Notes under the pieces: model-generated
Database searches by the model: none
Told to the model about the DNA's origin: nothing
The model's input: the letters and a program-made list of their open reading frames with translations, nothing else
Translations under genes and position numbers: made by a program
In this document: positions 1 to 17,604 of the stretch, piece after piece
Numbering within the stretch: position 1 is the stretch's first letter
Layout of the letters: the number at the start of each line of letters is the position of its first letter
From: a virus
Length of the DNA stretch: 17,604 nt
Virus genome (UHGV): UHGV-0097368
Strand: one strand, 5' to 3'

Positions 1-60
1 TGACAGGCAGACGATGATGCAGATAACCAGAGCGGAGATAATCGCGGTTACTCTGCTCAT
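1..60 (-). CDS. Rz: Rz spanin, 5' end only (gene continues beyond window start)
   Basis: Minus-strand ATG at 58-60 overlaps the R stop (ATGA). Translation [20 protein letters not shown] matches the N-terminus of lambda Rz as I recall it. Confidence 0.8.
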   Translation of the reverse strand, partial: MSRVTAIISALVICIIVCLS

Positions 61-533
61 ACCTCAATCTCTCTGACCGTTCCGCCAGCTTCTTTGAATT
101 TTGCAATCAGGTTGTCAGCCTTATGCTCGAACTGACCATAACCAGCGCCCGGCAGTGAAGCCCAGATATTGCTGCAACGGTCGATTGCCTGACGAATATC
201 ACCGCGATCAATCATCGGTAAAGCGCCACGCTCTTTAATCTGCTGCAATGCCACAGCGTCCTGACTTTTGGGGGAGAAATCTTTCAGGCCAAGCTGCTTA
301 CGATAGGAATCCCACCAACGGGAAAGAAGCTGGTAGCGCCCGGCTGCTGTTGATTTGAGTTTTGGGTTTAGCGTGACCAGTTTGCGAGGGTGATCGGAGT
401 AATCAGTGAATAGCTCTCCGCCAACAATGACGTCATAACCATGATTTCTGGTTTTCTGTCGTCCGTTATCAGTTCCCTCTGACCACGCCAGCATATCGAG
501 GAACGCCTTACGTTGATTATTGATTTCCACCAT
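57..533 (-). CDS. R: Endolysin (lytic transglycosylase), lambda R type
   Basis: 158 aa [38 protein letters not shown]..., essentially the lambda R protein; sits directly downstream of the holin gene. Confidence 0.95.
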
Positions 534-840
534 CTTCTACTCCGGCTTTTTTAGCAGCGAAGCGTTTGATAAGCGAACCAATCGAGTCAGTACCGATGTA
601 GCCGATGAACACGCTCGTTATATAAGCGAGATTGCTACTTAATCCGGCGAAGTCGAGAAGGTCACGAATGAACCAGGCGATAATGGCGCACATCGTTGCG
701 TCGATTACTGTTTTTGTAAACGCACCGCCATTATACCTGCCGCGAAGGTACGCCATTGCAAACGCAAGGATTGCCCCGATGCCTTGTTCCTTTGCCGCGA
801 GAATGGCGGCTAACAGGTCATGTTTTTCTGGCATCTTCAT
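517..840 (-). CDS. S: Holin/antiholin S (S107/S105 dual start)
   Basis: 107 aa ORF beginning [39 protein letters not shown]..., lambda S type; Met1-Lys2-Met3 dual-start motif is present. Confidence 0.95.
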
Positions 841-1130
841 GTCTTACCCCCAATAAGGGGATTTGCTCTATTTAATTAGGAATAAGGTCGATTACTGATA
901 GAACAAATCCAGGCTACTGTGTTTAGTAATCAGATTTGTTCGTGACCGATATGCACGGGCAAAACGGCATGAGGTTGTTAGCGCAGCCTCTTGCCACCCG
1001 CTTTCACGAAGCCAGCCATTGCGCTGGTTTTCTTTTATGCAAAGCACACCGCACCGTAGCCACAGCGGATAAGGTGATTATTTTTGTCTGTCTGGTATTT
1101 GGCTTGATGTGCTTTCAGAAAGGCCGTGCT

Positions 1131-1167
1131 TAAAACGCAAAAAGCCCCGAGCTATTAACTCAGGGCT
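1131..1167 (-). terminator. Intrinsic terminator in the late leader, about 30-60 nt downstream of the PR' start
   Basis: On the minus-strand RNA: AGCCCUGAG-UUAAU-AGCUCGGGGCU (9-bp stem with one G-U) followed by UUUUUGCGUUUU. Confidence 0.7.
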
Positions 1168-1202
1168 TTATTTAACGAGTGCATTTATCCATCGTTGAGT
1201 CA

Positions 1203-1231
1203 AATTTACCCAATTTTATTCAATAAGTCAA
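1203..1231 (-). promoter_or_regulatory. Late promoter PR' (with overlapping Q-utilisation region)
   Basis: Minus strand reads TTGACT-17 bp-TAAATT immediately downstream of Q; same hexamers and context as lambda PR'. Confidence 0.8.
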
Positions 1232-1273
1232 TATCATGCCGTTAATATGTTGCCATCCGTGGCAATCATGCTG

Positions 1274-1897
1274 CTAACGTGTGACCGCATTCAAAATGTT
1301 GTCTGCGATTGACTCTTCCTTGTGGCATTGCACCACCAGAGCGTCATACAGCGGCTTAACAGTGCGTGACCAGGTGGGTTGGGTAAGGTTTGGGATTAGC
1401 ATCGTTACAGCGCGATATGCTGCGCTTGCTGGCATCCTTGAATAGCCGACGCCTTTGCATCTTCCGCACTCTTTCTCAACAACTCTCCCCCACAGCTCTG
1501 TTTTGGCAATATCAACCGCACGGCCTGTACCGTGACAATCTCTGCATCTTGCGCCCGGCGTCGCGGCACTACGGCAATAATCCGCATAAGCGAATGTTGC
1601 GAGCACTTGCAGTACCTTTGCCTTAGTATTTCCTTCAAGCTTTGCCACACCACGGTATTTCCCCGATACCTTGTGTGCAAATTGCATCAGATAGTCGATA
1701 GCCTTTTGTTTGTCGTTCTGGCTGAGTTCATGCTTACCGCAGAATGCAGCCATTCCGAATCCGGCTTGTGATTGCGCCATCCCCATAGCAGCCATCACAT
1801 CAGTACCGGAAAGAGAGTCAGAAGCCGTGGCCCGTGGTGAGTCGCTCATCATCGGGCTTTTTGGCGAGTGAAATTTAGCTACGCTTTCGAGTCTCAT
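1274..1897 (-). CDS. Q: Late-gene antiterminator Q
   Basis: 207 aa [32 protein letters not shown]..., lambda Q type. Confidence 0.95.
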
Positions 1898-2558
1898 CGT
1901 CTTCTCCCTGTACCTGAATCAATGTGAGGTTTCCGCAGAACACTGCGCCGGTATCTATATACATCTGGTTGGCAAACTTGAGTGGTTTCACTGCTGGCGT
2001 ATGACCAAAGATGAACGTGTCCGCTCCTTTGATTTCTTTCACGATCCCGTCTTGTGAGTTGCTGATTCGTTCGCGGTTCCAGATTACCTGCTGATGATCA
2101 ACTGGCTTTCCAAACTCGTATTCGTCACAGGGATAATCGGCGTGGCAGATGACATATTTTTTACCTTCGCTCACCAGTTCGATGATTAACGGAAGTTCAT
2201 CTGCTTTATGGGCAAGAGCTTTAGCCAGAATTTCTTTGTCGTAATCGAGATTAAAGAACCAGCCACCGCCATTAAACAGCCAGTGATTGACGTTTCCACG
2301 CTCTGATAAGCCATCAATCATCATTTGCTCATGGTTTCCACGTACAGCTCGGAACCAGGGGAATGTGATTAATTCCAGACATTCGACGTTCTCTGTACCG
2401 CGATCGACCAAATCGCCAACCGAGATAAGCAGGTCTTTTTTGGTGTCGAATCCTATCGTCTCCAGTTTTTTCATCAGGTTCGTGTAGCATCCGTGCAGAT
2501 CGCCAACTACCCAAATATTTCGGTATTTGCTGCCATCAATTCTTTCGTAATAGCGCAT
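1875..2558 (-). CDS. ninI: Ser/Thr protein phosphatase NinI (lambda PPase)
   Basis: Starts [25 protein letters not shown]; GDLVDRG and GNHE metallophosphatase motifs; ATG at 2558 preceded by GGAG. The ORF-track N-terminal extension is probably not translated. Confidence 0.9.
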
Positions 2559-2742
2559 CTCTTTCACTCCATCCGCGATGAACCATGAGAACGTCGTTGA
2601 CGATGGCGTGCATTTTCCCGTCTTTATCATCAACGTATTTTCTTACCGTGCCGCGACTACATTTCAGTCTGCGTGCTACTTCTGTCTGGTTTCCGTATGC
2701 TTCAACGAGCATGTCTGGAATGGTTTTTACTGAGAACGTCAT
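2536..2742 (-). CDS. ninH: NinH
   Basis: 68 aa [36 protein letters not shown]..., lambda NinH type; ATGA overlap with the ninG stop. Confidence 0.9.
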
Positions 2743-3350
2743 GCGGCCTCACTTCTGCTATTTCGCAGGTCTTTGAGTTTCTGTTGGTACTCTGCCTTGA
2801 TCGCCTTGCACTCTTCGATAGTCCAGCGATGGCGGCTATGGTTTGATTCGATTTCGTCTACTGCTTCCTGCCCGATGCGGTTAATCAGTTCGACGCGATA
2901 CGGAACGAGATTTCCGCTTTTGTGCTGGTTGCACACCACGCATTGCTTGTGAATATTGCGTTCATCAAATCGGAGTTGAGGTGCCGCAGCAGTTGTCCGG
3001 TAATGTCCGGCATCCCACTGAGCAGACGTGAGCGTTCCGCACGAGATACATGGTAAGTCGCGGTCTCTTTCTCTGATGAAGGCGTTTACGGCTTGTTGGG
3101 CTTGTTTAATCCAGTAACTGCGGGGCTTTAAGGCGAGTTTTCGAATCTTAAGTTTATCTTTCTGTTTCTGCTCCTCTCGTCGTCGTTTCTTCTCTGCTGC
3201 CTTTTCCGCTTTTTCGCGTTCTTTGCTTCGTCGTTCGAGTGCTATCTTGGTTCCACACTCTGGAGAGCACCACCACTGATTGGCGAATGCAGGGTGAAAC
3301 CATTCCCGACATTCATCGTTTTTACATCGTCTTCGCGCTGGTTTAGCCAT
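2739..3350 (-). CDS. ninG: NinG (Rap) recombination endonuclease / Holliday-junction resolvase
   Basis: 203 aa [33 protein letters not shown]..., lambda NinG type with Cys clusters. Confidence 0.9.
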
Positions 3351-3513
3351 CGTCTTCTTCCTCGTACATTGAGCTATTCGGATCGCTCATCAGTTCTGCG
3401 CAGCAGTGCTCACACACGTGAACTTCCAGCACATGCAGCTTCTGACCGCAATTAGCGCACGTTAAAGCCCGCTCGACGCTTTCTTGTTCGTAACTTCGAT
3501 TTGGGTCAATCAC
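3343..3513 (-). CDS. ninF: NinF
   Basis: Sequence [37 protein letters not shown] matches lambda NinF. GTG start at 3513 is coupled to the ninE stop (GTGA) with GAGGA upstream; an alternative ATG at 3555 would give 70 aa. Confidence 0.75.
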
Positions 3514-3692
3514 CTTGTATTCCTCGCACGATGTCTTAGCCACCGGATATCCCACAGGTGAGCCGTGTAGTTGAAGGTTTTTACGTCAGATTCTTTTGGG
3601 ATTGGCTTGCGTTTATTTCTGGAGCGTTTCGTTGGAAGGTATTTGCAGTTTTCGCAGATTATGTCGGTGATACTTCGTCGCTGTCTCGCCAC
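3510..3692 (-). CDS. ninE: NinE
   Basis: 60 aa [39 protein letters not shown]..., lambda NinE type; GTG start preceded by AGGAGG. Confidence 0.85.
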
Positions 3693-3829
3693 ACGTCCTC
3701 CTTTTCCTGCGGTAGTGGTAACACCCCTGTTGGTGTTCTTTCACATCGGAGACACCATCGATTCCAGTAAGGTTGATTTGGTCGGAAGCGGTTATCTTCT
3801 TTGCATTCACCGCACCGATAACATCGCAT
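3659..3829 (-). CDS. ninD: NinD-position small Cys-rich protein (56 aa)
   Basis: Not in the ORF track (<60 aa). Hand translation: [59 protein letters not shown] overlaps the ninC stop (ATGA); size and position match lambda ninD. Confidence 0.7.
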
Positions 3830-4701
3830 CATGCAGCTTCCCTCCCGAAGTCGAAATCAAGCTGCCCTCCAAATATTTCGCATGACTCAGAACAAGAGCC
3901 GGTATCGAATCTTTTAGCTCGTACCATGTCCTGATACAGGGCTTGATAATCATTTTCTGAATACATTTTCGCGATACCGTCCAGCGACATTCTTCCTCGG
4001 TACATAATCTCCTTTGGCGTTTCCCGATGTCCGTCACGCACATGGGATCCCGTGATGACCTCATTAAAAACACGCTGCAATCCCTCCTCATCTTTGCAGG
4101 CAAGTCCGATTTTTTGCGTTGATTTTTTAATGCAGAATATGCAGTTACCGAGATGTTCCGGTATTTGCAAATCGAATGGTTGTTGCTTCCACCATGCGAG
4201 GATATCTTCCTTCTCAAAGTCTGACAGTTCAGCAAGATATCTGATTCCAGGCTTTGGCTTTAGCCGCTTCGGTTCATCAGCTCTGATGCCAATCCACGTG
4301 GTGTAATTCCCTCGCCCGAAATGGTCATCACAGTATTTGGTGAAGGGAACGAGTTTTAATCTGTCAGTGCAGAACGCGCCGCCGACGTATGGAGTGCCAT
4401 ATTTCTTTACCATATCGATAAATGGCTTCAGAACAGGCATTCGCGTCTGAATATCCTTTGGTTCCCATACCGTATAACCATTTGGCTGTCCAAGCTCCGG
4501 GTTGATATCAACCTGCAATACGGTGAGCGGTATATCCCAGAACTTCACAACTTCCCTGACAAACCGATATGTCATTGGATGTTCACAACCTGTATCCATG
4601 AAAACGTAATGCACGTCTTCACCTTCCCGTCGCTTTTGCTCCATTAGCCAGAGCAAATATGCTGACGTCCTGCCACCTGAGAAACTAACGACATTTATCA
4701 T
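3829..4701 (-). CDS. ninC: NinC (PAPS-reductase-like fold)
   Basis: 290 aa from [22 protein letters not shown]..., lambda NinC type; ATG at 4701 overlaps the stop of the upstream methyltransferase gene (ATGA). Confidence 0.9.
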
Positions 4702-5228
4702 GCAGCCCTCCTGACACCCTGCCCGATCGCCATCAATGCCGCTTTGGATACGGTAGTAAACATCCGTCGAGGACTGATGAATGGTCGCCAAATCAGCAGC
4801 ATGGAGCCTTTGCTGTTTCCCTTCTTCTCCAGCCCCGTCGATGGTTCGATAAAATTAATCCGTCCATCAGTGATAATGCGAACTTCGTCAACACTCTCCA
4901 GAGCCTTGCTGAACCATCCGACAGACATATCCTCTGGCACAAGCATCACTACCGGCTGTCGCTGTTGTATGCACTGCTCAGCGGCTTTTTCCACCCACGG
5001 CCTGATATTGCTGTACGGTGGGTTATTCCAGATTGCACCGTGGCTTATCCACTCAGAATTTAGCGCGTCGTCAGCCTCAGTTAGCCAGTGAGCGCACAGA
5101 GCATTTTTGTCGCTCGCTGCCGAATCCAGCCAGAATCCAAACTCAATATCCAGTGCATCAAAAAGCCAAAGCGGCGTTTGCCAGCAGTCTCTAACTTCTT
5201 TTGGTGTTTCTGATTTATGCTTAATCAT
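4698..5228 (-). CDS. Phage Dam-family DNA N6-adenine methyltransferase (orphan)
   Basis: 176 aa with CWQTP...FDALD...F.LD.AA and a NPPY catalytic motif typical of the phage N6-adenine MTase family; ATGA overlaps on both sides. Confidence 0.8.
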   Translation of the reverse strand: MIKHKSETPKEVRDCWQTPLWLFDALDIEFGFWLDSAASDKNALCAHWLTEADDALNSEWISHGAIWNNPPYSNIRPWVEKAAEQCIQQRQPVVMLVPEDMSVGWFSKALESVDEVRIITDGRINFIEPSTGLEKKGNSKGSMLLIWRPFISPRRMFTTVSKAALMAIGQGVRRAA

Positions 5229-5752
5229 TCAACCCTCGCATATTGTCCGTGATATTTGTTGATAGCCTCACTGGCAACCAAACCAGCAAGCTCAAGATCT
5301 TCATAGAACCCAAAATGCAACCGGCCAAAATCTGTGCGCACTTGAACGGCCCATTTATTTTTTTGCTTGTTCCATAAAACATTTTTTATTCCAGAACGGC
5401 TATTGCACTTAGTTTTCTGATTTCGGCTGTTTGCTATCCGGCTTGCCTCCCTAAGATTTTTTGGGGAATTGTCCAGCCTGTTTCCGTTAATATGGTCAAT
5501 ATTTTTCAATGGCATTCTTTTGTTGTGCAGCGCAAAAACAACTACGTGAACAAACATCTGAATGCCTGCAAAACACACCTGTCTATACCCAGATCCATTT
5601 ATCGATGTTTTAATTTCATCTCCGGCCCGGTGGCTGTGGTTGGGGTGTTTTAGCGAGTCCTTTTTGTACCTGACTGTATCTCCGTCTAAATACAGATAAT
5701 CCTCAATAAGCCGATACCTATCTGACGCTGGCGTATTTGATTTGATAGTCAT
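5225..5752 (-). CDS. HNH homing endonuclease with C-terminal AP2-like DNA-binding domain
   Basis: 175 aa from MTIKSNTPASDRY...; HNH_3-type motif HVVVFALHNKRMPLKNIDHINGNRLDNSPKNLREASRIANSRN; C-terminal WNKQKNKWAVQVRTDFGRLHFGFYEDLELAG is AP2-like. Visibly more AT-rich than the flanks. Confidence 0.8.
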   Translation of the reverse strand: MTIKSNTPASDRYRLIEDYLYLDGDTVRYKKDSLKHPNHSHRAGDEIKTSINGSGYRQVCFAGIQMFVHVVVFALHNKRMPLKNIDHINGNRLDNSPKNLREASRIANSRNQKTKCNSRSGIKNVLWNKQKNKWAVQVRTDFGRLHFGFYEDLELAGLVASEAINKYHGQYARVE

Positions 5753-6189
5753 GCAGCCCGATCTCCCCATCTCGCTTTCCACTCCAGAGCCAGTCTCGCT
5801 TCGTCTGACCACTTAACGCCACGCTCTGTACCGAATGCCTGTATAAGCTCTAATAGATCCGCAAATTCGCTTACACGCATCCTGCTGGTTGACTGGCCTA
5901 TTACCACAAAGCCATTCCCGGCAAGGTTAGGAACAACATCCTGCTGCTTTAATGCTGCGGTAAACACACACTTCCAGCTTTCTGCATCCAGCCAGCGACC
6001 ATGCCATTCAACCTGACGAGAGACGTCACCAAGGCAAGCCCAAAGCTTTCGATTCTGGTCTAAGCTGCGGTTGCGTTCCTGAATGGTTACTACGATTGGT
6101 TTGGTTGGGTCTGGAAGGATTTGCTGTACTGCGTGAATAGCGTTTTGCTGATGTGCTGGAGATCGAATTTCAAAGGTTAGTTTTTTCAT
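5749..6189 (-). CDS. ninB: NinB (Orf-family recombination mediator)
   Basis: 146 aa from MKKLTFEIRSPAHQQNAIHAVQQILPDPTKPIVVTIQERN..., lambda NinB type. Confidence 0.9.
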   Translation of the reverse strand: MKKLTFEIRSPAHQQNAIHAVQQILPDPTKPIVVTIQERNRSLDQNRKLWACLGDVSRQVEWHGRWLDAESWKCVFTAALKQQDVVPNLAGNGFVVIGQSTSRMRVSEFADLLELIQAFGTERGVKWSDEARLALEWKARWGDRAA

Positions 6190-6204
6190 GACTTCCCTCT
6201 CCCC

Positions 6205-6237
6205 CAAATAAAAAGGCCTGCGATTACCAGCAGGCCT
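6205..6237 (-). terminator. Intrinsic terminator between the helicase gene and ninB (tR2-like position)
   Basis: Minus-strand RNA AGGCCUGC-UGGUAAUC-GCAGGCCU (perfect 8-bp stem) followed by UUUUUAUUU. Confidence 0.7.
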
Positions 6238-6266
6238 GTTACAAGCTCAGTGATGTAGATGGTCAT

Positions 6267-8147
6267 TTAATACTCCGTCACGTTTTCCTGTCGCCACGCC
6301 TCGTCATATTCCGATTTCGGCATATTGGCGATGTAGCTATAAGGCGATCCTGATTCAAGTTGCAGGAACTGGTGCGATTGCTCGTCAAGGAACAACGGGA
6401 CACCACCTTCCCAACCTTCGCCGTTACGTTGTTTTTCAAGCATCAAAACAGATGCCGGAGATGCCAGTAGCTGTTCGTCCTTCTCTGACATCTTTTCACC
6501 ACTCTGAACTCTCTGTAACGCTCTCTCGCGAGCCTTGTTACGCCAGATGATAAAAAGGTTGTCTGTCAGGTCTGTTATCGCTCCAGAGCCTTTTACGTCC
6601 ATTTTCCCGGTTGGTTTTTCTTCGCTATCTCCTTTTCTGGAGTGAGTAACGAGAATGACGTGGGAGTTTGTTTTGTTTTTGAAGTCACAAATCGAGTCAA
6701 CAAATGCTTTCTGCCCGTTATAGTCATCGTCACCTATGCCGCATTTCATCAGGCTGTCGATGATGAATAACTGGATGCCGTATCGGCGGCGAGCGTAGTC
6801 GAATATTTCGATCAGCCTGTCGGCTTTCGCCGTTCCAGTCAGGCCAAACACCCAAAGTCTTTCGTCATAAAATTTAAATGCAGAGTCAATTTCCAGCACT
6901 GGCGGCATCTTGCAGCACGTCGCCTGACGGGTAAGGCGCTTAAGGAGAATACCAGGCTTCAGCTCAAGTGACGCGATGCACGTCTTCACACCCTGACGCA
7001 TTGCCTCAAGTGCCATATGCCCGACAACCTCCGTTTTTCCGTGACCGTTCACACCATTGACCAGCGTCAACTCGGCCTCACGAAACTGGAATTTATCTGC
7101 CAGAGATTCCCACGGTGGATTAAACAGATACTGCTGCTTGCCGTAGAAAGCGTTGATAGTGTCCTGGTAAAACTCTCGCGCGCTGTAGAGTTCTTCAGGA
7201 TCAAAGTAGGATGCCGTGCCGATGTACTGCCAGATTTCATCCTCGGTAACACCGTTCATCAGGCATTCGTTGATGTCTTTGTACGGCAGAGTAACAAGAC
7301 GGCAACGATGTTCACCGAGTCGGCTTGCGATTTCCCCTGCGGCTTCACGACCAACATCATCAACGTCCATCGAGATGAATATTTCCTCAAACCTGTCGAG
7401 GTTGTGATACTCAAACTCAATCCACTGTTGCTTAGCGCCTTTCCCGCCACCAAACGGCACGGATAACGCCGAGATGCCGTATTGCGCATAGCTCATACAA
7501 TCAATTTCGCCTTCGCAAAGTACAACCGCCCTCACGCCAGCGTCCAGAGCCTGCCATCCGAACAGACAAGGTTCGCAATCACCTTCTGCCATAATGACTT
7601 TCTTCCCGTCCGGGCGCTCAGTGCTGATTCGCTTGACCTGCAACAACTCACCATCGCGTTTGTACGGAAGCACCAGTGCATCAAGTTCTCGTTCTCCATT
7701 CCACACCTTGCCGCTGACAACCTCGTAGCGCTTTACGACTTCTGGCGATATGCCACGCGATTGCAGGTACTCAAGATGGGATTCTGTTCTGGTAACGTAG
7801 CGGGCGATTTTCTTGCGATCAGGTCTGGAGAATTTTTTCTCACGTTTGGCATCGAAATGGTGATCGTCATCCTTGATACCGAGAAATGCTTTCGCTTCCT
7901 GCATAGCCTGATGCAGGTTAATTCCACGACATGCCATCCACAAATCAAGCATGTCACCGCCGTCTCCCTCAGCGAAATCAGCCCATTTTTTCTTGCCGCT
8001 AAGGTTGACCTTAAGGCTGTTTCCCTTGTCACCATTGACGTTACCGGCAACCCACTCATGCCCCTCTTTCTTGCCGTTTGGCAACAGGTGCGGAGCCACC
8101 CTGTCAACCTGCGCCCAAAGCAGGTCGCTAAGTTCACTTGGCGTCAT
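6267..8147 (-). CDS. Bifunctional DNA primase-helicase (Toprim primase plus DnaB/gp4-like RecA-fold helicase)
   Basis: 626 aa; Toprim-like VVLCEGEIDCMSYAQYG; Walker A GVNGHGKTEVV and Walker B LFIIDSL; N-terminal zinc-ribbon-like segment without the usual cysteines. Confidence 0.85.
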   Translation of the reverse strand: MTPSELSDLLWAQVDRVAPHLLPNGKKEGHEWVAGNVNGDKGNSLKVNLSGKKKWADFAEGDGGDMLDLWMACRGINLHQAMQEAKAFLGIKDDDHHFDAKREKKFSRPDRKKIARYVTRTESHLEYLQSRGISPEVVKRYEVVSGKVWNGERELDALVLPYKRDGELLQVKRISTERPDGKKVIMAEGDCEPCLFGWQALDAGVRAVVLCEGEIDCMSYAQYGISALSVPFGGGKGAKQQWIEFEYHNLDRFEEIFISMDVDDVGREAAGEIASRLGEHRCRLVTLPYKDINECLMNGVTEDEIWQYIGTASYFDPEELYSAREFYQDTINAFYGKQQYLFNPPWESLADKFQFREAELTLVNGVNGHGKTEVVGHMALEAMRQGVKTCIASLELKPGILLKRLTRQATCCKMPPVLEIDSAFKFYDERLWVFGLTGTAKADRLIEIFDYARRRYGIQLFIIDSLMKCGIGDDDYNGQKAFVDSICDFKNKTNSHVILVTHSRKGDSEEKPTGKMDVKGSGAITDLTDNLFIIWRNKARERALQRVQSGEKMSEKDEQLLASPASVLMLEKQRNGEGWEGGVPLFLDEQSHQFLQLESGSPYSYIANMPKSEYDEAWRQENVTEY

Positions 8148-8251
8148 GATTCCCTCAGATTGAGATTTTTAAACCAGAAATCGACAAACGAAATACTTAA
8201 CCAGCCGTGGTTATAACCAGCAACCAGTAGCGATTTGATTTTTGATTTCAT
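8144..8251 (-). CDS. Small coupled ORF (35 aa) between the initiator and primase-helicase genes
   Basis: Hand translation MKSKIKSLLVAGYNHGWLSISFVDFWFKNLNLRES; starts 4 nt after the O-like stop with AGGTG upstream; its TGA overlaps the helicase ATG (ATGA). No homolog recognised. Confidence 0.3.
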   Translation of the reverse strand: MKSKIKSLLVAGYNHGWLSISFVDFWFKNLNLRES

Positions 8252-8254
8252 GGT

Positions 8255-9115
8255 TCACCTGTCGAAAAACACGTAGCCAGTTTTCGATACGGTGATTGCG
8301 GATGATGGTTTGGATTGTGGTTGAATAGTTTCTGGCTTCTCGTCGTTCCAGCGTTGACCGTTCAGGTAGCTCGATGGTAACAACCTGTCGAATCCGAACT
8401 GCTTACCATTCCTGCATGCGATGTCTTCTGCCAGCATCGTGGCAAACTCGCTTGCCGTACCCCTGGTAGTTTTACGCCATTCCCTGAACTGTGTTCTGAA
8501 TGCCGAAGCTGCGTTTTTCTTCCCGGCTTTCCGCATGCCTGCACACCAGAATATTTCCTCGAATGCCTTGTCGGTTTCTTCGTGACGGTCATGTGATTTT
8601 TCACACTCCGTCCGAACACTTTCGGACATAGTGTTTTTATTATTTCTTTTTTCTTTTGTAATAGTTTCTTTTGTGTGTCCCTGTTTTGGTGACAGCGCTG
8701 TCACCGTTTTGGTGACACTTTTTGTCACCAATGCAGTGACATTATCACCAGAGTAGTGACACCCTTCTATTTGCCATTCCTCGATGTTCTTGTTAGGCCC
8801 GATTTGCTGGCCTTCGCGAAGGATAACCTTCATCGCGATAAGCTCATTCTTGGCCTTGTTTACCTTCTGTCTTGGCAGCCTGGTAATTTGAGCTAACTGA
8901 CTATCAGAGATGCGATCCATCTTTTTACCGTAGCCGTATGTTTTACGGCATATGGCGTGGGCAACCTTGCTCTGATTTTTCGTTAAATCTGCGCCGATAA
9001 GCTCTTCATACAGGGCATTTGCAAGACGGGTATAACCATCTTCAACTTCTGCCACACGACGCTCCACAGGCCGTTGTGAAGGCCTTAAATGTGTTACGGT
9101 TGCAAGATTACTCAT
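8255..9115 (-). CDS. Replication initiator, lambda O-like N-terminal iteron-binding domain with a different C-terminal domain
   Basis: 286 aa; N-terminal [56 protein letters not shown] resembles the lambda O N-domain; iterons lie inside the gene; AAGGAG upstream of the ATG. Confidence 0.8.
8630..8764 (-). repeat. Replication origin: four palindromic iterons (8688-8764) followed by an AT-rich tract (8630-8686) inside the O-like gene
   Basis: Plus strand reads GGTGACAGCGCTGTCACC, GGTGACACTTTTTGTCACC, GCAGTGACATTATCACC, GTAGTGACACCC at roughly 23-bp spacing, next to TTTTATTATTTCTTTTTTCTTTTGTAATAGTTTCTTTTG. Confidence 0.75.
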
Positions 9116-9254
9116 GACCTTTCTCCTTCTGCATCAGCTTCACTTTTTCCAACTCAGCCCGGAATCGACCAGGCTGCTTGAAGCTGGACAGGAAGCGATC
9201 ACGTAGTATGTGTTTGTGAATTTTGTCCTGGTAAGGACTGAGTTGTTTTGTCAT
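9108..9254 (-). CDS. Small basic ORF (48 aa) between cII and the initiator gene
   Basis: Hand translation [48 protein letters not shown]; GGGAG 5 nt upstream of the ATG; overlaps the O-like start by 8 nt. No homolog recognised. Confidence 0.35.
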
Positions 9255-9288
9255 AATTACTCCCGTGGATTGATCCAGTCTTTCTACA

Positions 9289-9567
9289 TTAGGCCTCGAA
9301 GAATTCGCCGTTCTTCGGGGCTTTTTCTTTTGTCAGCATTCTGGCTACTTGCTTAGCCAGTTCCGCCAACTCCTCGTCTTCAACACCCCATTCCAGCACA
9401 GCCAGAAGCATGGCCATCTTTGGGATAAAGCTGTCTTTCCATCGCGAAATTTGCGATTCATTAATCCCTAACGCGTCGGCAACCTTTCGCTGACCACGTA
9501 CAGCAATTCGATTCAGGATGTTGCTTGTAATTGCATTCGCTTTCTTGCGAGTACTTGTAAGTTGCAT
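9289..9567 (-). CDS. cII: cII-like transcriptional activator (divergent from lambda cII)
   Basis: 92 aa from [61 protein letters not shown]; helix-turn-helix SQISRWK and the LLAVLEWG segment are shared with lambda cII; N- and C-termini differ. Confidence 0.85.
9294..9331 (+). terminator. Intrinsic terminator antisense to the 3' end of cII (oop-RNA-type terminator)
   Basis: Plus strand CCTCGAAGAA-TTCGCCG-TTCTTCGGGG followed by CTTTTTCTTTT. Position and orientation match the lambda oop terminator; the promoter could not be placed confidently. Confidence 0.6.
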
Positions 9568-9577
9568 ATGTAAGTAT
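9545..9577 (+). promoter_or_regulatory. Candidate PRE (cII-activated promoter): TTGC-N6-TTGT plus AAGTAT -10
   Basis: TTGCGAGTACTTGT at 9545-9558 and AAGTAT at 9572-9577 have the same spacing as the lambda TTGC-N6-TTGC / -10 arrangement; a perfect TTGCTTGTAATTGC also lies at 9521-9534. Confidence 0.5.
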
Positions 9578-9646
9578 TTCCTTAGATAACAATTGATTGA
9601 ATGTATGCAAATAAATGCATACACCATAGGTGTGGTTTAATTTGAT

Positions 9647-9678
9647 GCCCTTTTTCAGGGCTGGAATGTGTAAGAGCG
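9647..9678 (-). promoter_or_regulatory. nutR (boxA CGCTCTTAC, boxB GCCCTGAAAAAGGGC)
   Basis: Reverse complement of 9647-9678 gives CGCTCTTACACATTCCAGCCCTGAAAAAGGGC just downstream of cro. Confidence 0.85.
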
Positions 9679-9685
9679 GGGTTAT

Positions 9686-9895
<210 letters not shown>

Positions 9896-9910
9896 TTAGT
9901 ACATGCAACC

Positions 9911-9980
9911 ATTATCACCGCTAGAGGTAAAATAGTCAACACGCACGGTGTTAGATATTTATCCCTTGCGGTGATAGATT
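9911..9980. promoter_or_regulatory. Right operator OR1-OR2-OR3 with divergent promoters PR (minus) and PRM (plus)
   Basis: OR1 9913-9929 TATCACCGCTAGAGGTA, OR2 9937-9953 CAACACGCACGGTGTTA, OR3 9960-9976 TATCCCTTGCGGTGATA. PR -10 (rc GATAAT) 9911-9916 and -35 (rc TTGACT) 9934-9939; PRM -35 TAGATA 9952-9957 and -10 TAGATT 9975-9980. Confidence 0.9.
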
Positions 9981-9983
9981 TAA

Positions 9984-10700
<717 letters not shown>

Positions 10701-10812
10701 TCGGCAAGGTGTTCTGGTCGGCGCATAGCTGATAACAATTGAGCAAGAATCTTCATCGAATTAGGGGAATTTTCACTCCCCTCAGAACATAACATAGTAA
10801 ATGGATTGAATT

Positions 10813-11652
10813 ATGAAGAATGGTTTTTATGCGACTTACCGCAGCAAAAATAAAGGGAAAGATAAGCGCTCAATAAACCTGTCTGTTTTCCTTAATTCTC
10901 TGCTGGCTGATAATCATCACCTGCAGGTTGGCTCCAATTATTTGTATATTCATAAAATCGATGGAAAAACTTTTCTCTTTACCAAAACAAATGACAAGAG
11001 TCTGGTTCAGAAGATAAATCGCTCTAAAGCTTCAGTTGAAGATATTAAGAACAGCCTCGCAGATGACGAATCATTGGGATTCCCATCTTTTTTGTTTGTT
11101 GAAGGCGACACCATTGGTTTTGCCAGAACTGTTTTCGGGCCGACCACATCCGATCTGACAGATTTTTTAATCGGGAAAGGAATGTCATTAAGCAGTGGAG
11201 AGCGCGTTCAGATAGAGCCACTGATGAGGGGAACCACCAAAGACGATGTTATGCATATGCATTTCATCGGCCGAACAACGGTGAAGGTAGAAGCCAAGCT
11301 ACCTGTATTTGGCGATATATTAAAGGTCTTAGGGGCAACAGATATTGAAGGGGAGCTTTTTGACTCATTGGATATAGTCATTAAGCCAAAATTTAAAAGG
11401 GATATAAAAAAGGTTGCCAAGGATATTATTTTTAACCCGTCACCTCAATTTTCAGACATTAGCCTGCGGGCAAAAGATGAGGCCGGAGATATTTTAACAG
11501 AACATTATCTATCAGAAAAAGGCCATCTCTCAGCGCCTCTGAACAAGGTCACCAATGCTGAGATAGCTGAAGAGATGGCATATTGCTACGCAAGAATGAA
11601 AAGTGATATACTGGAATGTTTTAAAAGGCAGGTGGGCAAAGTTAAGGATTAA
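10813..11652 (+). CDS. rexA: RexA (Rex exclusion system sensor component)
   Basis: 279 aa MKNGFYATYRSKNKGKDKRSINLSVFLNSLLADNHHLQ..., lambda RexA. Confidence 0.95.
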   Translation: MKNGFYATYRSKNKGKDKRSINLSVFLNSLLADNHHLQVGSNYLYIHKIDGKTFLFTKTNDKSLVQKINRSKASVEDIKNSLADDESLGFPSFLFVEGDTIGFARTVFGPTTSDLTDFLIGKGMSLSSGERVQIEPLMRGTTKDDVMHMHFIGRTTVKVEAKLPVFGDILKVLGATDIEGELFDSLDIVIKPKFKRDIKKVAKDIIFNPSPQFSDISLRAKDEAGDILTEHYLSEKGHLSAPLNKVTNAEIAEEMAYCYARMKSDILECFKRQVGKVKD

Positions 11653-11667
11653 TTATCAGGAGTAATT

Positions 11668-12102
11668 ATGCGGAACAGAATCATGCCTGGTGTTTACATA
11701 GTAATAATTCCTTACGTTATCGTAAGCATTTGCTATCTCCTTTTCCGCCACTACATTCCTGGTGTTTCTTTTTCAGCTCATAGAGATGGTCTTGGGGCGA
11801 CATTGTCATCATATGCAGGAACCATGATTGCAATCCTGATTGCTGCCTTGACGTTTCTAATCGGAAGCAGAACGCGCCGACTGGCCAAGATTAGAGAGTA
11901 TGGGTATATGACATCGGTAGTTATTGTCTATGCCCTTAGTTTTGTTGAGCTTGGAGCTTTGTTTTTCTGCGGGTTATTGCTTCTTTCCAGCATAAGCGGC
12001 TACATGATACCCACTATCGCCATCGGCATTGCCTCTGCATCGTTCATTCATATATGCATCCTTGTTTTCCAACTATATAATTTGACCAGAGAACAAGAAT
12101 AA
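11668..12102 (+). CDS. rexB: RexB (Rex exclusion system membrane component)
   Basis: 144 aa hydrophobic MRNRIMPGVYIVIIPYVIVSICYLLFRHY..., lambda RexB. Confidence 0.95.
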   Translation: MRNRIMPGVYIVIIPYVIVSICYLLFRHYIPGVSFSAHRDGLGATLSSYAGTMIAILIAALTFLIGSRTRRLAKIREYGYMTSVVIVYALSFVELGALFFCGLLLLSSISGYMIPTIAIGIASASFIHICILVFQLYNLTREQE

Positions 12103-12128
12103 CCCGGCCTCAGCGCCGGGTTTTCTTT
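12103..12128 (+). terminator. Intrinsic terminator after rexB (tIMM)
   Basis: CCCGGC-CTCAGC-GCCGGG followed by TTTTCTTT immediately after the rexB stop. Confidence 0.8.
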
Positions 12129-12275
12129 GCCTCACGATCGCCCCCAAAACACATAACCAATTGTATTTATTGAAAAATAAATAGATACAACTCACTAAAC
12201 ATAGCAATTCAGATCCCTCACCTACCAAACAATGCCCCCCTGCAAAAAATAAATTCATATAAAAAACATACAGAT

Positions 12276-12337
12276 AACCATCTGCGGTGATAAATTATCT
12301 CTGGCGGTGTTGACATAAATACCACTGGCGGTGATAC
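12276..12337 (+). promoter_or_regulatory. Left operator OL3-OL2-OL1 and promoter PL
   Basis: OL3 AACCATCTGCGGTGATA 12276-12292, OL2 TATCTCTGGCGGTGTTG 12296-12312, OL1 TACCACTGGCGGTGATA 12320-12336; -35 TTGACA 12310-12315; -10 GATACT 12332-12337. Confidence 0.92.
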
Positions 12338-12378
12338 TGAGCACATCAGCAGGACGCACTGACCACCATTGAAGGTGA

Positions 12379-12409
12379 GGTTCTTAAAAATTAAGCCCTG
12401 AAGAAGGGC
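12379..12409 (+). promoter_or_regulatory. nutL (boxB GCCCTGAAGAAGGGC; boxA position reads GGTTCTTAAAAATTAA)
   Basis: boxB hairpin at 12395-12409 is canonical; the preceding boxA-position sequence deviates from the CGCTCTT(T)A consensus at two bases. Confidence 0.8.
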
Positions 12410-12677
12410 AGCATTCAAAGCAGAAGGCTTTGGGGTGTGGTGAAGCCAGCTAGTCACTGGCAAGTGCTTACCTACTGTTGAGCGGTGAAGCGCTCCCAAC
12501 GCTAGCAATAGCGTGGACGAGATGGGGAGCCGCGGGCGATAAGGCCGCCATAACGCGCACGTTGTCGCATGGAAAAATCGCTGGGGTGCCGGTTATCCCC
12601 CTCCGAATGAGACTCAACAAGCTGGAGCTAGACTACCAGCCACCACACCACCAAAGCTAACTGACAGGAGAATCCAG

Positions 12678-13004
12678 ATGGATGCACAAACACGCCGCCG
12701 CGAACGTCGCGCAGAGAAACAGGCTCAATGGAAAGCAGCAAATCCCCTGTTGGTTGGGGTAAGCGCAAAACCAGTTAACCGCCCTATTCTCTCGCTGAAT
12801 CGCAAACCGAAATCACGAGTAGAAAGCGCACTGAATCCGATAGACCTTACGGTGCTGGCTGAATACCACGAACAGATTGAAAGCAACCTGCAACGTATTG
12901 AACGCAAGAATCAGCGCACATGGTACAGCAAGCCACGCAGTGAAATGGGTGTGACTTGTGTTGGTCGCCAGAAAATGAAATTAGGCAGCAAACCACTTAT
13001 TTGA
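12678..13004 (+). CDS. N: Antiterminator N (lambda-type, variant C-terminal region)
   Basis: 108 aa MDAQTRRRERRAEKQAQWKAANPLLVGVSAKPVNRPILSLNRKPKSRVESALNPIDLTVLAEYH...; Arg-rich boxB-binding motif at the N-terminus; the last ~25 residues differ from lambda N as I recall it. Confidence 0.92.
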   Translation: MDAQTRRRERRAEKQAQWKAANPLLVGVSAKPVNRPILSLNRKPKSRVESALNPIDLTVLAEYHEQIESNLQRIERKNQRTWYSKPRSEMGVTCVGRQKMKLGSKPLI

Positions 13005-13012
13005 GGTGAGAT

Positions 13013-13483
13013 ATGACAAAATCATGGAGCGTACCTTTTCCTGAATCAGAAACTGAACATGATGGAATGCCTGTTTTCTGGAGATTCCAGGCGACAGTTG
13101 AAGAAGATGGGATAAAAATATTCGCACTTCAATATATAGCTTTTCATCAGACAGAGCATTATGCATGGTTGGTTCCTGCGCATTGGATTGTTAATTTTAA
13201 ACCAGCACCAAATCAGTGGTTACAGGAATGGAAACAAAGGAGAAATAGATATGCAATTAAGAAAGTAGCAAAAAATGCAGAAAGATCTTTTGCATTCCCA
13301 ACGAAGAAACTTGCCATTGAGAGTTTATTGCGCCGGAAGAAATACCATTTAATGAGAATCAAACAAGATTTGGCTGTTGTATCAACTCTTGTTGATGGGA
13401 TGAAGAATATTGATACATCAACACCAGATATTGAATATAACTTTGGGCACAACCAAGAAACAGAAAATTGGGTATTTTATTAG
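13013..13483 (+). CDS. Hypothetical 156 aa protein (AT-rich moron at the position of lambda ral/sieB)
   Basis: Uninterrupted ORF starting 9 nt after the N stop with GAGGTGAG upstream; no family recognised; codon-level AT-richness far above the neighbours. Confidence 0.6.
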   Translation: MTKSWSVPFPESETEHDGMPVFWRFQATVEEDGIKIFALQYIAFHQTEHYAWLVPAHWIVNFKPAPNQWLQEWKQRRNRYAIKKVAKNAERSFAFPTKKLAIESLLRRKKYHLMRIKQDLAVVSTLVDGMKNIDTSTPDIEYNFGHNQETENWVFY

Positions 13484-13587
13484 TACGAGTAAGCACTGTG
13501 TGTTAATTCCAACGAGTGAATACACGGAGCAATGTCGCTCGTAACTAAACAGGAGCCGACTTGTTCTGATTATTGGAAATCTTCTTT

Positions 13588-13611
13588 GCCCTCCAATGTG
13601 AGGGCTTTTTT
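13588..13611 (+). terminator. Intrinsic terminator between orf156 and the cIII-like gene
   Basis: GCCCTC-CAATGT-GAGGGC followed by TTTTTT. Confidence 0.7.
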
Positions 13612-13677
13612 ATATGCATACCAATAACTCTTCACTCGAGGCGTTTTCGTTATGCAATCAAACAGAAGGAGCATCCT

Positions 13678-13848
13678 ATGCAACAGTTCGCTATTGCAGG
13701 GGCGGCATCGGTTCGCCCTTTCAACCCGATTTTATCGGTACAGCATTCACGAAAAAATATTTTAACCGGAGCAGACTTTAAACAACCAAGAATGAAAAGT
13801 TTGCTCGAAAAGCTTTGGGATATTTTGAAACAACAAGGCCGTCCATGA
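13678..13848 (+). CDS. cIII: cIII-like protein (FtsH-inhibitor family), divergent
   Basis: 56 aa MQQFAIAGAASVRPFNPILSVQHSRKNILTGADFKQPRMKSLLEKLWDILKQQGRP; shares MQ.AIAG at the start and the SLLE...L.DIL.Q.G tail with lambda CIII; AGGAG upstream. Confidence 0.7.
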   Translation: MQQFAIAGAASVRPFNPILSVQHSRKNILTGADFKQPRMKSLLEKLWDILKQQGRP

Positions 13849-14015
13849 GTTTTACAGATAACTGGTCAGACGAAGAATTCATTCGTCAGATGAAAGATTT
13901 AATCGGTAACGAAGGAGATATTCATGTCACTTGCAACCACAGTGAAGGAGAGCAAGTTACAGAGACGCATGTACACGCAGCAGGCGTTAATGTATCGCCA
14001 GAAGGGAGATCGTGA
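13845..14015 (+). CDS. Hypothetical small protein (56 aa) at the kil/arf position
   Basis: ATG overlaps the cIII-like stop (ATGA); MSFTDNWSDEEFIRQMKDLIGNEGDIHVTCNHSEGEQ...; no family recognised. Confidence 0.4.
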   Translation: MSFTDNWSDEEFIRQMKDLIGNEGDIHVTCNHSEGEQVTETHVHAAGVNVSPEGRS

Positions 14016-14104
14016 AGGTGTTCGCGTATTTTTAAATGCGGCAAAGACTGAAGTATTAAACCAGCGTTATTTCCTTGGGCCATGTCCATTCTGAGAACAA
14101 TCAT

Positions 14105-14710
14105 ATGAGCAAAGAATTTTACGCAAGACTGGCAGCTATTCAGGAGAATCTGAACGCGCCAAAGAATCAGTACAACTCATTCGGTAAATATAAATACAGA
14201 AGCTGCGAAGACATTCTTGAAGGCGTTAAGCCGTTACTGAATGGCCTGTTTTTATCAATCAGCGATGAAGTTGTGTTGATTGGTGATCGGTATTATGTGA
14301 AAGCCACGGCAACTATTACCGATGGCGAAAACAGTCATACGGCAACCGCTCTTGCACGAGAGGAAGAAAGCAAGAAAGGAATGGATTCTGCACAAGTTAC
14401 GGGAGCTACAAGCTCTTATGCACGCAAGTATTGCCTCAATGGTTTGTTCGGCATTGATGATGCGAAAGATGCAGATACCGACGAGCATAAACATCAGCAG
14501 AACGCAGCAGCAAAGCAGTCAAAACCATCACCTACACCTGAACAGGTTCTAAAAGCATTCACTGACGCAGCAATGCATAAAAACACCGTGGAAGAGCTTA
14601 AACAGGCTTTCGCCAAAGCGTGGAAGATGCTCGAAGGAACACCGGAGCAGCACAAAGCGCAGGACGTTTACAACATCAGACGAGACGAATTAGAAGGAGC
14701 GGCTGCTTAA
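14105..14710 (+). CDS. erf: Erf-family single-strand annealing recombinase (P22 Erf-like)
   Basis: MSKEFYARLAAIQENLNAPKNQYNSFGKYKYRSCEDILEGVKPLLNGLFLSISDEVVLIGDRYYVKATATITDGENSHTA is characteristic of the Erf family; the upstream TTG-initiated extension in the ORF track is unlikely to be used. Confidence 0.85.
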   Translation: MSKEFYARLAAIQENLNAPKNQYNSFGKYKYRSCEDILEGVKPLLNGLFLSISDEVVLIGDRYYVKATATITDGENSHTATALAREEESKKGMDSAQVTGATSSYARKYCLNGLFGIDDAKDADTDEHKHQQNAAAKQSKPSPTPEQVLKAFTDAAMHKNTVEELKQAFAKAWKMLEGTPEQHKAQDVYNIRRDELEGAAA

Positions 14711-15093
14711 TGGCACATTCGATTACTGTAAGACTAAACAAGCCCGCAAGAGAGTTTCAGGCCGGGGAAAATATCGGATTCAACATCCGTGCTGGCGTTC
14801 AGTATTACGATCGCCAGACAAAAAAGAAAGAATGGACAAACTACAGCGCCGTTGTATTTGCCAAGCCGGGAGCGCAAGCGGATTACTACCGTAGTGTTCT
14901 TGTTGAAGGTGGCATTGTGGAAATTACCGGAGAAAACATCAGGGTTGATGTTTATCAGGGGCAAAATGGTCAATCAATCACTCTTGAATTACTGAATGCA
15001 AAGATTGGATTTGCAACTTCAGGAAACAGCCAACAGCAGCAAAGTAGCAATCATCAAAATCATCCTGAATACGACGATTCAATTCCCTTCTAG
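14710..15093 (+). CDS. Phage single-stranded DNA-binding protein (OB fold, acidic C-terminal tail)
   Basis: 127 aa from MAHSITVRLNK...; Gln-rich linker and C-terminal EYDDSIPF tail like the SSB DDDIPF tip; ATG overlaps the erf stop (TAATG). Confidence 0.75.
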   Translation: MAHSITVRLNKPAREFQAGENIGFNIRAGVQYYDRQTKKKEWTNYSAVVFAKPGAQADYYRSVLVEGGIVEITGENIRVDVYQGQNGQSITLELLNAKIGFATSGNSQQQQSSNHQNHPEYDDSIPF

Positions 15094-15116
15094 ATTAGCA
15101 AAATAAGGATTCCATT

Positions 15117-15410
15117 ATGCCAGCGCCTCTGTATGGTGCGGATGACCCGCGCCGCTGTTCCGGCAATTCCGTATCGGAGGTGCTGGATAAATTCAGAAAA
15201 AACTACGATCGGATAATGTCGCTACCGCAGGAAACGAAAGAGGAAAAGGAATTTCGCCATTGTATATGGCTTGCAGAGAAAGAAGAACGCGAGCGAATTT
15301 ACCAGACATCAATCCGACCATTCCGCAAAGCCACATATACCCACTTCCCTGAAATTGACCCGCGCCTGCGTAATTACCGCTCACGCTATGGCGCTATCAG
15401 TAATGACTGA
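15117..15410 (+). CDS. Hypothetical protein (97 aa)
   Basis: ATG with AAGGA 7 nt upstream; MPAPLYGADDPRRCSGNSVSEVLDKFRKNYDRIMSLPQETKEEKEF...; no family recognised. Confidence 0.6.
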   Translation: MPAPLYGADDPRRCSGNSVSEVLDKFRKNYDRIMSLPQETKEEKEFRHCIWLAEKEERERIYQTSIRPFRKATYTHFPEIDPRLRNYRSRYGAISND

Positions 15411-15420
15411 GGAATTAACA

Positions 15421-15711
15421 ATGAAAACAATGAAGCTAAACATCGACCTCGGCAAATACGTTATTACCGGAACCAAACACGACCTGATTCTTAGTGAAAG
15501 AGGAATTATCAAAGAAGGTGATAATGCAGGTAAAGAAACACTAAGCCGTATCGGTTATTACAGCAAGTTTGAGCATCTGGTTAAAGAGCTATGTAACCGT
15601 GAAATCCTGTTATCTCAGGCGCAGACGCTACAGGATATTCAGCAGCATATCGAGACTTTAGGTGTTTCACTTAGCATAGCTATTGACCAGTTCGTGGAGA
15701 GTAAACCATGA
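15421..15711 (+). CDS. Hypothetical protein (96 aa)
   Basis: ATG at 15421 with GAGGA 7 nt upstream; [50 protein letters not shown]...; the longer ORF-track version starts at a non-ATG codon inside the previous gene. Confidence 0.6.
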
Positions 15712-15872
15712 GAGGACTTGCATACAATCCCGGCATTCTTCCGGCAGAAATGATTATTCGCCAACGCGTAAAGCCAATGCCATCGAGAGAGGAATTGCTT
15801 AAGAGAAATTCTTTTCCATCAGTGAATCAAAACAAATATCTGAATGCGATGTGGCGGAGTGGGAAGAAATGA
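15708..15872 (+). CDS. Hypothetical small protein (54 aa)
   Basis: Not in the ORF track; ATGA overlaps at both ends; [54 protein letters not shown]. Confidence 0.45.
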
Positions 15873-16378
15873 AACAAATGTCACTAATTGAGATGGATGG
15901 ATTTCTGAAAGGTAAATGCATCCCACGAGATTTAAAGGTTAACGAAACAAACGCTGAATATCTGGTGCGTAAATTTGCTGAAGCGGAGGCCAAGTGCGCT
16001 GCGCTGGCGGCGGAGAATGCGGGGCTGAAGGGTGCGTTTGATAAGCCTCAAGCATATCTATCCTGGCACGCTATTCCACCAACCTGGGAAGACCCGCTCC
16101 CATGCGGTGAATATCTTGATGTTCATGACGAGGCAGGACACAAAAACTCCGATGGAACTGATTGCTGGCCGGTATATGCCAAGCCAGAAATCGAAACCCC
16201 AGCCACCGACGCTTTCTTGGCTGAAGTACGTGCGCAGGCGTTTAATGACCTTTGCTCGGTGTTCGTTAAGGACGCGACGGTTGCCGGGCTGGACGATGGC
16301 GACATCGTTACGGTGAAAGAAGCGAAGGACGCCCTGCTGCATTGTGCGGAGCAGCTTCGCAAAGGAGGCAACCAGTGA
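15869..16378 (+). CDS. Hypothetical protein (169 aa)
   Basis: ATG at 15869 coupled to the upstream stop; [55 protein letters not shown]...; no family recognised. Confidence 0.6.
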
Positions 16379-17118
16379 GCAAGATTGATTATCAAAAGCT
16401 TCGTGAAATCGCTGAAAAAACAAAAATTGCTGGTGAAGCACCTGTAATGCCTTTCGATCAGCGAATTAATGCGCTTAACGATTTTATGAAGCACTTTTCG
16501 CCAGATATCGCGCTGGCATTGTTGGATGAACGGGAAAGAAACCAGCAATACATCAAATCACGCGACCAGGAGAACGAGGAAATTGCGCTAACGGTAGGGA
16601 AGCTGCGTGTTGAGCTGGAAGCAGCAAATAAGCGCATAGCAGAACTGGAAGCCGAACCTGTAAGCCAAGCTTACAACTTGGCAGAATTAATCGAAGGCAT
16701 GGAAGTTTCCATTGATGTAAGCACTTGTGATGCTGATTTAGGTAATCGCTATTTCGGCACCGTCACCGAGGCGTTAGAACTTGATACTGCCAAGAATGGT
16801 TACATCCTCCTGGTTCAGGACGCAGAGCCAAACTTCGATGTAAATGGCAACTCTCCGGTAACTCCGGATGGTTGGGTTATAGTGCCGAAGAAACTAACCG
16901 CTGAGAACGGCGCTAAGGGTGTGCTATCCGGTGAATTTTCAGAAACGACGTTTATAAGCTGCCCGGAATGCTTTGGCGATGATGATTGCGATACCTGTGA
17001 CGGTAGCGGGCGGATTGAAATTAAAGTACCAGTCACGTGGACGACCATAAAATCCATCTGGGATAAAGGTATTGCGCATTTTGCAGCAAAACCGCCGCAG
17101 GAGGTTAACCGTGGCTAA
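16375..17118 (+). CDS. Ea22-like protein (coiled-coil middle, Cys-rich C-terminal region)
   Basis: GTG start with AGGAGG 6 nt upstream, overlapping the previous stop; LALLDERERNQQYIKSRDQENEEIALTVGKLRVELEAANKRIAELEA resembles lambda Ea22 as I remember it; C-terminal CPECFGDDDCDTCDGSG. Confidence 0.6.
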   Translation: MSKIDYQKLREIAEKTKIAGEAPVMPFDQRINALNDFMKHFSPDIALALLDERERNQQYIKSRDQENEEIALTVGKLRVELEAANKRIAELEAEPVSQAYNLAELIEGMEVSIDVSTCDADLGNRYFGTVTEALELDTAKNGYILLVQDAEPNFDVNGNSPVTPDGWVIVPKKLTAENGAKGVLSGEFSETTFISCPECFGDDDCDTCDGSGRIEIKVPVTWTTIKSIWDKGIAHFAAKPPQEVNRG

Positions 17119-17395
17119 CCTGCAACTTGCCGTCAAAGGTGAATACTTCGATGCCATGATTCGCGGGGAGAAAACGGAAGAGTATCGCTTGTGTAATGAC
17201 TACTGGGAAAAGCGCCTCGTTAACCGTAAGTATGACCGCCTGATTATCACAAAGGGATATCCGAAGCGCGACGACTCCAGCCGCAGAATTGACGTCCCGT
17301 ATGACGGATATGAAATCAAGACAATCACACATCCCCACTTCGGAGATAAACCGGTAAAGGTGTTCGCGATAAAGGTGAATATCGGCAATGAATAA
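17111..17395 (+). CDS. ASCH/PUA-like small protein
   Basis: GTG start with AGGAGG 6 nt upstream; ANLQLAVKGEYFDAMIRGEKTEEYRLCNDYWEKRLVN...YDRLIITKGY resembles ASCH-domain proteins. Confidence 0.5.
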   Translation: MANLQLAVKGEYFDAMIRGEKTEEYRLCNDYWEKRLVNRKYDRLIITKGYPKRDDSSRRIDVPYDGYEIKTITHPHFGDKPVKVFAIKVNIGNE

Positions 17396-17467
17396 CAATC
17401 CTCGCATTCGCGGGGATTTCTTTTATCTAAACTCGCTACGGCGGATTTTGTTTTATGGAGATGATAA

Positions 17468-17604
17468 ATGCACTTCCGAGTCACAGGCGAATGGAATGGA
17501 GAGCCATTCAACAGAGTTATCGAAGCAGAGAACATCAATGACTGCTATGACCACTGGATGATATGGGCGCAGATAGCACATGCAGACGTAACCAATATTC
17601 GAAT
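17468..17604 (+). CDS. Hypothetical protein, 5' part only (ORF runs off the window end)
   Basis: ATG at 17468 with GGAG 7 nt upstream; MHFRVTGEWNGEPFNRVIEAENINDCYDHWMIWAQIAHADVTNIR...; no stop before the window end. Confidence 0.45.
   Translation, partial: MHFRVTGEWNGEPFNRVIEAENINDCYDHWMIWAQIAHADVTNIR

Follow-up and report, generated by a model that had tools for sequence, protein, structure and literature searches.

The question raised by this locus is how late transcription can be governed by a lambda-type Q protein when the late promoter PR' is followed almost at once by a strong terminator. The original prediction placed such a terminator about 30-60 nt after the PR' start and proposed that the body of the lambda 6S RNA had been replaced by a much shorter leader. 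The DNA that we analysed, referred to here as the window, is a stretch of 17,604 nucleotides of the virus genome UHGV-0097368. It belongs to a mosaic lambdoid phage or prophage, of which lambda covers 49% at 98.3% identity and any one phage record 60% at most. Away from the late region, ORFs of 237, 279 and 144 aa at 9987-12102 match cI, RexA and RexB in size, and the replication module includes a 626-aa protein (6267-8147) that resembles an mEp043 protein recorded as similar to ES18 gp61. The features of the late region are as follows, in the order in which the late operon would be read.

1274-1897, minus strand: gene Q, late-gene antiterminator of lambda type, 207 aa (ORF, protein comparison and Pfam)
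1203-1231, minus strand: promoter PR', with the -35 hexamer TTGACT at 1231-1226, a 17-bp spacer and the -10 hexamer TAAATT at 1208-1203 (pattern scan and lambda alignment)
1205-1225, minus strand: qut, the Q-binding element TATTGAATAAAATTGGGTAAA, an exact lambda match lying between -35 and -10
1191-1196, minus strand: putative start A1196 and the -10-like sigma-dependent pause element AACGAT, +1 to +6 (homology)
1170-1196, minus strand: initial transcribed region from +1 to +27, where the cassette is most conserved (diversity)
1012-1173, minus strand: 162-bp cassette without lambda homology, in place of 405 bp of lambda, 44610-45014 (blastn boundaries)
1139-1169, minus strand: intrinsic terminator tR', a 13-bp stem AAAGCCCUGAGUU / AGCUCGGGGCUUU with a 3-nt loop, followed by a U-run (scan and fold)
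1008-1031, plus strand: terminator-like hairpin antisense to the late operon (terminator scan and fold)
961-995, minus strand: second hairpin GGCAAGAGG / CCUCAUGCC with an A.A mismatch, then GUUUUG (fold)
517-840, minus strand: holin gene S, the first late gene, 107 aa (ORF and Pfam)
57-533, minus strand: endolysin gene R, 158 aa (ORF)

Genes Q, S and R all lie on the minus strand and all three are intact. The Q protein is identical to lambda Q at 206 of 207 positions (99%) and to P22 gp23 at 200 of 207 (97%), and is a member of the Pfam family Antiterm (PF03589; E = 1.7e-57, 191.9 bits against a cut-off of 26.7). The S protein belongs to the lambda holin family Phage_holin_3_1 (E = 2.4e-30), and the colinear counterpart of R is annotated in mEp043 and lambda as lysozyme or R. 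From the Q stop codon, ending at 1274, to the S ATG at 840 there are 433 bp, one fewer than the 434 bp given originally, and the interval is short as claimed: its lambda equivalent (44509 to 45186) measures 676 bp, in keeping with the figure of roughly 680 bp given originally, so that the window's interval is 243 bp shorter.

A pattern scan of positions 1-3000 returned TTGACT-17-TAAATT as the sole promoter-like site. The match to the consensus is by itself not significant, as one site was found where 3.4 were expected in shuffled sequences. The PR' assignment nevertheless stands, because from -35 through +8, with the Q-binding site that lies between the two hexamers, every base is that of lambda PR', which bears out the lambda-type hexamers of the original prediction. 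The equivalent of 1203-1231 is recorded in mEp043 and HK140 as a promoter 'similar to coliphage lambda PR'' and in the P22 record BK000583 (37852-37880) as 'P late or P R'', and the qut string is the one that mEp043 and mEp213 give as the lambda Qut site. At two positions, -28 and -18, the window's Q-binding site is not that of P22, HK022 and Emek; both versions of the site are common among P22-type leaders, the diversity at these two positions being ~0.4.

We placed the putative start at A1196, 7 nt past the -10 hexamer, by homology to the P22 annotation, in which the RNA 5' nucleotide (37887) is the first A of AACGATGG. In its initial transcribed sequence the window differs from lambda at five positions from +9 onwards (+9, +11, +15, +17 and +24), with GGAUAAAUGCA at +7 to +17 in the window as against GGGUUAAUUCG in lambda, and as the two sequences part from +9 on, the exact pause site could differ from that of lambda. 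The hexamer AACGAT is invariant in lambda, P22, HK022 and Emek, and we take it to be the pause element, a role that comes from established work on lambda.

The hairpin at 1169-1141, with 13 pairs and followed by TTTTTGCGTTTTA, is the top terminator-like site in positions 1-3000. Counted from A1196, its stem occupies +28 to +56 and its U-run +54 to +58, which agrees with the distance of 30-60 nt originally proposed; the U-run is only 5 nt long and GCG comes next. An intrinsic terminator, hairpin plus U-run, is present between the pause site and S, the first late gene, and the predicted terminated PR' RNA is ~58 nt long. Folding gives -23.3 kcal/mol for the first 66 nt of the RNA (z = -4.6), a value reached by none of 200 shuffled sequences, and -18.6 kcal/mol for the hairpin by itself. 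Its variants carry loop changes or single mismatches, with too little variation in the stem for compensatory changes to be seen. At the level of sequence and predicted fold, we consider the presence of a strong terminator ~30-60 nt past the start of the late promoter confirmed. The plus strand at 1135-1175 can fold as well (-13.5 kcal/mol, z = -3.4), with TTTATTTAA coming next; tR' may act as a bidirectional terminator, clearly weaker in the plus direction.

How the short leader came to stand next to a lambda promoter becomes apparent in the alignment to lambda. With a short word size, blastn aligned window 1300-1174 to lambda 44483-44609 at 96.9% identity, reaching through +23, and homology returned at window 1011-517, aligned to lambda 45015-45509 at 98.2% identity. 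Between these blocks, window 1173-1012 showed no detectable homology to lambda 44610-45014 at word size 7, and the interval is accordingly not identical to that of lambda. The 405 bp that are replaced comprise the 6S RNA body, tR' and the spacer that follows. Lambda has its +1 at 44587 and the end of its tR' U-tract at 44779, giving a 6S RNA of 193-194 nt; no homologue of its body (lambda 44610-44779) was found in window 1173-1012 by blastn at word size 7. As the 162-bp insert is non-homologous to the 405 bp of lambda, the event is a replacement of a module and not a deletion, and the difference between window and lambda is, as judged from the alignment boundaries, a mosaic swap of a 405-bp cassette for a 162-bp one. 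The proposal that a much shorter leader took the place of the 6S body is upheld by these boundaries, and the structural claims of the original prediction are, on alignment and folding, all supported.

The incoming leader is a familiar one. Over +1 to +66 the window and P22 differ only in the hairpin loop. By blastn the whole interval is colinear with P22, and overall identity to P22 is 83%. The P22 record BK000583, an inferential third-party annotation that describes qut and the RNA 5' nucleotide as 'similar to phage lambda', carries four features here: P late/PR', the qut site, the RNA 5' nucleotide and t late/tR'. The last of these, at 37917-37945, is described as 't late or t R'; antiterminated by gene 23 protein action to allow full late transcription', and with +1 at 37887 it covers +31 to +59, matching the position of tR' in the window. 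The same hairpin is annotated in Emek as a 'rho-independent terminator', and the Q-to-S interval is 96-98% identical to those of HK544, HK140, HK022, the mEp phages, Sf101 and others. By sequence, the window's leader is a standard late leader and tR' of P22/HK022 type, known, widespread and already annotated; we regard its shortness as ordinary because such a leader is standard in P22, HK022 and many relatives and is annotated in public records.

The distribution of the cassette can be read directly from sequence collections, as can its anatomy, fold and homology. The interval has matches in 177-184 phage records, of which at least 81 carry most or all of the leader. Of 5,426 complete E. coli genomes, 436 were matched by a query of promoter plus leader, in 327 cases with 80% or more of the query length covered, and the lambda 6S body was found in 416 of the same 5,426, so that the P22-type leader, present in ~6-8% of complete E. 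coli genomes, is as common as the lambda 6S type. Among IMG/VR contigs sharing the exact -10 region, 56 have P22-type leaders, 44 have lambda-type leaders and a few have other types; in 40 of the P22-type leaders, the window's own included, the stem runs from +28/29 to +55/57. Across 44 unique P22-type sequences the diversity is 0.005 at +1 to +27 and ~0.03 in PR', in the terminator, where the variation is mostly in the loop, and in the 3' end of Q. Similarity breaks off right after the U-run in several contigs, which suggests that Q, PR', qut and tR' move as a unit.

Other arrangements were seen among the IMG/VR contigs. An unrelated terminator at +39 to +65 stands behind the same lambda-type -10 in two of them (L110 and L114), the same tR' hairpin stands behind a different +1 to +25 in another (L106), and a lambda-like start is joined to a different terminator at +162 to +193 in a further one (L067). 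In four contigs (L007, L091, L030 and L099) no terminator was found by a simple finder that also misses lambda tR', with its long interrupted stem, and which was for this reason not used for leader lengths across types. A scan of genome contigs with the 15-mer TTGGGTAAATTTGAC gave 120 matches, of which 3 were real PR' sites; nearly all were chance matches in unrelated bacteria, a 15-mer being too short for the collection.

Further structures lie between tR' and S. A second, weaker hairpin had been predicted around 945-985; it exists and is weak, but its arms GGCAAGAGG...CCTCATGCC are at 995-966 and its T-run at 964-961. It falls within the block shared with lambda, in which the stem is a perfect 9 bp, whereas in the window the fifth pair is the A.A mismatch. 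Among 56 sequences this fifth pair is G-C, A.C, G.A, U.C or A.A, and no compensatory pairs occur. Its fold scores z = -1.96 and is matched by 10 of 200 shuffles, the best fold of the region places the U-run inside an outer helix, and the terminator scan of 1-3000 does not list the hairpin. In our view it is at best a weak secondary signal that leaders of lambda type and of P22 type share. For lambda, tandem terminators located downstream of tR' were reportedly described in the 1980s. The plus-strand hairpin at 1008-1031, GAAGCCAGCCATTGCGCTGGTTTT followed by CTTTTATGCA (-12.0 kcal/mol, z = -2.8), sits at the point (1011) from which homology to lambda is seen again, and 35 P22-type IMG/VR leaders have it. 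Just upstream of S are two strong conserved stem-loops shared with lambda, at 901-941 and ~843-880 on the minus strand, comprising GAACAAAUC...GAUUUGUUC and a structure around the S start; these are presumably the known lambda structures for late-leader processing and S translation control. Two ORFs in this region were considered and rejected. The 51-aa ORF at 892-1047 (minus strand), hypothetical protein HK140_065 in HK140, spans the junction of lambda and non-lambda sequence and was rejected as a gene, and the 65-aa plus-strand ORF at 936-1133, which has a hydrophobic end, was rejected as a small peptide as its frame is broken by a 1-nt indel in HK022.

The locus is very probably best explained as the P22/HK022-type version of the late control cassette of the Q-lambda family ('type 1'), operating by Q-dependent readthrough. 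From what is known of lambda and P22 we infer its start site, pause, termination and readthrough, and propose the following sequence of events. PR' would fire constitutively, and in the absence of Q the polymerase would pause near +16/17, resume and terminate at the U-run, releasing an RNA of ~58 nt as compared to the 193-194-nt 6S RNA of lambda. Once accumulated, Q would bind its site between the -35 and -10 hexamers and, together with NusA, engage the paused polymerase and narrow its RNA exit channel such that the tR' hairpin could not form; with Q loaded at the sigma-dependent pause, the polymerase would read through into S and R. It has been reported that Q-lambda loads at a sigma-dependent pause lying close to the promoter and that Q-lambda and NusA form a nozzle on the RNA exit channel that blocks formation of the terminator hairpin (PMC9388147).

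Would so short a distance disturb this mechanism? The 5' arm of tR' would be transcribed only from +28, that is, past the loading of Q near +16/17. As the arm would be made after Q has loaded, and as viable phages use this design, the short distance should pose no mechanistic problem, and a terminator ~40 nt past the pause site is, on this analysis, an established and viable design. A lambda-type Q would then work with a terminator ~40 nt beyond its loading site, the compact Q-PR'-qut-tR' would be a module that moves between phages, and the short leader could serve as a convenient natural minimal template for studies of Q.

Other explanations of the short interval and its hairpin have been weighed against antiterminated late control. 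It is hardly credible that the interval is what a deletion left of the lambda leader in a decaying prophage whose late control is now defective. The missing 243 bp and the mosaic window, at most 60% of which is covered by its best phage record, would be in keeping with such a history, but the 162-bp insert without homology to the 405 bp of lambda speaks for replacement, the plaque-forming phages P22, HK022, HK140 and the mEp phages carry the same leader, and Q, S and R are undamaged; we therefore reject the notion of a decayed lambda leader. Slightly less improbable, and still very much so, is that the hairpin serves mainly as a bidirectional terminator or insulator that, together with the hairpin at 1008-1031, keeps antisense transcription from entering Q and the early region. 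Upstream of the stem stands AAA and downstream of it TTTTT, the stem folds on the plus strand too, and a second plus-strand terminator-like site is found ~110 bp away. Yet the minus-strand hairpin is far more stable (-18.6 kcal/mol alone and -23.3 kcal/mol in context, as against -13.5 kcal/mol), a difference due to G.U pairs; no promoter-like site was found by the pattern scan on the plus strand of 1-3000, upstream of the 1008-1031 hairpin included; and the position directly past PR' and qut is that of P22 tR'.

We also considered a role for the terminated RNA itself. In Shiga-toxin phages the terminated PR' transcript gives rise to a small RNA, StxS, a precedent showing that such by-products can gain Hfq-dependent functions, and lambda PR' is constitutive (PMC7547250). 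As in the window's leader, a constitutive late promoter is there terminated just downstream in lysogens, leaving a short RNA by-product; StxS differs, however, in its sequence and Q family, and it binds Hfq and reaches its 74 nt by processing of a longer RNA. That the ~58-nt leader is in addition an StxS-like trans-acting regulatory RNA in lysogens strikes us as unlikely. Its fold, a 5' stem, an A/U-rich single-stranded stretch and the terminator hairpin with its U-tail, is compatible with such a role, and the cassette varies least at +1 to +27, but this conservation is equally explained by constraints of pausing and Q loading on the DNA and by recent common ancestry, and the U-run is only 5 nt before GCG. 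Rfam gave no match to the leader at gathering scores, the hits with E of 10 or less being terminator-shaped noise of 15-21 bits against cut-offs of 39-90. A full-text search of the literature for the hairpin and leader sequences returned no paper containing them or describing such a small-RNA role, nor did we find a study of a function of its own for the short leader RNA in lysogens. Somewhat more doubtful still is that the leader is a functional trans-acting RNA and that the near-invariant +1 to +27 is kept partly for this reason; if it were so, a small RNA would be made constitutively in every lysogen with the cassette, that is, in ~6-8% of complete E. coli genomes and in P22-like Salmonella prophages.

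Late control by a Q protein that carries polymerase past a promoter-proximal terminator is shared by phages that differ in its parts, and the Q-dependent readthrough that we favour for the window can be set beside them. The source that describes StxS also mentions short antitermination-regulated late RNAs of P22, 21, phi80 and 82, in a passage that cites Roberts et al. 1976 (PMC7547250). The late cassettes of phages 21 and 82 follow the same logic, with a Q gene, a promoter, a sigma-dependent pause and a terminator (PMC9388147), whereas their Q proteins are related neither in sequence nor in structure to the window's lambda-type Q and use different binding sites. Lambda is like the window in Q, PR', the Q-binding site and the pause hexamer; unlike the window, its leader is 193-194 nt instead of ~58 nt, and its 6S body and tR' hairpin have no counterpart in the window, the homology ending at +23 and resuming 175 bp upstream of S. 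HK022, HK140, HK544, mEp043, mEp213 and Sf101 show only point differences from the window's interval, HK022, for example, carrying T in place of G in the 3' arm of its stem and an indel of 1 nt in its spacer, and in the records of this HK/mEp group the promoter and Qut site are annotated and the terminator mostly is not. Two of them, mEp043 and mEp213, join a lambda-exact Qut site to the short leader, the very combination found in the window. The window's plan is also that of the late control region of P22 (BK000583), in which gene 23, P late/PR', qut and t late/tR' follow one another in the same order and at the same distances as in the window. The two differ in the hairpin loop, TTAATAG in the window and TTTAACCG in P22, in the Q-binding site and spacer, which are two positions off in P22 and lambda-exact in the window, and in what lies downstream, namely the lysis genes 13 and 19 in P22 and lambda S and R in the window. 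The lambda and P22 Q proteins 'can substitute for one another' (PMC8022706).

Follow-up and report, generated by a model that had tools for sequence, protein, structure and literature searches.

Gene order around the HNH cassette

The window, by which we mean the whole 17,604-nt stretch of virus genome UHGV-0097368 analyzed here, carries on its minus strand two genes between ninB and ninC, one for an HNH protein and one for a Dam-type methyltransferase, and the four genes are chained by three ATGA overlaps (5749-5752, 5225-5228, and 4698-4701), as the original prediction had stated (Table 1). The TGA of ninB overlaps the ATG of the HNH ORF, and the HNH stop codon overlaps a new dam start. Such chaining is the general rule in the nin regions of lambdoid phages and is nothing special at this locus (PMC8022706). 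By sequence, ninB is an Orf-family recombination mediator gene of the allele 'ninB1', with 98-99% identity to its counterparts in phages mEp043 and 434. The hairpin upstream of it, equivalent to one annotated as a terminator upstream of ninB in phage 434, marks where the nin operon segment begins, and a pattern scan of 4500-6400 found no promoter-like sites. At the other end, a mosaic junction falls exactly at the dam stop codon, where likeness to dam-ninE phages ends (4698), and the dam-ninC order is present also in L005 and L023.

Table 1. Features of the ninB-ninC segment and its HNH cassette
Feature	Positions	Strand (direction)	Details
Terminator-like hairpin	6214-6237	minus	upstream of ninB; pattern scan
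ninB	5749-6189	minus (6189->5749)	Pfam NinB, E=8e-55
HNH ORF	5225-5752	minus (5752->5225)	175 aa; Pfam HNH_3, PHROG 99
Captured dam 5' end, ATGACTATCAAATCAAATACGCCAGC	5727-5752	minus	dam start codon and codons 1-9, MTIKSNTPA
Inserted cassette, 537 nt	5190-5726	minus	window aligned with empty alleles
HNH_3 catalytic core	5423-5554	minus	residues 67-110; Pfam E=4.6e-11
AP2-like DNA-binding domain, predicted	5243-5392	minus	residues ~121-170; model secondary structure
GAGGG Shine-Dalgarno-like motif	5233-5237	minus	HNH 3' end, 4 nt upstream of rebuilt dam ATG
Type-2 dam 5' end, cassette-borne, 13 codons, MIKHKSETPKEVR	5190-5228	minus	28% GC
dam	4698-5228	minus (5228->4698)	176 aa; Pfam Dam PF05869, E=2e-65
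ninC (PAPS-reductase-like)	3829-4701	minus (4701->3829)	Pfam PAPS_reduct

The lambda ninB-ninC junction, which had been taken as the reference, is not the appropriate one. The ninB-dam pair without HNH is itself a common lambdoid module, present in hundreds of phage records with carriers that include phage 434, mEp043, HK140, SfI, and Stx phages, and its empty type-1 junction occurs in 1021 or more complete E. coli genomes. The HNH cassette is the only true insert, and the candidate homing site is therefore the ninB-dam (type-1) junction and not insert-free ninB-ninC DNA.

The proposed comparison of relatives with and without the insert yielded empty ninB-dam alleles in mEp043 and in 434, where the junction lies at about 37,450-37,600 of GenBank OL657226, and these define the limits of the cassette. 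The empty allele reads ...GCCAGC-ACACGACAAG-GACTGCTGG, and in the window the 10 nt ACACGACAAG are replaced by 537 nt, which comprise the HNH body together with a ribosome site (GAGG) and 13 recoded codons that begin dam anew. The HNH gene had been described as wedged beside dam; it actually sits inside the dam reading frame, not between genes, and uses the dam start and first nine codons. These 26 captured nucleotides are identical at 26 of 26 positions to the dam start in the HNH-free phages 434 and mEp043 and now form the N-terminus of the HNH ORF. The resulting MTIKSNTPA is not conserved among HNH homologues, and the native N-terminus of the resident type-1 Dam clade is MT[IL]KSNTP. The recoded stretch replaces what lies between dam codon 9 and the conserved DCWQTP-coding motif, and the GAGGG motif ahead of it, also conserved as GCGAGGG in a diverged cassette (L037), probably works in translation of the rebuilt dam.

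That diverged cassette belongs to a second lineage, in which empty alleles (L073 and the Atlantibacter-type L075) have the arrangement DUF1367-ATGACCGACAAATCAAATACC...AGATGGCGC and the occupied allele L037 has ATGACCGACAAATC followed by the HNH gene and the type-2 5' end and then by TGGCGC. Here too the empty and occupied alleles differ by the cassette alone, as they do between the window and 434 or mEp043, and in both lineages the HNH gene begins at dam's own ATG. The L037-lineage HNH is 78% identical to the window HNH and is arranged in the same way within other dam clades. Between L037 and L038, identity is at least 99% over HNH and the type-2 5' end and then drops to ~55% in the dam body, and identical precise junctions recur in three dam clades. 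Similarly, a 567-nt stretch made up of the captured 26 nt, the 537-nt cassette, and 4 nt more shows 99.1-100% identity between backgrounds in which the ninB genes cannot be aligned and the ninB alleles share only 43% amino acid identity. A four-sequence alignment revealed no obvious HNH-specific co-conversion SNPs in the dam body. When L038-type DNA was compared with the phage and E. coli collections, the DUF1367 gene was the sole match; an Enterobacter phage that matches this DNA has a different, unrelated HNH gene in that position after DUF1367.

The rebuilt dam gene and its allele classes

The window dam is a chimera of the cassette-borne type-2 5' end and a body of the E. coli clade that begins at the DCW motif (5181-5189), with the first 13 residues replaced relative to the 434-type Dam. 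The body differs from the 434 and mEp043 genes at only a few positions and is about 96-98% (96.3-97.7%) identical to other copies of the window dam, a lower value than that of the adjoining cassette stretch. The protein matches Pfam Dam over residues 5-170 (219.8 bits against a cut-off of 28.1), and the predicted NPPY motif lies at residues 69-72 (5013-5024). It shares the full-length PF05869 match and NPPY with the phage Dams of VT-2, HP1, and T1 and with the nin-region dam of 434 and Stx phages, and it shares with the nin-region genes its place directly after ninB. These sequence features point to a phage N6-adenine methyltransferase, and GATC specificity is assumed by analogy with its characterized relatives, VT-2 and HP1 Dam (listed in PMC7556043).

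In a list of 240 Dam clusters, the type-2 N-terminus, MIKHKS(E/Q)TP, is limited to HNH-linked dam genes, and all 23 occurrences of the type-2 5' end in IMG/VR adjoin the HNH gene or its deletion scar, an exclusivity that applies to a protein search by word index and a DNA scan for exact pattern matches only. Between the window and L037, this 5' end is identical at 30 of 39 nt, a level of divergence like that of the HNH gene. Four microhomology deletion-scar classes of the cassette were found, three of which retain HNH 3' nucleotides (TTGA after GAGGG, a 23-nt tail, and a 14-codon start-to-end fusion), and the fourth HNH-free type-2 class is explained, as far as its sequence indicates, by an ATGA-to-ATGA deletion. 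The possibility that an HNH-free type-2 dam after ninB2 is ancestral was rejected, since three of the four allele classes keep these remnants. We also rejected the converse possibility that HNH is ancestral and the type-1 start (MTIKSNTPAHDK) is the scar of its deletion, since MT[ILD]KSNTP is native in several Dam clades from many genera and both types align with the Pfam Dam model from its first profile position.

The HNH protein and its distribution

The expected HNH_3 motif (PF13392) was recovered with 42.6 bits against a cut-off of 24.8, and the protein also matches PHROG 99 'HNH endonuclease' (E=6e-43). In an alignment of 30 homologues, D86-H87, N99, N108, and N111 are invariant, and all are present in the window protein. 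The structure model (pLDDT 89) has I-HmuI, the HNH nicking endonuclease of the phage SPO1 DNA-polymerase intron, as its best PDB match (1u3e, Foldseek probability 0.99), at 20% sequence identity, a global TM-score of 0.38, and an E-value of 4e-3, while a direct PDB sequence search with the protein gave one chance match (E=0.94). The D-H...N...N spacing in I-HmuI is presumably the same as that of H87/N99/N108, and the enzyme is probably an I-HmuI-like His-Asn-Asn nuclease. I-HmuI differs in being intron-encoded and in having NUMOD-type and helix-turn-helix DNA-binding modules, not AP2. The alternative of a terminase-associated HNH protein of the HK97 gp74 type was rejected, as the gene lies in the nin region and not beside terminase, and its predicted family is HNH_3-AP2.

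The predicted AP2-like domain fared less well on Pfam than the HNH_3 motif, as AP2 (PF00847) gave no match at E<=10 with either the whole protein or its C-terminal 61 aa, and support for this domain is therefore indirect. It comes from homologues, 12 of 62 of which have precomputed PF00847 matches, and from the predicted fold, the C-terminal part of which has strands at 125-128, 133-140, and 143-150 and a helix at 153-167. Foldseek aligned this part with the plant AP2 domains of WRINKLED1 and TEM1 (7wq5, 7et5) at probabilities of 0.97-1.0 and an rmsd of 1.6-3.2 A, with weak E-values (0.1-0.6).

Relative to its 78%-identical L037-lineage orthologue, the HNH gene has a dN/dS of 0.098 at a dS of ~1.5, and by this measure it is under purifying selection; the ratio and the invariant catalytic residues together imply that HNH is maintained as a protein. 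The gene is AT-rich, as had been claimed, with a GC content of 0.419 against 0.497 for ninB and 0.505 for dam, and in both lineages HNH has a GC of 0.41-0.42 beside flanks of about 0.50-0.51. Far from being universal in relatives at an identical GC content, it is found in 34 of 5426 complete E. coli genomes (43 places), counts that are inflated by clonal sampling because many carriers are poultry isolates, and it is absent from all phage records searched. It lies directly upstream of a dam gene at every place inspected. Decayed copies include nonsense, frameshift, IS100-truncated, and 5'-truncated forms. The more distant relatives occur in unrelated phage contexts beside unrelated genes, and a scan of genome contigs with the HNH protein found one distant relative only, on a 1.3-kb contig. 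The sporadic occurrence, AT-richness, and coexistence of occupied and empty alleles bear out the proposal that HNH looks like a mobile homing endonuclease gene.

Homing, competing explanations, and implications

We consider it likely that 5190-5726 is a homing-endonuclease cassette inserted within the 5' end of a lambdoid-phage dam gene. The HNH-AP2 ORF, fused in frame to the dam ATG and first nine codons, would thereby be coupled in translation to ninB, as dam was, and be expressed from the early rightward transcript, while the GAGG site, the ATGA overlap, and the 13 recoded codons would restore the dam reading frame. During lytic growth in a cell also holding an HNH-free lambdoid genome, the enzyme would nick or cut the type-1 dam 5' end, and the break would then be repaired from the occupied allele by phage or host recombination, with ninB and the 26 captured nt as the left homology and the dam body from DCW onward as the right, so that the cassette would be copied into the empty site. 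The occupied allele and the scars would be immune to the enzyme, because in them the target site is split and recoded; like the nuclease activity and the target site, we infer this immunity from the sequences. A more specific reading, to which we give slightly less than an even chance, is that of a natural 'insert-and-rescue' homing element, in which takeover of the dam start is combined with a recoded 13-codon copy that restores the methylase and destroys the recognition site.

General recombination alone, in the highly mosaic nin region, could spread a linked block without an endonuclease, and, as a counterpoint to homing, transfer between dam clades requires that the joints form within only ~10-26 nt of homology. 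It could be that HNH and the type-2 5' end form a passive mosaic module exchanged by homologous recombination, with the endonuclease inactive or domesticated, for example as an AP2-type regulator. The extreme mosaicism of the nin region, with junctions at gene boundaries, and the presence in the window of genes for Erf, Abc2, NinB, and NinG agree with this, and simple recombination explains equally well why two cassette-bearing prophages of one strain share a 2.66-kb block, longer than the cassette, at 99.7% identity. We nevertheless regard it as unlikely, given the invariant catalytic residues and the low dN/dS over so large a dS, the higher identity of the cassette than of the dam body even beside unalignable upstream DNA, and the repetition of precise junctions in three dam clades, as well as the repeated decay and loss, which suit a selfish element better than a useful regulator. 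Alternatively, HNH may be a weapon of competition that mainly serves its own phage and cuts other lambdoid phages, co-infecting or co-resident, in their dam region, with copying of the cassette a by-product, which would yield marker exclusion and preferential inheritance of flanking nin genes. I-HmuI-type enzymes are said to favor the flanking markers of their own phage, reportedly from work by Goodrich-Blair and Shub in 1996, and related prophages carry up to three HNH genes per nin region. Nucleases are likewise found to mark the edges of exchanged blocks in phages (PMC10448857). Set against this, occupancy is only ~2% of sites and the cassette is often lost, which argues against a strong benefit to the phage and makes the weapon quite improbable, although sequence data alone cannot separate it from homing.

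A nuclease gene adjacent to and translationally coupled with an N6-adenine methylase gene, with HNH directly upstream of dam wherever inspected, could also suggest a restriction-modification or addiction pair, in which HNH would be a restriction nuclease blocked by the adjacent Dam's methylation. We rejected this reading and accord it very little probability, since dam in the great majority of cases has no HNH gene with it, standing alone at this locus in those 1021 or more E. coli genomes and the hundreds of phage records, in agreement with the predicted status of the methylase as an orphan Dam and not half of a restriction-modification system. Moreover, fusion of HNH to dam's first codons in two lineages is a signature of insertion and not of operon design, the relatives of HNH adjoin unrelated genes, and E. 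coli hosts should already methylate GATC, so that in a Dam-positive host a restriction enzyme blocked by this methylation would find nothing to cut. HNH_3-AP2 proteins are furthermore treated as a homing endonuclease family in the part of PMC10448857 that cites Magnani 2004. A self-splicing element, that is, a group I or group II intron or an intein the removal of which would regenerate an uninterrupted dam, comes to mind because I-HmuI, the closest solved structure, is intron-encoded and because joining 5727 to 5190 would in principle preserve the reading frame. The chance of this is slight in the extreme: no Rfam intron or other structured-RNA family was found in 4500-6300 at E<=1, Pfam gives HNH_3 alone and no Hint domain, the HNH ORF has its own stop codon and so cannot be an intein, and the cassette brings its own Shine-Dalgarno sequence, ATG, and homologous N-terminus, which makes splicing unnecessary.

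Homing endonuclease genes usually spare the host gene by lying between genes, in introns or inteins, or by splitting the gene. The homing cassette proposed here would represent a fourth solution, in a phage, by in-frame insertion at the 5' end with start takeover and a recoded replacement start, and its layout is unusual for a mobile element of an otherwise well-known kind. The free-standing HNH-AP2 homing endonucleases known from phages and cyanobacteria (Magnani et al. 2004) and the 'IPA-HNH' genes of vibriophage ICP1 (PMC10448857) resemble it in that a small (~170 aa), stand-alone, sporadic, AT-rich phage ORF has an HNH_3 His-Me finger at the N-terminus and, as predicted for the window HNH, an AP2-like domain at the C-terminus. 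The window HNH differs from those described there in being not intergenic but fused to the first codons of its target gene, in belonging to a cassette that brings a replacement 5' end for the target, and in having no direct Pfam AP2 match. In the gene-splitting mobE of Aeromonas phage Aeh1 nrdA, as cited in PMC10448857 (Friedrich et al. 2007), a free-standing endonuclease gene likewise lies within a coding gene with no intron or intein and with host function preserved, but there the host gene becomes two reassembling polypeptides, whereas in the window only 9 codons are severed from dam and a recoded copy on the element substitutes for them. Mitochondrial endonuclease insertions with a substitute gene end, for which PMC4019555 gives Allomyces macrogynus atp6, Ophiostoma rps3, and Phlebia atp6/cox2, similarly combine an in-frame endonuclease ORF with a homologous coding segment of foreign origin, which takes the place of the resident gene end. 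These, as described, involve 3' (C-terminal) gene ends and GIY-YIG or LAGLIDADG enzymes, whereas in the window it is the 5' end of a phage gene, with its start codon taken over, and an HNH enzyme. ShiLan-type hidden HNH insertions in actinophage DNA methylase genes (PMC11855218) also place an HNH element within a phage DNA methyltransferase gene with no recognizable intron or intein, and they are actively spreading, but they are internal, out of frame, and read through as an extra methylase loop, whereas the window HNH is in frame with the methylase start and has its own stop, and the methylase restarts at a new ATG.

If the insert-and-rescue reading is true, occupied alleles and even deletion scars would be immune by the logic on which engineered home-and-rescue gene drives are built, here arisen by evolution in temperate phages. 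The arrangement would then be stable over at least three dam clades, and a small, programmable-looking HNH-AP2 nuclease would have its target defined as the 30-40 bp at the 5' end of dam. With two natural empty/occupied pairs and decay intermediates in hand, the homing cycle is directly testable in the lambda genetic system. The results also correct the tempting misreading of HNH and methylase as a restriction-modification pair and offer the modest practical gain of a candidate site-specific HNH-AP2 nuclease, the target of which is inferable. More broadly, the nin region of lambdoid prophages emerges as a hotspot of endonuclease genes, as many as three of which occur in one prophage, and this bears on the origin of mosaic boundaries.

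Organization of the ninB-dam module and the HNH protein

The genes ninB, HNH, dam and ninC are chained, as originally noted, by ATGA stop/start overlaps, read in the sequence at all three junctions, and their PHROGs assignments are consistent with Pfam (see table). These overlaps have no special meaning, as such chaining is usual in nin regions (PMC8022706). An HNH_3-type endonuclease, an NPPY methylase and an AT-rich HNH gene had all been predicted and were all found, with GC contents of 41.9% (HNH gene), 49.7% (ninB) and 50.5% (dam). Elsewhere the window has the makeup of a lambdoid early region: lambda-type cI, rexA, rexB and N accompany cII, Q, a holin, a replication gene resembling O, and erf and abc2 of P22 type. 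The lambda-type immunity genes (with an S24 peptidase domain in cI) are joined with erf and abc2 at 9987-12102 and 14075-15410 (plus strand), and a Toprim-DnaB-like primase-helicase stands where lambda has P.

Features of the window from primase-helicase to ninC, decayed HNH gene copies, and HNH-less dam alleles that retain the replacement (type-2) start
Feature	Position or locus	Strand	Remarks
Primase-helicase	8147->6267	minus	First gene of transcribed order here
Terminator-like hairpin	6237-6214	minus	Between primase-helicase and ninB
ninB	6189->5749	minus	Pfam NinB 8e-55
HNH ORF, 175 codons	5752->5225	minus	Pfam HNH_3 4.6e-11, residues 67-110
dam, 176 codons	5228->4698	minus	Pfam Dam PF05869 2e-65; NPPY at residues 69-72
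ninC	4701->3829	minus	Pfam PAPS_reduct; ninD, ninE, ninF, ninG come next
Decayed HNH copy	L020		Nonsense mutant
Decayed HNH copy	L023		Frameshift
Decayed HNH copy	L024		5' truncation
Decayed HNH copy	L045		Double frameshift
Decayed HNH copy	L007		IS100 truncation
Scar class A	L005, L047-L049, L053		Repeat GAGGG; HNH's final TTGA left
Scar class B	L006, L060		Repeat ATGA
Scar class C	L008, L046		Repeat CTATCAA; 14-codon start-to-end fusion MTINKYHGQYVRVE left
Scar class D	L004, L058, L071		Final 23 nt of HNH gene kept

The original prediction took the ninB-ninC junction of lambda as its reference and counted two inserted genes; both are present, but dam belongs to the usual module and only the HNH gene is added, so that the proper comparison is with ninB-dam. 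Window positions 4400-6300 matched 457 of 50,697 phage records, none of which covered the HNH segment, and all 40 of the records listed matched in two pieces, spanning ninB and dam with nothing intervening (e.g., phages 434, mEp043, HK140, Sf101, SfI, and Stx phages). Thus, ninB-dam is a standard lambdoid module, mostly with ninE next, and PF05869 Dam after ninB was already known to be common. No phage record exceeded 60% identity when the HNH protein was used as a tblastn query. Among 5426 complete RefSeq E. coli genomes, a set with clonal redundancy, the HNH gene occurs in 34, at 43 places, directly upstream of a phage dam in those inspected, vs at least 1021 with an HNH-free junction (≥80% of a 104-nt probe covered). 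It follows that dam is an independent orphan methylase gene to which the HNH gene is a rare addition. Two HNH copies are present in 9 of the 34 genomes. At window 3829-4701 (minus), ninC follows dam, while most relatives have dam-ninE; similarity to dam-ninE phages breaks off precisely with dam's stop codon (4698), which makes the ATGA overlap a sharp mosaic joint.

Comparison of insert-bearing with insert-free junctions, as originally proposed, placed the HNH gene inside dam, on its ATG and first codons, rather than beside it. In the empty alleles (dam without the HNH gene) of phages 434 and mEp043, the dam start is an ATGA overlapping the ninB stop, and the sequence reads ATGACTATCAAATCAAATACGCCAGC-ACACGACAAG-GACTGCTGG (MTIKSNTPAHDK/DCW). 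When the window is aligned with these, its HNH ORF opens with dam's ATG and the following 23 nt (5752-5727; MTIKSNTPA/SDRYRL...), a 537-nt cassette (5726-5190) stands for the 10 nt ACACGACAAG, and identity picks up again at GACTGCTGG (5189-5181). The new dam start is the final 39 nt of the cassette, ATGATTAAGCATAAATCAGAAACACCAAAAGAAGTTAGA (MIKHKSETPKEVR; 28% GC), and GAGGG lies in the HNH 3' end four bases upstream of it. Because the Pfam Dam model aligns with both dam types from its first position onward, both N-termini are genuine Dam N-termini. GATC occurs six times in window 4600-6300, including at 5760-5763 in the 3' end of ninB1, 8-11 nt upstream of the shared ATG; the context of the other ninB allele, ninB2, has no GATC there.

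The ORF carries the PGAP label 'HNH endonuclease', and H69, D86, H87, N95, N99, N108, and N111 are invariant in a 30-sequence alignment. The conserved core does not include the first 10 residues, in keeping with an origin of these from dam. Among PDB structures, an AlphaFold2 model (pLDDT 89, pTM 0.78) is best matched by I-HmuI, a nicking homing endonuclease of the HNH type (probability 0.99, E=4e-3). Support for the AP2-like domain originally proposed is indirect: Pfam AP2 matches 12 of 62 homologues, and the C-terminal three strands and helix of the model match plant AP2 domains (probability 0.97-1.0, rmsd 1.6-3.2 A, weak E-values), but the Pfam AP2 profile does not match the window protein. 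HNH-AP2 homing endonucleases have been described, and the architecture is a recognised one (PMC10448857, citing Magnani et al. 2004). More distant relatives have thioredoxin, tail or lysis genes as neighbours, which fits a family in which each member has a separate target.

Signs of mobility, decay and loss of the HNH gene

Seven prophage loci in IMG/VR match the window at 99.1-100% identity over 567 nt, which take in the cassette, the 26 nt captured from dam and another 4 nt. The dam bodies next to this stretch are 96.3-97.7% identical, and the genes upstream of it vary from 97-99% identity to no alignment at all; the amino acid identity of ninB1 to ninB2 is 43%. Other copies have decayed, and HNH-less alleles with the type-2 start fall into four classes resembling deletions at short repeats (see table). 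Such apparent gain, decay and loss is the pattern expected of a homing endonuclease gene.

Several further observations concern these loci. In L021 and L022 (IMG/VR, near position 3001), the HNH gene starts with GTG rather than ATG (VTIKSNT...) after a different upstream gene, and three E. coli matches (H52, H62, H70) end one base before the start codon, with upstream annotation 'hypothetical' or 'NinB/YbcN family'. The scar-bearing prophage L004 has a HigA/RelE-type toxin-antitoxin pair just after ninE on the opposite strand (2260-2843). In NZ_CP182387.1, two distinct prophages, L043 (~1.529 Mb) and L044 (~3.514 Mb), have in common a 2664-nt block, 99.7% identical between differing flanks, that holds HNH612, a hypothetical gene, ninB, HNH528, and dam; exchange among prophages residing together could account for this, which is no proof of homing.

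Related prophages carry a second HNH_3-type gene (L003:10014-10625, minus; L043:2116-2727), with the primase or helicase gene on one side and the terminator hairpin of ninB on the other; at this place the window has an uninterrupted 77-nt spacer (6190-6266). The 203-aa product of this second gene has an AP2-like tail and is 33% identical to the window protein. In an E. coli Br_190_kylling prophage, ninF and ninG are separated by a third annotated HNH endonuclease gene (L044:1602-2168, 567 nt). The presence of three endonuclease genes in that nin region suggests that the nin region is a hotspot for such genes.

Replacement dam starts and a second lineage

Two word-indexed searches of a 5.8-billion-protein collection listed 240 Dam clusters. 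The native (type-1) N-terminus is MT[IL]KSNTPxxDK in the E. coli-type clade and its relatives (Pectobacterium, Edwardsiella, Serratia, and others) and MTDKSNTPxExK in a second clade (Atlantibacter, Salmonella, Enterobacter, Klebsiella); a further type is M[ST]D[YF]GGSxTP, and several clusters are annotated as PF00145 fusions. Among those listed, the type-2 start, MIKHKS(E/Q)TP, occurs only in P0063, the window type, and P0076, which directly follows a 171-aa HNH orthologue; a third such dam, reached via the 78% identical HNH orthologue P0003, also directly follows an HNH gene. An exact DNA pattern scan of IMG/VR located the type-2 start in 23 stretches, of which 15 contain the HNH gene of the E. 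coli type, 4 contain that of a second lineage and 4 are deletion scars; 42 E. coli genomes have this start, 34 with the HNH gene and 8 with scars. These searches indicate that the replacement start belongs to the HNH element.

In the second lineage, represented by the metagenomic or SRA contigs L037 and L038, DUF1367 stands upstream instead of ninB, with no overlap between it and the HNH gene. The empty allele, found in L073 and L075, reads ...TTCTGAGGTTACG-ATGACCGACAAATCAAATACCCCGCCAGAAGACAAAGACAGATGGCGCACC (dam MTDKSNTPPEDKDRW) and the occupied allele ...TTCTGAGGTTACG-ATGACCGACAAATC/TGAACAAAAG...HNH...GCGAGGGAAGC-ATGATTAAACATAAATCACAAACCCCAATAGAATCACGCGATTGC/TGGCGCACC; the HNH ORF likewise opens with dam's ATG and first codons (MTDKS), and dam restarts at the type-2 segment. 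Starting at DUF1367 and including the HNH gene and type-2 segment, L037 matches L038 at 99% identity or more, vs ~55% in the dam body, with identity rising again at the dam stop; the L038 body is 80% identical to type-1 dam P0086, and that of L037 is 91-94% identical to the Atlantibacter clade, which includes L073 and L075. The cassette is thus joined to three different dam bodies, always at a conserved D-x-W-x-T-P coding motif. Between lineages, the HNH genes differ at 25% of nucleotides (dN 0.152, dS 1.54, dN/dS 0.098), and the type-2 segments, with 30 of 39 positions identical, have diverged equally, which fits long co-inheritance of gene and start and purifying selection on the nuclease.

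Two neighbouring arrangements were also seen. Enterobacter phage vB_Ecl_MII_001 has an unrelated HNH homing endonuclease gene (L041:2458-3042, 194 aa) 8 nt after the DUF1367 stop, the slot of the L037-type cassette, with no dam after it. In the second lineage, a C5-cytosine methyltransferase gene (PF00145) is inserted between ninE and ninF (L037:3447-4553, L075:2730-3782), which brings the orphan methylase genes of the nin region to two in those phages.

Insertion, possible rescue and probable homing

Sequence establishes the insertion anatomy, the translational arrangement and the fact that the recoded start goes together with the HNH gene, as well as selection on the HNH protein and its sporadic, decaying distribution. 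Because a pattern scan of window 4500-6400 found no promoter-like site for it, the HNH gene is probably transcribed during lytic growth via the N-antiterminated early rightward transcript. The predicted enzyme would probably nick or cut the type-1 dam 5' end of an HNH-free lambdoid genome in the same cell, somewhere between dam codon 5 and the DCW motif, and repair would copy the cassette, with ninB and the 26 captured nt as left homology and the dam body as right. The occupied allele would be immune, since its site is split and the right half recoded to AT-rich synonyms and homologous residues, and the rebuilt Dam would stay active. Rare jumps between dam clades would need joints in only 10-26 nt of identity, which fits the observed junctions and implies infrequent events.

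A restriction-modification pair, originally judged less likely than a homing endonuclease beside an orphan methylase, is contradicted by the hundreds of dam genes that stand alone and by the HNH ORF having captured dam codons in frame. An intron or intein is likewise contradicted, as the HNH ORF has its own stop codon, the dam restart is self-sufficient, and an Rfam search of window 4500-6300 gave no match at E<=1. Passive spread of an inert block via recombination systems of the phage itself is possible but less likely: it accounts less well for the strong purifying selection on HNH, for a cassette more conserved than its flanks, and for the recurrence of one set of junctions in three dam clades. 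A role in phage-versus-phage competition is compatible with homing, and sequence cannot separate the two here.

Precedents for this layout are partial, and three were found: the free-standing endonuclease gene that splits a gene in Aeh1 nrdA/mobE (as cited in PMC10448857), the hidden HNH insertions in actinophage methylase genes (PMC11855218), and mitochondrial endonuclease insertions that supply a substitute C-terminal coding segment, e.g., in Allomyces atp6 (PMC4019555). A limited literature search found no description of a phage element that takes over its target's start codon and supplies a recoded replacement 5' end, and this layout of known parts therefore appears to be new. Its value lies mainly in offering a clean candidate case of natural 'insert-and-rescue' homing that is open to genetic study.

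Follow-up and report, generated by a model that had tools for sequence, protein, structure and literature searches.

The replication segment of virus genome UHGV-0097368, a lambda-like prophage, is, in our judgement, quite probably a lambdoid module of the ES18/Sf101/mEp043 type (‘Eru5’), in which three translationally linked minus-strand genes, expressed from pR, encode a lambda-O-like initiator, a 35-aa protein and a fused primase-helicase (Table 1). As a sequence feature this module type is ordinary: it is common and already catalogued. The 2.85-kb segment shares 99.5–99.9% identity with phages Sf101 and mEp043; its three ORFs, each intact, are 99.5–100% identical to their counterparts in Sf101, mEp043 and several E. 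coli strains. The gene order between cII and ninB (initiator, 35-aa gene, primase-helicase) matches ES18 gp59-gp60-gp61, for which the GenBank wording of 2005 was “primase/helicase similar to T7 gene 4”. The same arrangement has been described as the third lambdoid replication-module type among three types of P22-like Salmonella typing phages (PMC10307801), and the Eru5 replication type of Stx2 phages (Stx2a_F403, Min27, 24B) is this module as well. Nothing has been reported to be known about the replication proteins of Eru-type phages (PMC8951638); a literature search for experiments on whether the ES18-type module depends on dnaB or dnaG found none, and the Wegrzyn-lab Stx-phage studies deal with O-P-type phages. 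Because plaque-forming phages (Sf101, mEp043, ES18 and epsilon34) carry the module, as do 298 of 5426 complete E. coli genomes (∼5%), we regard it as functional.

Table 1. Features of the replication segment and its borders in the 17,604-nt (17.6-kb) window, which is the whole stretch of DNA analysed
Feature	Position	Strand	Basis
Intrinsic-terminator-like hairpin and T-run	6214–6237	-	Terminator scan
Primase-helicase gene, 626 aa	6267–8147	-	Pfam, PDB, PHROG, fold search
SF4 RecA-type helicase domain, aa 355–594	6366–7085	-	Pfam
Toprim domain, aa 209–296	7260–7523	-	Pfam
Zinc-less ZBD-like domain, aa 1–90	7878–8147	-	Family alignment
Conserved 35-aa gene, ES18 gp60 homolog	8144–8251	-	ORF, PHROG 21848 (4e-26)
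O-like replication initiator gene, 286 aa	8255–9115	-	ORF, Pfam
Initiator C-terminal partner domain, ∼aa 164–286	8255–8626	-	ES18 gp59 similarity, PHROG
Imperfect palindrome, 14-nt arms, 4-nt spacer	8603–8634		Inverted-repeat search; lambda ori alignment
A-rich origin tract, 36 bp, 81% A+T	8640–8675		Composition
Initiator N-terminal origin-binding domain, ∼aa 1–157	8645–9115	-	Lambda O identity range
Four 19-bp iterons, each an imperfect inverted repeat	8676–8694, 8699–8717, 8723–8741, 8743–8761		Repeat and pattern searches
DUF2740 gene, 48 aa	9108–9254	-	Pfam DUF2740 (8.9e-29); RefSeq annotation in strain BL12
cII-type activator gene, non-lambda allele	9289–9627	-	Pfam Phage_CII (6.7e-42)
pR-like promoter, TTGACT-17-GATAAT	9911–9939	-	Promoter scan, 10/12 matches

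The borders of the module are sharp. Identity to lambda is 97% over positions 5833–6266, ends exactly at 6266 and resumes at 9565, with 99.7% identity over 9565–9927, where the pR-like promoter lies. The right-hand joint (9564/9565) falls inside the cII-type gene, and the DUF2740 gene, which lies upstream of O and overlaps its start by 8 nt, belongs to the swapped segment. With lambda immunity (cI-rexAB) and nin genes on its flanks, the segment bears out the module-level mosaicism proposed in an earlier note on this DNA. Upstream of cro-cII-O-primase-helicase, no sequence fits the sigma-70 consensus better than the pR-like promoter, which presumably drives that operon. As in lambda, the module stands between cII and ninB and under pR; it differs from lambda in having the 35-aa gene and the primase-helicase instead of P and ren. 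These two are the only ORFs between O and ninB, and a tblastn search with lambda P against the 17.6-kb window gave E = 0.11 at best, with no DnaB-like gene there either. The hairpin between the primase-helicase stop codon and ninB is within lambda-homologous DNA, at what we take to be the place of lambda tR2; no Rfam family reached its gathering threshold anywhere in the window. The earlier note was silent on the minus-strand location of these genes, on the 35-aa gene and on the annotation available since 2005.

The large protein is the fusion of Toprim primase and RecA-fold helicase that the earlier note had placed in the position of P. HMM domain annotation of both proteins, the check suggested there, returned Phage_rep_O on the initiator and Toprim_2 (4.5e-12) together with AAA_25 (2.1e-6, 27.9 bits against a 27-bit cut-off) on the 626-aa protein; DnaB_C scored 23.8 bits, under its 27-bit cut-off. 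In a phmmer search of the PDB the protein matched T7 gp4 over aa 192–539, covering Toprim and helicase (5e-23), and Twinkle (2e-13). It also matches PHROG 239 ‘DNA primase/helicase’ at 1e-170 and is 94% identical to ES18 gp61. Foldseek placed 5ikn (T7 gp4, 2e-22) and 7t8c (Twinkle, 7e-21) at the top of the matches to an AF2 model of moderate quality (mean pLDDT 66) and also found the Aquifex DnaG ZBD+RPD structure 2au3 (7e-10); whole-chain TM-scores were ∼0.3 because the domains are placed differently.

The catalytic residues are conserved in both enzymatic domains. Across 24 homologs, the most distant at 69% identity, six Toprim acidic residues do not vary (E212/E214/D216, D261/D263 and D291, aligned to E157/E159/D161, D207/D209 and D237 of T7 gp4). 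Nor do the helicase motifs G365-K371 (Walker A), E395, D464 and H502, so that Walker A/B, the motif-3 His and the catalytic Glu are all conserved. The protein ends in an acidic tail whose last residue is Tyr. Its likeness to T7 gp4 and mitochondrial Twinkle lies in the domain order (ZBD-like, RNA-polymerase/Toprim, linker, RecA-type helicase), in the conserved motifs and in the best matches, although identity is only ∼21–26% and the Cys4 zinc ribbon is absent. Its presumed partners are an origin-binding initiator and, where T7 gp4 uses a phage polymerase, host Pol III. Membership in the P4 alpha / N15 RepA type (SF3) was considered and rejected: the best matches are SF4 proteins (gp4, Twinkle, DnaB), SF3 or P4-alpha matches are lacking, and the initiator is a separate protein.

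The N-terminal domain of the primase-helicase has lost all four ZBD zinc ligands and matches neither the Cys4 nor the CHC2 pattern. Residues 1–72 contain no Cys, and the family alignment shows no invariant Cys or His in aa 1–78; the DnaG CxxC knuckle aligns to D57-F-A-E60. Ligands are likewise absent in relatives at 39–61% identity, a loss that covers an enterobacterial, Vibrio and Pseudomonas temperate-phage clade, while more distant relatives have CxxC...CxxC. The domain is nonetheless conserved (W32, G35, G39, S44-L45-K46, W55, D57-F58, G64-D65, L67-D68-L69-W70). Its DnaG-like reading combines a marginal PDB phmmer match of the N-terminus alone to DnaG (E = 1.3) with a TIGR01391 match, the 2au3 fold match and the family alignment; Pfam at E ≤ 10 found nothing in the domain.

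Since the T7 gp4 ZBD is needed for template-directed priming (PMC2910064), the missing ligands make primase activity, and hence independence from DnaG, uncertain. The 626-aa protein might therefore be a replicative helicase with a crippled primase, as metazoan Twinkle is, with host DnaG laying the primers and the phage escaping DnaB and DnaC only. The clade-wide loss of ligands that distant relatives keep would fit such an enzyme, as would two precedents: the 56-kDa form of T7 gp4, which lacks the ZBD, is active as a helicase and has no template-directed primase activity (PMC2910064), and metazoan Twinkle lacks both the cysteines and primase activity (PMC3610141). Twinkle, however, has lost its Toprim motifs too (PMC3610141), whereas here none of the six acidic residues varies and strong conservation extends to the ZBD-like domain itself, a pattern that argues for retained function. 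A gp4-type SF4 helicase also has no known docking site for DnaG. We therefore consider a crippled primase unlikely, though it is the most serious of the alternatives. On the preferred reading of a working primase-helicase, independence from host DnaB is a sound prediction from homology to T7 gp4; independence from DnaG is probable and less certain than that from DnaB.

The initiator gene combines a lambda-like front half with an unrelated rear half. Phage_rep_O (PF04492) spans aa 20–114 (E = 1.1e-37, 128.8 bits against a 28.7-bit cut-off), NCBIfam phage_O_Nterm (TIGR01610) matches at E = 1.6e-30 (105.4 bits against 45.5), and aa 1–157 share 49% identity with lambda O aa 1–155 by BLASTP; these matches mark the N-terminal domain as a winged helix of the lambda-O family. 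BLASTP found no significant similarity to lambda O past aa 157, and the lambda O C-terminal domain searched against the 17.6-kb window by tblastn gave a best E of 0.98. Instead, the C-terminal domain is 97% identical to that of ES18 gp59 and matches PHROG 33384 and PHROG 270; Pfam at E ≤ 10 returned nothing for it, and a homologue search with this domain alone yielded 47 proteins, mostly partial and near-identical. Thus the protein has the N-terminal domain and the in-gene origin of the lambda-O family and lacks its P-interacting C-terminal domain.

The origin lies within codons ∼119–147 of the initiator gene, as four iterons of the type TGTCAC-N7-GGTGACA. A search of the 17.6-kb window for TGTCAC-N7-GKGAYA found sites at 8676–8761 alone, against 0.02 matches expected by chance, and the iteron count was reached in 0 of 200 shuffles. 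The earlier note's picture of the initiator (a lambda-O-like N-terminal domain, a different C-terminal half and an iteron origin inside its own gene) therefore stands in each part. In an origin alignment of lambda, PhiR12_1 and the window, the iterons are in register with lambda iterons 1–4, although the lambda sequence is TCCCTC..GAGGGA. The A-rich tract is nearly identical in the three, with divergence on both sides, and Megablast matches to Stx phages stop at 8639. An imperfect palindrome adjoins the tract in a position analogous to that of the lambda ori palindrome, so that the whole arrangement of iterons, A/T tract and palindrome is colinear with lambda ori. The A-rich tract is the predicted and likely unwinding site, and the pattern of divergence makes it the likely recombination joint between initiator halves.

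Natural chimeras are consistent with such a joint. In PhiR12_1, an O protein with the window-type N-terminal domain and iterons (98.7% identity in protein, 99.8% in DNA) continues into the lambda C-terminal domain, with P and ren downstream. Reciprocally, ES18 gp59 joins a lambda-type N-terminal domain to the window-type C-terminal domain, and gp60 and gp61 follow. In Stx phages, Min27 for one, the N-terminal domain is of a third type (HTH_36), joined to the same C-terminal domain and accompanied by the same primase-helicase. ES18 and the Stx phages thus differ from the window in N-terminal domain and iteron specificity, and the window differs from its ES18-type relatives (ES18, Sf101, mEp043, SEN22, epsilon34, g341c; Stx2a_F403, Min27, 24B), with which it shares the 35-aa gene, in joining the module to lambda cI-rexAB immunity. 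As judged from these junctions, the C-terminal domain, the 35-aa gene and the primase-helicase always move together, with crossover in the A-rich ori tract.

Surveyed loci show the same association. In IMG/VR, the 35-aa gene and the primase-helicase follow in all 79 loci with a window-type C-terminal domain and room downstream, and in all 47 Fraca-type loci, in which the C-terminal domain is 55% and the primase-helicase 61% identical. None of these loci has lambda P, and a tally of 80 related loci likewise gave 0 with it. The 35-aa gene always has 35 codons in both groups, while its amino acids vary. Its ATG comes 3 nt after the stop codon of O, and its own stop codon overlaps the start of the primase-helicase gene (ATGA); Pfam at E ≤ 10 found nothing in its product. 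Conservation and the coupling predicted from these overlaps mark it as a third component of the module, and we would guess that the protein acts as an accessory or stoichiometry factor for loading.

The association weakens with distance. Among 52 loci with distant members of the wider C-terminal-domain superfamily (25–40% identity), the domain is followed by a primase-helicase in 12, by a gene for a helicase alone in 10 and by neither in 30. In the Vibrio phages PVA1 (searched whole) and D65 (searched from 2.3 kb onward) the domain occurs and no primase-helicase was found. Because of these cases the C-terminal domain is not intrinsically a primase-helicase binder, and the idea of a dedicated binder in general is ruled out; the linkage among close relatives could be a mere product of the recombination hotspot at the A-rich tract.

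The same distant loci would suit an initiator whose C-terminal domain recruits a host factor (e.g. DnaB-DnaC or a primosome protein), with the primase-helicase as an auxiliary or fork-restart enzyme. Homologous domains do occur in phages without helicase, loader or primase-helicase, Zheng et al. 2025 (PMC12315714) count 34 phages with an O homolog alone among 314 lambdoid phages, and some annotators name such proteins ‘primosomal protein I’. We nevertheless find host-factor recruitment improbable here: linkage to the 35-aa gene and primase-helicase is complete across the window-type and Fraca-type loci (126/126), the module genes are translationally coupled, the reciprocal chimeras keep each C-terminal domain with its downstream partner, and a full SF4 helicase with intact motifs would be costly as a mere accessory. 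That the segment is a non-functional remnant of a decaying prophage is scarcely credible, for although the exact 17.6-kb mosaic was not found at ≥80% coverage in the phages and complete E. coli genomes searched, the three ORFs are intact and nearly identical to those of plaque-forming Sf101 and mEp043, and the catalytic residues and flanking lambda genes are intact too.

We propose that initiator and primase-helicase act together at the origin. Initiator dimers would first bind to the iterons and, in the manner of the lambda O-some, distort the A/T tract beside them. The steps after DNA binding are modelled on lambda O and T7 gp4: the initiator C-terminal domain would recruit the phage hexameric primase-helicase rather than a P-DnaB complex, the enzyme would load itself on the exposed single strand and unwind 5′→3′, and the Toprim domain would make primers, leaving the remaining work to host Pol III holoenzyme, SSB and gyrase. 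In lambda, remodelling by DnaK/DnaJ/GrpE frees DnaB from P. By analogy, the present module should replicate without need of host DnaB/DnaC or of that remodelling. We further conjecture, as a rather doubtful possibility, that the zinc-less ZBD-like domain has been repurposed as a docking site for either or both of the 35-aa protein and the initiator C-terminal domain. If so, an SF4 primase-helicase would be loaded on the O-some without a loader, coupled to the initiator, and would prime without a zinc ribbon, a mechanism distinct from both lambda O-P-DnaB and T7 gp4.

Other phages offer partial parallels. P4 alpha is a phage primase-helicase that supports replication with host Pol III holoenzyme, independent of DnaA, DnaB, DnaC and DnaG, and would by analogy be a functional precedent for independence from the host helicase and primase. 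It combines an SF3 helicase and an origin-binding domain in one polypeptide, whereas the window's helicase is SF4 and origin binding would reside on the separate O-like protein. P22 gene 12 encodes a DnaB-type helicase without a primase domain, unlike the window's helicase, which is fused to a Toprim primase. The P22 gp18-gp12 pair resembles the module in that a phage replicative helicase replaces P beside an O-family initiator with an internal origin (PMC10307801).

The module is of modest importance. The cassette is common, being present in ∼5% of complete E. coli genomes, and Stx2a phages of outbreak strains are among its carriers. Because Stx production depends on replication of the phage, one that supplies a helicase, and perhaps a primase, of its own may respond to host physiology in another way than Stx phages of the lambda type. 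The natural series of domain swaps also provides a ready genetic system for mapping initiator-helicase contacts. In the Stx phages, the Walker A loop of the primase-helicase is interrupted by a 342-aa intein, of which the window's allele is free.

The window carries a lambda-like early region in reversed orientation. The plus strand encodes lambda cI, rexA and rexB; the minus strand encodes cro, a cII allele, the replication genes, ninB, an HNH gene, dam, ninC and the remaining nin region to Q and the lysis genes. Both large replication genes of the earlier note exist at the limits it gave. In a local BLAST against lambda 38000–41000, lambda-level identity (97–99.7%) ends at 6266 and restarts at 9565. 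In lambda, ren ends at the former point and cII begins at the latter, and the entire cII-O-P-ren block has therefore been exchanged. The exact mosaic of the window (1–17604), which joins lambda cI-rexAB immunity and lambda nin, Q and lysis genes to an Sf101/mEp043-type replication cassette, was not found at coverage of at least 80% among 50,697 phage records and 5,426 complete E. coli genomes; each block is found separately at 97–100% identity.

Features of the replication module and its surroundings (window coordinates unless a relative is named)
Feature	Coordinates	Strand	Remarks
HNH_3 endonuclease ORF	5225–5812	-	overlaps the ninB end as listed
Primase-helicase gene	6267–8147	-	626 aa
Primase-helicase C-terminus	6267–6326	-	acidic tail
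Insertion site in primase-helicase	about 7032–7035		window codon 371/372; Min27 L007 1827–4409, also L011, L033
35-codon ORF	8144–8251		starts 3 nt past initiator stop; ATGA overlap with primase-helicase start
Initiator gene	8255–9115	-	286 aa
Palindrome	8603–8634		14-nt arms; after iterons
A/T tract	8640–8675		36 bp, 81% A+T; after iterons
Iterons	8676–8761		four 19-bp imperfect inverted repeats, TGTCAC-N7-GGTGACA
Terminator-like hairpin	9291–9323	+	14 pairs and T-run; opposite strand to cII, at cII 3′ end
pR match	9939–9911		TTGACT-17-GATAAT

The replication module is an already known and common type. The 2.85-kb segment that holds it shares 99.9% identity with Shigella phage Sf101, 99.5% with coliphage mEp043 and 91% with Salmonella phage SEN22. 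The left 83–85% of the segment, comprising the primase-helicase, the small gene and the initiator C-terminal domain, is 88–98% identical to ES18, epsilon34 and Stx2 phages (24B, Min27, Stx2a_F403, F451 and Xuzhou21). The 2005 GenBank record of ES18 describes gp59 as ‘similar to phage lambda gpO’, with a rep_origin ‘similar to lambda ori’, and gp61 as ‘putative primase/helicase; similar to phage T7 gene 4’. The ‘Eru5’ replication class has Stx2a_F403 as its type phage, according to PMC8951638, which also notes the absence of experimental knowledge on Eru replication proteins. In E. coli the module is carried by 298 of 5426 complete genomes, and the protein's 90%-identity cluster contains more than 5600 sequences. 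The residual interest lies in a conserved 35-aa third gene and in a zinc-less yet conserved ZBD-like domain.

The earlier note had read the 626-aa protein as a Toprim-primase/RecA-fold-helicase fusion replacing P, and this domain reading is correct. The HMM annotation that it called for, run on both large proteins, gives Pfam matches here to Toprim_2 (4.5e-12) and AAA_25 (barely over threshold), with DnaB_C slightly under threshold. TIGR01391 (dnaG) matches residues 26–143, residues 192–539 align with T7 gp4 (5e-23) and Twinkle (2e-13) in a phmmer search of PDB sequences, and the full length matches PHROG 239 ‘DNA primase/helicase’ (1e-170). For an AlphaFold2 model of moderate quality (24 homologs, pLDDT 66), the best Foldseek structures are T7 gp4 (2e-22), Twinkle (7e-21) and the Aquifex DnaG ZBD+RPD (7e-10). 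In the T7 alignment, E212/E214/D216, D261/D263 and D291 fall on T7 E157/E159/D161, D207/D209 and D237, and K371, E395, D464 and H502 fall on helicase motifs; these residues are invariant in 24 homologs, down to 69% identity. The window contains no lambda P homolog. The protein ends in an acidic tail with conserved aromatics (...SEYDEAWRQENVTEY), in which Y614 and V623 are invariant and W618 nearly so. It is reminiscent of the polymerase-docking tails of T7 gp4 and SSB, which are likewise acidic and end in aromatic residues, and it could be the contact to host replisome proteins.

The ZBD-like domain (aa 1–90) has no Cys in residues 1–72 and no invariant Cys or His in residues 1–78, and D57-F-A-E60 aligns to the DnaG CxxC knuckle. 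Despite ligand loss the domain is strongly conserved. The loss is common to Vibrio and Pseudomonas temperate-phage relatives (39–61% identity); canonical CxxC...CxxC ribbons occur in more distant metagenomic relatives, which also lie downstream of homologous initiator C-terminal domains.

The initiator, too, is as the earlier note described it, with a lambda-O-like N-terminal domain, an iteron origin within its own gene and a different C-terminal half. Residues 20–114 match Pfam Phage_rep_O (1.1e-37) and NCBIfam phage_O_Nterm (1.6e-30). BLASTP gives 49% identity to lambda O over residues 1–157 and nothing significant past residue 157. A degenerate iteron pattern matches only at the four iterons in the window (0.02 expected from shuffles), and these align in register with the four of ori-lambda. 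The end of iteron 4 and the A-rich tract (CAAAACAGGG..ACACAAAAGA.ACTATTACAAAAGAAAAAAGAAA) are almost identical between the two phages, whereas the iteron cores and all downstream sequence differ. We assign the origin, on its sequence, to the lambda type with a different iteron specificity.

Natural chimeras indicate that the N-terminal and C-terminal halves of the initiator are exchanged separately. PhiR12_1 joins the N-terminal domain and iterons of the window (at 99.8% DNA identity) to the lambda C-terminal domain, with P and ren downstream. ES18 combines a lambda-type N-terminal domain with the C-terminal domain of the window, and gp60 and gp61 come next. Stx phages carry a third N-terminal type (HTH_36) and Fraca a fourth, with the same kind of C-terminal domain and primase-helicase. 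The crossover is located in the conserved A-rich origin tract. In lambdoid phages origin recognition belongs to the N-terminal half and recognition of the helicase partner to the C-terminal half, a rule here extended to a primase-helicase partner.

Between the two large genes lies a third, missed by the earlier reader. This 35-codon ORF is ES18 gp60 (PHROG 21848) and is present in 79 of 79 window-type loci (IMG/VR) and all 47 loci of the Fraca-type subfamily, in which identity to the window falls to 55% for the initiator C-terminal domain and 61% for the primase-helicase. Its length is constant, with many amino-acid variants about a conserved core, LLVAGYN.G...FV..F..(F/L)(D/N)LRS.

The initiator C-terminal domain is one member of a broad superfamily whose motif is of the type F..(I/F)W..(G/Y).(R/K)K...K..A...F...W(N/S)DE. 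Among 52 distant members (25–40% identity), each with at least 2 kb of downstream sequence, 12 have a primase-helicase-like gene downstream, 10 have a gene matching only the helicase part of the profile with weak E-values, and 30 have neither. Vibrio phages PVA1 (L005/L092) and D65 (L006/L093) encode O-like initiators with a homologous C-terminal domain (41–44% identity); no primase-helicase, P or recognisable helicase was found adjoining or elsewhere in all of PVA1 or in D65 beyond its first 2.3 kb. In its N-terminal domain, the D65 initiator shares 57% identity with that of Stx phage Min27. Both phages are examples of an unexplained ‘O-only’ lambdoid replication type and fit the 34 of 314 lambdoid phages with an O homolog only (PMC12315714). 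The C-terminal domain is therefore best seen as a generic adaptor with partners differing by subfamily. We infer a specific contact between this domain and the primase-helicase.

Gene order, domains, origin anatomy, conserved catalytic residues and co-inheritance are direct observations; the pathway that we propose would begin with expression of the operon by transcription from pR. Initiator dimers would occupy the four iterons and destabilise the neighbouring A/T tract, and the C-terminal domain, possibly with the 35-aa protein, would recruit the phage primase-helicase. This SF4 ring would self-load, unwind 5′→3′ and prime, and host Pol III holoenzyme, SSB and gyrase would complete synthesis. 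Phage-encoded helicases that work with host Pol III have precedents in P4 alpha and P22 gp12. Under this mechanism DnaB, DnaC and DnaK/DnaJ/GrpE are all predicted to be dispensable, the chaperones because lambda needs them only for P release. DnaG independence is probable but a weaker prediction, because T7 requires its zinc domain for template-directed priming (PMC2910064) and zinc-less metazoan Twinkle is primase-dead (PMC3610141). Unlike Twinkle, the 626-aa protein retains all Toprim catalytic residues.

Outside the replication genes, the terminator-like hairpin is strong and gave no Rfam match. It occupies the position of the lambda antisense oop RNA terminator, even though neither cII nor the adjacent DUF2740 gene is a lambda allele here. 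The HNH_3 ORF (Pfam 5.5e-11) lies between ninB and a dam-type methyltransferase gene and looks like an inserted homing endonuclease, because the methyltransferase directly follows ninB in E. coli BL12 and Min27.

Stx2-phage primase-helicase alleles carry a 342-aa in-frame insertion exactly in the Walker A loop (GHGK|T). Its first residue is Ala (ACPLNE...), its last residues ahead of Thr are ...THN, and it matches Hint and LAGLIDADG. The insertion is an intein, and its Ala1 start points to an unusual splicing class; at this position the window allele has no intein and represents the ‘empty site’. Min27 has frameshifts as well, in O and close to the 3′ end of its primase-helicase gene; these are probably sequencing errors. 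Six related IMG/VR loci (L021, L026, L055, L059, L077 and L086) have 491 bp inserted after the 35-aa gene and ahead of the primase-helicase start; the insert encodes a free-standing HNH-type endonuclease of 164 aa (...HINGDKSDN...). L058 has an insertion of ∼1.4 kb within the primase part. Selfish elements appear to have a hotspot in this replication cassette.

Follow-up and report, generated by a model that had tools for sequence, protein, structure and literature searches.

Within the O-like initiator gene of the virus genome UHGV-0097368 lies a region that is very probably a lambda-style origin of replication, embedded in the gene of its own initiator, belonging to a distinct specificity type and apparently built from two modules. 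The window (the whole stretch of DNA analysed, 17,604 nucleotides) comes from a lambdoid phage or prophage, whose early region it represents; the immunity region is ~98% lambda. Its plus strand carries N (12678–13004), rexB, rexA and cI (9987–10700). Among the genes assigned to the minus strand, cro (9686–9886) comes first in transcription order, followed by cII (9289–9627), a DUF2740 open reading frame (9108–9254) that adjoins O upstream, the O-like initiator gene (8255–9115; 286 amino acids), a gene for a 626-amino-acid Toprim and DnaB-like primase-helicase (6267–8147) and then, in this order, NinB, an HNH open reading frame, Dam, NinG, a phosphatase and Q. The 626-amino-acid protein matches the Pfam families Toprim_2, AAA_25 and DnaB_C as well as PHROG 239, DNA primase/helicase (E = 1e-170). 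The O gene as a whole is common to the phages Sf101 (99.9% nucleotide identity), mEp043 (99.2%), SEN22 (98.6%) and vB_EcoP-720R6, at 98.6–99.9%.

The array comprises four tandem 19-bp dyads on the minus strand, with the consensus TGTCACC-AAAAC-GGTGACA and a constant 7-nt interval (N7) between the 6-nt arms; the repeat unit is TGTCAC-N7-GTGACA. ITN1 (8743–8761, TGTCACTACTCTGGTGATA) begins in codon phase 1 and encodes CHYSGDN; its right arm is imperfect, with one mismatch (GTGATA), and relatives carry a better dyad, TGTCACCAAAACGGTGTCA. ITN2 (8723–8741, TGTCACTGCATTGGTGACA; codon phase 3) encodes (N)VTALVT and has two perfect arms, ITN3 (8699–8717, TGTCACCAAAACGGTGACA; codon phase 3) encodes (S)VTKTVT and is a perfect 7+5+7 dyad identical to the family consensus, and ITN4 (8676–8694, TGTCACCAAAACAGGGACA; codon phase 2) encodes (L)SPKQGH and ends in an imperfect right arm that is a lambda-like hybrid. 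From start to start, the units are separated by 20 bp (ITN1 to ITN2), 24 bp (ITN2 to ITN3) and 23 bp (ITN3 to ITN4), and together they code for the O linker (amino acids 119–147) that joins the Phage_rep_O N-domain to the C-terminal domain. A search of the whole window for TGTCAC-N7-GTGACA with up to two mismatches returned the four tandem matches within 8676–8761 and one stray match. Only 0.65 matches were expected in the window and five were reached in none of 200 shuffles; four tandem matches against this expectation mark the repeats as non-random. The same 19-bp register was picked independently by a repeat finder (families D1 and D2).

A preliminary description of this DNA had listed four repeats at intervals of roughly 23 bp, followed along transcription by an AT-rich tract. 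Its four strings, GGTGACAGCGCTGTCACC (8688–8705), GGTGACACTTTTTGTCACC (8711–8729), GCAGTGACATTATCACC (8734–8750) and GTAGTGACACCC (8754–8765), are all present, and GTGACA begins at 8689, 8712, 8736 and 8756, which are four of the five copies in the 17.6-kb window; the intervals are 23, 24 and 20 bp. The AT-rich tract was borne out as well: GC content falls to 22.5% over 8620–8679, compared with 46% for the window. We place the tract, a presumed DNA unwinding element, at 8636–8675 on the minus strand (CACAAAAGAAACTATTACAAAAGAAAAAAGAAATAATAAAAA), immediately 3′ of the last iteron in the direction of transcription; it lies downstream of the iterons because the O gene is on the minus strand. Directly after it comes an imperfect 14+14 palindrome (8603–8634, ACACTATGTCCGAA agtg TTCGGACGGAGTGT), detected as inverted repeat I5 with 86% complementarity.

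The likeness to the lambda origin, which the preliminary description had proposed from the general layout, extends to fine detail. The annotated lambda iterons begin at 39034, 39054, 39078 and 39101, with the same 20/24/23 spacing as the window units (first bases at 8761, 8741, 8717 and 8694), in both O genes the units begin in codon phases 1, 3, 3 and 2, and alignment with MAFFT placed each window unit onto one lambda iteron, ITN1 onto lambda ITN1 and so on through ITN4. Both origins have four dyad iterons of 18–19 bp inside the O gene with an AAAAC core. From CAAAACAGGG onwards the window is nearly identical to lambda ITN4 and the adjoining AT tract (from mid-ITN4, CAAAACAGGGACACACAAAAGAAACTATTACAAAAGAAAAAAGAAA in the window and CAAAACAGGGGGACACAAAAGACACTATTACAAAAGAAAAAAGAAA in lambda), the AT tract being almost base for base that of lambda, CACAAAAGAnACTATTACAAAAGAAAAAAGAAA; the palindrome at 8634–8603 occupies the place of GTCAGAGAATTC..GAATCCTCTGAC in lambda. 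The claim that the repeat is unlike that of lambda therefore holds for the arms, which are TGTCACC/GGTGACA in the window and ATCCCTC/GAGGGAT in lambda, and fails where the two origins agree, namely in the AAAAC core, the ITN4 right arm and the AT tract. The proteins differ in a corresponding way: the Phage_rep_O N-domain of the window is 53% identical to that of lambda O, the predicted recognition helix starts with RQKVNK instead of VKRCNE, and the C-terminal domain is unrelated to that of lambda and is accompanied by a primase-helicase where lambda has P. The window thus shows the features of a lambda-type O-family origin (a Phage_rep_O domain, at least four tandem ~19-bp dyads, an adjoining AT tract and DNA-level selection), and it has neither the ATCCCTC/GAGGGAT arms nor the P-type helicase loader and lambda-type O C-domain of the rep-lambda specificity group, to which lambda, 21, 434, the ES18 N-domain and the Stx phages belong (for Stx-phage O, see PMC7466680). 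Because different arms go together with a distinct N-domain that has a different helix start, a distinct initiator specificity type, as the preliminary description had suggested, is the best reading.

The iteron arms are under purifying selection at the DNA level. Across the four units the motif encodes Cys-His, Val-Thr, Val-Thr and Ser-Pro; since it is translated in three frames, the repeat resides in the DNA and not in the peptide. When IMG/VR was scanned for two adjacent units, at least 120 contigs were found and every match lay inside an O homologue (120 of 120), with N-domains 55–100% identical to that of the window. Loci were also selected by N-domain similarity alone (66–100% identity), which avoids ascertainment by the motif, and 78 of these 80 carried TGTCAC-N7-GTGACA iterons. 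Among 60 unique protein-selected loci, a set to which a light filter on the ITN1 and ITN2 left arms had been applied, with the right arms, ITN3 and ITN4 outside the filter, pairwise nucleotide identity was 0.985 for left arms and 0.918 for right arms, compared with 0.69 in the cores and 0.67 in the spacers. Within the arms, wobble positions reached 1.00 and 0.89 in the same loci, compared with 0.43 for four-fold sites at invariant N-domain residues and 0.51 for all third positions; the AT tract averaged 0.77. Relatives have four, five or six units at start-to-start distances of 18–29 bp, and the gap between units ranges from nothing to ~10 nt with changing sequence, whereas the internal N7 never varies.

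These data bear on how the repeats should be read. The preliminary description had taken GGTGACA..TGTCACC dyads as its unit. If that register were functional, O or another dimeric protein would bind GGTGACA-N4/5-TGTCACC, and TGTCAC-N7-GTGACA would be a by-product of tandem palindromes. Arrays of tandem palindromes are inherently ambiguous in register, and GGTGACAGCGCTGTCACC and GGTGACACTTTTTGTCACC are indeed perfect 7+7 dyads, yet the gaps between the arms in that register are 4, 5 and 1 nt, the fourth repeat is a half-site without a partner arm, and a fixed-spacing search (GTGACA-N4-TGTCAC, mismatches allowed) recovered just one copy in the region. Each of the repeats so defined runs from a right arm across the spacer into the left arm of the following iteron: they are junctions between adjacent iterons, half a unit out of register. 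The variation of inter-unit distance (18–29 bp) and sequence in relatives, with an invariant N7 in the 19-bp unit, settles the register, and only the 19-bp unit fits the annotated positions, spacing and codon phases of the lambda iterons. We therefore consider the shifted register very unlikely; oligonucleotides for mobility-shift assays designed on it would cut every predicted binding site in two.

An even less plausible reading, to which we give almost no credence, is that the 19-bp units merely reflect the coding of a repetitive linker peptide (VT-x-x-VT) and play no role as DNA. The encoded peptide does appear repetitive, but the motif occurs in three frames (CH, VT/VT and SP), four-fold degenerate positions inside the arms are 89–100% conserved compared with 43% elsewhere in the O gene, and the segment that the repeats encode is predicted to be disordered. 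The same arrangement is found in lambda, where the iterons were shown to bind O by Tsurimoto and Matsubara (1981), as cited in PMC8022706. It is also highly improbable, somewhat less so than the coding explanation, that the dyads are operators for another regulator, either a CRP/FNR-kind winged helix of host or phage or the DUF2740 protein, with the origin elsewhere. The CRP consensus is TGTGA-N6-TCACA. The GTGA/TCAC arms resemble its half-sites, and together with Foldseek matches to CRP they raised the idea of a CRP site; it was ruled out on spacing and orientation, the GTGA-to-TCAC distance being 8–9 nt in the shifted register and the arm orientation being opposite in the 19-bp register. The DUF2740 open reading frame lies directly upstream of O, but DUF2740/orf48 homologues also stand beside P22- and HK97-type O genes, which have different iterons. 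Co-variation of the arms with the O recognition helix, and a position homologous to the lambda origin, likewise argue against another regulator.

The O N-terminal domain (8762–9115, minus strand; amino acids 1–118) is a predicted winged helix. It matches Pfam Phage_rep_O (PF04492) over amino acids 20–114 (E = 1.1e-37; 128.8 bits against a cut-off of 28.7), and the window O also matches PHROG families of the kind 'replication initiation O-like'. An AF2 model built on a 35-sequence alignment has helices at 46–60, 71–78 and 82–94 and a beta hairpin, the putative wing, at 98–107, with pLDDT values of 80–93 over approximately amino acids 40–110 and a mean of 65; the iteron-encoded residues 119–151 are predicted to be disordered. 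A single-sequence AF2 model of amino acids 1–158 had a pLDDT of 44.5 and was unusable. In a Foldseek comparison with the PDB, the model matched winged-helix domains alone (of the CRP, MarR and GntR kinds), weakly (best E = 0.013), which supports the fold class only. Sequence searches of the PDB with the protein and a 31-sequence profile gave no significant O-family structure, the best match being the winged-helix regulator 2d1h (E = 0.77), so that the assignment of residues 82–94 as the predicted recognition helix rests on the AF2 model and the weak Foldseek matches. At the start of this helix, the stretch L80-P-R-Q-K-V-N86 does not vary among the 72 unique TGTCAC-type N-domains. In protein sequence, the window N-domain is 100% identical to those of Sf101, mEp043, SEN22, vB_EcoP-720R6 and PhiR12_1–5, with iterons 98–100% identical at the nucleotide level, and it shares both the helix stretch and TGTCAC-N7-GTGACA with the TGTCAC O-iteron type that we define here on Sf101, mEp043 and SEN22.

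O-type proteins of lambda, P22 and L bind different iterons inside their own genes (PMC8022706). A comparison across such origins, which the preliminary description had recommended, extends this diversity and sets the window apart from each of the types compared. P22 gene 18, phi80 gp15, HK97/HK446, PhiR26_1 and Gifsy-1 all have, like the window, an initiator gene that contains tandem dyads of ~17–19 bp with A-rich cores, in varying unit number; HK022 O instead shows direct repeats, in an unrelated pattern. The iteron is ATCCCTC-AAAAC-GAGGGAT in lambda, ES18 and 21, so that phage 21 is lambda-type and differs from TGTCACC. It is ATCCCCG-AAAAC-GGGGAT in Gifsy-1, TTCCCG-AAAAC-GGGAA in phi80 (the annotated gp15 sites), TTTACC-AGATC-GGTAAA in P22, TTACCY-GAATC-RGGTAA in PhiR26_1 and TTAGCC-AAGTC-GGCTAA in the HK446/HK97 type; the phi80 and P22 arms, TTCCCG and TTTACC, likewise differ from TGTCAC. 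The nearest distinct type is that of Erwinia phage phiEt88 and the IMG/VR loci L205 and L206, with the iteron TGTTACC-AAAAC-GGTAACA, the same layout and core as the window and an N-domain 59–68% identical to that of the window; each arm differs by a single base (TGTTAC/TGTTCC for TGTCAC), and the helix start changes from LPRQKVNK to ISR(S/P)KANI. Downstream of the iterons, the AT-tract block ACACAAAAGA is invariant in six iteron types; the origins of P22, HK97/HK446 and PhiR26_1 run into it, with phi80 (ACACCCAATACAAGA) and Gifsy-1 (ACACCAAAGA) as exceptions.

Across these types, the arm sequence changes in step with the first residues of the predicted recognition helix. RQKVN in the window type goes with TGTCAC; R(S/P)KAN (aligned stretch ISR(S/P)KAN) in phiEt88, L205 and L206 with TGTTAC/TGTTCC; VKRCN (LPVKRCN in lambda) in lambda and ES18 with TCCCTC; VKHVS (LKVKHVS) in Gifsy-1 with TCCCCG; DTHVS (LSDTHVS) in phi80 with TTCCCG; PTKCS (MAPTKCS) in P22 with TTTACC; PHKCS (ILPHKCS) in PhiR26_1 with TTACCY; and HTHVC (IHHTHVC) in HK446 with TTAGCC. 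Similar helices thus accompany similar arms, a correlation that is coherent with the N-domain reading the arms and that covers only about nine types confounded by phylogeny. The best reading of these sequences is that the arms and the N-domain belong to a single specificity module, which differs from those of lambda, phi80, P22, HK97 and Gifsy-1, and the residues at the helix start are candidate specificity determinants open to mutagenesis. As a tentative extension, which we consider possible without favouring it, the O-family winged helix and the iteron arms might constitute a simple specificity code, in which the first five or six helix residues (amino acids 81–87) would set the 6–7-bp arm, the TGTCAC (LPRQKVNK) and TGTTAC (ISR[S/P]KANI) types would represent a minimal natural specificity switch, and the ITN4 right arm with the AT tract would serve as a universal joint between modules. 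If this were true, a handful of substitutions would suffice to re-target an origin, lambda-type origin/initiator pairs could be made orthogonal by design, incompatibility between co-resident prophages could be predicted, and any specificity module could recombine with any helicase-recruitment module via the shared joint.

The C-terminal part of O has a different set of relatives. The C-terminal domain (8255–8635, minus strand; amino acids 161–286), a putative partner-specific module, is 93–95% identical at the nucleotide level to the O genes of ES18, epsilon34 and g341c, and the identity at this level covers window positions 8255–8688, that is, the C-domain, the AT tract and half of ITN4. These phages have the O C-domain, the distal AT tract and the palindrome in common with the window, as well as a primase-helicase partner (ES18 gp61, a homologue of the 626-amino-acid protein that is annotated as a putative primase/helicase). 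The N-domains of these phages are lambda-type, those of ES18 and g341c being only 54.5–55.5% identical to that of the window; the ES18 iterons are likewise of the lambda type (ATCCCTCAAAATGAGGGA), and the ES18 record marks a 'rep_origin similar to lambda ori'; the mosaic breakpoint with ES18 and epsilon34 falls at 8688, within ITN4. In the opposite arrangement, window positions 8643–9115 (N-domain and iterons) are 99.8% identical to the PhiR12 phages, which continue into a lambda-type C-domain, P and ren; PhiR12_1 is a natural chimera in which a window-type N-domain and iterons are joined to the lambda C-domain, P and ren. The mosaic breakpoints lie in or beside the conserved AT tract.

The C-domain co-varies with the partner gene: in every motif-selected locus in which both were detected, the type of C-domain predicts the gene downstream. 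The window-type C-domain was followed by a primase-helicase in 40 loci (all those with a partner detected), the P22 type by DnaB-like gp12 in 19, the lambda type by P in 16 and a further type by a DnaC-like protein in nine. The palindrome at 8603–8634 travels with the C-terminal module and also occurs in ES18. These comparisons suggest that the AT tract, the C-domain and the partner gene make up a second, exchangeable module, with the recombination joint in ITN4 and the AT tract. They provide a quantitative illustration of lambdoid initiators as two-module proteins, in which an N-domain comes with its iterons and a C-domain with its helicase partner.

In lambda, the iterons are bound by O dimers, which form an O-some; this deforms the DNA, the AT tract opens and the helicase is brought in by the O C-domain, replication using P and host DnaB. 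By homology, we propose that an O dimer would bind each iteron of the window through its N-terminal winged helix, with R82-Q83-K84-V85-N86 at the start of the recognition helix reading the 6–7-bp arms. Four O dimers might then assemble into an O-some, bend the DNA and destabilise the AT tract (8675–8636), after which the O C-domain would recruit the phage Toprim/DnaB-like primase-helicase (6267–8147) in place of P and DnaB. The right arms of ITN1 and ITN4 being imperfect, occupancy of all four sites is assumed in this scheme. Binding by O, opening of the AT tract, recruitment of the helicase and activity as an origin are thus all attributed to the region by analogy with lambda. The plasmid initiators RepA, RepE and pi likewise pair a winged helix with iterons in tandem next to an AT-rich unwinding element; on plasmids, the iterons are direct repeats to which monomers bind, are located outside the rep gene and have a further role in copy-number control. 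We use the resemblance of these systems to the window origin as a working analogy only, drawn from general features.

That lambdoid O-type initiators have differing iterons in their own genes was known already; the TGTCACC/GGTGACA arm sequence appears to be new. The two GenBank records inspected, those of Sf101 and mEp043, give 'replication protein O' only and carry neither a rep_origin nor an iteron feature, an origin is not discussed in the Sf101 paper, and a literature search on the iteron string and on Sf101, mEp043, SEN22 and PhiR12 returned no description of a TGTCACC-AAAAC-GGTGACA origin. The understanding of how lambda-type origins work is unchanged and the practical value is modest. 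Annotation gains the corrected iteron unit and coordinates for a common origin type, and the corrected register and the candidate specificity residues are the useful outputs. Homologues occur across the Enterobacterales, in prophages of Klebsiella, Cronobacter, Citrobacter, Serratia, Proteus, Providencia, Morganella, Yersinia, Photorhabdus and Xenorhabdus, and in the GenBank phages Sf101, mEp043, SEN22, vB_EcoP-720R6, PhiR12_1–5 and Proteus phage vB_BPM-V3; within E. coli, this iteron type is present in 175 of 5,426 complete genomes.

The window is a natural 'imm-lambda, rep-other' hybrid, in which a lambda immunity region is joined to a non-lambda replication module. The immunity region (9289-13004), which comprises N, rexB, rexA, cI, cro and cII, is approximately 98% identical to that of lambda, and the replication module (6267-9254) consists of a DUF2740 ORF, an Sf101-type O gene and the primase-helicase gene. 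The early-left region encodes an ERF-family single-strand annealing protein (14075-14710, + strand), and therefore the recombination module, too, does not look like that of lambda.

Comparison of the window with Stx2 phages, PhiR12 and ES18/epsilon34 placed the mosaic breakpoints at approximately 8640, 8643 and 8688. Because all of these positions fall within the fourth iteron, ITN4 (8676-8694), and the adjoining AT tract (8636-8675), the AT tract appears to be a recombination joint between the specificity module, formed by the O N-domain and the iterons, and the partner module. The right arm of ITN4, AGGGACA, is a lambda-like hybrid, and both this arm and ACACAAAAGA of the AT tract are kept in the majority of the iteron types that were compared. 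Immediately beyond the AT tract lies an inverted repeat that is specific to the type of O C-terminal module: ACACTATGTCCGAA..TTCGGACGGAGTGT in the window (8603-8634) and ES18, GTCAGAGAATTC..GAATCCTCTGAC in lambda, and CCCCCT..AGGGGG in P22 and HK97. The positions compared for these repeats included approximately 570-600 in locus L001 and approximately 1375-1400 in locus L125.

Some relatives (loci L010, L016, L040, L043, L045, L059, L082 and L122, and also L186, L189 and L199-L201) contain 5 or 6 units that have the TGTCAC-type arms of the window but in which the core CACGGTA replaces CAAAACG; a DnaC-like gene often lies downstream in these relatives. This arrangement resembles that of Stx phages, whose origins have six iterons. 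In HK022, by contrast, the gene for the 'gene O protein' (L210, 2400-2520) has no short dyad iterons and instead contains two copies, approximately 70 bp apart, of a repeat of a quite different kind, CAGCAGATTACCAGCAAATTACCAC.

Outside the iteron array, two more TGTCACC heptamers occur at 7952 and 8027, 75 bp apart, within the 5′-terminal part of the primase-helicase gene, and one of them sits in TGTCACCATTGACGTTACC, which matches the iteron pattern with 2 mismatches. This pair is probably due to chance. Last, an ORF of 195 aa located between NinB and Dam (5225-5812, − strand) encodes an HNH_3 endonuclease domain (E = 5.5e-11). Sf101 has an equally long ORF in the corresponding place, which its record labels 'DNA methylase'.

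Follow-up and report, generated by a model that had tools for sequence, protein, structure and literature searches.

The recognition sequence of the P22 C1 and lambda CII activators is TTGC-N6-TTGC/T (PMC2629481; PMC10345575), the second source citing Ho et al., 1992. In lambda, the establishment promoter PRE carries a perfect box, TTGCGTTTGTTTGC, whose repeats lie 10 bp apart on either side of the -35 region, within sequence whose other strand encodes the first residues of the activator; 13 bp separate the box from the -10 hexamer AAGTAT. In P22, the site annotated 'P22 C1 protein, activation of PRE' (TTGCGAGTGCTTGT) has the form TTGC-N6-TTGT and covers codons 4-8 of c1, within the gene order cro-nutR-c1-orf48-replication, with oop. 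The cII modules of HK620, HK630 and Sf6 lie in different settings, as cro/nutR upstream is non-lambda in HK620 and HK630, while Sf6 has 434-type operators and a lambda-like nutR/tR1. Finally, HK542, HK544, HK244 and CL707 (EF120455-EF120459) are wild lambda-immunity phages (Degnan et al., 2007, Mol Microbiol 64:232), and the HK542 record, like that of Sf6, carries annotations for pRE with its -10 and -35 elements and for the CII site.

We analysed a stretch of 17,604 nucleotides from the virus genome UHGV-0097368 (hereafter the window), which is oriented opposite to the standard lambda map; all coordinates refer to its + strand (Table 1). cI, rexA and rexB lie on the + strand, and cro, cII and the replication genes on the - strand. 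By blastn, the immunity block running from nutR/tR1 through nutL corresponds to lambda 38362..35489, with 99.79% identity over 2875 bp, and the alignment to lambda agreed. The left edge of this block is exactly the G of the cII ATG, and the two sequences diverge from cII codon 2. A reading of the DNA made from the sequence alone (the sequence-only reading) had described everything from the cII start through cro, OR and cI, including the -10 AAGTAT, as lambda-type and the cII coding sequence as a divergent homolog, and the alignments bear out this description: cII is 56% identical to its lambda counterpart in nucleotides and 54% in amino acids. Within 9565-10000 there is one mismatch to lambda, located in OR1; OR2, OR3 and OL1-3 match lambda exactly. 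The OR1 site at 9913-9929 reads TACCTCTAGCGGTGATA, where lambda has TACCTCTGGCGGTGATA, with T at base 9922 (+ strand), position 8 of the non-consensus half. HK542 has this G-to-A variant too, as do 4 of 13 lambda-type viral contigs, which marks it as a natural polymorphism rather than a laboratory vir mutation.

The cII allele belongs to the P22 C1/HK620 type. It is 97.5% identical to HK620 cII in nucleotides and 84% identical to P22 C1 in amino acids, and searches of phage genomes (tblastn/megablast) returned proteins of 97-99% identity in HK620, HK630, Sf6, HK542, HK544, HK446, mEpX2 and others. The product is a full-length member of Phage_CII (PF05269; E=3.4e-42, 143 bits against a cut-off of 21.3, residues 1-91 of the 91 profile positions), and phmmer matched it to the lambda CII structures 1xwr and 1zs4 in the PDB (E=4e-24). 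Conservation of the recognition helix, also proposed in the sequence-only reading, was seen in the BLASTP alignment to lambda CII, which pairs ESQISRWK with KSQISRWK, and in the family alignment. By homology to lambda CII (1zs4 complex) and P22 C1, the protein would be a tetramer that binds TTGC direct repeats and activates transcription. Its gene is the first one past cro/nutR/tR1 in the PR operon and is followed by replication genes. The match to HK620 and HK630 spans 9584 to 9108 (98.5% identity), taking in cII and the DUF2740 ORF, and ends at the replication initiator gene. At the 3′ end of cII there is an oop-type antisense terminator; the counterpart of this stem-loop is annotated 'terminator oop' in P22, and the oop antisense RNA module moves with this cII allele.

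The PRE of the window overlaps the 5′ end of cII on the opposite strand and points toward cro and cI, the latter lying downstream on the + strand. We take the lambda PRE start to be 38343, and by analogy with lambda the start in the window would lie at about 9584. As the sequence-only reading had stated, TTGC-N6-TTGT (TTGCGAGTACTTGT) occupies the place of the perfect lambda box, in exact register with TTGCGTTTGTTTGC. The -10 AAGTAT begins 13 bp past this proximal box, which is the spacing of lambda PRE, PaQ and PI, and both the -10 and the transcribed leader are identical to those of lambda. Such boxes are expected in the window by chance at about the numbers observed: in shuffled sequences TTGC-N6-TTGC is expected 1.6 times (2 found) and TTGC-N6-TTGT 1.05 times (1 found). 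Counts were therefore discarded as a measure of significance, which we based on the register with lambda PRE and on the conservation in homologs. In HK542, TTGCGAGTACTTGT bears the label 'CII binding site at pRE', and the records of P22, HK620 and Sf6 mark it as the C1/CII site; the same TTGC-N6-TTGT box sequence is found exactly in HK620, HK140, an Stx2c phage, Sf6, HK542 and Dewey. It is the native site of this cII lineage and has already been described.

The lambda-type sequence and the cII module meet in a block of 20 bp, TAAGGAAATACTTACATATG, which includes the ATG of cII with its Shine-Dalgarno sequence as well as the PRE -10, and which by analogy with lambda would span about -19 to +1 of PRE. 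An alignment of the window, lambda, HK542, HK620 and P22 revealed that the block is common to lambda-type and HK620-type phages. We examined 80 viral contigs carrying the allele, the closest relatives with at least 97% identity. Upstream of the ATG, 30 of the 80 have a lambda-type nutR/tR1 and about 50 an HK620-type sequence, and both kinds end in TAAGGAAATACTTACATATG; no HK620-type phage without the block was found among these 80 loci. Since both upstream contexts end in the same 20 bp, the exchange fell inside a shared boundary sequence. The sequence-only reading had placed a recombination breakpoint within the overlap of PRE and cII, and the alignment indeed puts the boundary at the ATG, between the -10 and the boxes, in a region that is recombinant relative to lambda. 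The arrangement at this junction is known, annotated and widespread, and it is also old and common. HK542, HK544, HK244 and CL707 are identical to the window across the junction (lambda-type cro/nutR/tR1, the 20-bp block and an HK620-type cII with both boxes described here), and in HK542 the exact sequence is deposited, with the PRE elements annotated on the same bases. These phages differ from the window only elsewhere, for example in its replication module with a Phage_rep_O-domain protein and a Toprim/DnaB-like protein. The same junction is present in Sf6 and Dewey. Besides a cII 97-99% identical to that of the window, the modules of HK620, HK630 and Sf6 contain the DUF2740 ORF, the shared 20-bp block and the two boxes. 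Using a 301-bp probe across the joint (at least 80% coverage), we detected it in 80 of 5426 complete E. coli genomes, with 100% identity in many of them. Beyond the joint, several E. coli chromosomes and phages including Sf101, mEp043 and HK544 share the broader arrangement of genes seen in the window.

Table 1. Features located in the window (coordinates on the + strand).
Feature	Position	Strand	Basis
Q ORF	1274..1897	-	
Lambda-type PaQ CII box, TTGCGAGCACTTGC, inside Q (antisense)	1597..1610	+	identical to lambda 44173-44186
PaQ -10, TAGTAT	1624-1629	+	13 bp after PaQ box
Toprim + DnaB-like primase-helicase, 626 aa	6267..8147	-	
Phage_rep_O-domain protein, 286 aa	8255..9115	-	
DUF2740 small ORF (P22 orf48 / HK620 hkaW homolog), part of the cII module	9108..9254	-	Pfam, E=9e-29
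cII, P22 C1 / HK620-type allele, 92 aa (ATG = 9567-9565)	9289..9567	-	ORF and translation, Pfam, homology
oop-type terminator stem-loop, antisense to cII 3′ end	9291..9323	+	terminator scan: 14-pair stem and T run
Distal box of perfect form, TTGCTTGTAATTGC, at about -63..-50 of PRE; a candidate for a second CII site	9521..9534	+	pattern match
PRE-proximal CII box, TTGCGAGTACTTGT (TTGC-N6-TTGT), about -39..-26 of PRE, cII codons 4-8	9545..9558	+	pattern match, lambda register
Shared 20-bp block, TAAGGAAATACTTACATATG; likely crossover zone	9565..9584	-	multi-phage alignment
Lambda-type immunity block: nutR/tR1, cro, OR, cI, rexA, rexB, OL, nutL	9565..12439	.	blastn
PRE -10 hexamer, AAGTAT	9572..9577	+	identical to lambda; annotated pRE -10 in HK542
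cro	9686..9886	-	
cI	9987..10700	+	

A second box, with the perfect form TTGC-N6-TTGC, lies 24 bp deeper into cII than the proximal one, as the sequence-only reading had also noticed. In helical phase the two boxes differ by about 100 degrees. The distal box is unmarked in the GenBank records of HK542, P22, HK620 and Sf6, and full-text literature searches gave no mention of a second box. Neither box varies among the 80 closest viral contigs, and therefore we tested conservation on more divergent sequences. cII loci were collected from GTDB species representatives, from viral contigs queried with three divergent alleles and from metagenome contigs, yielding 445 usable loci with 205 unique 240-nt starts. 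A perfect distal box was present at the same offset in two clades, one of the P22/HK620 type (clade 1) and one of the MDTTTTRNKARAIESK type (clade 2), and in clade 2 it sits among spacer and flanking residues that differ from those of clade 1. The box was lost only through amino-acid replacements, namely N16S in P22, where it reads CTGC..TTGC (CTGCTGGTAATTGC), and A12E in one Erwinia and one Rahnella lineage, and because of these losses it must be dispensable. Among the 205 unique starts, several lineages show a switch between C and T at the final position of the proximal box, coupled to Ala or Thr at codon 4. A 1993 paper in PNAS is said to describe a single base change that alters C1/CII as well as its site. 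Strict co-variation of a proximal TTGT with a perfect distal box was considered and rejected on the wider sampling: alleles with a perfect proximal box may also carry the distal one (L177, L252/256, L258-260), and there are TTGT alleles without it (L128, L143, L261, L263/270/272, L265/276/293, P22, L100). The idea of compensation thus fails, as the distal box accompanies either a TTGT or a TTGC proximal box.

To follow the codons underlying the boxes, changes were counted by parsimony on neighbour-joining trees of the two clades (124 unique sequences). Four codons had no third-position change in either clade: codon 4 (xCA) and Arg7 (CGC) in the proximal box, both invariant in all 124 homologs, and Ala12 (GCA) and Ser15 (AGC) in the distal box. 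At other degenerate codons with a conserved amino acid, clade 1 had 2-12 changes and clade 2 mostly 2-4; the neighbouring Ile13, Glu14 and Leu17 of clade 2 likewise had none at the third position. Elsewhere in the cII family Ser15 is encoded by AGT, TCC, TCG or TCA. We also ranked the 104 possible 4-N6-4 frames in the first 120 nt of the 124 combined sequences. The distal frame was the most conserved of all, with two changes, both of them amino-acid replacements, and the proximal frame ranked second with four changes, against 25-30 for the median frame. For the distal codons a rank-based p of about 0.006-0.02 was computed by hand, a value to be read as post hoc, obtained after the box had been noticed, and in the light of phage recombination, which makes lineages less independent.

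How does the joint bear on the establishment of lysogeny? The sequence-only reading had suggested that the breakpoint changed the way in which establishment is activated. Recombination would then have built a hybrid PRE from the lambda -10 and a foreign, weakened TTGT box, with activation altered, for example by a shift to the perfect box upstream. It is true that the lambda-identical sequence stops between the -10 and the boxes, and that the proximal box is one base off the lambda consensus with a perfect box upstream of it. However, phages with a non-lambda cro/nutR (HK620, HK140 and an Stx2c phage) have this very combination of -10, spacer and boxes, and the window is identical over PRE -63..+1 to these three as well as to HK542 and Dewey. 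TTGT is native and annotated in P22 and lies within the accepted recognition sequence, the T/C toggle with Thr/Ala at codon 4 has arisen several times in the family, and CGAGTA stands where the distal box would need a -10. Since 9565-9584 is identical in lambda-type and HK620-type contexts, PRE -63..+1 of the window is simply HK620-type and no chimera, and the suggested change in activation finds no support; we regard it as very unlikely. The transcribed leader alone is of lambda type. Scarcely credible is a further possibility, a CII-dependent tandem promoter ('PRE2') served by the distal box and starting about 24 bp upstream of PRE. The box is perfect and has the orientation of PRE, but in lambda PRE, PaQ and PI alike a distance of exactly 13 bp separates the box from a -10-like hexamer whose second base is A and whose sixth is T, whereas at this distance from the distal box there is CGAGTA in the window and CGAGTG, CGTGTG, CGGGTA or CGGGTG in its relatives. 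A promoter scan likewise reported nothing at the -10 position of the distal box. With no -10 at the canonical 13-bp distance in the window or its relatives, the distal box is not a second promoter. What comparison with the known phages points to instead, with high probability, is the ordinary repressor-establishment PRE of a mosaic lambdoid prophage, whose activator and site were inherited together; because they were, establishment would not have been rewired.

The selection suggested for the distal box is a separate matter and has nothing to do with the recombination event. Is the box a site at all, or a by-product of coding for Ala-Ile-x-Ser-Asn/Lys and of shared ancestry, unbound in vivo and without function? 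The latter is a serious possibility, to which we give rather less than an even chance. Chance alone would place 1.6 such boxes in the window, and all that this one requires is GCA-A and AGC-AA, over residues among which Ile13 and Ser15 are invariant in the family. Most cII subfamilies do without the box, P22 has lost it and lambda does not have it; it is also out of phase on the helix with the proximal box, and no -10 follows it. Against a by-product stands the codon usage: GCA and AGC are found in every unique sequence whose protein permits the box (122 were tallied), although Ser15 takes four other codons in the family and neighbouring Ala, Arg, Gly, Leu and Thr codons underwent 2-12 independent synonymous changes on the same trees. 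So do the first rank of the distal frame among 104, with amino-acid replacements as its only changes, and the recurrence of the signal in two clades with different spacers and flanks. These patterns lead us to propose, tentatively and at only a little under an even chance, that cII genes of the P22/HK620 type and of the MDTTTTRNKARAIESK clade may have, about 24 bp upstream of the PRE box, another CII box that is under selection.

For the joint itself, the reading as an ordinary PRE takes the following form. A lambda immunity block, extending from upstream of N through cro/nutR, is joined within TAAGGAAATACTTACATATG to a replication-side module that starts with a cII of the P22 C1/HK620 type. 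The promoter sequence upstream of the ATG travels with this cII allele in its native arrangement, with TTGC-N6-TTGT flanking the -35 region and the perfect box 24 bp upstream. A CII tetramer made from PR transcripts would, by homology to lambda CII and P22 C1, bind the proximal box through the SQISRWK helix and switch on leftward transcription that starts at about 9584 and runs through cro, in antisense, into cI; this CII would presumably also read the lambda-type PaQ box in Q. That this allele is active at PRE is to be expected from P22 and lambda. P22 itself combines its 84% identical activator with a different -10 region, GAACAT, and other upstream sequence.

The joint is thus a well-documented mosaic joint of lambdoid phages, and that the CII/C1 recognition sequence tolerates C or T at its last base is likewise known. 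When modules are exchanged at a short conserved boundary, the activator stays with its own binding site, and such joints are therefore viable and frequent. The conserved distal box is the sole element that could add to the lambda paradigm. If CII does bind it, a very common cII lineage would have a two-site establishment promoter, an architecture that lambda is without, and the box could affect how sharply the CII concentration is turned into the decision between lysis and lysogeny. Two CII tetramers at the start of cII could sharpen or strengthen the activation of PRE, perhaps offsetting the frequent proximal TTGT, or alternatively they could impede transcription from PR into cII and the genes for replication; that the two tetramers cooperate is a conjecture. 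A selected distal box would make this a tandem-site variant of the classical lambda PRE, present, counting the lambda-immunity joint alone, in about 80 of the 5426 complete E. coli genomes.

The collection of cII loci also gave several observations on the family as a whole. The cII of mEp213 (locus L087, 401-679) is itself recombinant: residues 1-60 are those of lambda CII, with the lambda PRE box, and residues 61-92 are identical to the HK620-type allele of the window at 30 of 31 positions. Exchange therefore happens inside cII too, near a conserved 10-residue segment. In the subfamily with ..TTTRNKxQARKIESW.. (L119, L126, L127, L135, L136, L139, L268, L284 and others) there is no TTGC-N6-TTGY at the usual site, and the same place holds TTTCG-N5-TTGT/C, for example GTTTCGTGTCGTTGT, a hint that the recognition sequence has shifted or that the first box is weaker. 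A group of loci from GTDB species representatives (L145, L148, L150-L156, L158, L160, L161 and L164) have a cII start/PRE segment equal to that of lambda. Their assemblies carry labels such as Shewanella, Pseudomonas, Bradyrhizobium, Kitasatospora, Oceanobacillus and Enterococcus, among others, and the contigs are often about 48 kb long or are low-coverage fragments; these loci are almost certainly contamination of the assemblies with lambda control DNA.

The PaQ box is the only TTGC-N6-TTGC in the window besides the distal box. As this lambda-type PaQ is intact, the prophage pairs a CII of the P22/HK620 type with a lambda-type PaQ. At 24 bp upstream of this PaQ there is no second box. Between the PaQ repeats, the spacer GAGCAC is similar to GAGTAC of the window's PRE, and the distal-box spacer TTGTAA resembles GTGTAA of lambda PI; both likenesses are probably coincidence.

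The replication module at 6267-9115 (- strand) is not lambda O/P, and the same arrangement is found in Sf101, mEp043 and several E. coli prophages. Further along, a 195-aa ORF at 5225-5812 (- strand) is located between a ninB-like gene and the next nin-region ORF, where the homology to lambda is interrupted (4709 to 5749). Annotations for the matching region in E. coli include 'NUMOD4 motif-containing HNH endonuclease', and the ORF is probably a homing-endonuclease insertion.

Follow-up and report, generated by a model that had tools for sequence, protein, structure and literature searches.

A one-base difference from lambda in operator OR1 of a gut phage is a common natural allele with a small expected effect on the repressor switch

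Two described forms of OR1 frame the locus studied here. In phage lambda (J02459 37998-38014) the operator reads TATCACCGCCAGAGGTA, whereas the phages HK97 (AF069529), mEp234, HK106 and CL707 (EF120459-61) carry the 17-mer TATCACCGCTAGAGGTA, which is annotated as 'operator oR1, Cro; CI' in EF120460 and EF120459. The window, by which we mean the whole 17,604-nucleotide stretch of viral DNA analysed (UHGV virus genome UHGV-0097368), has the second form. It shares with these four phages 81 bp over PR, OR1 and OR2, the spacing to OR2 and OR3, and the flanking genes cro and cI. The four phages differ from it in CI Thr2Ala and in about 24 further nucleotides across cro-cI, where the window is lambda-type, and HK97 additionally has CI K71N and Cro K39N (Met = residue 1), neither of which is found in the window. 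Compared with lambda, 16 of the 17 bases of OR1 are the same and operator position 10 is T instead of C, while OR2, OR3, OL1-3, PR, PRM, CI and Cro are identical. The window is oriented opposite to the conventional lambda map, with cI on the + strand and cro on the - strand; the features of the region are collected in Table 1.

Direct reading and alignment to lambda J02459 confirmed a single difference in OR1, with T at window 9922 where the homologous lambda base, 38005, is C. This base is position 10 of 17, flanks the central base pair in the non-consensus half (8'), and on the PR strand is read as G to A at spacer base 12 of 17, which is -18 from the start at 9904. A sequence-only reading of the window had described just such a change, one substituted base beside the dyad in the non-consensus half and within the PR spacer, in a setting of canonical OR2, OR3, PR, PRM and OL1; each of these points held, and OL2 and OL3 likewise proved to be exact lambda strings. 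In every testable defining feature the site appears to be a lambda-immunity OR1. It is a 17-bp pseudo-palindrome whose consensus half, TATCACCGC, is intact at 9913-9921; it spans the PR spacer and -10 element, with OR2 and OR3 at lambda spacing, between the divergent cro and cI; and CI and Cro are encoded alongside, both 100% identical to the lambda proteins. Position 10 is not conserved among lambda's own six operators, in which (consensus half first) it is C, G, A, C, C and A.

Table 1. Features of the immunity region, in window coordinates
Feature	Position	Strand	Basis
OR1, HK97-type allele TATCACCGCTAGAGGTA	9913..9929		homologous to lambda operator-r1 37998-38014
Variant base T (lambda 38005 C; G to A on PR strand)	9922..9922		alignment to lambda
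OR2, identical to lambda	9937..9953		exact string match to operator-r2
OR3, identical to lambda	9960..9976		exact string match to operator-r3
PR: +1 9904, -10 GATAAT 9916-9911, 17-bp spacer with variant, -35 TTGACT 9939-9934	9904..9939	-	TTGACT-17-GATAAT found; positions transferred from EF120460 annotation
PRM: -35 9952-9957, -10 9975-9980, start at cI ATG 9987; identical to lambda	9952..9987	+	positions from EF120460 annotation
cro, protein identical to lambda Cro	9686..9886	-	sequence comparison
cI, protein identical to lambda CI; one synonymous difference at 10643	9987..10700	+	sequence comparison
OL3 12276-12292, OL2 12296-12312, OL1 12320-12336, all identical to lambda	12276..12336		exact string matches
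Lambda-type immunity block: nutR side, cro, OR, cI, rexA, rexB, OL, start of N leader	9565..12443		99.76% identical to lambda

Over the 2879 bp of the immunity block, the window departs from lambda by 5 substitutions and 2 indels. The six operators occupy about 3.5% of the block, and by our own arithmetic the probability that one of the roughly 7 differences falls in an operator is about 0.2, so that one operator difference from lambda is not statistically remarkable. Within the block rexA and rexB are intact. The block is embedded in a non-lambda mosaic with a P22-type cII, an O-like initiator and a 626-aa Toprim primase/helicase, and in no phage record or complete E. coli genome did the match exceed about two thirds of the window. 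Replication and nin genes at 4698-8147 (- strand) are non-lambda: by Pfam labels, the 626-aa protein is a Toprim_2/AAA_25 primase-helicase standing in place of lambda P, and ninB and a PAPS-reductase-like ninC are separated by genes for an HNH endonuclease (175 aa) and a Dam-family methylase (176 aa).

The variant corresponds to G10-C32 to A-T in the data of Sarai & Takeda (1989), as given in Table 3 of PMC2194778, which lists experimental ddG values for all single OR1 substitutions and numbers the lambda top strand T3, A4, C5, C6, T7, C8, T9, G10, G11, C12 and onward. Its ddG for CI is +0.4 kcal/mol, or about 1.9-fold, a value from one in vitro study that we take second-hand from that table and that bears out the lowered CI affinity proposed from the sequence alone. 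According to the same table (PMC2194778), substitutions at C12-T15 cost 2.0-3.7 kcal/mol and some changes of C8 and T9 cost 2.8-3.6 kcal/mol; 0.4 kcal/mol is among the mildest of the tabulated OR1 changes, 6-9 times smaller in free energy than the 2.5-3.7 kcal/mol of contact positions. The datum applies directly to the window, because the protein measured was lambda CI, exactly that encoded here; it applies less directly to HK97, because HK97 CI differs at Thr2Ala and K71N. The T allele sits at the operator position least constrained for CI, a placement that fits both the substitution data of 1989 and the switch's known robustness.

The consequence for PR was illustrated, not measured, with an occupancy model of OR1-OR2-OR3 that contains CI only and leaves aside RNA polymerase, OL-OR looping and Cro. 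The two parameter sets of the model reportedly stem from the Ackers laboratory literature. In this CI-only model the T allele would require a 1.38-1.48-fold (about 1.4) higher concentration of CI dimer to reach the same PR occlusion, and unoccupied PR (leak) at fixed CI would rise at most 1.9-fold. As to the size of the effect in vivo, the effect on Cro and that on PR strength, we infer the following: the lysis-lysogeny set point should move only slightly, by about 1.4-fold in CI dimer concentration according to the model; the effect of T on Cro is expected to be small because the base-specific contacts of Cro lie in the outer part of each half-site; and a change at -18 in the spacer may alter promoter strength. 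The explanation that we hold to be very probable is a working OR1 with an HK97-type natural allele in an essentially lambda-like switch. Lambda CI would make no strong base-specific contact at position 10, and OR1 with the HK97-type T there should stay a working operator. The intrinsic affinity of OR1 for CI would fall by about 0.4 kcal/mol (about 1.9-fold) on the tabulated value, and the CI dimer required would rise only about 1.4-fold in the model, since PR repression relies on cooperative binding of CI to OR1 and OR2. The switch would behave approximately as lambda's does: lysogens would be stable and immunity normal, and the induction threshold would be lowered slightly at most.

A functionally important shift of the set point, in which the weaker OR1 would give hair-trigger induction or Cro or PR would change in an ecologically relevant way, is unlikely. 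The tabulated effect on CI does point towards weaker repression (PMC2194778), the modelled PR leak would reach up to about 1.9-fold, PR strength may be altered, and T occurs here without the Thr2Ala partner found elsewhere; however, the effect is among the smallest in the OR1 substitution table (PMC2194778), and hundreds of resident prophages carry the T allele. Moreover, according to the secondary summary in the discussion of PMC6544977, phages with OR1 and OR3 of identical affinity keep a stable lysogeny and a functional switch, which is consistent with a switch that tolerates much larger OR1 changes. Our literature search for vir mutation lists and for OR323/OR121 operator-swap work found none, only this secondary summary (PMC6544977), and a paper on lambda CI with related phage operators (PMC10742460) does not cover the OR1-T variant.

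The sequence-only reading had also suggested a comparison with known vir-type mutations. We regard as negligible the probability of a vir-type change here, that is, of an operator-constitutive mutation permitting escape from lambda immunity. The T is a point change in the highest-affinity operator, the class of site that classical vir mutations strike. Its natural carriers, however, are resident prophages and temperate phages from a collection defined by lambda immunity specificity, and the window prophage itself encodes intact cI, rexA and rexB. Judged on the published data, 0.4 kcal/mol against 2.0-3.7 kcal/mol at the contact positions (PMC2194778), OR1-T lacks the large affinity loss of a vir-type change. 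Phage 4W (OM475432, L157) is another single-base OR1 variant on a lambda background, but its change is at the dyad-centre base (TATCACCGACAGAGGTA), equivalent to window 9921. This change is G11 to T in the table of PMC2194778 and costs 2.3 kcal/mol of CI binding, several-fold above 0.4, which shows that the effect is position-specific. Phage 4W may be a laboratory or selected operator mutant.

The base had further been presented as a notable departure from the canonical operator; instead, T proved to be a major natural allele, found in HK97 and wild phages. The T-allele 81-mer (9882-9962) is exactly the sequence of phages HK97, mEp234, HK106, CL707 and PhiR5_2 and 82 complete E. coli genome records contain it exactly, among them ST540 strains and members of the O104:H4 outbreak lineage; the canonical C 81-mer was exact in 112 such records. 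Allele-specific 34-mers gave 177 T and 175 C matches in complete E. coli genomes, and many C matches are K-12 laboratory lambda lysogens. Among loci gathered with an 89-nt degenerate pattern, T was present at 65 of 95 in IMG/VR (C at 30), and in the metagenome collection T was present at 17 and C at 12. T is a common natural OR1 allele, with a frequency close to that of C among complete E. coli genomes and in the majority in IMG/VR. The textbook lambda OR1 is one of two about equally common natural alleles, and a one-base departure from it at position 10 is therefore not to be flagged as a mutation here. Both the literature and the databases already contain this polymorphism together with its carriers and its influence on CI binding. 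What had been noticed is a near-neutral natural allele that was described correctly. It is ordinary because it is common (HK97, many E. coli prophages) and weakens repressor binding only about two-fold.

Matches in GTDB-representative genomes (L106-L127) were C in 22 of 22 cases. The 22 taxa are unrelated, including Shewanella, Pseudomonas, Desulfovibrio, Helicobacter, Mycobacterium and Enterococcus, and have the exact lambda OR, most of them on short or low-coverage contigs, some of which are about 48.4-48.5 kb, the length of the lambda genome. We read these matches as probable contamination of public assemblies with lambda control DNA.

Codon 3 of cI in the window (9993-9995) is ACA, which encodes Thr2 of the N-terminal arm, as in lambda, and lies 71 bp from 9922. 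In an 11-sequence alignment all other T sequences have A to G at the equivalent of window 9993, changing ACA to GCA (Thr2Ala), and OR1-T was completely linked to GCA in all other sampled sequences (loci L004-L010 and L011-L156). Pooled over all collections, the combinations of OR1 base and first base of cI codon 3 were T-G 87, C-A 52, C-G 16 and T-A 0. T-A is the haplotype of the window, and among the sequences seen only the window and one further contig (L169) carry it; a T-A 96-mer was found in none of 5,426 complete E. coli genomes, and the haplotype in none of the 95 IMG/VR, 22 GTDB-representative and 29 metagenome loci. The window thus shares the HK97-type operator allele yet falls outside the HK97-type haplotype, for it lacks the linked markers in cI and cro (ACA at codon 3, lambda-type at 24 other marker sites).

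The absence of T-A elsewhere is what linkage predicts, because in a four-gamete calibration of the region just 5% of pairs of polymorphic sites separated by 51-100 bp had all four gametes; linkage alone explains this absence, which is no evidence for selection. The competing view is that OR1-T and CI Ala2 form a compensatory, co-adapted pair, in which case T with Thr2, as in the window, would be a mismatched and mildly deleterious recombinant. The N-terminal arm of CI binds near the operator centre (structure 1LMB), and this, together with the complete linkage in all other samples, is what such a pair would lead one to expect. Since the four-gamete calibration makes linkage sufficient, we set co-adaptation aside and consider it very unlikely. 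T-A persists in two distinct mosaic phages, in the crystal structure the arm of the non-consensus half is disordered (PMC2194778 Methods), and the tabulated penalty for lambda CI with Thr2 on the T operator is only 0.4 kcal/mol (PMC2194778). The viability of HK97-type phages is no strict proof that T with Thr2 is neutral, because the other T haplotypes examined also carry CI Thr2Ala. If OR1-T and CI Thr2Ala were a co-evolved pair and the window lineage a rare mismatched T+Thr2 recombinant with a measurably shifted set point, to which we give just as little credence, the locus would be a natural experiment on the fine-tuning of the lambda switch through contact of the arm with the non-consensus half.

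To return to the ordinary natural allele, its arrival in this background can be narrowed to two routes. The C-A haplotype found in E. coli CS18F, E. coli E06 and metagenome locus L154 matches window 9653-10712 at every base except 9922 and shares with it the synonymous C at 10643; unlike the window, these three have C at OR1. In CS18F and E06 (L002, L003) rexA is, again unlike the window, split by IS1A (equivalent to window ~10989), and the replication genes differ. The best T-allele donor, L055, is identical to the window only over 9494-9992, and C-allele relatives match the window at least as far as L055 on both sides; for this reason a conversion patch and a recurrent C-to-T transition are indistinguishable. 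We infer that T would have reached the lambda-identical cro-OR-cI background by either a short recombination/conversion patch or such a transition. The prophage in CS18F and E06, the closest complete-genome relatives of the immunity region, is decayed, with IS26, ISKpn26 and truncated replication genes.

A sequencing or assembly error had also been considered from the sequence alone. The window corresponds in full to a gut-type metagenome contig (ENA ERZ1745016 NODE_1669, 100% identity) with a k-mer coverage of only 5.5, and the T could in principle be a miscall. Alternatively, in a sample holding both T-G and C-A imm-lambda prophages, the assembler could have joined two SNP bubbles into one chimeric path. 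The usual maximum k of metaSPAdes is 55, so that k-mers would not phase T and the Thr2 codon across 71 bp, and the absence of T-A from the collections searched would fit an artefact of this kind. Against this stands the second T-A contig, L169 (ERZ920117, run ERR1018305, PRJEB10878, human gut, contig k127_7855), which came from an exact-protein look-up of the neighbouring primase and has both T at OR1 and ACA at cI codon 3, as in the window. It derives from another sample and another assembler (MEGAHIT k127), and since k127 in MEGAHIT naming denotes 127-base k-mers, one k-mer spans 9922 and 9993. L169 is identical to the window over 5872-12647, differs at 5857, 5871 and around 3512-3520, and diverges left of 3508; in all, the window (1-17604) shares 9.1 kb with this related ERR1018305 contig, including the whole immunity region. 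L169 belongs to another mosaic phage, in which NinX/NinF take the place of the window's NinG/NinH. In addition, by our own arithmetic over a 1201-bp segment, a random error would give the known alternative base at a known polymorphic site about 1 time in 3600. Because the haplotype recurs in two assemblies, each time in a different mosaic phage, the T base is real and inherited in the window lineage, and an artefact is highly improbable.

Further observations concern variation around the operator. CL707 (L006, EF120459) is a recombinant whose breakpoint lies at or near OR, with lambda-type sequence on the left side of OR1 and HK97-type sequence on the right side, and this pattern shows that recombination does occur within the OR interval. 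Besides OR1-T, it has an OR3 change, TATCCCTCGCGGTGATA where lambda has TATCCCTTGCGGTGATA, at the equivalent of window 9967. The T allele creates a CTAG tetranucleotide (GCTAGA) at window 9920-9924, where lambda has CCAG. The very-short-patch (Vsr) repair of E. coli acts on T/G mismatches in CTWGN contexts and would bias heteroduplex correction towards the C allele when T and C alleles recombine. At window 9909-9910 (PR -5 and -6, in the discriminator) natural imm-lambda haplotypes are C/T polymorphic at both bases, and all four gametes occur between these sites and the OR1 site; the window has the lambda base at each of the two, and variation there might affect the stability of the PR open complex.

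Follow-up and report, generated by a model that had tools for sequence, protein, structure and literature searches.

The leader of the N gene in the DNA examined here is longer than that of phage lambda, and it carries a GC-rich segment between nutL and the N start codon. What this segment represents was the question addressed. A first-pass annotation had suggested either a regulatory RNA structure different from the RNase III site of the lambda leader or a small inserted element. The window, that is, the whole stretch of 17,604 nucleotides (virus genome UHGV-0097368), was therefore compared with lambda and related phages and prophages, and the leader was analyzed by alignment, folding, covariation and searches against RNA and protein families.

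The N leader and its divergent segment

The window derives from a mosaic lambdoid phage or prophage and holds its immunity-left arm in an orientation opposite to that of the lambda map, with cI (9987-10700), rexA (10813-11652), rexB (11668-12102) and the tImm terminator (12101-12122). The best matches among complete phages (Sf101, mEp043 and HK544) spanned just 50-60% of it. The PL promoter (12310-12345, plus strand; -35 TTGACA at 12310-12315, -10 GATACT at 12333-12338) was found by a promoter scan and exactly matches the PL and transcript start annotated in HK544 and lambda; alignment to these annotated starts placed the first transcribed nucleotide at 12345. The positions of nutL (12379-12409, plus strand) were carried over from the HK544 annotation by alignment, and comprise boxA (12379-12386) and the boxB hairpin GCCCTGAAGAAGGGC (12395-12409), which had a pairing probability of 1.0. 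At the other end of the leader, the Shine-Dalgarno sequence AGGAG (12666-12670) and the N start codon (12678-12680) are identical to those of lambda and lie on the same strand. The N antitermination gene itself (12678-13004, plus strand), taken from the list of open reading frames, encodes 108 amino acids, with a C-terminal part unlike that of lambda N.

BoxA reads GGTTCTTA in the window, CGCTCTTA in lambda and GGCTCTTA in HK544. The T at 12381 was seen in the window alone among 29 loci with the same leader allele, and could weaken binding of NusB/S10.

The 5' untranslated region of N measured 333 nt in the window (12345 to the ATG at 12678), compared with 222 and 175 nt in lambda and HK542, respectively. 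The window leader is thus 111 nt longer than that of lambda, in agreement with the first-pass estimate of about 330 nt from a PL start near 12345 and an excess of roughly 100 nt. When the leaders of lambda, HK542, HK544 and Sf6 were aligned to it, near identity extended on the 5' side from the first transcribed nucleotide past nutL as far as GGGGUGUG, and on the 3' side from CACACCACCAAAGC across the Shine-Dalgarno sequence and into N. Relative to lambda, both sequence and length were non-standard at 12440-12643 alone (plus strand). This allele-specific stretch, which we refer to as the apical module, is 204 nt in the window and completely different from the 93 nt that it replaces in lambda and from the 43-45 nt or so at the same place in HK542.

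The segment at 12470-12600, described at first reading as conspicuously GC-rich, has a GC content of 61%. The module as a whole has 58.3% GC, compared with 46.5 +/- 4.6% for all 204-nt intervals of the window. Every interval that reached 58.3% overlapped the region of 12440-12643, which is the most GC-rich stretch of the window. A scan for promoters and terminators detected no promoter-like or terminator-like site in the module on either strand; only PL, tImm and a look-alike at boxB were found.

A conserved basal helix below a variable top

Just downstream of boxB, GCAUUCA (12411-12417, plus strand) is predicted to pair with UGGAUGC (12679-12685), which takes in the UG of the start codon and the five bases of N that follow it. 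This 7-bp helix had a mean pair probability of 0.90 and was also present in the folds of lambda and HK542; its sequence is invariant, so that no covariation test is possible. Within it lies a 3-bp helix (12421-12423 with 12661-12663), followed by a basal helix of 17 bp with one bulged A, which paired with a probability of 1.0. The 5' strand of the basal helix, GGCUUUGGGGUGUGGUG (12426-12442, plus strand), is GU-rich and resembles boxC, and the 3' strand is CACCACACC-A-CCAAAGCU (12641-12658, plus strand), with the bulged A at 12650. Leader folds shared one order: the helix between the post-boxB sequence and the N start is outermost, the 3-bp and 17-bp helices follow, and a variable, branched top comes last. 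The same basal helix closed a variable top in all eight allele representatives that were folded, and P22 has an equivalent helix.

For covariation analysis, the N protein and the conserved 3' flank served as queries to gather leaders from IMG/VR, GTDB genomes and GenBank phages. Across 16 allele types, compensatory double changes were observed at 8 of the 19 predicted basal pairs. Examples include GGGGUGUGUG/CACACACCACC in lambda and GAGUAGCGCG/CGCGUUACUC in HK542, as well as GGGAUUGGAUG/CAUCCAAUCACC and GGACAGGCG/CGCCUGUACC in other alleles. Positions in the basal helix alignment were paired in 93% of cases versus 27-42% when the partner column was slid, and none of 500 shuffles matched the covariation score. 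The bulged A and the outer GCUUUGG/CCAAAGC were retained in almost all alleles.

By both alignment and folding, the segment falls where lambda has its RNase III site, as had been supposed from the first reading. The hairpin occupies 12426-12658, between boxB and the Shine-Dalgarno sequence, and agrees with its lambda counterpart in position, in the flanks on both sides, in the Shine-Dalgarno sequence and start codon, and in the pairing of the post-boxB sequence with the start codon. Like the lambda hairpin it has a long basal helix with a GU-rich, boxC-like 5' strand, and both strands are homologous to those of lambda: in the 5' strand, 14 of the 17 positions match lambda, as do the final 14 nt of the 3' strand, and the bulged A is shared. 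The two differ in the apical part, with 93 nt in lambda and an unrelated 204 nt in the window. The proposal of a different regulatory structure added beside that of lambda therefore gave way to a description in which the top of the same hairpin has been replaced by non-homologous sequence and the basal helix has been kept.

Within the module, the interior above the basal helix (12443-12640) is unpaired or branched in the predicted fold, with hairpins at 12445-12461, 12500-12513 and 12621-12640. Two small hairpins had been singled out at the start, GCCAG-CTAGTCA-CTGGC and CGCTA-GCAA-TAGCG. Both are present, at 12445-12461 and 12500-12513, respectively; however, the module without its basal stem was no more stable than dinucleotide shuffles (z = -0.6; 79 of 300 shuffles equaled it), and the hairpins are therefore what chance would provide in a sequence of 58% GC. 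Folding of the whole leader gave z-scores of -3.6 and -2.9. As the module alone was at the level of shuffles, this signal was attributed to the long basal helix.

Natural variation gave a similar picture of the interior. All copies of the module recovered from phages, E. coli genomes and the IMG/VR loci that were fetched, in a search for diverged copies, were at least 98% identical. No compensatory change was found among 10 natural variants of the module, which included helix-breaking substitutions and 1-nt indels, and some variants broke predicted interior pairs. With folding at the level of shuffles and no covariation in its interior, no specific interior fold can be claimed for the module. 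Polymorphism in the module was low: among 26 loci, 9 of 198 module sites were polymorphic, compared with 11 of 90 third codon positions of N (Fisher p = 0.024); for first and second codon positions the count was 6 of 180, a rate similar to that of the module. This is a weak hint of either some constraint or a younger origin.

Alleles at the same position in other phages

Among the leaders collected, the tops at this position fell into at least 13 unrelated classes at the similarity threshold used, in hairpins of 65-232 nt, of which the window class is the longest. Pairwise alignment of module interiors yielded no similarity above shuffled controls. Different tops were found at many IMG/VR loci whose N protein is 100% identical to that of the window, and the top is therefore a mosaic unit that is swapped while its flanks are conserved. 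One other allele, that of locus L085, has in common with the window allele the first 15 nt (GGGGUGUGGUGAAGC), the last hairpin stem and the 3' strand (GCUGG...CCAGCCACCACACCACC). In L085 this 3' hairpin, GCUGG-UUCGACU-CCAGC, is a look-alike of a tRNA T arm with the canonical T-loop UUCGACU; the loop in the window is AGCUAGACUA.

The window allele was present at 98% identity or more in phages HK544, HK633, HK446, Sf6, Sf101, mEp213, mEp043, vB_EcoP-720R6 and Bas106. Identity to sequenced phages with this allele was 98.7-99.2% over the leader and 99.5% over the module. It was also detected in 60 of 5426 complete E. coli genomes, at a median of one place per genome, and each of three E. coli loci that were inspected was an N leader or the deleted prophage remnant of one. 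The allele lies beside lambda-type operators in the window and HK544 and beside 434-type operators in Sf6; unlike HK544 or Sf6, the window combines it with lambda-type immunity and rexAB. The segment is unannotated in Sf6, HK544 and the other phages that carry it, with the exception of Bas106, where an automatic call placed a hypothetical open reading frame. The long leader is thus a recurrent natural allele of a well-studied hairpin. We found no description of a hypervariable N-leader slot in the searchable literature, to which neither the original lambda N-leader papers nor the study of lambda-immunity phages by Degnan et al. 2007 belongs; papers on prophage sRNAs place those RNAs at PR' moron sites rather than in the N leader.

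The short HK542-type module belongs to a diverged family common to phages of E. coli and Salmonella (L004, L199, L124, L191 and L236; in Salmonella, for example, L255 and L247). Its second hairpin shows a compensatory change, CCGUG...CACGG versus CCAGA...UCUGG, around a conserved AGAUMAGCA loop, which suggests a structured, conserved small module. In one locus (L042, IMGVR_UViG_2534682287_000008), an extra small open reading frame with its own Shine-Dalgarno sequence lies between an HK542-type leader and the N start, and reads MNNEALKEMIAKLLEDARRIQEVEPNAGTQSRIDEAMKLLKGE.

Most matches in the scan of genome contigs for leaders were lambda DNA contamination. Lambda N and its leader appeared in assemblies of unrelated organisms (Shewanella, Chromatium, Paenibacillus, Capnocytophaga, Desulfovibrio and others; L090-L104 and others), often on contigs of very low coverage, and these are almost certainly contaminating lambda DNA.

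Probable regulation by RNase III and alternative explanations

How RNase III processes the lambda N leader, and with what effect on N synthesis, was reportedly the subject of work by Steege in 1987, Kameyama in 1991 and Wilson in 1997 and 2002. The cut in the lambda leader lies, as we assume, within the basal helix. We consider it probable that the segment in the window forms the top, or apical module, of the large N-leader hairpin that carries this RNase III site, that the leader operates by the mechanism of lambda, and that the module is most likely an exchangeable passenger. PL/OL, boxA and boxB of nutL, the basal helix, the start-codon helix, the Shine-Dalgarno sequence and the N start, the parts with regulatory work to do, are all lambda-like. 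Homology, helix and helix covariation were observed directly, whereas cleavage and regulation are predicted by homology with lambda.

By this homology, polymerase modified by N and Nus factors and tethered at nutL would repress N translation. Cleavage of the basal helix by RNase III would then separate nutL from the ribosome site and open the start region, releasing the module as a by-product. Since the basal helix loops the module out, the length of the module does not alter the route between nutL and the ribosome-binding site, which is that of lambda. The spacing between boxB and the helix, and between the helix and the Shine-Dalgarno sequence, is likewise as in lambda, and the lambda logic should therefore apply unchanged. 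The module itself would most likely be a tolerated passenger, one of at least 13 unrelated ones. In published work, N translation is described as repressed by nutL from a distance of approximately 200 bp, across RNA with a high degree of structure, and a spacer that is long but highly structured may be what makes nutL-mediated repression possible (PMC5725501).

A related arrangement is found in rrn operons, where the boxC helix is the RNase III leader-trailer helix around 16S rRNA and tolerates sequence changes if pairing is kept (PMC10250234). In the rrn leader, as in the N leader, nut-like boxA and boxB precede a GU-rich boxC whose complement lies far away; the two form a long helix, with boxC as its 5' strand. 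In both cases the intervening RNA is looped out by the helix, which in rrn is an RNase III substrate. The looped-out RNA differs: in rrn it is 16S rRNA, 1.5 kb in length and of known function, whereas in the N leader it is a variable sequence of 43-200 nt, followed by the start of the mRNA.

This comparison has a counterpart in the strongest alternative, in which the top of the hairpin is a slot for cargo and RNase III frees, from the strong early PL transcript, a stable non-coding RNA of approximately 200 nt with effects in trans on the host or rival phages. Small structured RNAs would then be what lambdoid and P22-like phages produce first from the early left transcript, much as rRNA is excised from the boxC helix. 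Part of the evidence for it comes from Salmonella P22-like phages and prophages, in which a tRNA-like gene lies inside the leader hairpin of N/gene 24. It was located in L177 (370-450, minus strand) and in Salmonella phage P6 (L242, OP265889.1; 706-787), where it is unannotated, and it also occurs in L284, L297, L309, L266, L270, L306, L314, L349 and others; at least 14 IMG/VR loci have it. The L177 copy scored 34.8 bits on the Rfam tRNA model, for which the gathering score is 29. ARAGORN, run on the window and 18 loci, called a tRNA-Pro in this allele, and among the alleles covered, only that of L177 and P6 was called. The tRNA-like RNA has an acceptor stem that is continuous with the basal helix, a D arm (GCUCAGCAGGUAGAGC), a T arm (ACCGGUUCAAGUCCGGU) and an oversized anticodon region, and between copies the T stem shows a compensatory change from G-C to A-U.

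A second allele of the slot corresponds to an RNA that has been detected. P22B is a 96-nt sncRNA reported from P22-infected cells and vesicles (PMC13397905). It maps to positions 301-396 of the P22 locus (L245, NC_002371.2), that is, to the apical module and 3' strand of the gene-24 leader hairpin. P22B and the tRNA-like allele occupy the same slot of the homologous gene-24/N leader, with a homologous basal helix, GGUUUGG.../...CCAAAGCC. As P22 accumulates a 96-nt RNA from the slot and another allele is tRNA-like, a passive passenger is not the sole reading. The lower polymorphism of the module relative to the synonymous sites of N is a further counterpoint to passivity, and the ends shared with L085 link the window allele to a T-arm look-alike.

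For the window module itself, however, the evidence runs against a trans-acting RNA. The module has no sequence similarity to P22B or to the tRNA-like allele, has no reported RNA product and fails tRNA models: no Rfam tRNA or tmRNA match was obtained at E <= 10, and ARAGORN called no gene in the window. Searching the window leader against the covariance models of Rfam 15 at E <= 10 likewise gave no match in the segment; the three matches in the leader were at chance level (E 0.13-5.1) and all lay outside it. The interior was no stabler than shuffles, natural variants break its helices or carry 1-nt indels without compensation, all copies found are too alike for a fold to be tested, and no target or partner is known. 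We regard the release of a functional RNA from the window allele as unlikely, at perhaps one chance in several, and favor the exchangeable passenger. If the slot did hold cargo, the window module would be one of at least 13 interchangeable cargoes, including the tRNA-like RNA and P22B.

The module could also be a distinct cis-regulatory sensor, such as a riboswitch, a thermosensor or a protein-binding platform, that adjusts N translation or the access of RNase III in a manner unlike lambda. Its location within a regulatory hairpin fits this idea, its size and GC content could change the folding kinetics of the basal helix, and the diversity of alleles could mean different regulatory set-points. 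No Rfam cis-regulatory family was matched at E <= 10, however, and there was no structural signal beyond composition. That the same slot holds 13 unrelated modules, ranging in length from 43 nt (HK542) to approximately 200 nt, speaks against a critical part for the top in the core mechanism, and we consider a sensor improbable.

Two other explanations have very little probability. A small protein could be read from a TTG open reading frame of 60 amino acids at 12478-12660, in a frame open for 68 codons and automatically annotated in Bas106 (as a hypothetical protein) and a few other genomes, but the TTG lacks a Shine-Dalgarno sequence, open frames are expected in GC-rich sequence, 5.8 billion proteins yielded near-identical predicted copies and no diverged homolog, no Pfam or PHROG family was matched, and natural variants (L007 and L041) carry +1/-1 indels within the frame. 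A small mobile or repetitive element inserted in the leader (a MITE, a REP/ERIC-like repeat or an IS remnant), the second of the original proposals, would be equally hard to sustain: the foreign-looking composition and an imperfect inverted repeat near the ends (12446-12454 with 12617-12625, 8 of 9 positions complementary) could point to one, but there is no target-site duplication, the 60 of 5426 E. coli genomes that contain the sequence have it at a median of one place each, inspection of three loci showed an N leader or the remnant of one, and lambda sequence has been replaced, not interrupted. The module thus failed the tests for a tRNA or tRNA-like element, a curated RNA family, a protein-coding gene and a mobile or repetitive element.

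The top is a non-coding mosaic unit that is bounded by covarying helix strands and swapped among phages with identical N genes. A helix-bounded, exchangeable top explains how leaders of 175 to 333 nt can share one regulatory geometry. The allele series also provides natural swap variants with which the effect of loop size on N autoregulation by the tethered antitermination complex can be tested, and it raises the question whether the excised tops, be it the tRNA-like RNA, P22B or the 200-nt module, themselves have a function.

The N gene of the window contains a mosaic junction of its own, at 12948-13004, where the C-terminus also departs from that of lambda N. Among 26 loci with the window leader, 54% of sites segregated in the last 57 nt of N versus 6% in the first 270 nt. 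Directly 3' of N, where lambda has other genes, lies an open reading frame of 156 amino acids (13013-13483); the same protein is annotated as hypothetical in E. coli (WP_000167595.1).

What the first reader, a model, noticed from the sequence alone, without database searches (positions are those of the whole stretch)
13013..13483. AT-rich unknown gene (orf156) inserted directly after N, where lambda carries ral and sieB
A 156 aa ORF starts 9 nt after the N stop with a strong Shine-Dalgarno, so it is co-transcribed from PL. It is followed by an intrinsic terminator (13588-13611) before the cIII-like gene. It is far more AT-rich than N or cIII, the signature of a horizontally acquired moron. In lambda and P22 this slot holds anti-restriction (ral) and superinfection-exclusion (sieB) genes, so it is a known hotspot for defence and anti-defence cargo. 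I recognise no family or catalytic motif; the central segment KQRRNRYAIKKVAKNAERSFAFPTKKLAIESLLRRKKYHLMRIKQDL is very basic (possible nucleic-acid binding). This is the best candidate in the window for an undescribed function.
Basis: partly seen in the sequence, partly recalled or inferred. Interest (0 to 1): 0.6.

Follow-up and report, generated by a model that had tools for sequence, protein, structure and literature searches.

The report
Uncharacterised early phage gene after N
This is a real, strongly conserved lambdoid-phage gene (the same as HK97 gp45 and an unnamed gene of Shiga-toxin phage 933W) that sits in a cargo-swapping slot right after the antiterminator N; its function is still unknown and its predicted fold matches no solved structure, so it is a reasonable candidate for testing, not a discovery.

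Summary
Window 13013-13483 (+) is a 156-aa ORF starting 9 nt after N. Its Shine-Dalgarno overlaps the N stop, an intrinsic terminator follows, and its GC (36%) is the lowest in the window.

It is not a new sequence. It is HK97 gp45, 933W ST933Wp19 and phi24B vb_24B_11c (phrog_1636, unknown function), and the exact protein occurs on at least 1000 public contigs.

It is one of at least a dozen alternative genes in a swap slot. The slot is bounded by the 3' end of N and a ~120-nt non-coding element plus terminator, which lambda itself carries after ral. Ral is the commonest occupant and the only one with a known function.

No promoter of its own was predicted, so it should be made from PL with N during lytic growth and be silent in the prophage.

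The protein is soluble, with a basic core and acidic ends, and is under strong purifying selection. It belongs to a phage-only family of ~130-160-aa proteins; some members are in phages with no integrase in the region viewed, and fold relatives are in lytic-type phages. A confident AlphaFold model (pLDDT 95) has no significant relative in the PDB.

No Pfam, NCBIfam, PADLOC or literature assignment exists. My best guess, at low confidence, is a dispensable early-lytic accessory protein that binds a polyanionic partner, possibly for counter-defence.

The parts
12310..12338 (+). PL promoter (TTGACA, 17-nt spacer, GATACT), identical to lambda PL
12395..12409 (+). nutL boxB hairpin (GCCCTGAAGAAGGGC), identical to lambda; the boxA just upstream reads GGTTCTTA where lambda has CGCTCTTA
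   Evidence: lambda Nutl annotation
12678..13004 (+). Antiterminator N, lambda type, 108 aa
   Evidence: Pfam N36 E = 1.5e-26; near-identical to lambda N up to 12934
12935..13004 (+). Left junction of the swap slot. The last ~18-23 codons of N diverge from lambda. From 12951 they are identical to the non-coding N-remnant that precedes gp45 in HK97 and phi24B.
   Evidence: in 80 loci homology to the window breaks ~50 or ~78 nt upstream of the ATG
13003..13009 (+). Shine-Dalgarno GAGGTGA overlapping the N stop codon, 4 nt before the ATG; translational coupling to N is plausible
   Evidence: read from sequence; coupling is inferred
13013..13483 (+). orf156: 18.6-kDa soluble protein, the same gene as HK97 gp45, 933W ST933Wp19 and phi24B vb_24B_11c; phrog_1636
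   Evidence: purifying selection; AlphaFold pLDDT 95
13491..13587 (+). Conserved non-coding stretch shared with lambda (downstream of ral), HK97 and phi24B; right junction of the swap slot; predicted RNA structure z = -3.2
13588..13611 (+). Intrinsic-terminator-like hairpin GCCCTC-CAATGT-GAGGGC plus T6; homologous to the lambda hairpin at 33931-33952, between ral and ea10
   Evidence: annotated as a putative terminator in HK97
13626..13653 (+). Weakened copy of a second lambda hairpin (lambda 33493-33512) just upstream of cIII; not flagged as a terminator in the window
   Evidence: absent
13678..13848 (+). cIII-like gene (56 aa), the next gene downstream
   Evidence: phrog_550 E = 1e-22

Best explanation
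orf156 is a genuine, dispensable accessory gene of the lambdoid early-left (PL) operon.

Shown:
- It is one of many interchangeable genes in a slot bounded by the 3' end of N and a conserved ~120-nt element with a terminator.
- No promoter of its own is predicted, and its ribosome-binding site overlaps the N stop codon.
- It lies upstream of the first predicted intrinsic terminator on the PL transcript.
- It encodes a soluble 156-aa alpha/beta protein: a sheet of strands 19-30, 33-46, 50-55 and 83-86, packed with a long basic helix 98-130. It has acidic ends and no transmembrane segment.
- It belongs to a phage-only family whose conserved polar positions are mostly basic.
- Its predicted fold has no significant relative among solved structures.

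Inferred:
- It is transcribed from PL and translated together with N at the start of infection or induction, and it is silent in the repressed prophage.
- Its conserved basic surface binds a polyanionic partner, such as nucleic acid, a nucleotide-type ligand or an acidic host protein.
- Its job is to overcome or modulate a host barrier early in lytic growth. That would be a counter-defence or host-modulation role, analogous in logic, but not in sequence or fold, to Ral, which occupies the same slot in lambda.

The gene-level and expression-logic parts are about 0.9 likely. The counter-defence or host-modulation function is about 0.35-0.4 likely.
For: Real gene:
- The exact protein is on at least 1000 contigs.
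- It is 100% identical in 74 phage records.
- Orthologues of 55-85% identity occur in Pectobacterium, Brenneria, Cronobacter and Rosenbergiella.
- Synonymous sites are saturated, with pN 0.18-0.30 and dN/dS about 0.14.

Expression logic:
- No sigma-70-like site lies between PL (12310-12338) and 13851. The first terminator-like site after the nutL boxB hairpin is at 13588.
- The Shine-Dalgarno overlaps the N stop.

Dispensable, swappable cargo:
- Lambda, HK446, HK544 and Sf101 carry ral or other genes there instead.
- Junctions sit in the N 3' end and at the shared element.
- At least 12 cargo families occupy the slot, and Ral, the only one with a known function, is an anti-restriction protein.
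- Further genes are inserted beside orf156 in some prophages.

General early function rather than a lysogeny function:
- The profile search found 87 relatives.
- Members occur in Vibrio, Pseudomonas, Proteus, Salmonella, Klebsiella and Pantoea phages and in E. coli phage Bas81. Structural relatives occur in N4-like and other phages.
- Members often sit first or second after the regulatory region, or last before xis/int.

Protein properties:
- AlphaFold pLDDT is 95.1 and pTM 0.82.
- Maximum hydropathy is 0.56, so no transmembrane segment. Net charge is +12 over residues 57-130 and -9 at the ends.
- Family-wide conserved positions are basic at 24, 75, 83, 84, 87, 91/92 and 109, plus E46, T47, G33 and A101.
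Against: - There is no direct functional evidence of any kind, and no named homologue in Pfam, NCBIfam, PADLOC, PHROGs or by PDB sequence.
- Known anti-restriction DNA mimics are acidic, whereas this protein is basic.
- The other occupants of the slot are mostly uncharacterised, and some look like membrane proteins. Slot membership is therefore weak evidence by association.
- Several distant members lie next to recombination, integration or ParB/RusA genes, which fits a DNA-transaction role equally well.
- The promoter scan is a simple consensus scan. Rho-dependent termination inside or before the gene cannot be excluded.
Confidence: 0.4

Rival explanations
1. It is a phage-intrinsic nucleic-acid transaction or regulatory factor. 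Possible roles are an accessory DNA- or RNA-binding protein that helps recombination, replication start, integration/excision or early gene regulation. It would not be directed at host defences.
For: - The core is basic, with conserved K/R positions.
- Distant members lie directly upstream of xis-int.
- One member heads a recT/yqaJ/ssb operon, and another heads an operon with ParB-like and RusA genes in Bas81.
- In a Vibrio phage a member sits between a cro-like gene and Rha, YopX and replication genes.
- PMC12315714 notes that extra DNA-interaction proteins cluster at the two ends of the early-left operon.
Against: - Distribution is sporadic among otherwise near-identical lambdoid phages, and in the same slot it is replaced by Ral and unrelated small genes.
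- It has no consistent partner gene across contexts.
Confidence: 0.3
2. It is a prophage-expressed moron that gives the lysogen superinfection exclusion or defence, as SieB, P22 gp17-like proteins or HK97 gp15 do.
For: - It has a foreign base composition.
- It sits in the slot that holds sieB in lambda, next to a gp17-like 'superinfection exclusion protein' in some prophages.
- The window's phage also carries rexAB nearby.
Against: - No promoter is predicted between PL and the gene, so it should be repressed in the lysogen.
- It has the same orientation as PL, whereas lambda sieB is annotated on the opposite strand.
- It has no transmembrane segment and no PADLOC match.
- Family members occur in phages with no integrase in the region viewed (Bas81, T1-sized Salmonella and Klebsiella phages), and fold relatives occur in N4-like phages.
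Confidence: 0.12
3. It is a host-takeover or growth-arrest factor, such as a nucleoid- or transcription-directed inhibitor made with N, comparable in logic to Kil.
For: Expression is inferred to be immediate-early. The protein is basic. It is present in virulent-type phages as well.
Against: There are no data on toxicity. The phage already encodes early host-directed functions downstream. No similarity to any known host-shutoff protein was found.
Confidence: 0.1
4. It is a chance ORF or a decaying pseudogene with no function.
For: None beyond the absence of any annotation.
Against: - The chance probability of the open frame is about 3e-6.
- Residues are invariant across genera, and selection is strongly purifying.
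- A confident AlphaFold model was obtained from a diverse alignment.
- The family has 87 members in the profile search.
Confidence: 0.01

Closest known systems
HK97 gp45 (NP_037731.1); 933W ST933Wp19 (NP_049479.1); phi24B vb_24B_11c; Stx2 phage 86 orf57; PHROG family phrog_1636
   Same: It is the same gene. The DNA is near-identical from the N 3' remnant through the terminator, and it has the same position after N. The match to phrog_1636 is full-length at E = 2.7e-112.
   Different: Nothing of substance. The upstream N is lambda-type here, whereas HK97 and 933W have a 127-aa N type. None of these entries has an assigned function.
Lambda Ral (restriction alleviation; phrog_1055)
   Same: It occupies the same swap slot, directly upstream of the same conserved non-coding element and terminator. 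It has the same orientation and is expressed from PL. It is dispensable and sporadically distributed.
   Different: Ral is 66 aa with no sequence similarity (no Pfam or PHROG overlap). In lambda, Ral lies about 1 kb beyond N rather than abutting it. No functional link has been tested.
Lambda/P22 SieB and P22 gp17-type superinfection-exclusion proteins
   Same: They lie in the same region between N and cIII.
   Different: Lambda sieB is annotated on the opposite strand. The gp17-like gene is a separate 103-104-aa ORF that coexists with orf156 in H-19B and some prophages. orf156 has no transmembrane segment, no predicted promoter of its own and no sequence similarity to them.
Morons in the Hendrix sense (for example HK97 gp15)
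   Same: It has a deviant base composition, it sits between genes that are adjacent in relatives, and a terminator follows it.
   Different: No promoter of its own is predicted. The terminator belongs to the shared backbone and is present in lambda without this gene. It is therefore alternative cargo in a swap slot, not a self-contained transcription unit.
Three-stranded-sheet-plus-helix DNA-binding domains (AP2/ERF; integrase arm-binding and DUF4102-type domains)
   Same: There is a superficial pattern resemblance: a 'YR' strand start, a hairpin glycine, and a strand followed by a helix that begins T/S-K-x-x-A. This is recalled from memory as a lead only.

Membership tests
phrog_1636 / HK97 gp45 family (function unknown) | Full-length sequence match to the family profile | tested here: met
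   E = 2.7e-112, residues 1-156 against profile positions 1-156 of 156. The DNA is near-identical to HK97 gp45 over the whole gene.
phrog_1636 / HK97 gp45 family (function unknown) | Same genomic position (first gene after N in the PL operon) in E. coli lambdoid phages | tested here: met
   HK97, 933W, phi24B and H-19B. In 80 IMG/VR loci the upstream gene is usually one of three N types.
Moron (self-contained promoter-gene-terminator unit expressed from the prophage) | Base composition different from the flanks | tested here: met
   GC is 36.3% against 46.5% for the window, in the lowest 0.1% of windows.
Moron (self-contained promoter-gene-terminator unit expressed from the prophage) | Promoter of its own upstream of the gene | tested here: not met
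   No sigma-70-like site lies between 12338 and 13851. This was a consensus scan only; no expression data were available.
Moron (self-contained promoter-gene-terminator unit expressed from the prophage) | Terminator belonging to the inserted unit | tested here: not met
   The hairpin and the ~120 nt before it are present in lambda downstream of ral, without orf156.
Ral (restriction alleviation) | Sequence membership in the Ral family (about 66 aa) | tested here: not met
   There is no Ral hit in Pfam or PHROGs for orf156. True Ral from the same slot matches phrog_1055 at 7e-49.
Ral (restriction alleviation) | Alleviation of type I restriction in vivo | not testable with these tools
   This needs plating of unmodified phage on EcoKI+ hosts with and without orf156.
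SieB / superinfection exclusion | Membrane association and expression in the lysogen from its own promoter | tested here: not met
   Maximum 19-aa hydropathy is 0.56, so there is no transmembrane segment. No promoter is predicted. The gene has the same strand as PL, while lambda sieB is annotated on the opposite strand.
Known defence-system proteins (PADLOC-DB) | Match to a defence-system profile | tested here: not met
   The only match is a noise-level Cas1_II hit at E = 0.018, 12 bits. RexA and RexB in the same window match strongly, so the library worked.
Structurally characterised anti-defence proteins (Ocr, ArdA, KlcA, Gam, sponges and others) | Fold similarity to a solved structure | tested here: not met
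AP2 / integrase-arm type DNA-binding fold | Significant structural superposition | tested here: inconclusive

The most novel reading that the evidence does not exclude
orf156 is the E. coli representative of a widespread, phage-only protein family with a previously unsolved fold. It would act as an immediate-early counter-defence factor made with N before antitermination. For example, it could sequester a nucleic-acid or nucleotide-type immune signal, or block a host nuclease or sensor, through its conserved basic face. Under this reading, the N-proximal slot bounded by the N 3' end and the shared ~120-nt element is a general anti-defence locus of lambdoid and Shiga-toxin phages, whose dozen or so other cargo families are equally uncharacterised.
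Probability: 0.25. Interest if true: 0.7.

Novelty: new member of a known kind. Interest (0 to 1): 0.4.

Why it matters
The protein is carried by HK97, 933W, phi24B and many Stx1/Stx2 phages. About a tenth of complete E. coli genomes hold most of an 801-nt query centred on it (533 of 5426). Yet it has no assigned function and no solved structural relative.

It is positioned to be among the first phage proteins made. If it proves to be a counter-defence or host-modulating factor, it would add a new fold family to that repertoire. It would also mark a clearly delimited hotspot, anchored on a conserved element, from which a dozen further uncharacterised cargo genes could be drawn.

If it proves to be a minor DNA-handling accessory, it is ordinary. 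Either way, the present evidence makes it a sensible item for a screen, not a finding in itself.

Tried and rejected
- AlphaFold with the shallow 20-sequence enterobacterial alignment gave pLDDT 60. I did not use it for fold search. The 85-sequence alignment gave pLDDT 95.
- Foldseek against afdb50 was not available.
- The search for related loci with the broad alignment failed for lack of a conserved stretch. With the close alignment it returned only identical E. coli copies, which I then used for junction mapping.
- Two long hits from the profile search (P0066, P0080) looked like possible domain fusions but are repetitive, spurious matches. P0051 only has a Cys-rich N-terminal extension.
- I considered that orf156 might be P22 gp17. 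It is not: H-19B has both genes, and orf156 is simply unannotated there.
- I considered a structured RNA in the 3' non-coding stretch. There is no Rfam match even at E <= 1. It folds better than shuffles (z = -3.2), but I did not pursue it.
- Literature searches found nothing on this protein. The terms were vb_24B_11c, phrog_1636, WP_000167595, NP_049479/ST933Wp19/NP_037731/HK97p36, 'HK97 gp45' (twice), lambdoid anti-defence terms, ral/sieB hotspot, and 'downstream of N'. The 'gp45' in the OLD preprint is HK578 gp45, which is unrelated.
- Gene neighbourhoods of distant members are mostly arrays of small unannotated genes and gave no recurrent partner.

Full report
**1. The observation**

Window 13013-13483 (+) is an ATG-initiated ORF of 156 codons. 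It follows the antiterminator gene N (12678-13004; Pfam N36 E = 1.5e-26) after an 8-nt spacer. The purine run GAGGTGA (13003-13009) overlaps the N stop codon and ends 4 nt before the ATG.

A hairpin at 13588-13605 (6 pairs, 5 of them G-C) followed by six T is the first terminator-like site downstream of the nutL boxB hairpin on this strand. No sigma-70-like site was found between PL (12310-12338, identical to lambda PL) and 13851.

The gene has 36.3% GC (GC3 28.7%), against 49.5% for N, 42.7% for the cIII-like gene (13678-13848, phrog_550) and 46.5% for the window. Only 0.1% of 471-nt windows are lower. With its A+T-rich composition, the chance of 156 stop-free codons is about 3e-6.

**2. Context**

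The window is the early region of a lambdoid phage or prophage with lambda immunity.
- On the + strand: cI, rexA, rexB, PL, nutL, N, orf156, cIII, a 56-aa ORF, erf, an SSB-like gene and abc2.
- On the - strand: cII, an O-like initiator, a primase/helicase, nin-region genes, Q, holin and endolysin.

**3. The gene is not new**

The protein is 100% identical in 74 phage records and at least 95% identical in 79. It is annotated as HK97 gp45, 933W ST933Wp19, phi24B vb_24B_11c and Stx2 phage 86 orf57. It is also annotated in BP-4795 and in the BASEL phages Huey and CurroJimenez. In H-19B it is present but unannotated.

The exact sequence is on at least 1000 public contigs, always as 'hypothetical' or 'prophage protein'. 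An 801-nt query centred on it is at least 80% covered in 533 of 5426 complete E. coli genomes. It matches phrog_1636 (unknown function) end to end at E = 2.7e-112.

**4. A real protein under selection**

Orthologues of 55-85% identity occur in prophages of Pectobacterium, Brenneria, Cronobacter, Rosenbergiella and Symbiopectobacterium, with 40 invariant residues. Between genera, synonymous sites are saturated (pS 0.70-0.92) while pN is 0.18-0.30. Where it can be computed, dN/dS is about 0.14. The orthologues are also lower in GC than their flanks.

**5. Anatomy of the slot**

I aligned the window with HK97, phi24B and lambda.

*Left boundary.* The window's N is lambda N up to 12934. The last ~18-23 codons diverge from lambda. 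From 12951 they are identical to a stretch that, in HK97 and phi24B, lies after the stop codon of their different, 127-aa N. There it is a non-coding remnant of a lambda-type N 3' end.

*Right boundary.* The ~120 nt after the orf156 stop, including the terminator hairpin, are about 95% identical to lambda DNA downstream of ral (lambda 33931 to about 34060). The hairpin itself is at lambda 33931-33952, between ral and ea10. A second lambda hairpin (33493-33512, just before cIII) is present in weakened form at 13626-13653. From memory, these two positions correspond to the lambda tL2 terminator cluster; I did not check that here.

*What this means.* The terminator is shared backbone, not part of an orf156 cassette.
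- In 80 IMG/VR loci with the identical protein, homology to the window breaks ~50 or ~78 nt upstream of the ATG and ~105-116 nt after the stop.
- The upstream gene is one of at least three N types, or in a minority a non-N gene.

*Survey of occupants.* I used a 30-mer of the shared element as an anchor and collected 120 loci, of which 107 had enough upstream DNA. The gene ending just upstream of the element was:
- Ral in about 34
- orf156 in 14
- a membrane-like 121-149-aa family in about 12
- a 207-aa family in about 9
- a 62-aa family in 7
- at least seven further families in the rest

Only Ral has a known function. Some prophages carry orf156 plus an extra gene, either a P22-gp17-like 'superinfection exclusion protein' or two hypotheticals, before the element. 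But orf156 is alternative cargo in a swap slot, not a classical moron.

**6. Expression logic (inferred)**

No promoter of its own is predicted, the ribosome-binding site overlaps the N stop, and no terminator is predicted before 13588. orf156 should therefore be on the same PL transcript as N. It should be translated with N, be independent of antitermination, and be silent while cI represses PL. Rho-dependent termination and weak promoters cannot be excluded by a consensus scan.

**7. The protein**

It is 18.6 kDa with pI 9.1. There is no hydrophobic segment (maximum 19-aa hydropathy 0.56). Net charge is +12 over residues 57-130 and -9 over the two ends.

*Homology.* There is no significant hit in Pfam, NCBIfam, PADLOC or PDB sequences. 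An exhaustive profile search of 1.84 billion representatives found 87 proteins at E <= 1e-3. Most are 130-155 aa and match positions ~19-140. All fall in unknown-function PHROGs (1636, 13631, 25384), have no Pfam domain and carry no source name.

*Conservation.* Positions conserved across the distant members are:
- an aromatic at 23 and a basic residue at 24
- G33, E46 and T47
- basic residues at 75, 83 and 84
- K87, R91/92, A101 and K109
- core hydrophobics

*Structure.* With the 85-sequence alignment, AlphaFold2 gave pLDDT 95.1 and pTM 0.82. It predicts strands 19-30, 33-46, 50-55 and 83-86, short helices 58-61 and 66-74, a 33-residue helix 98-130, and an ordered C-terminal tail.
- Foldseek against the PDB gave a best E of 1.1.
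- Foldseek against BFVD gave 13 hits at E <= 1e-3, all uncharacterised proteins. They come from Erwinia, Achromobacter, Delftia, Sinorhizobium, Rhizobium, Tenacibaculum and Cellulophaga phages.

**8. Where family members sit**

- In E. coli lambdoids: first after N.
- In Pectobacterium, Brenneria, Pseudomonas phage Medea1 and a metagenomic contig: last or near-last before xis/int.
- In Rosenbergiella: at the head of a recT/yqaJ/ssb operon.
- In Vibrio phage PvVp04: second, after a cro-like gene and before Rha and YopX.
- In E. coli phage Bas81: first in an operon with ParB-like and RusA genes, with no integrase in view.

tblastn also finds members in Salmonella, Klebsiella, Proteus, Pantoea, Pseudomonas and Vibrio phages. 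The two ends of the early-left operon are described as places where extra genes accumulate (PMC12315714). No partner gene recurs.

**9. Interpretation**

I regard the following as established. orf156 is a real, dispensable, horizontally exchanged early gene encoding a soluble basic alpha/beta protein of a phage-only family with no solved relative.

The function is not established.

*Preferred reading (about 0.35-0.4).* It is an early-lytic accessory factor that binds a polyanionic partner and counters or modulates a host barrier. The reasons are:
- its inferred immediate-early timing
- its dispensability
- its slot-mate Ral
- its presence outside prophages
- its conserved basic positions

*Main rival (about 0.3).* It is a phage-intrinsic DNA- or RNA-handling or regulatory accessory, suggested by its neighbours in distant phages.

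*Other rivals.* A prophage-expressed exclusion gene (about 0.12) fits poorly with the absence of a predicted promoter and of any membrane segment. A Kil-like host-arrest factor (about 0.1) is possible. A spurious ORF is excluded.

**10. Literature**

Ten searches of the held library found no paper on this protein. A 2026 preprint on P2 OLD (10.64898/2026.07.10.737580) concerns neighbouring genes, not orf156.

**11. Verdict**

This is a correct observation of a long-catalogued but uncharacterised gene. It is a good screening candidate in a well-delimited hotspot. Nothing here shows an unusual mechanism. Interest 0.4.

Noticed in passing
window 13491-13611 (and lambda about 33931-34060): A ~120-nt non-coding stretch ending in an intrinsic terminator is about 95-99% conserved between this window, lambda (after ral), HK97 and phi24B, while the gene upstream of it varies among at least 12 families. 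It folds better than shuffled controls (z = -3.2) and has no Rfam match. It may be a recombination linker, a terminator module or an undescribed RNA element.
   Followed up: partly
window 13845-14015 (+): A 56-aa ORF between cIII and erf (phrog_2123, labelled 'recombinase') is 95% identical to HK446 gp33. A 2026 preprint (10.64898/2026.07.10.737580) reports that HK75 Gp33, at this position, is sufficient to trigger the P2 OLD abortive-infection protein.
   Followed up: partly
window 15851-16378 (+): A 175-aa ORF (phrog_614) is a mosaic relative (40% identity, conserved N- and C-termini) of HK446 gp27. The same preprint names HK446 gp27 Oad2 and describes it as an inhibitor of P2 OLD.
   Followed up: partly
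window 12380-12640: The nutL boxB is identical to lambda, but the boxA position reads GGTTCTTA where lambda has CGCTCTTA. About 100-150 nt of the nutL-to-N leader are replaced or inserted relative to lambda.
   Followed up: no
window 12935-13004: The last ~18-23 codons of an otherwise lambda-identical N are replaced by a variant ending (...MGVTCVGRQKMKLGSKPLI). The same ending survives as a non-coding remnant downstream of the unrelated N genes of HK97 and phi24B. This is direct evidence that recombination within the N 3' end moves the downstream cargo.
   Followed up: yes
window 3829-5812 (-): The nin region carries a PAPS-reductase-like gene (3829-4791), a DNA methyltransferase (4698-5228) and an HNH endonuclease (5225-5812) in a row. 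This may be a DNA-modification or self-protection module. Replication genes are an O-like initiator plus a 626-aa primase/helicase instead of lambda P.
   Followed up: no
L011 3227-3538; L012 3131-3627; L097 1476-1787: Some E. coli prophages and H-19B carry additional small genes between orf156 and the shared terminator element: a P22-gp17-like 'superinfection exclusion protein', or two hypotheticals. The slot can therefore hold stacked cargo.
   Followed up: partly
AF034975.3 (H-19B), locus L097 about 862-1332: The orf156 homologue is present but unannotated in the H-19B GenBank record. A 672-nt 'gap' between N and gene 17 contains it.
   Followed up: yes
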